Positions 1 to 56,823 of a stretch of 56,823 nucleotides of DNA are shown here, piece by piece; position 1 is the first letter of the stretch, and the number at the start of each line of letters is the position of its first letter. Origin of the DNA: Folioceros fuciformis. Taxonomy: Eukaryota. The position numbers were made by a program, and so were the translations under genes. The notes under the pieces were generated by a model. It searched no databases. It saw only the letters and a list, made by a program, of their open reading frames with translations, and was not told the origin of the DNA. The DNA lies in the NCBI GenBank assembly GCA_049999805.1, contig JBNGIO010006211.1, positions 79,026 to 135,848 of the forward strand, written 5' to 3'.

Positions 1-80
1 GATCTGCATAGATCTAGAAATTCGTGCTTTGGATGTTCGCGCTATACGCTTTTAAGTTTCCCGCTTGTGACATTTTCTAG

Positions 81-2181
81 ATGGCGACAACAACAGTGAG
101 CCCAACCACGACACAGAGGACCAAGAGAACTGGGTGTTGGCAAGGAGGAAAGCGGATATTGTATCGCACCCTCTGTTTCCCGAGCTTCTGTCTGCTCATG
201 TCGCTTGCTTGCGCATCGCGACACCTGTGGACCAGCTGGGAACCATCGATGCACAGCTGTCGCAGTCACACCATGTAATCAATAAGTACCAGGCATTGAG
301 CCTGGATTCACGACCAGAAGATAATCCGGACAAGGAGGAGTTGGAGCAATATATGGTGATTACCATAGAACCACCTTTATCTAGAACCAATCAATGATTA
401 TATATATGTGGAGATAGGCTGACAAGTCGCTGTTTCACATCTGCAGGCGGACAACGTCATGCTGCTCCGTTCTTTCAAGGATCAGCTGCAGCAACATGTT
501 CGAGTACATGCTATGGAGGCTGTAATGTCTTGCTACGACCTGGAGAAGCAACTTGAAGAGCTGACTGGCGTTCGTAAGTCCCCCGTATTAAAGCCCAAGG
601 CTTGCATAATCTATAGATGCCACCTTAGGTGCCTGCATGGCTTGACGCTGGGAACGAGGCTTCAAGAGATTAACTGAAATGTGGTGGGTGTCTTCAGGGG
701 TAGGAGAATCTGGACAAACTTCTGGGTGCCTGATGTCAGATGACGAGGATGAGGCACATGGAGATAGTGATCTATCTGCTTATGATCCCAGCCTGGATGG
801 GGCTGAGAATGGGGGCTTCGGGCCTTTGATACCTACTGAAACAGAGCGCACTCTTATGGAACGCGTGCGGCAGGAGCTTAAGGCAGAGCTCAAACAGGCA
901 AGCCGAAAACTCTGATAAGTCTACTTAGCCATGGCAGCCAGGCCAGTCCGGAACTCTCTAGCATAGATGGACTATCTCTGGAAAGAGACTACTTATTCTG
1001 CAGGAGATCCCATTAATATATATATATTATACGATCCCAGACGTATCTTAAATTTGACGTCGGGGATTCGTTGCCCAGTAAGTGCTTATCGTGTTTTTTC
1101 GTTTCCCTTCTGGATGAGGAGTGTCATGCAAGTTGCAGTGGATCCACTGCTGCAGTACCTGCGCACCTCATTGTATGATCTGGCGTTTGAGAGTAAAGCG
1201 TTTTGGAGTTGTCAAGATTCTGTTTGTGCTGCAACAGAATCTGTATATGTATCGATCAAGGCTCTGATCAGATCTGCAGGATTCCTACATATGTCCATGT
1301 GTGGCAATCCACGGATCAGCTTTAGAACCTGCCAGAGTTGCATATGTGTGCAGGAGTGAAAGTGGCACAGGCCTCCGTGCATTTCACGAGAGTGGATACA
1401 GATGTGTTATATGAGGGCCGTTTAGATTTTTGCAAGCTCACATACCTCCGCCTGCTGATACCATCATAAGAAGCATCTTCTTATGAGACAGAAGCACGGT
1501 GTAGGTGTAGTGTGATGCTGCCTGATGGAACCTTGCTTGATTGCTAATAGTTGTCATTTGGGCGCAGGGATACAAAGCCAAGATCATTGACGTGAGGGAG
1601 GAGATATTGCGCAAGCGTCGAGCCGGCAAGCTGCCAGGTGATACAACGACGGTGCTGAAAACATGGTGGCATGCGCATGCTAAGTGGCCCTACCCTACGG
1701 TACATGCTCCACAGATGTTTTCTAGTCGGTATCGATATTCTTGCCCTGGTTAAGACATACATTCATCTGTATACTGGGATTCAGTCTAGGTGCCCGGAAG
1801 AAATTATTTCATCCACCGGTGTCCCCTGATTCAGACGTTGCTGCTCCTGTTCTTCCTTTGTGCACAGGAAGACGAGAAGGCACGCCTGGTGCAGGAGACT
1901 GGTCTGGAGCTGAAACAAATCAACAACTGGTTCATCAACCAGCGCAAACGAAACTGGCATGCTAATCCCTCTGCGGCAGCCGCAGCCAAGACAAAACGCA
2001 AAAGGTGCACCACAAAAACACACGCGTATAGCATACTTGTGGATGCCGCATCTGCATCAGTTGTTGTGGTATTCCCATGAATACGTTTACAGAAACTATT
2101 GGAACTCATATAAATTTGTCATTTGTGCAGCTAGGTTTGTGATCTTGCTGAAAAGGATGCTAGTACTTGTGTTGCAGGTGA
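81..2181 (+). CDS. KNOX2: Class II KNOX (TALE homeobox) transcription factor, 5' part outside the window. Exons ~81-355, 447-573, 698-897, 1568-1699, 1868-2004 and a tiny last exon (2178-2181 or 2131-2134)
   Basis: KNOX1/KNOX2 domains ([43 protein letters not shown]), ELK ([19 protein letters not shown]) and TALE homeodomain ([42 protein letters not shown]). Exon phases join correctly. Confidence 0.93.
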
Positions 2182-3143
2182 CCGTCTCCTGTACTTCTAG
2201 CAAGTCATGAAAGATGGAGCTTGCAGCACCTGAATGCGATGGAGTATCTGATACATGTACAGAGAAATAAGTATCCACCATACCTGAATCCCAAATACCA
2301 TGTGTCCTGTTTCTGAGAGGGCAGACTGAGATGGATGCAGACGCATGGATATCTAGCATTGCTTCGGCAAAGACGTGAGCAGGAGACATGGCTTATTGGC
2401 AAAAATGCAGGAGGACGAGGGGCCCAGAACAAGCAGATTAGAACCTCGCTCTCGTCCGTCAACACTAGAGCGCGGTTCTAGTTTGCTAGTTGTAGACATG
2501 CACCTAGCTTGGCGCCAGTGCTACCATTTATTACCGAAAGCGTCTGCATAGGAGCGAAGCTTTTAAGCCTGTAAAATACTAATTTATACTCACCTCGCCC
2601 ACCATACCTATTTAGTTCCCCGTGACATGCCGGAAACAGTGCAAACAGTCAGAAGACACGATTCCTGGCTCGGCTTTTCGGAATAATCCCCTGCAAACCT
2701 TTCTAGTTCACTGTAACACACTGGAAATAAAGCAAACAATCGGAAGCGACAACTCCTGGGTTGGCTTCTCGGAATAGTCTCTTGCCCTTCAGTTTGCAGG
2801 CCCGGTCCCAGTCCCATCCAGCATTCCCGACGCTGTGCACAAGACTGGCTGTTAAACTGGGAGAGCCAAACCCTACACGAGAATCAGAACACATGTGGGT
2901 GCAGCAAAGCTTCCCAATGGTGGTGATGATGCAGCTTGATTGCCTATGGCACAGGAGAGTCATCAATGCTCTCAGGTCACTAATCTTTTCACATCCTGTG
3001 GGAGATGAGAGCCGTAAAACGACGGAATGCTGCCCTGAGAAGTCTCTGTGCATCAACTCCGCGCACAGATAACCTTTCACACGTTTTGCTCTATTTGCCC
3101 CATCCGTGCACCCATTGGTCCAGCAAAACGATGCCATAGCATC

Positions 3144-5376
3144 TCAAGTCGTCAGAGTGACTGCCGAGGACTTGTCCTCCAGGTCGTTGTTGTAGTAAGA
3201 CCCGGTTGGGCAAGAGGAAGACGCAGGCTTGAACTCGTAAGGCCCTTGTCGAACTCCCCAAACCTACAAATCACAGCAGGCAGGCAAAATGTCATGCACT
3301 TGACAAGGCTTGACAGACAGAACAGACCTCTTCAAAGATTCCGATGACACTTCCGAACCTGATTGCCCTCATCATCATACGCACGATCCCAGCAGTGTAT
3401 CTCCCCGTTCCTATAGATTGTCAATTCTGATGTGCAGCGAGTGGCACCATTCTGCAACATAAATCCACACAGTTATAACATGACCGTCACAGGGACACTT
3501 GAACACATCCCAAAAGGCCGTGTCAGATATGTTGTACCCATGAATTTGGAAATCCACCAGGTGGAGTCGATCCTTCGTACAGGCAGCGTCGGCCCCGCTC
3601 ACAATGAGACAAGTAGACTGTAGTCAGGTGTTCAGCCATATCCTGCAAGTTCAACCCTAAAGCATCAATTGAGAAATTGCCCCTGACAACTTTCCCCATG
3701 GGTGACATGAGGCGTCCGAGCTCCAAGTGTGCAAGCACAGTTCTCTGACGAGAATCATAGCAAAACTTAATACCCCAACAATTTCTTCCGGCTGAGGCCG
3801 CTGATTTTTGGGTCGGTCACAAAAGTTTCTGTATTCTTCAATATCCCTCACAGCGTATGATGCCACCTGTATTCCCAAGCCCAGCTCCTTATCAGATTTA
3901 ACATTGAGCTAACCTCAACCAAGCCGCACAAGCTTGTGATGAAGGTGCTTCTTCCATGAGCATACCCACGAGGCAAAAGGTTTCAAAAGAACATGCACGT
4001 ACCTCCACATCGCACTTCATTTCCTTTGGGCAGGGCTTGACCAAGTAGAACCTCTGAATCCAACAGTCAGTACAATGTACTTATCAGCCGAGTAAACATA
4101 GCACGTTTGGCTTTTCCTGTATCAACCCTGGCTATCTCCAAAATAGGTCAAGAATTTTTCTTGGTATACTATTGCTACCTGCCGATACGGCCGTTCCGGT
4201 GTTCTCCAAAAGGCCTGAAACATGGATGCATACAACCCAGCTCAACATAAGGTTACCCCAACAAAAAAAATCGACCGCTTGATGCCGACAGAAGAGCACT
4301 AAAAACAGACGCTGCGTTCAGATGTTGAAAAAGAAGCGCAAATAATCAGTGTCACCTGTTCGAAGTACAACACTCTGGCTCCATCAGCAAGAACAGTTGC
4401 TGGACAGGTAAGTAGGCTGCGAGAGAGGGTAAGATGAGAACCACAATCCCGGCAACATAATTAAACTCACAAGTTCTCACTAGCTCCAGTCCAAGCACAA
4501 TAGACAGAGAGGCATGTACACCACCAGCAGTCACGTACATGAAACACCTAAAAACGACCAAAAACTGTGCCTAATGCTCACCGCAGGTTGAAGTAAGTCA
4601 TTGGATCCCGAGCTGCCTGACCTGTAGAAAACTGCAAGAAAACGGGCAACGTTCTATGTGAGTAAGTGCGGAAGGCCCATGTCAGCTCGCTACGAAGCAG
4701 TGGCTGTTGACCACCACATGAAGCCCTGTAGGAGTGTGTCACTTTAGTTCACTTTGCTGTGCTAACCCCTGGGAGTAACACTCAAAAAACCAGTGCGACA
4801 GAACATAGGAGCAGAGCGATGCTTACTCAGAAAGAGGGTATCTCCCAGAAAGAGGGTATCTCCCATCACACTCTCAGGAGAGAGCTCAATTGACACAACC
4901 CCATAAATCGTTCACAGCAAAATTCCCCAACCCTGTGAGCACACTACATTTCACAGACGACGAGTGCAGGTACCGCCTTTCCCCATTCTCAACGAGCTTG
5001 AGTTTAAACCTAATGTAAAATCGAGCGCAGAACGGGTCTCCGGGACGCCGCGAGCATGCATTCGACCCTAGACGACGAAGGACCGGGAAACCCAAGCCCA
5101 TCCAAGCAAGGTTGGTGAAACATTCGGCCGTCATGGCGAGGAACCAACCTTTTCCCCGCTCAGGGCCTGGGAAACAATGCGGGTGTGCTCCCACCGGGTG
5201 GTGGTTTTGGTGAGCCTGCGTATCAAAAACGCACCACCTAAGAGGCACACCGCCTTGAGCACCAAACTGCGCACCATACGCCCGCCATTGTGGTGCAGCG
5301 GGCCTCCATCTCCATTCCCCGACGGACCGGCCTCAAAACTGCCGTTGCCGGACGGTGTGGGCCTGTCACCAACCAT
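3144..5376 (-). CDS. CRL: CRUMPLED LEAF, plastid envelope CpcT/CpeT-like protein. Nine exons: 5376-5149, 4631-4582, 4416-4356, 4214-4179, 4053-4003, 3866-3774, 3642-3538, 3451-3359, 3263-3144
   Basis: Spliced translation LVLKAVCLLGGAFLIRRLTKTTTRWEHTRIVSQALSGEK|FSTGQAARDPMTYFNLR|..VLYFEQ|AFWRTPERPYRQ|RFYLVKPCPKEMKCDVE|VASYAVRDIEEYRNFCDRPK..|..CLYEGSTPPGGFPNSW|..WDRAYDDEGNQ|VWGVRQGPYEFKP matches plant CRL as recalled. All introns are GT-AG. Confidence 0.93.
4828..4863. repeat. 18-bp tandem duplication (CAGAAAGAGGGTATCTCC x2) in CRL intron 1
   Basis: Read directly from the sequence. Confidence 0.9.
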
Positions 5377-5620
5377 CCTCGCGCATCTGATGGCAGCTGC
5401 TCACAACGCGGATCCTACTACCCGCAGCTACAATGTCCAGCCCCCGTTTACATTCCTGGCCGCAACCCGGTACAGGCCACGGCCAATTGCGTCCGCGTCA
5501 AGCAGACGCCTCAGCCTGCTGCACTGTGAACTCAGCCGCGGAGACGCGCATCAGATTTTGGTTTGCACTGGACCGCCACAGAAGGCGATGTACAGCAGCA
5601 ACCAGACACACCGATGATCG

Positions 5621-5661
5621 CATACATACATACATACATACATACATACATACATACATAC
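5621..5661. repeat. (CATA)n microsatellite upstream of CRL
   Basis: About 10 perfect CATA units. Confidence 0.95.
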
Positions 5662-6169
5662 GTAGGTAAACGAGCCTCAGGCCACATGCCAACTGGGACG
5701 CCCAGTTAAATAGATTTCTTCTCTTCTCGGATTCTCCTCTGAGTGGGTGTTGGTTCCAGTGTGTTCACCCTTCTACGAAACAAAACCTTTGTGTCTTGGG
5801 ATTGTGGGAGGAAAGAAAGCCAAAACCCATCAAAGAGCAAGTGCGAGCAAAAGGAGCTGTTGTATACATCGAGCACATCAACAGGGAATAACCAAGAGGA
5901 GGTCGAGGTAAAGGACTTGTAAACCACATAGAAAGAGAAAGATGCATGATGTACAGCCTTGCGGAGAATCATCCATGCTACAAAATAGGCGTGAAGAAAA
6001 AAACTAGTATGTTAAACGAGTGAACCCCATTTTCAAGGAGTTTCTCAAGAAGCTTATGACTGCCAAACCGTAAACCAAAGGGCAATTTGGAATACACATA
6101 GATACCCTAGTTTGTAGTAAAGATAGCCTTGTCTTGGACTTTCTTGCATAGCGATATCCCATTGTATCC

Positions 6170-7010
6170 CGAATACCCATCTCAGACTCATCCACCCCCA
6201 CTATGTCTTCTCAGGCCCATACGAATACCCATCTCAGACTCATCCACCCCCACTATGTCTTCTCAGGCCCATATTCGCTCTGGTGTCTCGTAGGCAAGCA
6301 AGGACTCTTTACTTTTGGCTTAGGCAAGTGAGGATTGAGGCAAGCGAGGACTCTTTACTTTTGGAGGCTCTTGAGGCTCTATCTCCTTTTCTACGAAAGG
6401 GTTAAAGGGTCTCCATGCCTCCCTCCTAGAAAAGCGATATGGCCAAGCACTAAGAGCCCTTCTTTCCGATAAGCCCTTCTTTCCGACTTATCTATTAGCA
6501 CCACTAAGAGCCCTTCTTTCCGATAAGCCCGTCTTTCCGACTTATCTATTAGCACCACTAAGAGCCCTTCTTTCCAACTTTATCTATTAACACTAAGAGC
6601 CCNNNNNNNNNNTTCTCGGTTTGTATTGGCTTTTCTAAGGTAAAAGAGTGGGATCTTGGCTTTTTGCTCAACCTTGTATCCATGCCTTTCAAATCCCACC
6701 AACAATTTTCGCCACCTTTCAAATCCCACCAACAATTTTCGCCACCGTGATGAGATTTGAATTAGGTTTGGCCCACCCCCTTAACTTTTTCTCTCTCTAC
6801 ATGCAATTGTGGGGTTGCCATTGTCAATACAGGGTCTCGTCTGGCACATTGTTCCATTGGGGGGCACCAAATTGCCACCCATGACGTAATTCGAAATGTG
6901 ATGTTCCATTGGGGGGCACCAAATTGCCACCCATGACATAATTCGAAATGTGATGTTCCATTGAGGGGCACCAAATTGCCACCGATGACGTAATTCGAAA
7001 TGTGATGTTC
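6170..7010. repeat. Cluster of unrelated short tandem repeats: 52 bp x2 (6170-6273), GGCAAG..GGACTCTTTACTTTTGG copies (~6290-6365), ~52-bp CACTAAGAGCCCTTCTTTCCGA array (~6447-6602, runs into a gap), 30 bp x2 (~6686-6745), ~53 bp x3 (~6850-7010)
   Basis: Repeat units are visible directly. The region is AT-rich and contains an assembly gap at 6603-6612. Confidence 0.85.
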
Positions 7011-7019
7011 TCAATGGTT

Positions 7020-7330
7020 AGGGAGTATGGGTTTCTTTCATAGGGAGCATCCATATACTTTGTGCAAAGGGTTTCACTTTCATCCAACCTTTTTTTTACT
7101 AGGGGAGAATAGGTTTGTGTTGCCGATATGGTTGTTATGGATCTCACTACGAATTCAATTTGCAAGCACATCTTCATAAACCCCCTAGACGGGATGGCGA
7201 GGGTTGTACAAGGGCTAAAGTTCATAAGTATTCTCCCTTGCGAGATAAGCATACTTTCATCCCCTTTGCTCTTGAGACCTTTGGGGCTATGGGTACCTCA
7301 TCACCGATTTGTGCAGCTTGAAGACCTTAT
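7020..7330 (+). mobile_element. Decayed non-LTR retrotransposon fragment, restriction-like endonuclease (RLE) C-terminus
   Basis: Frame-broken VADMVVMDLT ... AKVHKYSPLRDKHTFIPFALETFGAMG resembles the D..D / K..KY / F.PF..ETFG pattern of RLE retroelements. Confidence 0.5.
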
Positions 7331-8289
7331 CACCGATCTATACAACTTGAAGTCCCACTACTTCAATCTTTGGCTCTTCTCTTCCATATGCCTCTCAACT
7401 ATCAACTTGTGGTGCCACTCTCTAACCCTTTAACAATCCAACAATGCTTTAACAATCCAAACAATTGTTAGCCTTTAGGAGAAACTTGACTAACCAGGGG
7501 CTCTTTATGAATGGTCTTCACCAACCTCTTCCTCCTTGTTCAGCTAAAGAGGTTCATGTTGTTTAGCCTTAAGCTTATAAACTAGGTTACTCAGGGATTC
7601 ATGTCAATGGCGATGACATTTTTGAAACATTGTGTAACTACAATTGAGACTTAAACCTACATATCCATCCAAAACCCAATGTCCTTTTGCCATACAACTC
7701 AATCAACTTCTTCAATAGCCACATTATAATGAGGTTGCTAATTAGTTTCTAACATGACAAGACTACTCGATCATCTGTTTTAGCGTAGCCACAAGCTCTA
7801 CTACCTTCTTTAAAAAACAATGGGTCACCCCCCTTTCAGTTCCCCCACTACCCCAAACCTCATCTTAGAGAACAATTGTTTTCATTGATAACGAAAATTG
7901 TTAGGTCACTGAATCCTTGATGGATGACCCAATTACTACATTCACCAGCATAATGTACCTAATCTAAAGACATGGCTCTCACATTTGTCTTATTTCGGAA
8001 ACATGAGGTCACTTCCTCAGTAGAGGACTCTTGCAAGACATCCCTAATCATGCTCATGTTATTTGAGAAAGGAAAATAACGACATGAAACACCCATGCTG
8101 TTGTTATAGCCTGAAATTGCATCATCAAATTTTCAATTTCCACTCAAAACGAGTACCAAACTTTCACGTCTAATCCTCATCTAATTCTTTGTCAAATCTA
8201 GTTGCATCAAAAGTGCAATCCTTACTCACTAACTTTATTGTATACAAAATATAATCTATGATTAAAAGTGTTTTCGGATTTCATCCATG

Positions 8290-9722
8290 GTCATCTGGTC
8301 GACCAGGTGCACACCCGTTAAGATCGTCCAGGTTGATTCCGCAGCGTAGGCAGCGGGTTTTGGCGTCTGCATGACACGGACGCTATTGGCAGTGGTCTGA
8401 ACCAGGTTGCGGCCAGGAATTGAAGAGTGTGCTGGATATTGTAGCTGCGGCAGTAGGATCTAGGGTGCCAGAAGCTGCGATCTGATGCGCCATGATGGTC
8501 TGTGACAGGCCTACCCCTTCCCGCTATGGCAGTCTTAGAGGCGGTCTGTCGTCGATTTGGATAGGTGGAGGCCCCCTCCACCACAGCAGGGGTCGTATGG
8601 TGCGCAGTTTCGTGGGCAAGGTTGTGTGCCTCTCAGGTGGCGCGTTTCTGATCCACAGGCTCATTATGATCGCTGCTCGGTGGGAGCGTACCTGTATTTC
8701 CTGGCCTTTATGGCGGAATATGTCATCAATCAGGTTGGATGGAGCTTGGGAGCCCGGTGCTTCATCGTGTAGGATCGAATGCAAGCCCGGGGCGTCCTGG
8801 ACATCCGTTCTACGCTCCAATTGTAGGTTAGGTTCACGCTCAAGCTCGTTCAGATTGGGGAAGTATTTTGCGGAGGTACTTGCAATCATCCCTTTGGGAT
8901 TTAGGCGTAGGCGATTCATTGGGTTGTGTCCAATTGAGCGGTCGCGTGAGCATGTGATTGGATATACTTAGAGCTTTGAAAGTTTCTCGAGCCATTATGC
9001 TTTTGTGCTGGTAGGAGGGTCGTTCTTTGAAAGTTGAATGAGGTCTATGCCAGCTTACCTGTGCCGTCGCCGTTCGGCTTGCAGATTTTTCCGGGTCAGG
9101 CTGGTCGAGCTCCAATGACTTACTTCAATGTTCGGTAAGTTTGTGTCATCTTTTTCTGGCTTGTTTGACTTGTACGTACGTGCCAGCGGGTAGTTGACAT
9201 GATCTATTGTGCTTGAGTTGGAACAAGTGACAACTGTCAAGGCAGAATATATGATCATAACTGTGGGTCTCAAGCTGACCACTAACTTGCAGGTTACTCA
9301 GTTGTCCAGCACCTATGCTTGCTGATGGAGGCAGAGTTTTGTATTTAGAACAGGTGACAATGAAATCTTGTAACACCTGCAATGCAGAGTTTGTTATGTG
9401 TGCTTCTCTGTATCTGCATCTCAGCGGTCCTTATTTTGTTAGAGGTGGTCATGAGCTGGGTTGTGTGCAGTTTGCCATGATTCATACTTCCTGTGGCACC
9501 CACGTTCCAGGCCTTTTGGAGATCACCTGACCGGGCCTATCAGCAGGTATAAACCCTAAACACGAGATCTTTCCGTACAGAAGGCAACCACATTTGGAAA
9601 CTTCATCTGGGGTGTCCTGTGCGAGTCCTTGTTTATTTGTTTTCTGTCACAAGTGTCTGACGTCTGGCCTCGCCTCTAGTGATTTCTAGGAATGGGGAAT
9701 TGAACAAGGGCCCTACGAGTGT
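8290..9722 (+). other. Inverted partial duplicate of CRL (5' flank, exon 1, exons 2-4, start of exon 9), probably the 5' exons of the PPR gene
   Basis: 8492 ORF MMVCDRPTPS..GPLHHSRGRMVRSFVGKVVCLSGGAFLIHRL is CRL exon 1. 9085-9134 IFPGQAGRAPMTYFNVR, 9293-9353 LLSCPAPMLADGGRVLYLEQ, 9511-9546 AFWRSPDRAYQQ and 9690- EWGIEQGPYE match exons 2, 3, 4 and 9. Confidence 0.9.
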
Positions 9723-11486
9723 ACAGATGACGAGGGACAGCTGGGCGAGGTCATGCAAGAGTTAGACCTCCTGGTGCACCTAGGAGTGTATGTTCCTGCA
9801 TCTCTCTTGTATCATGTCATCAAAAGGTGCATTGAGTGCAAGATTGTGGGTTTTGGCAAGCGTGTCCATTCTCTTACTGTAGCAAGTGGGTATGAACGTA
9901 ACAGATTTTTAGCTAACCACATCATCTGCATGTATGCTTCTCATGGGAGGCTGGAGGAAGCAACACATGTTTTTAGCAAACTTGCTGCACCAGACAAATT
10001 CATGTGGGCGTCCATCATCTTGTCACATGTTGATTATGGATCTCCTGCTCAGGCTATTAAGCTGTACGAACAGATGCGACAGTGTAGTGTGAAGCCAGAC
10101 AACCATGTATTTGTTGCTGTCCTTAAAGCGTGTGCCATGACATTGGATTTGGCAGGTGGCAAGAGGGTCCATGCTGATGCTTTGGGGACTGCTACTGAGC
10201 TCAATTTGTTTGTTGGCAACTGCTTGGTGGACATGTATGCAAAATGTGGAAGCTTAAATGAAGCTCGCAAAGTCTTTGACAGCCTGGCAATCCGGGATGT
10301 GGTTACATGGAATGCCATGCTTGGAGGGTATGCTCGGCGAGGGCTTGTTAAAGAGTCTCTGGATTTGTATTCAGTTATGCAAGATCAGGGCATCAATGTA
10401 GGGAATCATGTCACTATCTTGTGCCTGCTGAATGCATGCGCCAGTGTTGGAGCATTGGGCCAGGGAAAGGAGCTTCATGCGAACATTCAGAAAATTGGGC
10501 TTGAAGGTGATGTTCTTGTTGGGAGTAGCCTGGTGAACATGTATGCGAAATGTGGAAGTCTAGATGATGCGCGCAAAGTGTTCGACAGCTTGCCCACCAG
10601 AGATGTTGTGGCGTGGACTGCACTTCTCCATGGCTATGCCGAACATAGTCACGGCAAACTAGCATTAGACTGCTTCCAAGAGATGCAGCTACATGGGGTG
10701 GCGCCTAACGACACCACATTTATTTGCCTTCTTATGGCTTGCAGTCAAGAGGGGTTGGTGAATGAGGGCAAACAACTTTTCAAAGCTATGGTGGAGAAGT
10801 ATTCTATCCCACCCTCTGCACAACACTACACTTGCATGGTAGATCTTCTTGGGCGCTCAGGCTGTCTGCAAGAGGCAGAGAACATTCTGCTAAGTATGCC
10901 AATTGAGAGTGATGTTGTGGGTTGGACATCCTTGCTCAGCTCTTGCAACAGTTATGGTGACATAGATCGTGGGAGGCGGTGTTTCGAGCGGTTGATTGAA
11001 CTGGAACCTCAAAATGCAAGTGCATATCTGCTGCTGGGAAGTATGTATGCGAATGCTGGCTTGTGGAGGGATGCGAACAGAATAGAGATGCTGAGGAAGT
11101 GTGCAGGAGCGTGTAAGAAGCCTGCAAGAGCTTGGATTGAAGTGAACAGCAAAGTTCACTCTTTCGTCGTGGGCGAAGATAGGGATGATATTTCGTGCAA
11201 GCTAACGAGCGTCAATGCGCAGATGGAGGAACGCCTCATGGAGCCAGATTTGAGTGAAAGGGATGGTGCATTGTGTGGACATGCCGAAAAACTCGCGCTT
11301 GCCTATGGTTTACTGAACACTCCCAATGGCACAGCGCTGCTGGTTACCAAGAACCTCCGGATGTGCAGTGACTGCCACAACGGTACCAGGGCCATGTCTA
11401 GGTGTGAGAAGCGGGAGATCATAGTGAGGGATGCATATCGTGTGCACCATTTTGTGGATGGCGTCTGCTCCTGTGGATCTCTATGA
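9690..11486 (+). CDS. PLS-class PPR protein with E1/E2 and DYW:KP-type deaminase domain (candidate organellar RNA-editing factor, possibly U-to-C). Main exon; first in-exon ATG at 9753; likely extended 5' by CRL-derived exons
   Basis: About 11 L/S/P motifs (e.g. LVDMYAKCGSL.EARKVFD.L..RDVV.W). KKPARAWIEV replaces the PG box. HAEKLALAYGLLNTP..LLVTKNLRMCSDCH..HHFVDGVCSCGSL*. Confidence 0.93.
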   Translation, partial: EWGIEQGPYECTDDEGQLGEVMQELDLLVHLGVYVPASLLYHVIKRCIECKIVGFGKRVHSLTVASGYERNRFLANHIICMYASHGRLEEATHVFSKLAAPDKFMWASIILSHVDYGSPAQAIKLYEQMRQCSVKPDNHVFVAVLKACAMTLDLAGGKRVHADALGTATELNLFVGNCLVDMYAKCGSLNEARKVFDSLAIRDVVTWNAMLGGYARRGLVKESLDLYSVMQDQGINVGNHVTILCLLNACASVGALGQGKELHANIQKIGLEGDVLVGSSLVNMYAKCGSLDDARKVFDSLPTRDVVAWTALLHGYAEHSHGKLALDCFQEMQLHGVAPNDTTFICLLMACSQEGLVNEGKQLFKAMVEKYSIPPSAQHYTCMVDLLGRSGCLQEAENILLSMPIESDVVGWTSLLSSCNSYGDIDRGRRCFERLIELEPQNASAYLLLGSMYANAGLWRDANRIEMLRKCAGACKKPARAWIEVNSKVHSFVVGEDRDDISCKLTSVNAQMEERLMEPDLSERDGALCGHAEKLALAYGLLNTPNGTALLVTKNLRMCSDCHNGTRAMSRCEKREIIVRDAYRVHHFVDGVCSCGSL

Positions 11487-11614
11487 AAAGTAAATATAGC
11501 GGGACCTATTAGTCAACCGTAGAAGTACACCGTTCTGATAACAGTGTGCGCAACACAGAAACGTTTCACATGCAATTGAAATCAGGATGCTCAAAGGACT
11601 CTGCACCAACACAG

Positions 11615-12090
11615 GATCTGAGTACGTGCAATAGTCCGGAACTACTTTGTGTACAAGATTCAGCAGGTCATGGTGCGTGGTGACAGATCTGGAATTTTCC
11701 ATCATCTTGTACTGCAGGTAAAAGGTTGATAACTCAAGGGGCAAGATGGATAGCTTCCAGCACCCCTACTGTTTTTCACCGATTTCTGACCAAGGACCAC
11801 TCTGTTGTTCACATCTTGTTTCGCAGGCCGTGCTTTGGCAGCCTGCTGCTACATAAGGAGTCGTTGCTGTGGCAGTGTGTAGAATAGACTAGATGTTGGA
11901 GTGTGTCTGGTACAAACTAGTTAGGGAGTCAGGTTGGGTCGCAAGAACGGGCGTAAAGGCTTAAGTGCATTTATGACCAGCGCGAACGAGGACCTCGTGC
12001 CTGGTCGTTGCCATCACACACAGCAATAGGGAGAAGACGGAGCACAACCACAACTCACGTGGCAAGAAAATGTCAGAACACATCAGCCAT
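11615..12090 (-). pseudogene. Decayed duplicate of the last exon, 3' flank and part of the last intron of the EDR1-like kinase
   Basis: Colinear with 15285-15800, e.g. GAGTCAGGTTGGGTCGCAAGAACGG..AAAGGCTTAAGTGCATT vs GAGTCAGGTTGTGTCGCAAGAATGG..AAAGGCTTAAGTGCATT. Confidence 0.85.
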
Positions 12091-13059
12091 GAGACGCGTG
12101 CCGGGGCGTCGGCAAGCAAGTAATCAAAATTTCAGTTGCGAGAATTTTAAGGTGTTCTCTACCGATGGTAGACTAGCACATCCTCATCGAAATGTGGATT
12201 TGAGGTGTGAACACTTTATCGTTGCAAGATAGCCCACTGTTCATCGAAACGCGAAATGCAAGGTGTACTCTATCGAGTGTCCCCGTGGAAATCTCGCGGT
12301 GTAGCGTCTTGGCAGAAGTTTCGGTTGCAGATGTTGTTCTCGCTTGGAATGTCTTGCGGGCTTCGCCCCTAGGCTTACAAGTGTTGATAAGCCCCACTAG
12401 GATGCGAAACCTAGAAAACATGTACATACTCAACAGGAGGTTTCAGCCCAAAATTCGAGCTGAGACTTCAGGCTTCCCCAATGAACAGGATGGTACGGTA
12501 CCCCCAGCATACGAGTCAACATTAGCGGACATAGGGTGCTGGGAGCTGACAAGAGAAGGTCGGTGCAAGGGAGGAAAGGTAGAGGCACGGCTCACTAGGC
12601 AAACAGTAGATGGTCCCCCGTCTGGCCAGGAGATCTTGCGCTTCATCCGTCTGGCCAGGAGATCNNNNNNNNNNCGCTTCATCCGTCTGGCCAGGAGATC
12701 TTGCGCTTCATCCGTCTGGCCGGCACATCATTTAGCGGCAGCCCATGTTGCAGCCTAGCAAGGTTTTTACACCCATAAAGGCTCTATCCAATAAAGATTT
12801 CGTCTGTAGGCGATGGGCACTTCACTACCCGTGGCTGCAGAGCGCAATGGAGTTGATATAATCACGGGAGCAGCTTGGAGAGGAGAGATTATATACAGGG
12901 CTCTCGAGCGAAGGAAGGAGAGGACCGAAACGTGCTGCACCTGAAGCAGTCTGCTGCCTTTGTCTAGTATATGATACTAGCTCTGCCACGGCTGTAGTAC
13001 ATGATACTAGCTCCTCCTTGGCCACGGCTAAAGTGAAAAGAATGCAGCTCCACTCCCAA

Positions 13060-14364
13060 TCAGGATTGCTTGGCATTCACCATGTAGATGGCAGCCAGAG
13101 TGACAGTGGCTCCAAACAGTTGCAAAGGAGTGAGAGTCTCGTGCAGGAAAAGGTATCCGAAGAGGGCAGCGAACATGGGGGTGAGGAAGGTGAGAGAGCT
13201 GAGCTTGGTGAGGCTACCTCGGGTGGCGTTATAGAAGAAGATGCCGTAACTGACAGCGCTGCCGAACACGGAGGTGTACACCAGCGCAGCCCAGTCGGTA
13301 GGTAGGAGCTCCTGCAACCCCCCACTCAAAGCGGGGTCATGCTGTGCCGCCGACAGGGCTAGCAGCGGCAGTCCTCCTAGGATCATGTGCCATCCTGTGG
13401 CCATGACGGGGTCCGAGTACTTGCACACCCAGCGCACCATAACAGTCCCCACCGCCATGCTCTGTGCCGCCAGCAGCATCCACCACTCCCCGCTCTCCCA
13501 CAAATTCCATCCCGAATCCAAGCTCAACCCGAGCCCGCCCTGAAGCGCCTCCGGGGGGACCTCCAATAGCAAAAGCCCGGCCACCCCAGTAGCCAACCCC
13601 GCAGCCCCGACCGGCCCGATGTTCTCACCGAACAGTATAGCCGCCAGTACAGCCACCGTGAGTGGCTGCGAGTCGATGATGACGCTGCCCAGCCCCGCGC
13701 TCGTCCGCCTCAAACCCTCCACTAGGAACCCCTGGAAGCAGGCGGCGTCTACCAGCCCGAAGAGCGCGATGGCAACCCATGCCTGCACCCCCGCCGGATG
13801 CTTCCTTCCCTTCCAGACCGCGAAGCTTACAAGCAACGCTCCCGAGGGTATCAGCCTGGTGGCCGCCACGAAGAGCGGGCCGGCTTTGGGCAGCACGTCC
13901 TTCATGGCCACCATGGCCGTGCCCCAGAAGAAGAAGGGCGAGATGAGCAGCGCCGTGTCCAGCACTTGCTCTAGCAGCATAGACCCCGACTCCACATCCG
14001 CATTCCTCCTGTTGCTGGTGCTAGCTCCATCCAGCTCCACATTCTCCTCTTCTGCTCCTGGGCGGACCAGGCACTCGACATCCGCACCAGTCCCCACACA
14101 ATCCAGCTCCACCTCCTGCTGTAGCTGTTTCTCCGAGCCGGCTCTCACGGTCATGGGAGTGGGAGCCCGGTGAGCCCGTCCCTGTGCTCCCCAGGCATAA
14201 GGGTGTGAATGGCCTCCATGCTTGGCGATGTTCGTAAGCACTTGGAATCGGTGTCCCGTAGATCTGCTATCTCCTGCATACCCAACACATTTGTGCTCAA
14301 CGGGTGGCCGGGCCCGACACGATGGGTAGGGGTTGCCGGACCAGCACCAGCCCAGCGTCGCCAT
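13060..14364 (-). CDS. EamA/DMT-family membrane transporter (plastid WAT1-related type), single exon, ~434 aa
   Basis: Transit-peptide-like N-terminus, then LISPFFFWGTAMVAMK..GPLFVAATRLIPSG..FQGFLVEGL.RTSAGLGSVIIDSQPLTVA and a second EamA repeat ending GSLTKLSSLTFLTPMFA. First ATG is at 14364. Confidence 0.9.
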   Translation of the reverse strand: MATLGWCWSGNPYPSCRARPPVEHKCVGYAGDSRSTGHRFQVLTNIAKHGGHSHPYAWGAQGRAHRAPTPMTVRAGSEKQLQQEVELDCVGTGADVECLVRPGAEEENVELDGASTSNRRNADVESGSMLLEQVLDTALLISPFFFWGTAMVAMKDVLPKAGPLFVAATRLIPSGALLVSFAVWKGRKHPAGVQAWVAIALFGLVDAACFQGFLVEGLRRTSAGLGSVIIDSQPLTVAVLAAILFGENIGPVGAAGLATGVAGLLLLEVPPEALQGGLGLSLDSGWNLWESGEWWMLLAAQSMAVGTVMVRWVCKYSDPVMATGWHMILGGLPLLALSAAQHDPALSGGLQELLPTDWAALVYTSVFGSAVSYGIFFYNATRGSLTKLSSLTFLTPMFAALFGYLFLHETLTPLQLFGATVTLAAIYMVNAKQS

Positions 14365-14749
14365 CCTTACCCCTCGCTCCGCCACCTACGCTTCTTGAAC
14401 ATGGAAAACGGCACAGGAAGCAGGGAGTGAGGGGGGAATAGGTAGTATGCATAGCTTCTTCAGGCATAGGTCTGTGCTTTGCCTGAAGCTATGCATATCA
14501 AATTCAGACACGCGTTTGTTTTAGGTGCTCTGCCAGCTACGTGAGTCTGCAGCGCACGAGCCGCCTCCAGGCTGCGTGCAGGCAGCAGATTCTACAGGCG
14601 CTGAGGCGAGGTGGAGCACGGTCTACAGAGGCTGGGTACAGTTTTTGCGTGGACAGAAGTCAATGGACGTCCGAAGTGGCCCTTCGTGTGCGCCCCTTCT
14701 ACCTGCGTGTGCTCTCGTACTGTTGTCTGCTTCGATGTCTTCTCTCATC

Positions 14750-15260
14750 CCATCTGGTCGATCAAGTGCAAACAGGTTAGCCCGTCCCGATGTTTTCGAA
14801 GGGTAGCCAGCAGGGCGATCGTTTGCGTAAGGCGGACCCTACAGACAGGGGCTTGGCCTAAAGCGGGTTGCAGCCAGGAATGTAAGAGGGGGCCGAACGT
14901 TGTAGCTGCGAAGAAGGTTGCAAGCAGCTGCCATCAGATGCGCCAAGATGAGTCTGTGACTGGCCTAAACCGTCCAGACATGGCAGTCTTGAAAGCCGTG
15001 CGTCACGAGAACGGGGAGACCCGCTCCACCACAACAGCAGCCGTATGTTGCCCATGCAAGTGATTAAAGCTGTATGCCTCAGCTTCTCAGGCGGCTCGTT
15101 TCTGATCTGTTCGATCACCAAGATCACCTGCCCGTGAAAGGACATCTGTACTTACTAGCCTTAGTGGCCGAACATGTTACTCAATCTGCTTGGATGGAGG
15201 TGGGGTTCCCAGTCCCTCATCCTGTAGGATAGAGTGCAAGCCCGTGGCGCCCTGAACGTG
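14750..15260 (+). pseudogene. Second, more decayed copy of the CRL 5' flank and exon 1
   Basis: Colinear with 8290-8810 and with the reverse complement of ~5040-5520 (GGGTTGCAGCCAGGAATGTAAGAGGGGG..GCAGCTGCCATCAGATGCGC..CCGCTCCACCACAACAGC..). Frameshifted. Confidence 0.85.
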
Positions 15261-15439
15261 TGTTATGGTTCAGAGTCCAGAAGAGTACCTCAGTACTCGC
15301 AATCGTGCGAAGCCATTTTGTTTTGAAGCTGCATGAAACAAAGCATCGCGAGTGGTGACACTACCAAATTACAGATGTCGAATTTTATCAACTTCGTCAT
15401 CATGTACTTCATGAGAAGGTGTTAGAAAATTTCTCCAGG

Positions 15440-18400
15440 TCATGGGGCCAACTGAATGTCTTTAAAAGCAATACCCCTACTCGCATCCAATCTGTTGTTC
15501 AACAACATCTGACCAGGGAACACTCTGTTGTTCACGTCTTGTCTGGCAGACCGTTGTCTGACGGCCTGCTGCTGCACAAGAAGTTGTTGCTGCGGCGGTT
15601 TTGGAAGCAGACTAACAGTTGGAGTGTGTCTTAGAGAGTCAGGTTGTGTCGCAAGAATGGGCCTTTGCAAAGGCTTAAGTGCATTCATCAACTGCACGAA
15701 TGACGGCCTCATGCTTTGATCGCTGCCATCACACAGCAATAATGAGAACACTAAACAACCACAAGTAATACAACAAGAAAATATCAAAACTTAGCAACAT
15801 GGCCTTATACATAAACGAGATAGCGTAGAGAGCATGGCTCGACTTCAGAATATGACCCCAAAAAGCAGTCAGCGCTCTTTTCCCACATCAAGTGACCCCC
15901 TGATTTCCCCACCTTATTCCCCCACCAGTCCTAGATGGATGGGATTGAAATAGCTTACTTTTGCCAGCATTCTCGAATGATTCGAGCTATTACAGGGTCC
16001 ATCTGGTCAGGAATCTCAAGGCGACGATGTTGGAACCCCACAGCACCGACCACCTGCATTGGGTTCATTCCTGCCCAAGGCTGTTGTAAGGTAGCTAACT
16101 CCCAGAGTATCACTCCAAAACTATATACATCAGACCTGCAAGCATCCAACAGATCAAAAAAGCAGCATGCATTAGTCACAAAAGAAGGCACAATCAAGGA
16201 TGAGCATGTCTTGCCAGGTAGAACAAATTTCACTTCAAGGGGAAGTCAAGAACTGGGGCAATCCACTGCGAGAAGCTTACTTCTCATTCGATGGTTCATT
16301 TCTGAGAACTTCTGGGGCCATCCACTCTGGCTGTAGAAGTTAGAGGGGTATTTATTAGAAGACCCAAAAGGGAGACACTCCTTGAACTACATGCAGCAAA
16401 CATGAACTCCTTTGACAGTAGCTTGCAGTCAAAACACACAATGTTCTTTCAATACTAAAATCCTAATTCAGCTAGCTTAGCTCTGTACAGTTCCAGCTGT
16501 CGACTTGGAGGATAGAAATGTGTGGTGCTTCATTCTTGAGAGACCGAAGTCGCAGACCTGCCATGAAGAGAAGAGCTTAGTTGACACAATACATAGGACG
16601 AAAAGGATGATGAACTGATGAGCTCAGAACAAAATGTACCTTGACAACCCAGTTTTTGTCAACCAGCAAATTGGGGGACTTAAGATCACGATGAACAATA
16701 AGAGGGGTGCAGCTGTGCAGATAGTTCATGCCCTTTGCCTGCAGATGAAGGCCATGAGTATGCTGTATAGCGAATGTCCTATACGGCGAATGTCCAACCC
16801 CCCAAATGCTAGCACTCTGAGGCATCTACTGACAAGATCCTCAGAACAAACTTACAACATCCAAGGCCATCCGGAGCCGTCTTCTTTCGTCAAGCTGATT
16901 ATTTGGGCGGTGAATCAACCTGTACAAACTGCCCCTGCAAACCCAGCACTTTCTTATAAGAAACAGACAGGTTTCCCTACTGCCTAGTAACTATACACGC
17001 TGACAATGTTAGTCTAGCTCTCAACTAGCTGCATGCAAAGGTGAAGACATTTTTTCTCAACCCATTTACTCATTTCAATCACCTGGGCAGGAACTCTGTG
17101 ACGATTGACAGATTAGGTGCCCTGGTAACAGCTCCCATGAACAAAACGACATTGGGATGCCGCAGTCTCCTCATTATCCGCACCTGTTCCCAGAAACCAC
17201 CTTACATCACATTCAGTGGCTTTATACAAGTAAAACATTTCACTTTGGGGGTATCTCCACACAGTCAAAATCACCTCACTTCGGAATTCCTCAAGCGCAT
17301 CTCCCGAGAGATCCTGGTCCAGAAACTTTTTTACTGCTACTTCCTGCGATGCCATGGCTGGAACATCAGCTGAGCAACCAACAAATACATCTGATTCATA
17401 ACCCCAACCCCCTAATTCGTACATAAGTATAACAAACCAATCAAATCCATGTAGTAATGCCAGCAGAAAAGCCACAACTTACTGATCCATGCCAGTCTCC
17501 TCGGTAAACTTCACCATATGAACCTGCATAATGAAATGCTGCCAGGTCAATTCCAAGTATCAACGTCTTAGTGAATATACACTAGAACCTTAACAGGCCC
17601 TATTGTTGCCACGAGACTTTCAGAAAGAACCACAGATAAGAAATGGAGCTAAAGGATGCAGGTTACCCAGCCCTATCCTTTCCCCCATCACTATATCTTC
17701 CCAAAGAATCTCCCACTCGGCCACATCATCAAGTACAGACTCCTGGGAGTAGAGAGAGCCTGAAATTGCAGTTCTGTGTCCTTCACCTGAAAGTTTCGTG
17801 TTAGCACTTCCTCCAACAGAGACATTCTTTCCAAGAAGAGTCAACCAGCTCCTCCAGTTCTGCGCATGCTCACCTGTTGGTTCAAACTTATCACAACTGC
17901 TGAAAGCTGTCATGCCTGACTTCTCTTTTGTGCCTTCTGTCACAACTGAGGGTGCTACAATTGTAGCTCCATGCGCAAGCTCTGAACCCAAGTGAGATTT
18001 ACGCTTAATATTCACTTCTGCCGGGCTTGTTGAGGCATCAGCTGCATTGGGTTCCAGAGGGCCTTCTTCCGGTGCATAGACTGGACATGATGCGGTGGGG
18101 AAGGTAGAACAATCAGCAAGACAATCCAGATAATTCTTATCATGGTACGCTTTTGAGTCATGCCTAGTATGTCCTGCGAGACTCCTGTCTTCCATTCCAT
18201 CTGCTTTTACTGGCTGGGGCTTAGCGTTTATCATCATACCTGGGATATCTTTCACTTGTAGTACTTCTAGTGGACCGAGTTCCTCAGTCCAGAATGGTGA
18301 TATCCCATGCGTAGTTGGGCTAACAAGCATTTGGGTGCCTGAAGACCGAAGTTCACTATCCTCTATTGACGGACAAAGATACCCACTGTCAGATTTGGAA

Positions 18401-20616
18401 TCCAGGGCACCCATACCCTGGGGAACATATTTGTCGATGCCTACAAGCTGTGAGGCTGTCGGGCCGCTCTCTTGTGGCCCTGAAGATTGAGCTGTTTTGC
18501 TCCGACTATCACATTTTACATCATTGGAAGTTTCTGCAGTCCTGGATGCTGACGTTGTGGATGTCCTGCTTTCTTCTCCATGTGATTCTGTTGATGATAC
18601 CCCATCATCCTGCCTCGACTCCAATCCGATGGTTGCCAAAGGTGCATTTATTGTAGACGGTTCCAGTAGGTTTAAGGAGCCGGTCACATCAGGCGGGATG
18701 AGCGTACCGGGATCCCCCACCAGGTCTACTATGTACTCCCTGTGAAATGAACGAAACAACACAAACTGCACATGAATCTCACGTAACTGAGGCACTTTCA
18801 CGGCAGGCAATAATGCACACCTGTGTCTACAACAAAAATTACACGTTGCAGGCAGCAAACAAACAGCTTCCAAGTTCTAAGACTAATGTCAGGAGTGCAG
18901 CTTCAGTAGTGTCTGCAGAAGAGAACTGGTAAAGGAAAATCAGCATACCTATCATCATCGCCCTTGACAATGTTCAAGGCACCTTCATCAAGCCCGGTGT
19001 AGAGGCGTCCTTTTAGAAGCCGACTAGGGATCCCAACATGGTCGGCCAGAACCTGGAACGGACGTACACGCACGTGTAGTCAAAAACAATTAATTTCCAC
19101 TAACCACGATGGGTGCTTGCACAATCAAATTTAGAGCAAGCAAAGGAGAGAAACAAGGAACAAAGAGAAGCTGGCAACGTCCTATTGGTATACTAAGTGC
19201 AAAATGCACCTTAAACAGTAGTGCACGATGACGAGCTAAGCCGATGCTTAGTCTACCCAAGGGCAACACGATATTGTGAATAGAGGATTTCAGCGCCCAA
19301 CTTGTTGTTCTCCACACGGTCAGCATATCGATGTCGCTGGCCACAGGTCCACCCATGTGTTCAGCCACTAAACGTGCAAGACTTTCCACAAGACCCCTGC
19401 TCCGATACCCAGGCTCAACAGCTCCGAGCTCATACGCCAATGCCAGTGCCCGCTTTTCCAGCACAAGCAAGTCAGGATCTGTTGCTCTATTTACAAGAAC
19501 CACTTCGTAAGTGATGGTATCTATAACAGGGAGTGCTTCCAGATCCGAGAGAGAGGGCATTCTTTCGAACATAGTTGATTCAGTGATACCATAGACATCA
19601 TAAAACCCGTCTACCACATAGTCCTCATAACCAAGGTAGTTGTAGGTCTGCAAAGTGAGAGCAGCAACAGTCTTCCCGTCAGAAGAGGTGCAAGATTGGA
19701 TCTTTCCTTGCTGGTAACCATAATGCACTACCCGGATTTCAGTCGACCAAGAATAGACATGCAAAGTTTCAAATGAAGCTTTCTTGGACTTTAGACAGTG
19801 CGGACGATCTGTACTCCTGATATGTCGGAACCTTCAATCAAAGCGCAAGTGACAGACTGCACAGACCATTCACTGAAAATGTGGAGTATGAACGGCTCAT
19901 TTTTCAGCTAACAGGAGAGGTGACAATACAACGCACCACATGCTGTAAGCATACTCAGAGCTTCACAGATGCACCCAGCCAGCCCCAACAACCAGCTGCA
20001 TCACACCAGGGAACCGCTCTTCATGCCCTGCCCTCTAAAAATCTCAGTCAGCTTCACCTACCCAGTACCGATATGCAATGACCTCAGCTTGCACAGCAGC
20101 CGTCGACGGGCTCAGGCCAAGACTTATCCTCTTCACAGCCTCGATCTCAAGGATTTCTGGATCCACGTTCTGCTCATTGTTGGATGCACTGATCGCCATG
20201 GCCAGCTGCACCTGATACTCCTCCTCCATAGACTGATAATCCACATTACTCGAAGCTACTCCAAAAGTGGCCACCCCAGAGTTGGTCCCCGTCAGCGTTC
20301 CCGTTCCCGCTCCCATTCCCCCAGATCTAATCCCCTCCGGCCCAGCACTGGCCACACTCTCCCTCCCCGGCCGCACGCTCCCTGCCCCGCCCACCTGGCT
20401 GTGTGCAATGGACGGCAGCTGCCGACCCAGCCACCCCGAGATGGCGCTGGCAGGGGACAGCCGCTGATCAGATGACGCCGCTGCAGACTCAGCGTGCCCG
20501 GCTCGGCCAGCTCCGCTACCGGTGTCGTCCGCTGCTCTCGCTTCCGGCGCCCTCGCGCCATCTACATGATCGTCATGCCCGCCTCCGAAGTGCAATTTCC
20601 TCAGCAGATGCTTCAT
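15440..20616 (-). CDS. B3-group Raf-like MAPKKK (EDR1/CTR1 family), multi-exon
   Basis: MKHLLRKLH start; [18 protein letters not shown]1 domain ([22 protein letters not shown]). Kinase exons [61 protein letters not shown]. Introns are GT-AG. Confidence 0.93.
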
Positions 20617-21322
20617 TCTGACGCGCTTCCCAGCCTCCTTCACACCTTGCTGCTACATGCGTCTTGCCCTGCCGATGCAAGAAAACCATGGCATGCAAGC
20701 AACGCACATCCAAATGCTCTGCCCCACCAGCAACAACATCGCTCAACGTCCACGCCTTTGCTTCAAGCTCACTCCTCCGTGTTTTCCCCCCAGGTCGACA
20801 GTCAAATCCAACGCCCTCCCACTCCCCTGATGCGAGCACTCTGCGGCCACTCCCCTTGACATTCAAATCTGCAAGCTCCCGTTCCGCCTTGCATGACGTG
20901 CCCCCCAGACGCCGTGTCCCAGATTCTCCGCTGCAAGCCAGACGCCCCGAAATTTCCTTCAACCTCCGTATGCGCGTCAGCCCTCGTCCCAACCTCCTCG
21001 CTGAGGGAGCGACATTCTACCACAACAAGCGACCATCCAGACCAAATTCTGGACCAGCTTCTCCCTCCTTCTACGAACTCTCTCGTCTACAATATACATA
21101 CTGCCACCTTATAAAAATAAATTCTAACAACGTAGAAGACCGGGCCAGACTTTCACGACGCATCGCCGTTCAAACAAATTAATGCATCTTAAGGCAATGC
21201 TCGCGCGCGTGTGCTCTCAAGTCAGGGGAATATGACACCAATTCAAGTACAGAACCAAGTCCTGTTGTCGTTGTCCATGGGATACAGTTGGGTAAATCTA
21301 CCGTGTAGGTAGAAGGGATTGT

Positions 21323-23539
21323 CTACAGACCAGGAGGTTTTAGAAATGGAGCGGGTGTGAACAGCTTCTCAACGTCCACGGGGAGACTCAGGACACTTTT
21401 GGCAGGGTCTGGAACCTTGGACACATTCTTCCATGAACTGTACCACGGGCCGCCTCCAACTTCCAGGGCTGCCATGTCGCTTGTTGTGTCCAGAACGGCC
21501 TGAGAATGAAGGTTCCGTGGCACACAATGGTTAGGGCAGGTCATGTGGAGGGGCAGGGGGGGAAGGAGAAGAAGGAGAGGGTTTCCTTGGGGCGGGATTT
21601 ACTTTGCCTCGGCGGCCGCCAACACGCTCCCAGATTTGAAGCTCCAAGTCTCCAAAGAAAGTATCTCTGCAAAAGGGTGCCAGACCAGCCTCTGCAGTTG
21701 GAGCTCGGAGCACGGTGCCCTCCCTCTTGGTAGTGGCTATCAGTTGGGCCTGCAGGAACACACAGCGAATATGAGGCCATGGTGGTGCTGACATGACATG
21801 ACTCACTGTTACCGAGGAGTGTGGAAGGAGGGGGGAACCTCATACTGGTCATTTCGAGCAGACATTCGCCATGAGCCCCATGTGCTGATATCCCAGTCCA
21901 CCTCGCCTGCCCATGGAATGAACTCAAAGTGCTTGCCAGCGTAATGGACACCAATCTGTTGTTCGATGAGAGAACACAGCACAGTGAGCGGAACAGGCGT
22001 AGTTGGCTTTGCTTGATGGCTCAGACATCAAGAGCTGACTTGTTGCCATGGGATAGTACCATTGCAACTTCCTCCACACCGCCTGGAAGCAGGGGAAGAG
22101 CTCGTTTTCCTCCACCTGCCGTGAGAGCAACCTCACCAGATACCCCATCGAAGACATTGCATTGGATCTACATTGCCATACATATCATGCAACATCATGG
22201 GCTCCGTGGGCGTCACAGGTGAGGGTTGCACAAGACATGATAAATGTCGCAGGTGATACCCAGAACCACTTTTGTGGAAAGGAGCCTCCCCAGTTCTTCT
22301 CTGAATAGCAGGGGGCGTCTTCAAATTCAAATCTCTTGCTTCCCCACTCAATCCAGCCTGTCGTAATGTGCAATCCAAAAGTCAGATGACATTGCATTCC
22401 CCAGAGAAAACATTACGGTAGAATCAAGCAGAGATACAACATCCAGTACCCGAGGAAAGGCCACCAGCCATGCAAATCTGCCAATGGGGTTCAAAAACAG
22501 GAAAGGCTGCCAACCACCCCGCTGTGGCTTTCTGCGTGGAACCCTCATCACCCCACCCATACACGGGCCGCGTGCTGTACTCCCACCTCACCGTCTCCAC
22601 TGTCCTCAAATACGGAGATCTGCACCACGACGACAGGAGCCACGGATACGTCAGATCAGCAGCAGATGCGACAGCTCGGCATCCCAAGGCTCCCCTCAGC
22701 CCAAACCCTCACCGTCCATTGTCACGAAGGAAACCTTGGTGCCATGTAGGAGAGACCTGAAATCCCTCCTCAGTCCGCTCCCAAAACTCCTGTCCTACGA
22801 CTCAAGCACGTGACAGTTAGCTTGGCTGGTGGCAGCAAACAACACTAACATAATTCATGGATGATTCTGACGTTACATGGGTGATTATGACGTTACCCCA
22901 GACGGCACTTCTGCTGTAGGCGGAGATGCTCCTGCCTTCCCTACGAACGTACTCCCCAAGGCCAGTTCATGCCTGCCTGCCTTGCACATTACCATGAACT
23001 TTTCATCACAAAGCGAGCAAGCAGCAAGTCACCAAGTTTCACGGCAAGCGGGCGGTGGAATAACTTACTGCCCCAGAAATTTCTCACAGTCGGCTCAAAT
23101 TGGCAGACGTACTCGTCATCAGCGCCCAGTACCTGAGCCCCAACGCCAGGAAACCTGGGGCCCGACACCAATGCCTCTAACCCCTTGGGCAGAGACCCAG
23201 GGTCTTCCACCGAGTACATCCAAGCAAAGCTCTGCTTCTCCTGCGGAATGGAGACCTTGAAGTACCAGCCTTCAAAGAATCGGCGACTGGTGCCATCGAA
23301 GTGGTACCTGCAAGCAGCACACAGCCCGCTCTTCAGTCCAGGAAGAGACGACGCCACGGACATCAAGACTTGCGGGCTCTTTCAAACGCTCACCCACTGT
23401 GCGGAGTCCGAGTGTCCCTGTCTCTGCCCTTCACACACACAGATGCAGTTGCGGTTGCGTTGCGAGGCCGTCTCCCACGCCCTCTTCGAATGCCGCCCAG
23501 CTTGTGGTGCAGAGGGCACGGTGCAACAAGAGAAGCCAT
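21323..23539 (-). CDS. VTE1: Tocopherol cyclase, chloroplastic, multi-exon
   Basis: MASLVAPC.. transit peptide, RTPHSG|YHFDGTSRRFFEGWYFKVSIP, RWEYSTRPVYGWG, FEPHWQICMAGGLS, YSEKNWGGSFPQKWFW, AALEVGGGPW..FLKPPGL*. Confidence 0.95.
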
Positions 23540-24162
23540 TCCCCTCTACTCTCGACGAGGCCCCTGAGAAGCAGGAAGGGACTCCACCCAGAAAGCTGGA
23601 GGGGACTCCGCTCAGAAGCAGAAAGGAAAGACGCTGTAGTCTTGTTATCTAAACAGTCGAGGCGCACCAAGCGCCAAGTGTAGGTCGTTTTCATGCATGA
23701 GTTGGTAACCATGGGGGCACCACCATGGGCACGTGAACACCTTACAGTTGCCAGCGTTGTGGGATTCTTGCGCGTCAGTAGAGCCTGGACTCTGGAACAC
23801 GATCAAAGCACTGCAGGATGTAACCACGGAATTGAAGGGTAATAGAAAGGAATGTAAAGGAATAAACGCTCCGAAAGTACATAAGGGAATGAATGCATCA
23901 CTTGCCGTGTTCCACGAGTGACAAAAAGGAAGAAACCACTCCGTGATGGGTGGAGACCTGCTGGCCGCAGGCATGGCAGCTACACAGCTCTAGAACATGT
24001 TCAAAGACTATCCCGCATGTGTTCGCTCGTACAACACTCAAGCAGCAACGGATTTCCGAGATGAAGCTTGGCGGAAAAACAATGAAGGGAGGGACAGCAG
24101 CTCAGCCGAAGCCGAGGCCAAAACTCGCCCGGACACCTCAGTCACCACCCTTCTGAAGGTGA

Positions 24163-25030
24163 TCAGTTGGTGCAGCACGCTCTCTTCTTGGCTGCGGCAG
24201 CGCTATCGGTGTTCCCCGGGACTATGATCGCAGTCCCTTCTCCTGGACCAGACGTAGAGGTTTCTTCGGAGGCCAAAGCTTTCTTGCTTACTATCCGGTA
24301 AATTTCAGTCAAAATCCTCTGGAATGCCTTCTCCACATTCGTAGATTCCAGAGCCGATGTCTCAACAAACGAGAGCCCCTCTCGCTCAGCGAAACTCGAC
24401 GCATCCTCGGTGGTGACTCCTCTGAGATGTTTGAGGTCCGACTTGTTGCCTACCAGCATGATAACAATATTGGAATCCGCATGATCCCTTAGCTCCTTCA
24501 ACCACCTTTCCACATTCTCGTACGTGATGTGCTTGGTGATATCATACACAAGAAGCGCCCCAACTGCTCCCCGGTAATAAGCACTTGTAATTGCCCTGTA
24601 CCGTTCTTGCCCTGCTGTGTCCCAAATCTGAGCTTTCAGGGTCTTTCCGTCCACCTGAAACACAGACATATCACCAACCCTAAATACAGCGTCCTCGCCC
24701 GGCTCGCCTACCTTGTCCCATACTCCATGAGTAAGGTTTCAAACCTAAAAGCCAAGACCCCGACAAGACTATCACAGCGCCTTACCAGAGCACCACCTTA
24801 CATTTTTGCTTTCAAAGCAACGAAACAATCAAGCTCATGTTAGCTCCGACGCAAAAGGGGAAAGATACCTGTATTGAGCGAGTTGCAAATTCCACACCAA
24901 TGGTGGACTTGGACTCCAAACAAAACTCGTTTCTAGTGAATCTGGACAGCAAATTGGACTTGCCAACGCCCGAATCACCGATCAACACAATTTTAAACAA
25001 ATAGTCGTACTCCTCATCTTTATGAGCCAT
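24163..25030 (-). CDS. RABA: RabA (Rab11-family) small GTPase; exons 25030-24869 and 24654-24163
   Basis: [42 protein letters not shown] and C-terminal CCTN prenylation motif. Confidence 0.96.
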
Positions 25031-26070
25031 CGCCCCTCCCACACTGAGCAGCGCTCGACAGCTCCGGATGCTTAGCTACATAGACTGTCCCAAAACTAGG
25101 TCACCAGCGCAGTTGCTGAGCCATACACACTGACTGCAATGCTCCACTTCACAAACACTGCTATCTTGAATGACTCACTGCTGCGACCAGAATTTGCACG
25201 GGCGCAACACTCGCACTCTTCACCTCACCGCAACTAGGTTCCGAGTCACGACATGGTGCAAGACAAGAAACAGCCGTCATGAACAGACGCCGAGGAGCAG
25301 GTAGCGAGATTTGAATGCCGTGATCGTCCAGCGTCATCTCCTTGCTGCATGCATCGTCAGCCTCCTTCCGAGCTTTGTATCGAATTAGAGTGCGGAAAGA
25401 TGCAAGAAAGACGCAAGATGCACGGCCTTGCAGGAAATGCTGCGGCAGCTACAAACACGGCTACAAAAAGACAAGACTAAGCCCGCCCAAGGCCTTCACA
25501 GCATACCAACGCAAAGCAAAGGGAGATAGAAAACGCGTCGTTTACGCAGCCGCGCGCAACTGCTGGACTCTCTCGGTGAAAGTGTCCAAGACACTACCCG
25601 GTGGCCACAATTCTCATAACTGTCAGCTTGTTCTACGGAGTATCCAACATGTCCGCCGTGTATTCGGCTTAGGTTTCATCTATGTCCTTCTGGGACCGGC
25701 AAATGTGAGCTCCGCAAAAAAGAAACGCAGTCCATTAACAGGCCAACCTAAAAAAGTTCTGCACCACAAACTGAAATGCCTTAAGCACGAAAGACGCTGT
25801 CGAAAAGTAAGGAGGGCTTAGCTGCCGGTGCAGAACAACACCCTCATTAATCTGTGGAGAATTGAAAAGACAAAACCCTTTCTGCCATAACCTTACCGTT
25901 AGTGATCTCTTTAAACATTACCACAAATGCGACTCATACATGTAATCCATTACCTACTTAGCTTGAGTGTGTATCTACTTTTCCTATTGTTCTTGAAGAC
26001 TTCATGCTTGTACAAGCCTTGGTATTAAGATCAAAGACTTAAGTACATTTTATCATTAATTTGAAATTGA

Positions 26071-28115
<2,045 letters not shown>

Positions 28116-28863
28116 GGGCCAGGTTTGATTAGAGAGTTGAGTCTCCACCTTTGGATTTACAACTCAGCCATCCCTCAAGTGTAGGGAGGGATGATGCTGG
28201 AGGTGTGTGAATTTAGCATCGTTGGTGNNNNNNNNNNGTAGGGAGGGATGATGCTGGAGGTGTGTGAATTTAGCATCGTTGGTGCCTTGTTTTGGGAGAG
28301 ACCATGTTTTGGAGTTTGAAAGCCCATCCAAAGTGTGAAGTATGTATGTACATGCCGTGGTTGAGGATGACCGTGGTCAAAATGCTCCATGTCTGCAACA
28401 GTGTTGGCGTAGAGGGTGTCAGGAATGTTGGAGGCCACCAGGCTTTTGGGCTGTACAATCGGAGGCGTAGTGCGATGGTGGTGATGGAGCATGCGATGGG
28501 TCCCAGTCGTTCGCACCCGCGCTCCGCTCGCTCAAATCCCCGCAAAACTGCTGCTGGCTGTCCCTGACTGGCCGCTACCTTCCGCTTCTCCCTCGGTTGG
28601 GCCTCGCAGATCTGCCCTGTCCGCCCTGGCTTCCCCGCGAGTTTGCCGCTGGTGTCCCGATCCGTGTCTTCTCGGCCCGTGCCGGAAGCGGGAAGCGCTG
28701 TGAGCTCGGTTTGCGTTTCCGACGGAATTGGGCGATTTGCAGGAGGGATGGCCGGGAAGGAGGCCGGTGTTTGGGATTTGTGGGCGGTAGGATTAGCGCA
28801 ATTCGGGATGGTGGGCGGGATTGAGCTTGGGAGGTAGGAATTCGGAAGCCTGAGTGGGTCACG

Positions 28864-31800
28864 ATGGTAGAGGAGGATCCTGAATCCAAAACCAACGGCA
28901 TGGGGACGGACGCTCCTGTGCTGGCCCAGGCCCTAGACGGGATCCAGCCCACGGATGTCCCCGGGGATGTTTCGCAGGATGGAGTGGATGGGGACGATGA
29001 GCTGGAAGAGGACGATGCCGCAGATGATGATGAGGACGATGAGCAGGCATTGTCCGACGAGGACGAGCCGCGGCTCAAGTATCAGCGCCTGGGAGGCAGC
29101 GTGCCAGGGATTGTGGGTGCTTCGGGAGCCTCGTGTCTCACGGTTGCCGATCGGATCATAGCCCTCGGCACCAGTGCCGGGACTGTGCATCTTCTGGATT
29201 ATCAGGGTAACCAGGTGCGGGGATTTTTCGATTTCCTTTTTCCTTGGTGGCTTCAATTCGTTGCATTTGGAGAGGGCGGAGTGGTTGACACGGTTGGAGT
29301 GGGCTGGATGCTGTAGGTGAAGGAATTTTCGGTGCACTCCGAACCTGTGAACGAGCTGAGCTTTGATGTGGATGGGGAGTACATTGGGAGTTGCTCGGAC
29401 GATGGAACTGTCGTTGTCAGCAGCCTGTATTCGGATGAGAAGGAGAGGCATGATTATCATAGACCGGTGAAGGCTGTGGCGTTGGATCCAGAGTATGGCA
29501 GGAGAGCGTCTAAGCAATTTGCTGCCGGAGGATTAGCTGGACAGCTTATCCTCAACAGCAAAGGTTGGCTTGGTGCTCGTGACGTGGTAACACTCCTGGA
29601 CCATACTGAATGGTTATGGTTGTCGTCTTTCCTGTGTTGAAGTTGTTTCTTGGGCCTGTTTTCTCCAGGTTCTGCATGCCGGGGAGGGCGCTATCCATGC
29701 CATCAAGTGGAGGACGAGTCTCATTGCCTGGGCAAATAATCTTGGGGTCAAGGTTTATGATACTGCCACCCAGCAACGGCTGTCATTCATCGAGCGTCCA
29801 CCTGAGAGCCCTCGGCCCGAACTGTTGAGGCCACAGATAGTGTGGCAGGTCTGGCTGCGTGACGAGCAAGTCCTCCTTGTTTTCTTTGTTTGTTTTCTGC
29901 AGGAATCGTGGCCTCAAGTTCTTTGTTTGTTGGTCTGTAGGATGATGCCGTCTTTGTAATTGGGTGGGCAGACTCTGTGAAAGTGGCTGCCGTTCGTACA
30001 AGGTCTTTTGAAAACAGAGGTGTATTGGGTTCCTCGCCTGCAGCTGCTTTGGGTGGCGATCTTCTGGGACGAGCAGCAAGAACCACCATCAGCACGAAAT
30101 ATGTTGAAATAGTAGCTTCCTTCAGAACAGACTACTACATCTCTGGTGTTGCACCCTACGGTGATTCAATCGTGGTTCTAGCTTACATACCCCAGGCAGG
30201 CACTAGTGGCAATGAGCCCTCGAATGGCACCTTTCAAAACCAGGTGGAGCGTGATGTTGAAATCTACTGTCATGGTCTTTGTTAGTTTTGAATCAGCCAG
30301 TAGGAGGGAAGCTGATTCCTTTCATGCTTTGCCCGTCTCAGGGCATATCCAACAGGCCGGAGATGCACATTGTGACTCGGAGGAATGAAGAGCTTGCGTC
30401 CTCAGATGCACTCTCTGTGCTTGGTTATGAGCATTACGAAGCAAAAGACTACCTCTTGGCCCATGCTCCATTTTTAGGTGTTCTCACATGCGTCTAAGAA
30501 ACTCATCGTGTGCTGCATGTACTTTTTCGAAGGCTGAGGATCTGAGAATTTCCTAGGTATGTTCCACAGGCAGTAGCAGTGGTGGTGGCCAATGGGCAGA
30601 AGGTTATGAACCTTTGTACTATATTGTGTCCCCGAGAGATGTAGTGGTTGCACGCCCAAGGTATGGTGTCAGTCAGATTCGATTTGGTTTGATGATATCA
30701 TGTACCTTTGTCTATACTGAGCTGCGGTCACTTACCAGGGATGCTGAAGACCATGTGGCTTGGCTTCTTCAACATGGATGGCATGAGAAAGCTCTGGCTG
30801 CTGTGGAGGCTGGTAATACTAGGATGGAGCTCCTTGACGAGGTGAATCCATGTCAGAAATCTATGGTTTCCTGTCACCTTGAAAGTTCTGGAAGGATGCA
30901 CTGTCCCTCTGATGGGCATCAGTTGCCAGAATGTAGCTAAAGTGATGAGTGTATCTTGCTTAACTCTGATGCCCTCGGTGTTTCTTCTTTGGCAGGTGGG
31001 TTCCAGGTACTTGGATCACTTGGTGTTGGAAAGACAATATGCTCAAGCTGCCGCCCTTTGTCCTAAGCTATTACGTGGTTCTGCCTCAGCCTGGGAAAGG
31101 TAGCAATTGCTTGACTTAGAGCAAGAAGATTACATGGTTTCTCGTCACACTTATTGGCATACTGTATAATGATGGGGTCGGTTGGTTTGGTCCGAGTGCA
31201 GATGGATTATGAACTTTGCTCAGCTACGGCAGCTCCCAAAGCTTGCACCTTATGTTCCAACCAGCAATCCACAGCTTCGCGATACTGTATATGAGGTACG
31301 TGGACTTACTATGTGGTTGTCTGGCACAATTCATAGTTTTGCCTAGCTGATGGTAAAGTGATTTCTCACTGTCCTCCGCAGATTGTTCTCAATTCTCTTC
31401 TTATAAATCCTGCTTTCCACGAAGAACTGCTTTCAACCATCAAGACGTGGCCATCAAATATTTACTCCGTGCCGACAATCATCAATGCAGCGGAGTTACA
31501 GTTGAACACTAGTCTGAGATCCCAAACACTGCAAGAGGTGTGTAACCCAGTTACCAGGCCATTGACTGTACTGTTAAGCTCTGATTTCCTTGGCTAACAG
31601 CTCTGTTGATCAACAGGCGCTTGCAACCCTGTACCTGATGGTAGAGCAGTTTGATAAAACGCTTGCAATATATCTTGAGGTACCTGAGCATAGACCCGGT
31701 CATTCACCAGGTGTCAAGAGCATGTGCACCAGATGGTACCTCCCTGCTCATGTCAATTTTGTGGCTGGCAGTTACAAAAACCAATAGCACTTGAATTCAT

Positions 31801-33681
31801 CGAGCAGCACAATCTGTATGGGGCTGTCCGAGATAAAGTAAGTGTGCAGACATAGCTCTTGCTACCAGATACACTTCTCTCGTGAAATGGTGTTACTAAC
31901 CAATTGGGGCCTCTCAGGTGATTCCTTTGATGAGTCTAGACGGAAAGCGAGCAGTTTCACTCTACGTGCAGCAGAGCAATATGATACCCGCCTCAGAAGT
32001 CGTTCCTCAGCTGTTGAAGGAGGGAAATGATGCCCAGTACAAGGCTCTTCTGCATTCATACTTGCATGCACTGTTTGAGAAAGATCCAAATGCTGGCAAA
32101 GACTATCATTATCTGCAGGTGTGTTGGGCTATTCCAAAGAACCTTGTGGGCCCAGCTCTCGTCAGAGAGCTTCGACCTCATGTCCTTCACATGTTGCAGG
32201 TTGAACTGTATGCAGAGTATGAGCCACGGTTATTACTTCCATTCTTGAGAAGCAGTCAGCATTACACACTCGACAAGGTACAGCAACTATTCTATCCGTC
32301 GGAGGCGTACCTGACTCTGATTCATGTCAGAGGCGTAGCTGACACTGTTTTACGTACCTCAGTGTGAAAGCTACTACTTGTCATGCCTGCAGGCTTATGA
32401 GATCTGCAAAAGGAGAGGCTTGACCAAGGAGATGGTTTTTATTCTCGGGAGAATGGGCAATACGAGAGAGGCCCTTGCTCTTATCATCAACCAGCTCAGA
32501 GATATGCAGCAGGTAAGCAGCAAGTGAACACTACTCTCGGTTGCTGAATTTGTGTTTGTGCTCCAATGCTAAATATCCGTCTTTTCTCAGGCCATAGATT
32601 TTGTTACAGCGCAACATGATGACGAGTTATGGGATGAGCTCATCAATCAGTGCCTGAACAAGCCTGAAATGGTACCCCAAATTCTGTTGAGAGCAACTTT
32701 AGATTTAACTAGCTGGCGACCACACACTGTGGTAGAATTACGGATTTAGATTGACATTGCCTCTCTTGGTGGAGCAGGTAGGTGCTTTGCTGGAGTACAC
32801 AGTGGGCAATATCGATCCTCTTCACTTGGTTAACAAAATTCCTCGTGGAATGGCGATTCCCCGGTAAGTTGGCAGCCACCTTGCTGGGCAATCTGACCGT
32901 CCTTGCCATCCTTGACTCTCCTTGGCGAGCTCTCGGTCATGACCCTGTGACATGGCAGTTTGAGAGACCGGCTGGTGAAGATCATTACTGACTACAGGAC
33001 GGAAACGTCACTGCGGCAGGGATGCAATGACATCCTCAAGGTCATACAGCTATCCAGACCTGTTACTCCGAATCATTTCCTGCCTTTCCTCCTGACACAC
33101 AATTCACTGATAATGTGTTGCCTCCGTAGGCGGATTGTGTAGACCTTCTGGTCCGATACTACCACGAAGCTCGCCATGCCATCCGAGTGGGAGGCCCGGA
33201 AGGCGGGGTAAGCAGCGTGGGTGCAACCTCCACACCAAGCAGCAAGAGGGGCTTCAAACAAGCGGCAGCAGCCCCATCGCGTCCCGTTTCAACGAAAACA
33301 GGCAGCACCGGACGCAGGTCTAACGTTGGCGGCAGCGGCAGATGCTGCATCTGCCTGGACCCGGTAGGACTCCAGAACGTGGCTGTCGTGGCTTTCTTCT
33401 GCACCCACGCCTATCATGTCACCTGTCTCCAAGACCCCGCCAGCATCTCCAACGCCGGGCGCGGAATTTTAGAGAAAGGCCAATCCGGTATCGTCTCCAG
33501 CAGAGATGTGCGCCGCGACGGCACAGCTCCAACACAGAATGGAGACGACGCCTCCAGTTCTACCTCCTCCAAGGGCCCCGAGATGAGGTGCATCCTGTGC
33601 ACCACGGCAGCTTCCGCTTCTAAGAAGAGAGGCGACGACGGGCCTTCCGTCGCTAGAGCGACCAACGGCTGGGGAGCGTAA
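28864..33681 (+). CDS. VPS41: Vacuolar protein sorting 41 (HOPS subunit): WD40, clathrin repeat and C-terminal RING-H2; many short introns
   Basis: Acidic N-terminus, DEPRLKYQRLGGS, YIGSCSDDGTVV, YHRPVKAVALDP, YYIVSPRDVVVARPR|DAEDHVAWLL, VELYAEYEPRLLLPFLRSSQHY, CCICLD..FFCTHAYH..C..RCILC. Confidence 0.94.
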
Positions 33682-34403
33682 TGTCCCAAGAGCTTTCCAA
33701 TCTTTTGTTCTCCTCTTTTGCCGGCATGAGTCTTCCCTCTCCTCGTCAAGCGGAATGAAACAAAATCTTTGTATCTCATCCTCTTCTCTGCCCTTCCCCC
33801 CGGCACCATCAACAAATGAGCGTATCACGTCCAGTCGATGACCAAAATCGCGGACTCGCGGCAAAGCCTTGGATCACGTGTTGCCGCACTTGAACATCTT
33901 CGCTAAGGGCATCGAGCATGAAATGTTACGGAGTCCGTTGATAATAAACTGCACGGAAGGCGGGGGGCAAGCCAGCTTGCAGCGCTCTCATCAGTCCGCG
34001 GGTGGAGCGTGAATGGTGGGTGAAGCTGTTTGGACGCGGCCGGTGTCCCTTCCCTTCGCCAGGCCAGGACAACAGCTGGAGCAGGCACAGGTCGCGTCCC
34101 CGCGGAACGCACACCGGACTCCTCATGATGGGCTTGGCCAGGGCCACACGGACAGCTGGTCGTCACGACCCGTCGCGTACCGCTGCTGCTTCCCCGAAGG
34201 AACGCGTGTCCGTCTAATTTTGACGCCGGAGTGCAGCTTCGGGGAGGCTTGGCGGGAACTGTTTGTCCGGGTGCTTGGAGTTCAGCGGCGCCGGTCGGAG
34301 ATCTCCACAAATGTCATTCGGGGATGAGATTTGTGTAGATGGCTAATCGATCCCGGCCAGCCACGGAATTTGGGAATGCGCCTGCATGGAAATCGCAAGC
34401 GTT

Positions 34404-35102
34404 NNNNNNNNNNNNNNNNNNNNNNNNNNNNNNNNNNNNNNNNNNNNNNNNNNNNNNNNNNNNNNNNNNNNNNNNNNNNNNNNNNNNNNNNNNNNNNNNN
34501 NNNGGGGGGCTTCCTTGCTTCCTTTTAGTGTTACAGGTTATGCGTGTGTGTCAAATGGGGCCGGGCAGGGACTCGAGGTCCGAGGTAGATTATCGAGAAA
34601 CGTGGGTTGATTCCGTTTCGTAGGGCACTGGGAGGAAGGCAGGAGCTGGGGACTGGTTTTTTCTGGCTTTGAGAGCAGTAGGAATTGGCGGACAGTGAAA
34701 GGGAGCGTGAAAGTTCCGGCGCCTGGTAGGCCATGCCTGCGGGTGGCCTGGTGACAGCTTGCCGCACTCCCCGCTGCTCTCAAAGACCCGGAGCGGAGGG
34801 GAGAGGAGAGGTGAAAGGCGTTGACGCGGGCCAATACTTGTGCTGTCTGCTGGCAAATTCGGGGACCCGGGACGTGGCGGAGCCTTGCGCTGGGTAGTTG
34901 GAGCGCATCCTGCTACTGTTCTCGTTGTGGTGGGTGGTGGTGTTCCTGCTGGAGCTCTTGATCGGGAGGAGCTGTATCGTTCTGGGCGTCTCGGGGTCAG
35001 TGNNNNNNNNNNNNNNNNNNNNNNNNNNNNNNNNNNNNNNNNNNNNNNNNNNNNNNNNNNNNNNNNNNNNNNNNNNNNNNNNNNNNNNNNNNNNNNNNNN
35101 NN
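34404..35102. other. Two 100-N assembly gaps (34404-34503, 35003-35102); 10-N gaps also at 6603, 12665 and 28228
   Basis: N runs in the sequence. Confidence 0.99.
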
Positions 35103-37286
35103 AGTTTCCTGCGGCGGCCTCGGCTCAAGGCGGCTACAGTGCATGCGCTGGCGCAGGCAGGCGATGTTCGGGGATTGCGGAGCAAGCTGGTGGAGACGCC
35201 CGCTCTCGTCAATGCGGGCAATCCTATCGTGAGTCCGAGGGGAGCGGGTTTGTTGGGGCTGTTTGTGTGGTGTGCTCGTGGGAGTTTTGTGGGCGGTAGT
35301 GTGGAATTTGTGGGCGATGGGTAGGTGGTGTTGAGTGTGGGCAATTGTGCGGTGAAGGTGAGTTGGAGTTGAGCTGACATTCTTTGGGTGGCTGCAGATG
35401 CGGCAGACGGTTCTTCACTTGGCAGCTGCAGGCAACCAGTTGGAGGTTGCGCAGTTGATCTTGGAGTTTCCGGAGAAAGCCGAATTAGAGGCCAGGACGA
35501 CGGTGAGGCAGCCAGGGATTGTTCTTGTCGGGGGTTGTCGGGGGACTTCTTTTTTCTGGGAAGCGTCTCATTCTTTGCTGAAAATTTATCTCCTTCTGTG
35601 GTTGTCAGTACGGAGAGACTCCGTTACACCTCGCAGCAAAGAACGGCGCCGTGGACGTGCTCAAGTTGCTGCTCAAACACAATGCTTCCATAGAAGCGAA
35701 GGCCAGTGTGAGTTGAAAGCGAGCTTTAAGCCTGCTGCTGCTGCTGCTCCTTGCAAGACTCGGGCGCGTCGTCAGATTTTGATTCCGGCCTTGTGCTGCT
35801 GTTACAGAATGGAATGACGCCTCTGCACCTGGCTGCCTGGAATTGTACGAGCTGCACGGTGGAAGCTCTGCTTGAGTGTCAAGCGGACGTCAATGCTATA
35901 GATAACGTAAGCTCTTGAAGAAAACAACCGTGAATCGTCTCGGTCCTGACCAAGAAAGTGAAGGGCAGTGTGGAGGGAGGAACATGTCGTGATCGAAGGC
36001 ATGCATGGCCTAATTAATGTTCATTTCATTTTCGGTGATGGCATTGCAGGAGGGGAAAACACCACTAGACCACCTCCCCCAGAATCCCAGCACTGAGAAA
36101 CTCCGCCTGCGACTCCAAGAGCGGCAGGTGCTGCAGAAGTCAGAGCTCGCATCCAAGGGGCTCAAAGCGAACTTGAGTGACCTGGAAGCCGAGCTCAACA
36201 AGATAGTGGGACTACATGATCTGAAGGGCCAACTCCGACGGTGGGCCAAGGGTTTGCTTTTGGACGAAAGGCGTCGAGCACTAGGACTGGTAGTCCAGCC
36301 CAGAAAGCCACCGCACATGGTGTTTTTGGGCAATCCAGGCACAGGTACTGACAACCTCCTTCCAACATGTCGGTCGGTGCTGGGATTCGGTTGCAGTCCG
36401 TACTTGGTTGGGGGTTGCAGATATATCTCAACAAGTTGTGTCATGCTGCTGCTAACGGTGTGCGTGTGTGCAGGGAAGACGATGGTGGCGAGACTTTTAG
36501 CAAAGCTGCTGCACATGGTTGGGATGTTGGCAACGGAGAAGGTGGTTGAGGTGCAGCGAACCGATCTCGTAGGGGAGTTCGTTGGGCACACTGGCCCCAA
36601 AACCCAGAAAAAGGTAGGTTTACCAGACCCAACAACAGCCCTCTGCTGCTGGCTCATTGCGTTGCAGTGGAGCGGGGCGGATCCGAGACATACATGGGTT
36701 GCTGAGGCACGGGATTCGGGGCCGTTCGGTGCGTTCGTTTGTGCAGATCAAGGAGGCCGAAGGTGGGATCCTGCTTGTGGACGAAGCATACAGGTTGATG
36801 CCGGCCGGCAACTCCACCGACAAAGACTACGGCGTGGAGGCCCTTGAGGAGATCATGAGCGTCATGGACAGCGGCAAGGTGGTAGTCATCTTCGCAGGAT
36901 ACCCAGCACCCATGAAGCGAGTTCTGGACTGTAATGACGGATTCGGTAGAAGAGTGACCAAATACTTCCACTTCGATGACTTCGACCCCACCGAGCTTGC
37001 TCAAATGATCCACCTCAAGATGGCAGACCAAAGCCCTAGCAACGTCATGTACGGTTTTAAGCTCCACCCGCTGTGCACAGTGAAAGCTGTTGCACAGCTT
37101 CTAGACTGCAGGATCAGCGTGGCTCAAAGACAGAAAATGAACGGCGGCATTGTGTGGCCTCTCCTAGCTGATGCCAGGGATAATCTGGACAATCGGCTGG
37201 ACATGGACTGCTGTGACCAGGAGGCTCTTGTGACCATCACCCTGCAAGACTTTGAGGCTGCGTTGGACAGAGTACCTCCAGCTTGA
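35103..37286 (+). CDS. Ankyrin-repeat plus AAA+ ATPase of the CbxX/CfxQ family; start codon probably in or before the gap at 35003-35102
   Basis: Ankyrin exons (QTVLHLAA, GETPLHLAAKNG, GMTPLHLAAW, GKTPLDHL). Walker A GNPGTG|KT, LVGEFVGHTGPKT, Walker B LLVDEAY, IFAGY. Confidence 0.9.
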
Positions 37287-37431
37287 TCAGATCACAACCC
37301 CCCCAATCCCAATCCCACTCCACAGCATTGCACTGCACTCCTCTCCACTCCAAAAAAAACTGGAATCGATTCATCAGCAGTGAAGCGTGAATCGGGAAGC
37401 GGAATCTTGGGTGTCCAATACTACCCGCCGC

Positions 37432-37432
37432 A

Positions 37433-37467
<35 letters not shown>

Positions 37468-37468
37468 G
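37432..37468. repeat. (TA)n microsatellite
   Basis: Read directly from the sequence. Confidence 0.9.
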
Positions 37469-38156
37469 TAAGATGGCGTGTGCATGCATTTTCGTTCAAC
37501 CTCGGTCGGCGGAGGCGGCAACATGTTCATGTTTCTTCCCTCCTGCCACTCCAAAGCAAGGAGTATATTATTATGTGTATTGCCCATAGGGATAGGATAG
37601 AAAAAAAATGAAAAGGCAGTCAGTCACATGCACCAGGCCACAACTGTACCCGTACTGTACGTACATTCCTACTTATGTATCTATGTTATACACGTTACAC
37701 AAGGGCAGTTGACTTGTCACCGTCCATCGGCGCTACGTGCCAGAGAGATTCGAGGAGCGCCATTGGCAGTATTGCCCTTTGTAGTCTGGCCGTTACCTTG
37801 CGGGGCACGGCAGCGGTTGTCCGTCTCGCGGGCTTGCTTTACTTACAAACGCAGCACCCACTGCACTGCGGGCCTTGGCCCTACCCTAAGATTTCGCTTT
37901 GCACGCTGAAATAGCCTGCGGCTGTCTCGGGCCATGTGCCGTAAAAGGTGCTGAAAGAAAGAAAGAAAGAGAGCAAGAAAGAGAGAAAGAAAGACAGCAA
38001 GCAAGCACACCAGACAGAGAGATCGAGCCAGCCAGGTCCGTAAGGCAGAGCGGGAAAGCTTGCGCCGCTGCTACGCCACTCTCCGCTACCCTACGCGCTG
38101 CGCTCTGCTGCTGCTGGCTGTTGCTGGCTGTCATCGCTGGAAATTCGGCTTGGCTT

Positions 38157-39707
38157 CTACGCTACCAGCACTTGGCAGCCAATCACCTCCTCCGCCTTCG
38201 CTCCCAGCACGGCAGGCATCTGCCGGTACACCACTGATTGCCCGTCGTCGGCCGCATCCAGATCCACGATGGAGATCTGCAGGTACCTCCTCACCACGTA
38301 CAGCTTCCTGCCCAACCCGGCGATGCGCGGGTTGTCCTGCAGGATCTCCGCCCACGGCACCTCCCGAAACGACAGCCCTTGGAGGTAAATCCAACCTATG
38401 CCTTGCTCGTCCGCCACCCGCACCCGGCCCGCTGCCCAGTCCAGTGTGTGCAACTTCCCCATGAGAACCGTGCTCAGCCCGTACCTGAATGAAGAGTAGG
38501 TGCCACACAAAAGCATGATTCAGCGCGCAGGCAGGGCCAATCCGGCTGAGGATACAAACACAGCTTCGAAAGCCTTCGAAGAGGCTTCGTAAGCAGCGCT
38601 TTCAAGTGAGAAGCAATCCCTGAATCCTCAGGGCACACTGCAAAATGTAGACGGCAGCAAGAGGAAAAGAAGGGCGGACGAAGGCGTAACCTAACCAGCA
38701 AATGAAATTCTTCACGACATAGCCCTTGCAGAAAGCAAACACGGGAGAAAGAAGACGATGTGAAGATTCGAGGAGGAAGCAGAGACGAAGAAATCCATTT
38801 GTGCTGAAAACAAACGCAAGGCTAGCGCTGAGCTCACACGAATCGAAACTGACCTGAGCAGAGCCTTCATCTTGCTGGAGCGGGGGTGCCAGGCGCCATC
38901 GCCGGGGTCGTAGAGCTTCACCATGGTGCGGTGATCCACATGGTCGCGGTAGGAGCAGTAGAACTTGTCGTTGGCCAGGGACATGGTGAGCCAGCCGGGG
39001 TGCCATCCCACGTGATAGCCGGCGGTAGGGGAGGCGAGGCTGAGCTGCGGGGGCTCCCGGCTGGGGACGCTGCTCCACTCGTCCAGCGCGAAGTCGTAGC
39101 ACTCGGCCGCGTGGAGGAGGTTGTTGCCGCAGTCGAATCCGCCAAGGACAAACACCTTGCCACGCAGCACCGTCACCAGGGGGCTATGGCGAGTGTGGAT
39201 CATGCTCCTGGCCCGCCGCCACCGGTTGGCGAAGGGGGAGTAGATGAAGAGGTCGCGGAGCGTAGGGCCGCTGGCGCCCGCCTTCCCTCCCATCACCAAC
39301 AAGCGGCCACGGAACACGGCCGATCCCCGGCCGAACACCTCCGGACTCTGCCCCCGCTTCCGCGGAATGGCAGGCACCGCCAGCCACTTCCCCGCTGTGG
39401 CGTCCAAGGCATACCACGACACCCGCCTAGTCTTCCTGTTCCAAGTCTCCACATACAGCCACTCCTCCGTCGCTCCAACCTCTTCCCGCAGCTCGTGGAA
39501 GCCCGACGCAGCTATGGCGCCGCGCCAGGCCCGCGACACGCCTCTCAACTGGTGCAGGCTGGCGCGCGGCAGTCGCGCTAGGCACAGCTCCGCTACCTCG
39601 TTCGGCAGGCCCGGCAGGATCGCGGATTCCACCTCGGAGTCTACTTCCCCCGGGCTCCCGCTCAAGGAACTTGCTTTCCTCTTCCTCCCTCGCTTGCGGC
39701 CAGCCAT
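38157..39707 (-). CDS. F-box/kelch-repeat protein; exons 39707-38854 and 38484-38157
   Basis: Basic N-terminus (RKRGRKRK), F-box ILPGLPNEVAELCLARLP..LRGVSRAW, kelch repeats (LLVMGG..YSPFANRW; VFVLGG..AECYD..W). Phase-2 GT-AG intron. Confidence 0.9.
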
Positions 39708-40070
39708 GGATTCAGCACCAGCATTGCACAACCAAACCAGCCAGAGTTCGATTCCGAGCCCGCTTCTTCCTCCTCCTCAAATTCCTTCCTCCTTTCACCT
39801 GCTTCTTAGATCGGATTGCAGGCTCCTTCTAAGCAACACACACAAAGAAACAAACAACCAACCAAGGTATTGACGACGGAACAATGCTCGCACTCCCGTC
39901 ACCTCACCGCGGTCAAGCAAAGCAAAATCTGCGATCCGATATCAGCAAGGCTGAAACTCCTGATCCAAAGCGATCCATTGGCATTCCCAACAACAACTCA
40001 CCTTGCGGCTGGCACGCGGATTCAGCACCACTCAGTACTGCACCGTCAGACGCTCGCAATCTCATGGCTC

Positions 40071-40097
40071 CCGCCGCCGCCGCCGCCGCCGCCGCCG
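40071..40097. repeat. (CCG)n trinucleotide repeat upstream of the F-box gene
   Basis: Read directly from the sequence. Confidence 0.9.
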
Positions 40098-42499
40098 GCA
40101 CGGATCCCAGCCGAGCCACAATTACAAACAGGGAAGAGCGCAGGACCGGAGATCCCGCCGCGGCCGCACCGAAATCGCTAACCCCACGCCAGTGCGAATC
40201 GCAGAGCATCGCGCAGCTTGGCCGGCATGCATGCAGAAAGGCGGAGCTTTCGCAGGGCCGGGCCGCAACAGATCCACGCAACTGTCCGGAAGGGTGAAAA
40301 GGGGAGGAAAGAGGACGAGAGGGAGAAGACGTCACGACTCACACGTCTCACACGACTCACTAGTCGAGTCCAAGCCCTGGCTGCATCCTGGAAAGGAAGG
40401 AGGAGAGAGGCTCATCCAGCTGTGGGAGCCTTAGCTCATGAGCTCGCTCGTGCGACCAGGACTAGGCTGCGTTACATCATATGCGTTTCAGGGAAGAGAG
40501 AAGAGACGGGATTCGAACTTGAAGGCCCCGTTATTTGCCCGGAGTCAAATTTTTTAATCGGGGCCGCGTTCCCATGGCGAAGCCGCTGGCGCACTACAGT
40601 CTGTCCGGGCGTGGCCCGCCGGCCGGGGGCTGCCTATCCTTGTGCCGAATCCGATACTATCCAGCTACAGTGGGAACGCAGGCATTTTGTGAAGTGGAAG
40701 GAGCAGGCCTGATCTCGCAGAGCGTGGAAGGCTGAGAAAGCCGCGGCAGCGGCCAGGCATTACAGAGCAGTGCTGGAGCAATGGCAGCTTCTCATCTCAT
40801 CATCCTCTCTAGCTCCCCAGACCCGTCTCGGGCCAGGAATTGAATCGATGTCAGGTTTCTGCAGGTCAAAGGTGTTGCGTGTTGGCGCAAATGAAGCATC
40901 TGGAGCCGTCAGGCCTGGCCTCGGCCGACAATGGTCCACGAGGAGAGCAGTAATTGTCGCGCCACGCTCCTCGAGGAACAGGCTGATCATGGCTTTTATT
41001 GCACCTTTCAGCTCACTGCTCAGCGCTGCGTCGGGAAGTGGGCAGCAGAGCAGCCATGTGGCTTGCTTGCTGCGCTGTTCTTGCTCTTGGATACATGTGC
41101 GACTGTTGATCATACTGTGGCTGATGAGGCGTGGAGCTCGGTTTGGAGGCTCTGAATTATGGTGTGGAGTGGAACTGTTTGATGGTTATGCCGGGCCTGG
41201 TTTGGTGTCAAGAATCCGGAATTGATTCAGGAGCGATGCACAATAGTGTGGAGGCGTGGGAGGAGGAATCGTGAGGGGGCTAGGGGAGGGCAGTGTTCTG
41301 TGCGCAACGATCGTGGCAGGCATCCCCAGCTAGGGTTGGGGAAGGAAGCTGAAATGTGGTATGTACAGGGATGGCATGACATGGTGGTACGAAACCCTTG
41401 GCAGGGAGGCAGTGGATGGATGCAAGAATGCAAGGAAGGAAGGAAGGAAGGCACAAGGAAGAAGTCGCTTGCCAGCAGGCCGCTTGCAGGAAGGGCAGGG
41501 GCAGAGCACCGGGCTAGGGTACATGGTACCCCGTGGCATTACTGTGTACTACGTACGAGGGATGCTTGGAAGAGGGAGGAGACGGAAGACTTGAAGACGA
41601 GGGTATGGAATGCGTGATTCCTTGCGGCCCTAGCACATGGAGGGCGGGATGCATCTTACGTCGGTGGCCTGGCCAGGCACATGCAGTGGGAGGACCGATG
41701 CATGAAGGGATCAAGGACTTGCAAAGCCATCATCATCGGCGTGGCGAGCTCGCATGGACTCTACCTTCAAGACATGGTTAGGGTACATGGTACGTTTGGC
41801 CTGGGCCCGTGGTAGTACTCGTCAACCTGGCAGCGAGACCTGCGTTGACAGAAGGACTCCACACGCAAAGGCCTTTCAGCCAAGCAAGGCAGAGCTTCTT
41901 CCTGACAGGTTCCTTGTTCGTTTATGGAACCAGGGAGAAGGGGCGAGGGGACCAGTGTCGAGAGGGTCATGACTCATTTCCCTCCTATGAGGCTTTTGCC
42001 CAGCCTGGGTACATCCTTGACAAGAAGAGGACAGGGACCGAGCAGTGCTGCAGGCGAGCAGGCAGGCTCCAGCCAGGCCCACAGTATGGCCATTGGCAGT
42101 TGCCCTCCGGATATGGAGGGTTCCCTGTTCCCTGTTCCCCCTGTTCACGTGGGGCCTTTATGAGCTCTTCGGCCACTGGCCTCCTGCCACAGTTGCTATA
42201 GCGCGGATCACGTTGCCTTTGGCCATTTGCTTGCCTGCCTGCCATCATCATGCCATCAGCACACAAGGCAGAATAACGGTGTTGATGCTTGTTAAAACGA
42301 CCTGTTTCGTGCTATTCGATGCTTGCGGCTGTGCCAATCAGCTGGCTGGGAAGATTACGCTGGAACAGCTCTATTGTTGTAAGGCTTGCGATGACAGGTA
42401 CGAAGACGACACAAGAGAGACCAAGTATGTACCCAGTCGCCCGAGTTCCCCCCCCCCGGACCTATGGCTATTAGACCTAGGAGTATTCGGAATTGGGGT

Positions 42500-43800
42500 A
42501 ACCTCTGGAAACCCCTATAATTTCCTCCTGCGGAGGAAGGCCGGTGGATTGCAGGATAGCTGTCATTCCTTATTCAAACTATCAATTACAGCTCAACTTT
42601 GCTGCACAGACACGCAGGCTAGCACGGAATACCCATACAGTCATCATCGGGGATGCAAGAAAACCTCACGCCATAAGTTTTCTCCATCTCTGTGACCAGA
42701 TCAGTACGCATGGGGCGCACCACGTTGGACAAAATTTGTCCTGTGCGACACAAGGGTTTTCGGTGCATCCAGGGTTAGAGGTTACGCAACCCCCTATTAG
42801 AACCCCCGGTCCGGGTGGCACACATCTGCGAGAGAAGCAGAGAGCAATCTACGGGCTTGCCTCCCTCATTTCAGAGGCTCTCTTCTTAGTGGTGTATGCC
42901 TTCTGTGTGCACCATAACAAAAAAAAGGCTTTCCTTCCTCATTTCAGACGCTGTCTTCTATGCCTCCTATATGCAGCCCAGGTTTCTTTTCACATAGAAG
43001 GGCGTGGATTGGTGGATTGTAGCAGTCACGTGACACTCGACCAATCACTCATTTGGCTATCACCACTCAATGTGCTAGTACCATATGGTGTAGACATAAC
43101 GAAGCAAGGCCGAGAGGTAGATGAGAAAAGGAGGCGATCAGGTAAACGAAAACTTACCCAGCTGGAAGTTCGATCCCTCCCAGGACTTCCTCGAAATGCA
43201 ACTGGGAATCGCCTGAGGGGTCGATCATATCCAGTTCGTATTCACTCGAGAATGCAACTTGATCGTTCAAAGCCAGAGCGTTTCGATGGCATTCCCAACT
43301 TGGTGTCACAAATACACAGCCTACATAAAACAATCCCTCTACTTCCGGTGAGAAACGAGTATCCACCAAGCGTTTCCAACCAATGCAAGCTTGGTGTGGA
43401 GCGCACGATGAACTCTCCTCGGTGGTCATGACGAGAGAGTGCAGCGTGCGTGATCATGGGCTACTTGGTGCAGATGGTCCAAGCTTTTACGCTTGCATCT
43501 TGGGTTTGGAATTTGGAGCTGGATCCCAAGACTTTCAGATTCGAGCACGCTAATTTGGTCACACAAATTAACAATAGAGCTCCATGGACCAAGGCGATGA
43601 TGGGCACCCAGAGAGAGTGTCTTTTCTATGGGGTACCTAATCAAGAGGCAGCCTGAACAAGGTAACCATGAATACAACTCAGTCCCCACTATGAAGTCTG
43701 CGTTGTCGATGAGCAAATTTGCATCTTCAACCCAGAAACGAAGAAACGAGGGAACAAGGCTACATGAAAAACTACCTCGCAGATCAATTGGTCTCAGAGC
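42500..43800 (+). mobile_element. Possible highly decayed L1-like non-LTR retrotransposon remnant
   Basis: Only weak motif echoes: TLDKI (RLDR-like), LTQLEV..LDRSKPERFDGIP (cf. EV..KSPGPDG.P) and LELD (LKLD-like). Frames are broken. Confidence 0.3.
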
Positions 43801-43903
43801 GTGTATATATTGATAGGTCCATACTGATCAGCTGGGAATTCGTAGCAAGTACAAAGTCTGAATAGCGCGGCCTTGTGTTGACAGGTCGTCGGTGTTGTCG
43901 GAA

Positions 43904-44670
43904 ATGGCCGATGGCTGGAGCACTCCCTCGATCAAGTCAGAAATCGACTTCGAGGAAGAGGCCTTGGGTCCATTGTCCAAGTCGGTTCCCCGTGACAAGG
44001 TGAGGTGCCTTCCAGATTGTACTTAACTGTAGAGACAACAAGGCCTATTTGATGAATTGTTTGCCCGTGGGAGATCTTGGCCCATGTGTTTACTCAGCTT
44101 TGAATTTCAACAGGTTTCCAATTGGTGATATGAGGTGCCTTAAATTGTCAGCGTAGTCTGTGATGCACCCTCGTTGTATTTTCTTGTGTCCATGACGAAG
44201 GTTGTGGGCATTTTGCTTCTCGTTAAGCCACGTGAATTCATCCATCAGCGACTGTGGGGGCTTTCAGGTCATCACCATTGCAAAGATGCGTCTTCTTGCT
44301 CAGGCACTTCTCAAGACAGTTGTTGGCTATTGCAGTTTATTTCAGGCCTTTTCCTGGCGGAGCGATTGGCGAGTGGTTCACGGAGAGATTCACTTGTTAG
44401 TCTGGTGGGGCTGAGCAGACTCTTGAGCTAAAGAAAGTGGCTGATTTGCTGGGCATAAGACCTCACCACCCTCACAGCCTTGTGGTACTTGTCCAGCGTC
44501 GGTGGAACGGGGAATCCTTGTTTGGGAAGCTAACAGACAATAAGTTCCTCTTCAGCCGACGTCTCTTGGCAGGTTCATTTACGTGTGGGACTTGCCTGGA
44601 AGAGGTTTCTCGTAGTGCCACACAAACATGGACCATGGAATGTGGTCATTGCTTGAATCCGCAATATTGA
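43904..44670 (+). pseudogene. Truncated ARIADNE-like RBR E3 ligase copy (N-terminus to the start of RING1)
   Basis: Exons paralogous to 45704-46601: VITIAKMRLLAQ, LKKVADLLGI..RWNGESLF, FTCGTCLEEV..TWTMECGHC, then a stop. Confidence 0.75.
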
Positions 44671-45703
44671 GTGTGCGTGACACAGCTTTAACCAACTTGA
44701 AGCCCTTGTAGGTCATTGTTATGTATCTTGAACATGCACGCCTGTGCCTCTTGATTCAGAAGAATGAGAGTGTAATTGGCAAGAGGAGGCTAGCCTGGAT
44801 TCTGTGCCTGCTAGTGTGACTCGAGGATCGGACCGACGTGTCTCTTGATCTTGTCACCTGGTTGCCGCATTTTGTTCTCGTTTCTTAGTACCCTTCATTG
44901 TGGAAAATTTAATGCTGTTCTGGCTGACGGTGAACCGCATTGTGAGATAAGTGCATTAAATATTTGCGGGCAACAGAGTTGTTTCAAAAGTACGACAGAG
45001 CCACATTCTCCATGCTCTTGTCGGATGTAGGAGCTGATAGGAGTCAGAGAACGTGAAGTGGCTCATAGTTTTCAAAGCCTTGTCCTGGGTGTAGGAAACC
45101 TGTGGAAAAGGAATAATGAAGGCTGTAATTGGTTGAGTAACAGTTGCCTTGCGTCTGCGGCCACAGTTTCTGGTAAAGACGTTGACATTTCTTCTTCCTC
45201 CTCAGAGTCCTTCCAAACTTGAATATGCGTGGTTGGGAATGAGATTCACCAGTTCGAAGCATATCCATGCTGGTACCATGCTCCAGACGGAACTCTCTTT
45301 GCTAACAACAAAAAATGCTTTGTTCTTAAACCAGGATTAAACTAGTAGCTCTGTAGAGATTAATAAATGTGAAGTTCTCGATCTGTTAAGTACACACCAT
45401 CCCCGTGCTCGGAAACCTAAGCGAAAAGTCTATATATGGTGAGTTAGGTCCCAGTTCTATACTAATTAGGTACAAGCCTGTGCATGTCCTCATTCAAATT
45501 TTTACCAGAACCAAAGCCGGATGGAAAAAAACCTCTGCCACAGAAACTAATTTCAAGCGCCCGGAGCAACTCTCCTTTCACGTGTACGGGATCTCGGTGT
45601 ACTGTCGATCAAGTCTAGCTAGATACGTGAAAGAAGCTCATTCTCGAAATCCATCGTGTGTTCTCTGAGGAGTCTGAAGCTCCGTAGTCCATTGATTTAT
45701 AAC

Positions 45704-48417
45704 ATGGATGATGATTGGGACGATTCGGACTCTACCGACAACTACTCTGCTGGCGACCTCAACTTCGAGGAGACAGCGGACAAGGTCGGGTCCCGGATCG
45801 AGGTGAGATGTGCAGGTTCTTCGCAGGTTGCTGAGTGCACAGACGACAAGGATATTAGGAGAGCCCTAGGAACCCAGATATATCTTTTAAGTTGTACATA
45901 TTTTGAAATGATGTGACAGGCTTTCAGTTTAAGGTATCCGATAGGCCGGGGATGTGAAATCCCGATTGGGAGGATGTTCTGTCTGTCCTACCAGGATCCA
46001 CTAAGGGCTGTGATTGTGGGGACCCAGGGCACTCTGTTGAACTTTGGCCTTGTGTGAAAAGTCGGTCGTGTGCTGACATGTTTGCAACGTTTTGTGCTTT
46101 CAGGTCATTACCCAAGCTTCATTGCTTGCTGCCCAGGTATACTTTTGAACACACAATATTATTGTTGGATGCCCAGGTTTTTGTGTATGTTCCGCAGGAG
46201 GGGTCAATGAATTTTGGGATGATGTGGTGGTCCAGGGATTCACTCTGGTGGTCCAGGGATTCCCTCTGTTAGTCTGGTTGGTTAATTCAGAGTGTACATC
46301 TCAACAAAGTAGCTGATGTACTGGGCTTAAAGCTTCGCCATGCACGCACTCTACTCATCTACAATAGGTGGAATGTGGAGTCCTTGTTTGAGTCCCTGGT
46401 AGACTACGGCGAAGACAGATTGTTTCTGAAAGCTGGGCTGCCCCCGCGTGCACGGATGAACACATCTGGCTCAACCTCCGCTTCTGCAGGTGTCTTGGGA
46501 TCCAAACCACCGGAACCTTTCAAGTGTGGGGGTTGCTTGGAAGAGGTTTCACTTCCGGAGACGTGGACGATGTGTTGTGGGCACTGCTTCTGCAAGGAGT
46601 GTACGTGACGCTTCTCCCCATGCATTTGATTTTCAAGTCACTGTTTTATACCTTCTCGACCACTGCAGGAATGTACCTCTGGGTCTAGCAGTGCCCAGAG
46701 GGGCGGGCAAAAAGGAGTCTGGATTTTGCGTCGACCATGTGAACGGGGGATGAGGCCTGACTGTTCTGCTGATCCACGTCACCTGATCGCGTCGTTTGTT
46801 CAGGTTGGACAGCTCACATGAAAGTCAAGATTGGGGATGGTAAAAGCAAACGTGTCACCTGTATGGAACATGAGTGTAATGTTATATGTGATGAGGAAAA
46901 GGTGCGCGAGTTTGTGGGTGCAAGCGATCCTTAAATGTTGGAGCAATATGATCCGCTGTCTCTTGGAATCTTACGTGGAAGACAATGCGAGAGTGAAGTG
47001 GTGTCCTAGCAGCCCGCACTGTGGAAACGCTGTCAGCGTTGAAGGGGACCGTATCGCGAGATCCAGTGCATTTGTGGCCACCAGTTCTGTTTCAATTATA
47101 GGGAAGAGCCACACGCTCCATGCTCGTCTCATGTGGGAGCTATGGCTCAAGAAGAACAAAGATGATTCAGCGAGCGAGAACTGGGTAACAGTTTTCTCTC
47201 AGCGTTGTCCTACATGTAAGAGACCTGTGGAAAAGGATGGTGGCTGCAACTGGATCAGCTGTATCTGCGGCCAGCTCTTCTGGTAAGACATGTCTTCCTT
47301 GAAATTCTTCTCTAGATGTTTCACGCTAGAAGAAATCATGCATGCATACTGGGTGTGCACTATTTGTAAGTAAGTTGGTAGTATACTTCAGGGAGAGCAG
47401 CCGTTGTCTAGAGAACTACTGCAGGAGAGCCATCTGTGTGTTCTTGTTTGGCATCAAAACAATCATTCATTTGTCAAGTCATAGAGTATTGCCAATGCAT
47501 CCTAGTAGACTGGCCATGTACAAATTCTGTGTATGTTTTCTGTTCTTCAGAAGTGGTTATCTCACGGGGCTGACGACGTTGTATGTTTGTTAGCTGGCTA
47601 TGCGGTAGTGCAACCGGTGAGGCGTACGGTCGGGAAATAATCTCGGATCAAACTTGTGAAAAGATCGACCAGGAGACACGAAAGACAGCTGATCGACATT
47701 GGTCCGTCTTGGAGCGCTGGAGGAACTACCACTCGCGCTGGCTGATCCAATCAGGTTTCTTGCGGGTGGAAGATGAACAGCGTAAGGTCTTTCAGAGCGG
47801 AATCACAGCATCGGCAGCCGATGACTCCGTTGGCAAGGAGTACACCTGGATGACAAGTGGATTTGAAAGGCTCTTCTTGGGAAAGAAAACTTTGTCTTTT
47901 CTTTTCCTCTAGGATTCTTTATGTTTGGGAACGATATGTTCAAGGATGACATTTGTGAGGAGCAGAATACCGTAAATCAGGACCTCTTTGAGAATCAACA
48001 ACAGCGATTAGATCAGGCACTGGAGGAGCTGGACAAGCTTCTTAAGGCTGCCCTGGTGGGGAGCAAGAAAGTTGTGAGTAAACTTCCAAACCTCCAAGAG
48101 CAGGTCATAGCCTTGGCTGGGCTGATTGACGAGCTCTGCAGGAAAATGTAAGAATGTCTTGGTTGCTTGGTGATTGTTCGCTTGGCGTTTCCATGTGGAG
48201 ATTTTCATGTTCGTGCCGTGACTCATCTGGCTACTGCTCCGCGTGTGGCAGGCACGAGAGAATTGAGAAGGATTTCTTGGGCTCCTTGCAGTCAACAGTA
48301 CATGAAATAGCACCATACAGATCACAAGGTCCTGAATGTGATTCTGAGCTGGTGGACGATACAGGTAATACTGGAGTGAGTCCCGACCATTATCTTTCAA
48401 GGAATGATCATCCATGA
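45704..48417 (+). pseudogene. ARI: ARIADNE-family RBR E3 ubiquitin ligase, disrupted
   Basis: Acidic N-terminus, VITQASLLAAQ, RING1 (CGGC..CGHCFCKEC), IBR (SYVEDNARVKWCPSSPHCG), RING2 (CPTCKRPVEKDGGCN..C.CGQ), Ariadne domain (LFENQQQRL). In-frame TAA at 46932-46934 and frameshifts in the IBR exon. Confidence 0.85.
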
Positions 48418-49183
48418 ATTGCAGGAGCCTCAGACTGTATTTGTTGGTAAAGGTTGGTATGAAAGGTAGCACGTACGCCTTGTCCAAGTTTGCAAGGTCG
48501 AGGACTTATTTGCTCAAAGCATCAGACTGTCCCAATGCTGTAGACATATTTGCAGAGCGCTGTCCTTGCGGGGCCAGATGATTGACCACTCTCGCATTCG
48601 AAACCATGTCCAAAGCAGCACAATGTCCCAATAAAGTAAAACATAGTTGCAAAACACTGTTCTTGCGAGGCTGGATCATTGAGGCCTCTGAATTCGAAAA
48701 ATTTCTCTCGAAATTGCGAAGTTCGTTGACCATGTTATCTCACTCGCTTAAACTTTTCGTCCATGTCCAAATCTTTAGCGTGCAAATGTGATTCGATCAG
48801 GAACACGCTGCTTCAGGAACACACAACGGAACACGCTCAGGTATGTCCAACTGGCCAACACCATCAGCATATATGCAGCTGCACCCGCAAGGCCCTCTCG
48901 CCTTCTCCTCTTCCGCATACGTTCTACTTGGGATTATAGGGAGTGAAATAGCTTTGTTGTCCAAGTACGTGAGATCTTGGAATTTGCAATTTGGCCCTCT
49001 TGGGATTGAAATAGTATTTCATTGGCGAAAAAGAGGTCCTGGAATCTATAATTTGGCCTTTCAAGGGAATGAAATAGTGTTTGGTTCTCAAAATAGAGAG
49101 ATCTTGGATTTTATAATTTAGCCCTCCTTGGCATGCTACTCCAACTCACTGCTATCCCTCCTAACAAATAAACCCTAAACCCT

Positions 49184-49560
49184 AGCCACCTAAGGAGACT
49201 TATAGGAGTTTAGGGATGCCTATGCTGCTACAAATGCCTCTCACGGCCTAATTCTGCACGAGCCACCTAAGGAGACCTATAGGAGTTTGGGGACGCCTAC
49301 GCACCACTATGCCCTACCACTGGTCACTTTCTTGCTCTTACATTGCGACGAATGCCTCTCATTGCCTAAGTTACTACACTAGCCACCTAAGGAGACCTAT
49401 AGGAGTTTAGGGACGCTTATGCACCATTATGCCCTACCACCGGTCACTTTCTCACTCTTACATTGCGACGAATGACTCTCATGGCCTAACTTTGCACTAG
49501 CCACCTAAGGAGACCTATAGGAGTTTAGGGACACCTAAGCACCACTATGCCGTACCACCT
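49184..49560. repeat. Tandem array of four AGCCACCTAAGGAGACCTATAGGAGTTTAGGG-headed units (periods ~77, 120, 118 bp)
   Basis: Unit heads at ~49184, 49261, 49381 and 49499. Confidence 0.88.
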
Positions 49561-49620
49561 AGCTAGACCACCTAGACCCTTGACAACTACAAAAACTCTT
49601 GATGGATTTGAGGAACACTC

Positions 49621-49790
49621 TGTTAGGAATGAAACCCTAACATTGTTTATACCTTAGTTGATAGACTAGGGGTTAGTCATTAAACTCAAGAGACATCACA
49701 AGTTTTGTATATAAGAGCTTCTATCTTAATTGAAACTCGCTCTCTTTGTATTATGTCCTTTTTAGCTAAATGCATGATATAAAGTAAACA
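49621..49790 (+). repeat. Putative 5' LTR (~170 bp, TG...CA) of the copia element
   Basis: Starts TGTTAG, contains TATATAA and ends AACA directly before the PBS. The left boundary cannot be confirmed without the 3' LTR. Confidence 0.6.
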
Positions 49791-49802
49791 TGGTATCAGA
49801 GC
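49791..49802 (+). promoter_or_regulatory. Primer-binding site complementary to initiator tRNA-Met
   Basis: TGGTATCAGAGC, the canonical plant LTR-retrotransposon PBS. Confidence 0.9.
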
Positions 49803-49937
49803 ACAACGATGCTTGAGTCTTCCGCTATATTAATGATGATTAGTCTTATGGCATCTAGGTTGGGTAGTTGTTTCCTATACTTGATCTAGAAATCATCATT
49901 ATAGCTAGATGAATTCTAGCTATTTTTCCTTACAAAT

Positions 49938-50381
49938 ATGACTAGAAGGAACGGTAGACGAGGTGAAAGAAATCCAGCACCATTGTCAGCTTCTTCTAGG
50001 TCATCTAGGGATCAATACATCTTACAATGTCATAATAATTTAATCTCTGAAGGTTGGATTTCTGACATAGATGAATTGAGAGCTAGAAGGGGCAGATTCT
50101 TTGCTGAACAGGCTTTGGTTAATCCTAGTTATTTTGAGGACAGAGTTCAAGCTCACAGGGAGCGAATCCTAGCATGTTCTCAGCAAAGAGATGGCGACGA
50201 TGTGGAGCGGTCATCTCCTGACAGAGGGGTGGAGAGTCTTATAGAAGAATCTCTTTATCTCTCCACCAATCCACGCTCAATTGACAGAATATTGAGGCGC
50301 CTGGAAGTACTGGAATTAGCGTTGGTGCGATTTGTTGCGAACACGTTCACCTTTCTTGGTGGAAATCTCTTCCGACGTTGA
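49938..50381 (+). CDS. Uncharacterised 147-aa ORF between the PBS and gag of the copia element
   Basis: ATG-initiated open frame with a basic N-terminus (TRRNGRRGER) and charged helical body. No recognised homology. Confidence 0.4.
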   Translation: MTRRNGRRGERNPAPLSASSRSSRDQYILQCHNNLISEGWISDIDELRARRGRFFAEQALVNPSYFEDRVQAHRERILACSQQRDGDDVERSSPDRGVESLIEESLYLSTNPRSIDRILRRLEVLELALVRFVANTFTFLGGNLFRR

Positions 50382-53300
50382 ATCTGTTCGGAGAGAAGTG
50401 CTTTTAGTGGCGAATAATATTTCTAATCTCTCAGTGAGAAATTGTCCAGCCCCAATCTCTGGATTGCAGCCATCAGCGGCATTGTTTCTGGAGACACTTG
50501 TTCCTACGAGAGAAGTTGGTGCTACAGGCACAAAGTGAGGCAAAAGATGCAAATTTGAAACGGCAGAAATCAGTCAAGGAGAGAGGTGTGCAAGCTTGCA
50601 GCCCAGCTACCAATCGGCGCCCCTGATGAAGGCGCCTATTAGAGTGGCTGCCAGCTCTACACACTCTTGCTTGGTTGGACTAATCTACCGCTTAATCTTG
50701 CATCTCCTCGCGTCTCCCACGCCAGCCACCAGGGTTAAGGGCACCGGTTAGTTTTTGGTTCATGGGACTTTTCTGGTTCTTAGGGTTTAAGGTGTCGTTT
50801 CACAATTAAACCTAGGCCTCTACTTTATTTTACCTGTAGTGAGTTGGCTAGGACTCTGTGCCAGAATAGCCTTGTTCCTCTTCTCGCGTACTTCTCTTTG
50901 TAGCTGAAGTCCCTGTATAACATTTGTTAGTACAGCCTACATGTAATCTAAGGACACATTTTACCTGTAGGTTATGTTTATATTGAATTCAGATTCAGAG
51001 CCACTCTCTTGGCTGTTCTCGAATCCGCCTCTTCCTTAGCCCATTTCCTCATGAACACATTGCTATTGCCACAACATCTACAGGCTCAACTTACACAGGT
51101 GAGTTCAAAGAAAAGGACAGATTCGACATGACTCAGGTCCGGTTTGAAAGCTGGAGAGCTCGCATGAAGGCACACCTCAACGCTTGCAACGTATGGGAGT
51201 ATGCTGATGGTTCTCTCCCAGATCCTTCCATTGTTCCTGTTGGTGGATAACAACCCACACAGGATGTTATACACAAAGTGGAAGAAGGGCAACAAGATCG
51301 CCTTTGCGATCCTTCTATTAGGGCTTGATGAAACCACTGTTACTGAGGTGGAGTTTCTCACAACAGCAGCAGCAGCATGGAAACAACTAGTTGACACGTA
51401 CCAAGTACAGAACATACTTACTCTAGTAGCTACTCGAAATGCTTTCCATGCGTTGCGTCTGAAGGATGGAGAATCTATGGGAGCACATGTGTCCAAGCTG
51501 TGTTATCTAAGAGTGGAGTTGGCTGGGCTCAACAGCAAGATCTCAGAGGTGGACATGACTGCACAGCTCATTGCCAGCCTCCCTGCCTCATATCAGACGT
51601 TTGTGTCCAGCCAGAATGTATCTCTAAGGGAAACATGTGCTGTTGTAGCAACTGGTAGACATGCAACCTTTAACTTCAATGAAGTTGTTGGTGCTCTCCT
51701 GCAAGAAGAACAGAGTCATAAGACAAGTTCAAGAAGCCACCTACGTGGTGACAAGGTCATGTTTGCTGCTAAGGGCAAATAACCTTGGAAGGGCAAGGAT
51801 AAGAAAAAGGAGAAAAATAGTAATAGTGGCAGTCAGAATAAACATACCTTGCCTAGAGGTTCCAGTAAACGCCAGGGTAATTGTAACTGGTGTGGCATTT
51901 TGGGTCACAGGGAAAGGGACTGCCGGAAAAAGAAATAGGGGGAGCCCAAGAGTTCCAAAGCCAAAGTTCATGTAACTTCTAAGGAATAGAAGCTGTCTCG
52001 TTCTCAGCATAAGAGTGGGAGTACTGTTCTCACAGTTTGCCTCACGGCTTATAAAGAACGGACATCTTCCTAGTTTGTTGATTCAAGTGCAACCACACAT
52101 ATCTGCAACAATCGTGATCTGTTCTCCAACGTGCACAAGCAGTAGTCACCTCAACTTGTGTATGTGGGTGATGCTCGTGGAGTGCATGTAAAAGGGACAG
52201 GCTAAGTGGACATACCTCTACTTGGTGGTTCAGTCTTGCATCTTGATGACGTTCTGTTTGTCCCAGAGATGAGCAAGAATCTCCTGTCCATAAGAGCTCT
52301 TGTCCAGAGTCAGCAGTATGTATTTAAGTTTGAGAACAGGAAGTGCTATATTTACAGGCAGTCTTGTCCTAATGTCTCTGTTGCTAAGGCTGTTCTTACT
52401 AATGATCTGTATCAATTAGTGACTGTCCACAAGCCTAAGGTCAGGGCACTAGTTGCTACTCATAAGTTCCAAGCTAATCTCTGGCATGCACGATTAGGTC
52501 ATGTTAATAAATCTAAGCTAGATCTAATGTCGTCATCCAGCTGCTACAGAGAACCACTATATGCTTTAAGCATCTTGACATATGTAGTTCGTGTGTCTTG
52601 TCTAAGCAAAAAGAACTACCCTTCAAGAACAAATTAGATACTAGGGCTACTACAGTGTTAGAGCTCATTCATGCTGATGTGGCTGGAAAACTCCCTGTTA
52701 AGTCTCTTGGGAGAGCCAAATATTATCTCTCTCACAGATGACTTCTCTCGGTACACTTGGATTTTTCCTTTGAAGCTAAAAAGTGATGTCTTTGAGACCA
52801 TTGCTTCCTAGATAACAATGGTTCAATGTCAAACAAGAAAATTGCTTAAGTGTTTCCGGACAGATAACGGAGGGGAATTTACAGGTCATGAGTTTGATCA
52901 CCTGTTTCGGCAGTTTGGAATTACTCTTTAGCTGTTTATTGCCTATACCCAGCAGCAGAACGGAGTTGTTGAACACAAGAACCAAACACTCATGGGGATG
53001 ACCAGAAGTATGCTCTCCTGGGCCTCATTGTCAAAAGAATTCTGGCTAGAGGCTGTAGTGACAGCCACGTATATCCTTAATCGAGTGATCACTTCAGCTC
53101 CTCTAGGAATGGCTCCATATGAAGGTTTCTGGGGCAAGAAACCTAGTCTTCTTCATCTTTGAGTTTTTGGCTCTATGGCGTTTGCTTATATCCCTGAAGC
53201 CAGAAGAGGGAAGTTAGATGATAAGGCTAAACCCTTAATCTTTCTGGGGTATTCTCAGGAGTCTAAAGCTTATAAGTTATATGACCCTCAAACATCCAAA

Positions 53301-55268
53301 ATTACCTTATCTCGCAACTGTACTTTCAAGGAACTCTCTTCTCCTAAGTTGCATGTTGATCCAACTAGAGATACATCTCCTCTAGATGAAGATCCTTCTC
53401 TGGATTCTCCCTATATGTATCCTGTCTCAGATGGAGATTCGCCTAAAGTACAGGATCATGAGGATGCTAATCAAGCTGTACTGGGTAATGGCAACATCAC
53501 TGAAGATGAACAGACTAAGGAAGTGTTAGCCGATTTACCTGCTGCTCCTGTTCTGGATGAAGATGATTTGAATTCTTCTGGTCAGGATGTTGAGGATGGT
53601 CCTCTTACTGCGATGGATGAGGATGGACAGTCCATGCAAGGTTCTGAAGATGTGCTGTCCAACTCTGATTCTCATGTTGGTGATCCTGCACAAGAAGGTT
53701 CAGATGTAGTTCAACCAGAAACGAGATATCCAACTCGTGAGCAACGAAGAAGGGAAAATTGGTTGGAACCACCCTATCAAGCTTTTGATTTTCACCGACC
53801 TGCTGTAAATGTCTCAGATCTTCATGTCCCTGATGTTAGACCAGATCCTCAGACATATTCAAAGGCTCTGAATGGACCAGATGGAGACCACTGGTGGAAA
53901 TCTATACAAGACGAGTATAATCGTCTTATTAACAACAGACCATGGGAGCTTGTTGACCTACCAGTTGGAAGAAAACCCATTAGCTGCAAGTGGGTCTTCA
54001 AGACCAAGTTGAAGTCTGATGGGACCATTGCACGCTACAAATCTAGATCAGTAGCTAGGGGGTTTAGTCAAATCCCAAGGATAGACTATGGTGAGACGTT
54101 TTCCCTAGTGGTCAAGCCCCCGTCCATTCGCATTTTGCTTGCAATGGCTACTGAGTACAATTTGGAGGTGCACCAGATGGATGTGTGCACTGCATTTCTT
54201 CATGGTGAACTTGAGGAAATGCTGTATATGCAGCAACCAAAGGGGTTCGTCAATAAGAAGGATGCCCAGAAAGTATGTCACTTGTTGAAAACTATTTATG
54301 GACTGAAGTAAAGTCCCCGGGCTTGGCATAAAAGAATTATTAAATACCTGTGTAAGCTGGGTTTTCTTCAAAGTCCGGCGGATACCAATGTCTTCTATCT
54401 GGCTTCAGGTGCTTTGTTTGTCATCTTGGCATTGTATTTTGATGAATGTGTCTTGCTGGGTAATGACCTAGGCCAGATGGACAAAGTTAAAGACATGTTA
54501 CGACAGGAGTTTGAAATGACTTACCACGGTGAACTCCAGTTTTGCTTAGGAATTCAGATTCTTAGAAATAGGCAAGCAGGTCAAATCATACTCCATCAAA
54601 CTAAGTACCTTAAGGAAATCTTGAAGCGGTTTAATCTGGATGCAGCTCGTCCTGTGACCACACCATCAACTGTGGGGGAGAAGTTGACACAAGCCATGTC
54701 ACCACAGAGTCCGGATGCGATTTCTGACATGAGCCTTGTGCCTTATGCTGAAGCTGTGGGTTGCTTGATTTTTCTAGCAAATTGGACAAGGCCAGTCATT
54801 AGTTATGCAGTACGTCAGGCTTCTCAATTCCTCAAACAACCTGGATGGTTACACTAGGCGGCTGTTAAAAAATGCATATATAGATATCTTAAAGGAACCA
54901 TCTCGTATGGTCTTCACTACACATTCAGTGGGAGCAACATTTTAACACTTATCTCTTATGCTAATGCCGACTAGGCGTCTAATGCTGACACTCGTAGGAG
55001 CTTGTCGGCATACTGCTTCATGTTGTCCTCAGGATCTGTTAGTTGGAGCTGTTTAAAGCAGACTTCCCTTGCTCTGTCCTCTACTGAGGCGGAGTACAAA
55101 GCTCTTACAGATTCCTGCAAGAAGGCTGAATGGCAACGACAGTTCTTAGAGTCAGTAAATCAAACTCAAAAAGGGCCTACATTGCTTCACTGTGACAATC
55201 TGAGTGCTATAGCTCTTGTCTCTAATCCTAGATTCCATGCACGCACAAAACATATAGAATTGTACCAT

Positions 55269-56823
55269 CACTAACAGTGTCTAACCCAGACAGGCATATT
55301 CCGCCATTTCAGGCTTCGCGAGATTTTGACGTTGGAAACTCATGTAAGATATTTGCATTTTCCCTTGTTTTTGTCAGGAGAACTCGAAATGTGGCCTAAA
55401 AGAGTGGTGAGTATGAACTTAATCATCAATTGTTTCCAAAGTACTAGCAAATTTGCAGGTGTCATTGCAATCAAATACATGACCAAACCTCGTAATATGG
55501 CGGGTATCACGTAATTCACGTGTTATCGGATTCCATGTAAAGTCGTAGGTGTTTGAGCGATACCTCATATCAGGTGACCCTATTCCTCAAAATTATCTTC
55601 CGTTGATATCTATATGCATTTTTCAGAAACGGTAACGAAATAGAACACCAGTGACCCGGCGCGGAACAAGCGGGAGTGCACTGGTAGACCGGCGCACTCT
55701 TTAGTCTAGTGCGCCGATTGACCGGCGCACACTGCCAAAGGCACATGTATGTCAAGTGGAAAACGAAACTTGACTGGCGCTACATACAATAATTATTATA
55801 CCAGTTTGTACTTAACACTTTTATCTAAAAGTCTTACAAGTTTTCATTATTTTCAGGTGGCAGTGTATCCTGGTTGCGATTGAGGACATATAGGCTTCTG
55901 CGAATGAGAGTCCTCGTTCGGGAGGGAAGCTGTTTTTGGCGTGTCAAGTCAAATCCATATGCTAGAATAAAAGTGTCTTCAATGAATAACATATCTATAT
56001 GCTTTCGAAGTCTTCTGCTTGACCTGCGACTGCGACCGCCACATAACCCTCTTGGCAGAGCTTCATGTGGTAAAATTATCTCTTCTTGGTAACAACCCTC
56101 AAAAGCATCTGAACATTTGGTTACCCACCAGTGCACTTTGACATATGGTTCTTCGCATGTAATATCTGCCTCTAAGACTTTGGCAATCCAAAATGGCCAA
56201 TTGTCTTCGTCAGTCTTGCAAGGGACTGCAATCATATGCCCTTTTTCTATTTCGGTTATATCCCCGTTCAAACTGTCGCGGTCGTCATTGAGGTCCGGCT
56301 CCCCACGGTATGCCCCCGCATACATGTTTCTTCTGGGAATCTCGCGGATGCGTGGATTGTGAACAACCATTTCTTCTGGTACAGTAACGGGTGTGTTCAA
56401 TATTTCTGCTACCTCCCGATTATACCATCGCCAAGGAGAATAAAGGTCTTTGTCTACACCGAAGTTTATAGAATGCACGATAGCCTCTTGCTCTACCCAA
56501 AACCCATCCCACCACAAGTTCTTGCCTGGTCCTAAGTGTTGTCGTAATCGCATCTCCAGTTTTGATCTGATTTGTGCTAGATGATATTCAACGACATTGT
56601 CCGGAATTGTCCTTTGTTTTTTGCTCTTGGATTGTAGATGTAAAAATGGAGTAGCTTTGATATTTGTGTCCGGAATATGCTTCAGAAACTCGATACCCTC
56701 ATCCGGTGACTAAAATTCGTCTATACAATATTGCTTCATGTGCATCATTATTATAAAGCCCCATTCACCTCGGCTCTCCCTTGTGATCTTGAACTGGTGT
56801 TGGAACGAAATATTGTGCAGTGG
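55269..56823 (-). mobile_element. Probable DNA transposon inserted into copia RNase H; 3' part of a transposase-like gene at 55834->56823 with one in-frame TAG at 56710-56712
   Basis: Copia homology stops abruptly at CACTA (55269). GACCGGCGC-type short repeats occur in both orientations at ~55650-55785. The minus frame runs to the window edge: LHNISFQHQFKI..MKQY..F*SPDEG..WWDGFW..PFWIAKV..VHWW. Confidence 0.5.

Follow-up and report, generated by a model that had tools for sequence, protein, structure and literature searches.

A chimeric gene can be formed by partial duplication with capture of 5′ exons, known as exon shuffling, as exemplified by Drosophila jingwei, and the rice rps11 and rps14/sdhB genes have presequences derived from duplicated 5′ exons after organelle-to-nucleus transfer. 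PPR editing factors number hundreds to thousands in hornworts, ferns and lycophytes and, to our knowledge, the acquisition of expression signals or of organelle targeting by new PPR copies has rarely been seen directly. Rice chimeric genes have been surveyed as examples of this kind (PMC3673630), and presequence acquisition after organelle-to-nucleus transfer is a topic of PMC8317393. The proteins of the PPR-DYW:KP class are described in two articles: their DYW domain is 132-133 aa long and opens with a KP pair in place of the PG box (PMC11845758), the zinc signature is HxE(x)nCxxC with an Ala after the His (PMC9478123), and the conserved active-site lysine is Lys88 of KP6 (PMC11845758). The same articles present the designer proteins KP1-KP3 and the hornwort DYW:KP subgroups DRH and GRP, give the hornwort-type C-terminal triplet as DRH or GRP, and state that domains no longer than 115 aa were excluded as defective (PMC9478123); the C-terminal end is said to vary among KP proteins (PMC11845758). 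The N-terminus of CRL, in turn, is an outer-envelope membrane anchor rather than a transit peptide. In the window, i.e., the whole stretch of 56,823 nucleotides of Folioceros fuciformis DNA that was analyzed, an inverted partial duplicate of the neighboring CRL gene sits 5′ of a DYW:KP-type PPR ORF (Table 1).

Table 1. Positions in the window of the parental gene, of the parts of the chimera and of the third CRL fragment
Feature	Position	Strand	Basis or remark
Parental CRL coding region	3144..5376	(-)	9 exons, 279 aa
CRL-derived upstream and 5′UTR segment of the copy	8319..8491	(+)	alignment with the third fragment and with 5575-5377 of the parent
First coding-capable exon of the chimera, 128 codons	8492..8875	(+)	alignments, ORF check, splice site
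Copy of CRL exon 2, 50 nt	9085..9134	(+)	blastn, alignment, splice sites
Copy of CRL exon 3, 61 nt	9293..9353	(+)	covered by X1 record 4
29-nt indel relative to parental intron 3	~9467..9495	(+)	alignment with parent
Exon 4′ in RNA, 76 nt	9471..9546	(+)	X1 joints; last 36 nt (9511-9546) are the CRL exon 4 copy
CRL exon 9 remnant, first 31 nt	9690..9720	(+)	behind a CRL intron-8-type acceptor
PPR-derived coding sequence	9721..11486	(+)	first ATG 9753, stop 11484-11486, 577 aa
DYW:KP-type deaminase domain, 122 aa from KP pair to end	11118..11483	(+)	HAE, CSDCH, ends GSL
Third CRL 5′ region fragment, dead	14749..15285	(+)	blastn, three-way alignment, ORF list

The transcript evidence comes from contigs of X1, one public run of unrecorded kind; these contigs were treated as RNA-derived because they are spliced. 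All 8 introns of the parental CRL gene are joined in one X1 contig with 0 mismatches and with CT..AC ends, and the 8 spliced joints define exons of 228, 50, 61, 36, 51, 93, 105, 93 and 120 nt. In a protein search, exon 1 had 87 homologs at E<=1e-3, and two of the six that were looked up bear the name chromophore lyase CRL. When the exons were submitted singly, colinear CpeT matches were found on exons 6 (E 0.11) and 8 (E 5.4e-4, 20.3 bits against a cut-off of 21), both below threshold. The parental gene thus has the N-terminal hydrophobic segment, the conserved motif that follows it and the CpeT/CpcT-like domain of a CRL.

Homology of the copy to this parent was analyzed by blastn of positions 8000-9760 against the whole window. 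Four blocks were recovered: 8350-8862 matches 5522-4979 (72.5% identity, E 6e-86), 9078-9469 matches 4638-4227 (68.6%, E 4e-31), 9500-9549 matches 4225-4176 (84%, E 2e-9) and 9650-9720 matches 3302-3233 (77%, E 7e-9). The copy retains the 5′UTR and exons 1-4 and, from the other end of the gene, the end of intron 8 plus the first 31 nt of exon 9. Parental positions 3303-4175, which hold CRL exons 5-8, had no blastn match in 8000-9760 and fall in a gap of the alignment too, as the initial annotation had claimed. It had also described copies of exons 2, 3 and 4 that are stop-free, of parental length and bordered by AG/GT, introns of 158 rather than 165 nt and of 157 rather than 141 nt, and an acceptor of the exon 9 type; all of this was reproduced, and the acceptor reads as it was quoted there. 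Compared with CRL, the copy keeps homologs of exons 1-4, the exon-9 acceptor and the hydrophobic N-terminal segment, but the CpeT-like exons 5-8 are absent from 8319-9720 and the conserved motif that follows this segment has been changed or lost, and hence the copy is not a CRL.

Two changes in the copy, which like the third CRL fragment had not been foreseen in the initial annotation, bear on its splicing. In the first exon of the chimera, CRL exon 1 homology extends from 8492 to ~8697 and positions 8698-8875 are former intron 1; a 33-nt deletion, detected by alignment with the parent, removes the parental exon-1 donor, and a new donor, GAG|GTAC at 8875|8876, is required by the 775-aa model discussed below. 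The same deletion is present in the third CRL fragment, which is matched by 8292-8802 (14751-15257, 70% identity, E 2e-54) and carries one frameshift and one stop. The second change is the 29-nt indel in intron 3, which brings a second acceptor AG at 9469-9470; from the comparison of parent and copy, it may be either an insertion or a deletion.

The CRL homology ends at 9720 and the homology to PPR relatives reaches back to ~9721. CRL homology thus flanks the gap left by exons 5-8, and PPR homology follows directly after 9720, which identifies the locus as a chimera built from a CRL duplicate and the coding sequence of a PPR-DYW:KP protein, as had been proposed. The chimeric transcription unit is real, and one transcript has the sequence of both parents: a 684-nt X1 contig contains the joints 9353->9471 (117 nt skipped, GT..AG) and 9546->9690 (143 nt skipped, GT..AG), and then runs into the PPR sequence to 10235 with 0 mismatches. 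Further X1 contigs lie over 10227-11718, and 9688-11718 is covered overall with 0 mismatches. In addition, X1 record 3 lies on 8377-8873 and has 54 further letters past 8873, which would fit 2 ambiguous letters, the 50-nt exon 2 and 2 more letters; by this arithmetic only, the exon 2 copy is probably part of the RNA. The spacer at 5640-8311 and the introns of the copy had no X1 cover, and these blanks were given no evidential weight. The initial annotation had named a silent locus as a ground for abandoning its proposal; spliced contigs cover the locus, and the predicted joining of the CRL-type exon-4 donor to the exon-9-type acceptor at 9546|9690 was seen. The predicted joint 9353|9511, however, was not found among the X1 joints listed, and the recovered contig has 9353|9471 instead.

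This choice of acceptor decides what the mRNA can encode. From 9690 the frame runs 21 codons into the ATG at 9753, and both the 775-aa model (8492-8875, exons 2-4 and 9690-11486) and the 637-aa model from 9115 are open, so that this part of the initial annotation could be reproduced. In the recovered splice form there are 40 extra nt relative to the CRL-type exon 4, the ORF that opens at 8492 comprises 184 codons, with its stop in the CRL frame at 9528-9530, and a TGA occurs at 9476-9478 in the PPR frame. Because the 76-nt exon places a TGA in both the CRL and the PPR frames, the recovered mRNA does not code for the fusion. A continuous ORF over the junction would exist in mature RNA only via the unobserved 9510|9511 acceptor, which keeps a pyrimidine-rich tract and through which the 775-aa frame is open, and an in-frame fusion could arise only from an alternative splice form other than the one recovered. 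Of the borrowed-leader fusion that had been put forward, the open frames and the transcribed chimera therefore stand, the recovered mRNA breaks the frame, and the fusion protein is possible. That the in-frame fusion of 637 or 775 aa is the main product, as first suggested, appears quite improbable: both frames are open, the CRL-type splice sites are intact and 9546|9690 is confirmed, but the contig that spans the region uses 9470|9471 and not 9510|9511. Since assemblers as a rule retain the path with better coverage, the in-frame form is unlikely to have predominated in the X1 sample. Rare variants tend to be dropped by contigs; bounding a minor 9353|9511 isoform by depth, or comparing exon 1 with later exons in that way, was abandoned, depth being one figure per contig.

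Alternatively, the PPR protein could be made from its own ATG at 9753, through shorter transcripts or reinitiation, with the CRL exons as a pure 5′UTR and regulatory module that would contribute no residue to the protein. This ATG is the first in-frame one past the TGA at 9476-9478 of the recovered form, and one PPR relative (P0025, 687 aa, ORF as called) also begins at the first common motif, as the window protein does. Yet in the recovered form the ATG is preceded by 749 nt of leader with 17 upstream ATGs, including that of the 184-codon ORF in good context, which makes scanning to it unlikely, and no shorter transcript was found among the X1 contigs, though contigs cannot reveal RNA starts. 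Furthermore, the protein from 9753 has acidic residues at its start and no room for a targeting peptide, whereas six of the seven relatives to which the window protein was aligned carry 40-150 residues before the first common motif; the PPR ORF lacks the leader of its relatives. Translation from 9753 seems improbable on this evidence.

The dN/dS of the copied exons against CRL had been recommended as a check on the CRL-derived leader. The pairwise dN/dS was 0.34 (exons 2-4 plus the start of exon 9, 59 codons), and the lineages differ: of the 15 residue differences, 11 can be assigned to the copy lineage and none to that of the parent, and several of the copy-lineage changes hit positions invariant in CRL. 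Copy-specific changes in exon 1 fell on codon positions 1, 2 and 3 in the numbers 2, 11 and 8, and the zero indels found in 178 exon nt have P ~0.16 when the copy lineage only is counted. No clear protein-level constraint on the leader emerged from these comparisons. The initial annotation had also held that its fusion would fail if the copied exons diverged at the rate of the introns; in a gap-poor alignment, they are not equally diverged (mismatches 35/178 in exons and 135/351 in introns), but most of this difference can be accounted for by constraint acting on just the exons of the parent. A gap-rich alignment had suggested equal exon and intron divergence and was superseded by the gap-poor one. 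A relative-rate argument (unique changes in 512 columns: copy 50, dead fragment 92) was rejected as proof of constraint, because the slowdown was also observed in non-coding parts, and because the dead fragment is more diverged than the parental-intron branch, so that the clock assumption is broken. The upstream and 5′UTR segment of the copy has 30 mismatches in 145 aligned nt, against the 135/351 of the introns. With ~60 nt of homology upstream of the first contig base, the proposed takeover of the CRL promoter holds for at most the core promoter and the 5′UTR. Among the N-terminal 40 residues of exon 1, the copy has 6 R+K and 1 D+E and the parent has 3 and 3, and this shift would be in the direction expected for an import leader. 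Since the CRL N-terminus is an anchor and not a transit peptide, organelle targeting of a soluble editing factor by such a leader is putative.

The PPR ORF had Pfam matches to PPR_2 (9.5e-47), PPR (3.1e-43), E_motif (1.7e-13) and DYW_deaminase (2.9e-30), all above the curated cut-offs; a PLS-type PPR array is thus followed by an E motif and then by a DYW deaminase domain. In the alignment with the seven relatives, 162 columns are invariant in the other seven family members, and the window protein departs from 12 of them; when tested in the same way, each relative departs from 11-21 of 161-171 columns, and the PPR body is thus conserved to the same degree as those of the relatives. No stop or frameshift interrupts the 577 codons, and a neutral ORF of 1731 nt, if as old as the duplicate, would be expected to have ~18 indels at the intron rate of the copy. 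The KP pair at the start of the deaminase domain is aligned with the KP of five of the seven relatives (P0025 has RS and P0030 has KA). The zinc signature is present as HAE and CSDCH, with H531, E533, C559, C562 and H563 in invariant columns, and K554, in TKNLRMC, is invariant in the alignment; judged from its position before CxxCH, K554 is probably equivalent to Lys88. The locus may encode a candidate U-to-C-type editing factor. The domain, however, has 122 aa against 132-135 aa in the seven relatives, and an in-frame gap of 9-10 residues lies directly before HAE. In OTP86 this position is the beta-finger of the gating domain, the removal of which markedly lowers editing (PMC7611903). The C-terminal triplet is GSL, and those of the relatives are DRH (four, one of them with 2 extra residues), DAH, GRP and DRP. 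The short deaminase domain and the altered C-terminus are a possible sign of decay.

These features bear on a further alternative, i.e., that the locus is a transcribed but dying, or never functional, chimera, in which the frame is broken, no PPR protein is made and the ORF is intact owing to a recent break or a recent arrival. We regard this as a serious although unlikely explanation. It would account for the sole splice form recovered, which is frame-broken and has many upstream ATGs, for the pseudogene-like drift of splicing (an exon-1 donor deleted and replaced, a new acceptor used), for leader changes that are mostly non-synonymous and at conserved CRL residues, and for the gap of ~10 residues in the deaminase domain with its altered C-terminus; in addition, the sister fragment at 14749-15285 is clearly dead, and an ortholog was not found in the protein collection. 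Against it, the PPR departs from invariant columns no more often than its relatives do, the 577-codon ORF is uninterrupted, three separate junctions are in phase with the 775-aa frame open, and the deaminase gap itself is in frame.

The protein searches behind this statement were made with three queries. Among proteins of 87-279 aa, the exon-1 ORF of the copy gave 14 candidates, none of them at E<=1e-3. The 598-aa frame gave 4170 matches at E<=1e-20 among 8000 scored, and the best 120 of the 4170 had at most 52% identity, with no ortholog and no self-match among them. Among proteins of 328-1047 aa, the junction region (residues 1-60) gave 12 candidates, none significant, so that no ortholog with the CRL-PPR junction was found in the protein collection. 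A resemblance of the junction peptide to the leader of P0053 was dismissed, since DNA homology to CRL intron 8 and exon 9 accounts for this stretch. The literature search, supplements aside, returned nothing relevant on a CRL-PPR chimera or on chimeric PPR genes.

Either the chimeric gene is throttled by alternative splicing or it is decaying. The reading that we favor, with confidence somewhat short of even, is the former: an old partial inverted CRL duplicate, which had kept the 5′UTR, the core promoter region, exons 1-4, the last part of intron 8 and the 31-nt start of exon 9, would have become continuous, in one reading frame of the DNA, with a DYW:KP PPR sequence that had lost the N-terminal leader of its relatives. 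The CRL piece would act as a captured 5′ end that provides the start region and the 5′ exons. The recovered form uses the new acceptor, which precedes the CRL-type acceptor of exon 4 by 40 nt, and its mRNA would be non-productive for the PPR, so that any PPR protein would be the in-frame 775-aa fusion made via the intact, unobserved 9510|9511 acceptor. Acceptor choice would in this way throttle how much of a U-to-C-type editing factor is made. A more specific version of this captured-5′-end model, that the 9471 and 9511 acceptors switch between a non-productive mRNA and a 775-aa, organelle-imported editing factor whose leader is a rebuilt envelope anchor, is doubtful at present; such a leader would have gained arginines, lost acidic residues and recruited a former intron as coding sequence.

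Both parents of the chimera lie within 6 kb, the intact parental gene adjoins it, and the dead sister fragment serves as an internal control, so that one window displays each step: the partial duplication, the exon-1 donor lost and another gained, the new acceptor and the in-frame PPR junction. If the in-frame isoform exists, the locus would offer a compact system in which to test how a leader evolves from a membrane anchor and how splicing controls the dosage of an editing factor; if it is absent, the locus is an instructive case of an open frame across predicted exons that the real transcript ignores. Should the acceptor switch with organelle import be true, the birth of a targeting leader from a source other than a transit peptide would be documented, with splicing as the throttle.

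When compared with the hornwort PPR-DYW:KP proteins, the window protein has in common with them the PLS array, the E motif, the KP pair, HAE, CxxCH and the TKNLR lysine, but it ends in GSL where its nearest relatives end in DRH, DRP or GRP, it is the shortest of the 8 aligned and has no leader of its own, and its domain has 122 aa rather than 132-133 aa. As in presequence acquisition, a leaderless coding sequence lies behind exons from the gene of an organelle-bound product and is joined to them by splicing; here, however, the donor encodes an outer-envelope membrane anchor and not a cleavable presequence, the in-frame form was not seen and targeting is only putative. As in chimeric genes formed by partial duplication, both halves have a recognizable parent, the duplicate of a neighboring gene gives the start region and the 5′ exons, and one transcript runs over both parts; the locus differs from them in that the recovered mature RNA has no continuous ORF over the junction, and in that the recipient is an organellar RNA-editing factor.

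The CRUMPLED LEAF (CRL) gene of the window has exons of 228, 50, 61, 36, 51, 93, 105, 93 and 120 nt, as set by the joints of X1, a sequencing run of unrecorded kind whose assembled contigs were placed on the window. All eight introns were joined in a single X1 contig, with CT..AC ends and no mismatches, and because this contig is spliced X1 was treated as RNA-derived, although the joined form could in principle exist as DNA. A full HMMER scan with exon 1 yielded 87 homologues at E<=1e-3, two of the six looked up being named "chromophore lyase CRL", and CpeT matches slightly below threshold lay colinearly on exons 6 and 8, the exons having been submitted singly. A tetranucleotide microsatellite (5614-5673), skipped as a repeat in read placement, lies immediately upstream of the CRL 5′ region covered by RNA contigs.

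The initial annotation described an inverted partial CRL duplicate spliced in frame onto a DYW:KP-type PPR editing factor, and at the sequence level this observation was confirmed. With blastn against the window, the parental CRL was recovered inverted in 8000-9760 as four blocks (E 6e-86 to 7e-9), and no match to exons 5-8 was found in that interval. Exons 2, 3 and 4 of the copy are stop-free and retain the parental lengths and AG/GT borders, the acceptor 5′ of 9690 is that of CRL intron 8/exon 9, the frame from 9690 continues open into the PPR ATG (9753), and both proposed reading frames, of 775 aa (from 8492) and 637 aa (from 9115), are open. The 775-aa model relies on a new donor (8875/8876), since a 33-nt deletion in the copy has eliminated the parental exon-1 donor, and former intron sequence makes up 58 codons of the model's first exon. 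The same deletion is carried by a third CRL fragment, so that this fragment and the chimeric copy derive from one earlier duplicate. The third fragment is broken by a stop and by a frameshift (a 1-nt insertion following the ATG), shows 92 unique changes over 512 columns versus 53 in the parent and 50 in the copy, and is flanked by the EamA-type transporter gene on one side and the 3′ end of the EDR1/CTR1-like kinase gene on the other. The 2.8-kb spacer between parental CRL and chimeric copy contains an assembly gap, so its exact length is uncertain.

Features located in the window
Feature	Position	Strand	Details
CRL, parental	ATG 5376, stop 3144	-	nine exons; product 279 aa
N runs (assembly gaps)	6603-6612, 12665-12674, 28228-28237, 34404-34503, 35003-35102		
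EamA transporter	13060-14385	-	Pfam
Third CRL 5′ fragment	14749-15285	+	upstream part, exon 1, intron 1 start
EDR1/CTR1 peptidase-like domain of kinase gene	19090-19833	-	Pfam
Ras/Rab-type GTPase exon	24163-24738	-	Pfam
Tubulin	26797-27784	+	Pfam
F-box/Kelch protein	38712-39776	-	Pfam
Copia-type LTR retrotransposon interior	51168-54857	+	Pfam Retrotran_gag_2, retroviral polymerase SH3-like domain, RVT_2 (divided by a stop over two ORFs)

Gene spacing of a few kb and the shortness of the introns in the window point to a compact plant genome.

The PPR ORF contains PPR repeats, an E motif and a DYW deaminase domain (Pfam), the last with the KP pair, HAE, CSDCH and conserved lysine given as DYW:KP features in passages of PMC11845758 and PMC9478123. 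Its closest collection proteins, among the matches listed, are 49-52% identical by BLASTP (55-59% in the alignment) and end in DRH, DRP or GRP, as described for hornwort KP proteins in a section of PMC9478123; the window protein ends in GSL. It departs at 12 of the 162 columns invariant in the other seven proteins, each of which departs at 11-21, and its body is non-degenerate. The deaminase domain is 122 aa long versus 132-135 aa in the relatives, with a gap of 9-10 residues immediately N-terminal to HAE. By position, this gap would fall at the gating-domain beta-finger of OTP86, the removal of which markedly lowers editing (excerpt of PMC7611903). In six of the seven relatives aligned, 40-150 extra residues precede the first shared motif (the seventh, P0025, starts at it), and homology of the relatives to the window begins at ~9721, one base after CRL homology stops (9720). 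These borders bear out the earlier proposal that the PPR lacks a leader, and show that its own has been lost. The PPR sequence continues the CRL exon-9 remnant without a change of frame.

The transcripts gave a different picture of the product. A 684-nt X1 contig without mismatches joins 9353 to 9471 (GT..AG, 117 nt skipped) and 9546 to 9690 (GT..AG, 143 nt skipped) and continues into the PPR to 10235, further X1 contigs covering 10227-11718. A chimeric transcription unit therefore exists, and the 9546/9690 joint was found as predicted, but 9353/9471 replaces the predicted 9353/9511. The acceptor AG used (9469-9470) sits within a 29-nt indel of the copy (~9467-9495) and produces a 76-nt exon 4′, i.e., the CRL-type exon plus 40 nt, with a TGA in the CRL frame (9528-9530), which limits the ORF from 8492 to 184 codons, and another in the PPR frame (9476-9478). 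Hence, the recovered mRNA cannot encode the in-frame fusion that the initial annotation took as the product, and, with 17 ATGs upstream of 9753 (in an mRNA model of supported exons), is ill suited to translation of the PPR on its own. That the fusion is nonetheless the main product, as its open frames would allow, is very unlikely, since the recovered form bypasses the 9510/9511 acceptor; translation of the PPR from its own ATG on transcripts not seen is improbable too. Another X1 contig, on 8377-8873, carries 54 further letters, which by arithmetic would be 2 ambiguous, the 50-nt exon 2 and 2 common to exon 3 and intron 2; this tail fits an 8875/9085 joint, found among no listed joints, with a branch after exon 2. 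The ends of two RNA contigs coincide precisely with the borders of exons 2 and 3 (around 9135-9292), and these ends alone would fit coexisting spliced and intron-2-retaining chimeric transcripts.

Compared with the parent, the copied exons 2-4 and exon-9 remnant show mismatches at 35/178 nt and no indels, versus 135/351 aligned nt and eight indel events in the introns. The absence of exonic indels has P ~0.16, counting the copy lineage alone because the parental exons are constrained. Pairwise dN/dS against CRL was 0.34 (59 codons). With three full and two partial CRLs as outgroups, 11 of the 15 residue differences were assigned to the copy lineage, none to the parent and four were ambiguous; copy-specific exon-1 changes at codon positions 1/2/3 were 2/11/8. 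The leader has thus lost CRL-type constraint, and the remaining signs of coding are three in-phase junctions and the open frame. Such a pattern would be expected of a fast-evolving leader, and might also be seen in a lucky pseudogene; a locus that is decaying, or was productive at no time, is rather unlikely. Basic/acidic residues among the first 40 are 6/1 in the copy versus 3/3 in the parent.

The PPR looks under selection and in need of a leader, of which the CRL-derived exons, through the intact 9510/9511 acceptor, are the sole in-frame source, although this acceptor is unused in the one splice form recovered. We tentatively favor, as somewhat short of probable, a scheme in which the CRL piece was captured as the 5′ end of the PPR gene, the main mRNA of the chimera would be non-productive, and a minor in-frame isoform would supply the PPR protein. 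Protein searches of the large collection found no counterpart of the chimera, and literature searches on CRL-PPR chimeras or chimeric PPR genes brought up no report of it. The locus works like other chimeric genes that arose when a partial duplicate donated its 5′ exons, and it also resembles cases in which presequences were acquired through duplicated exons after organelle gene transfer.
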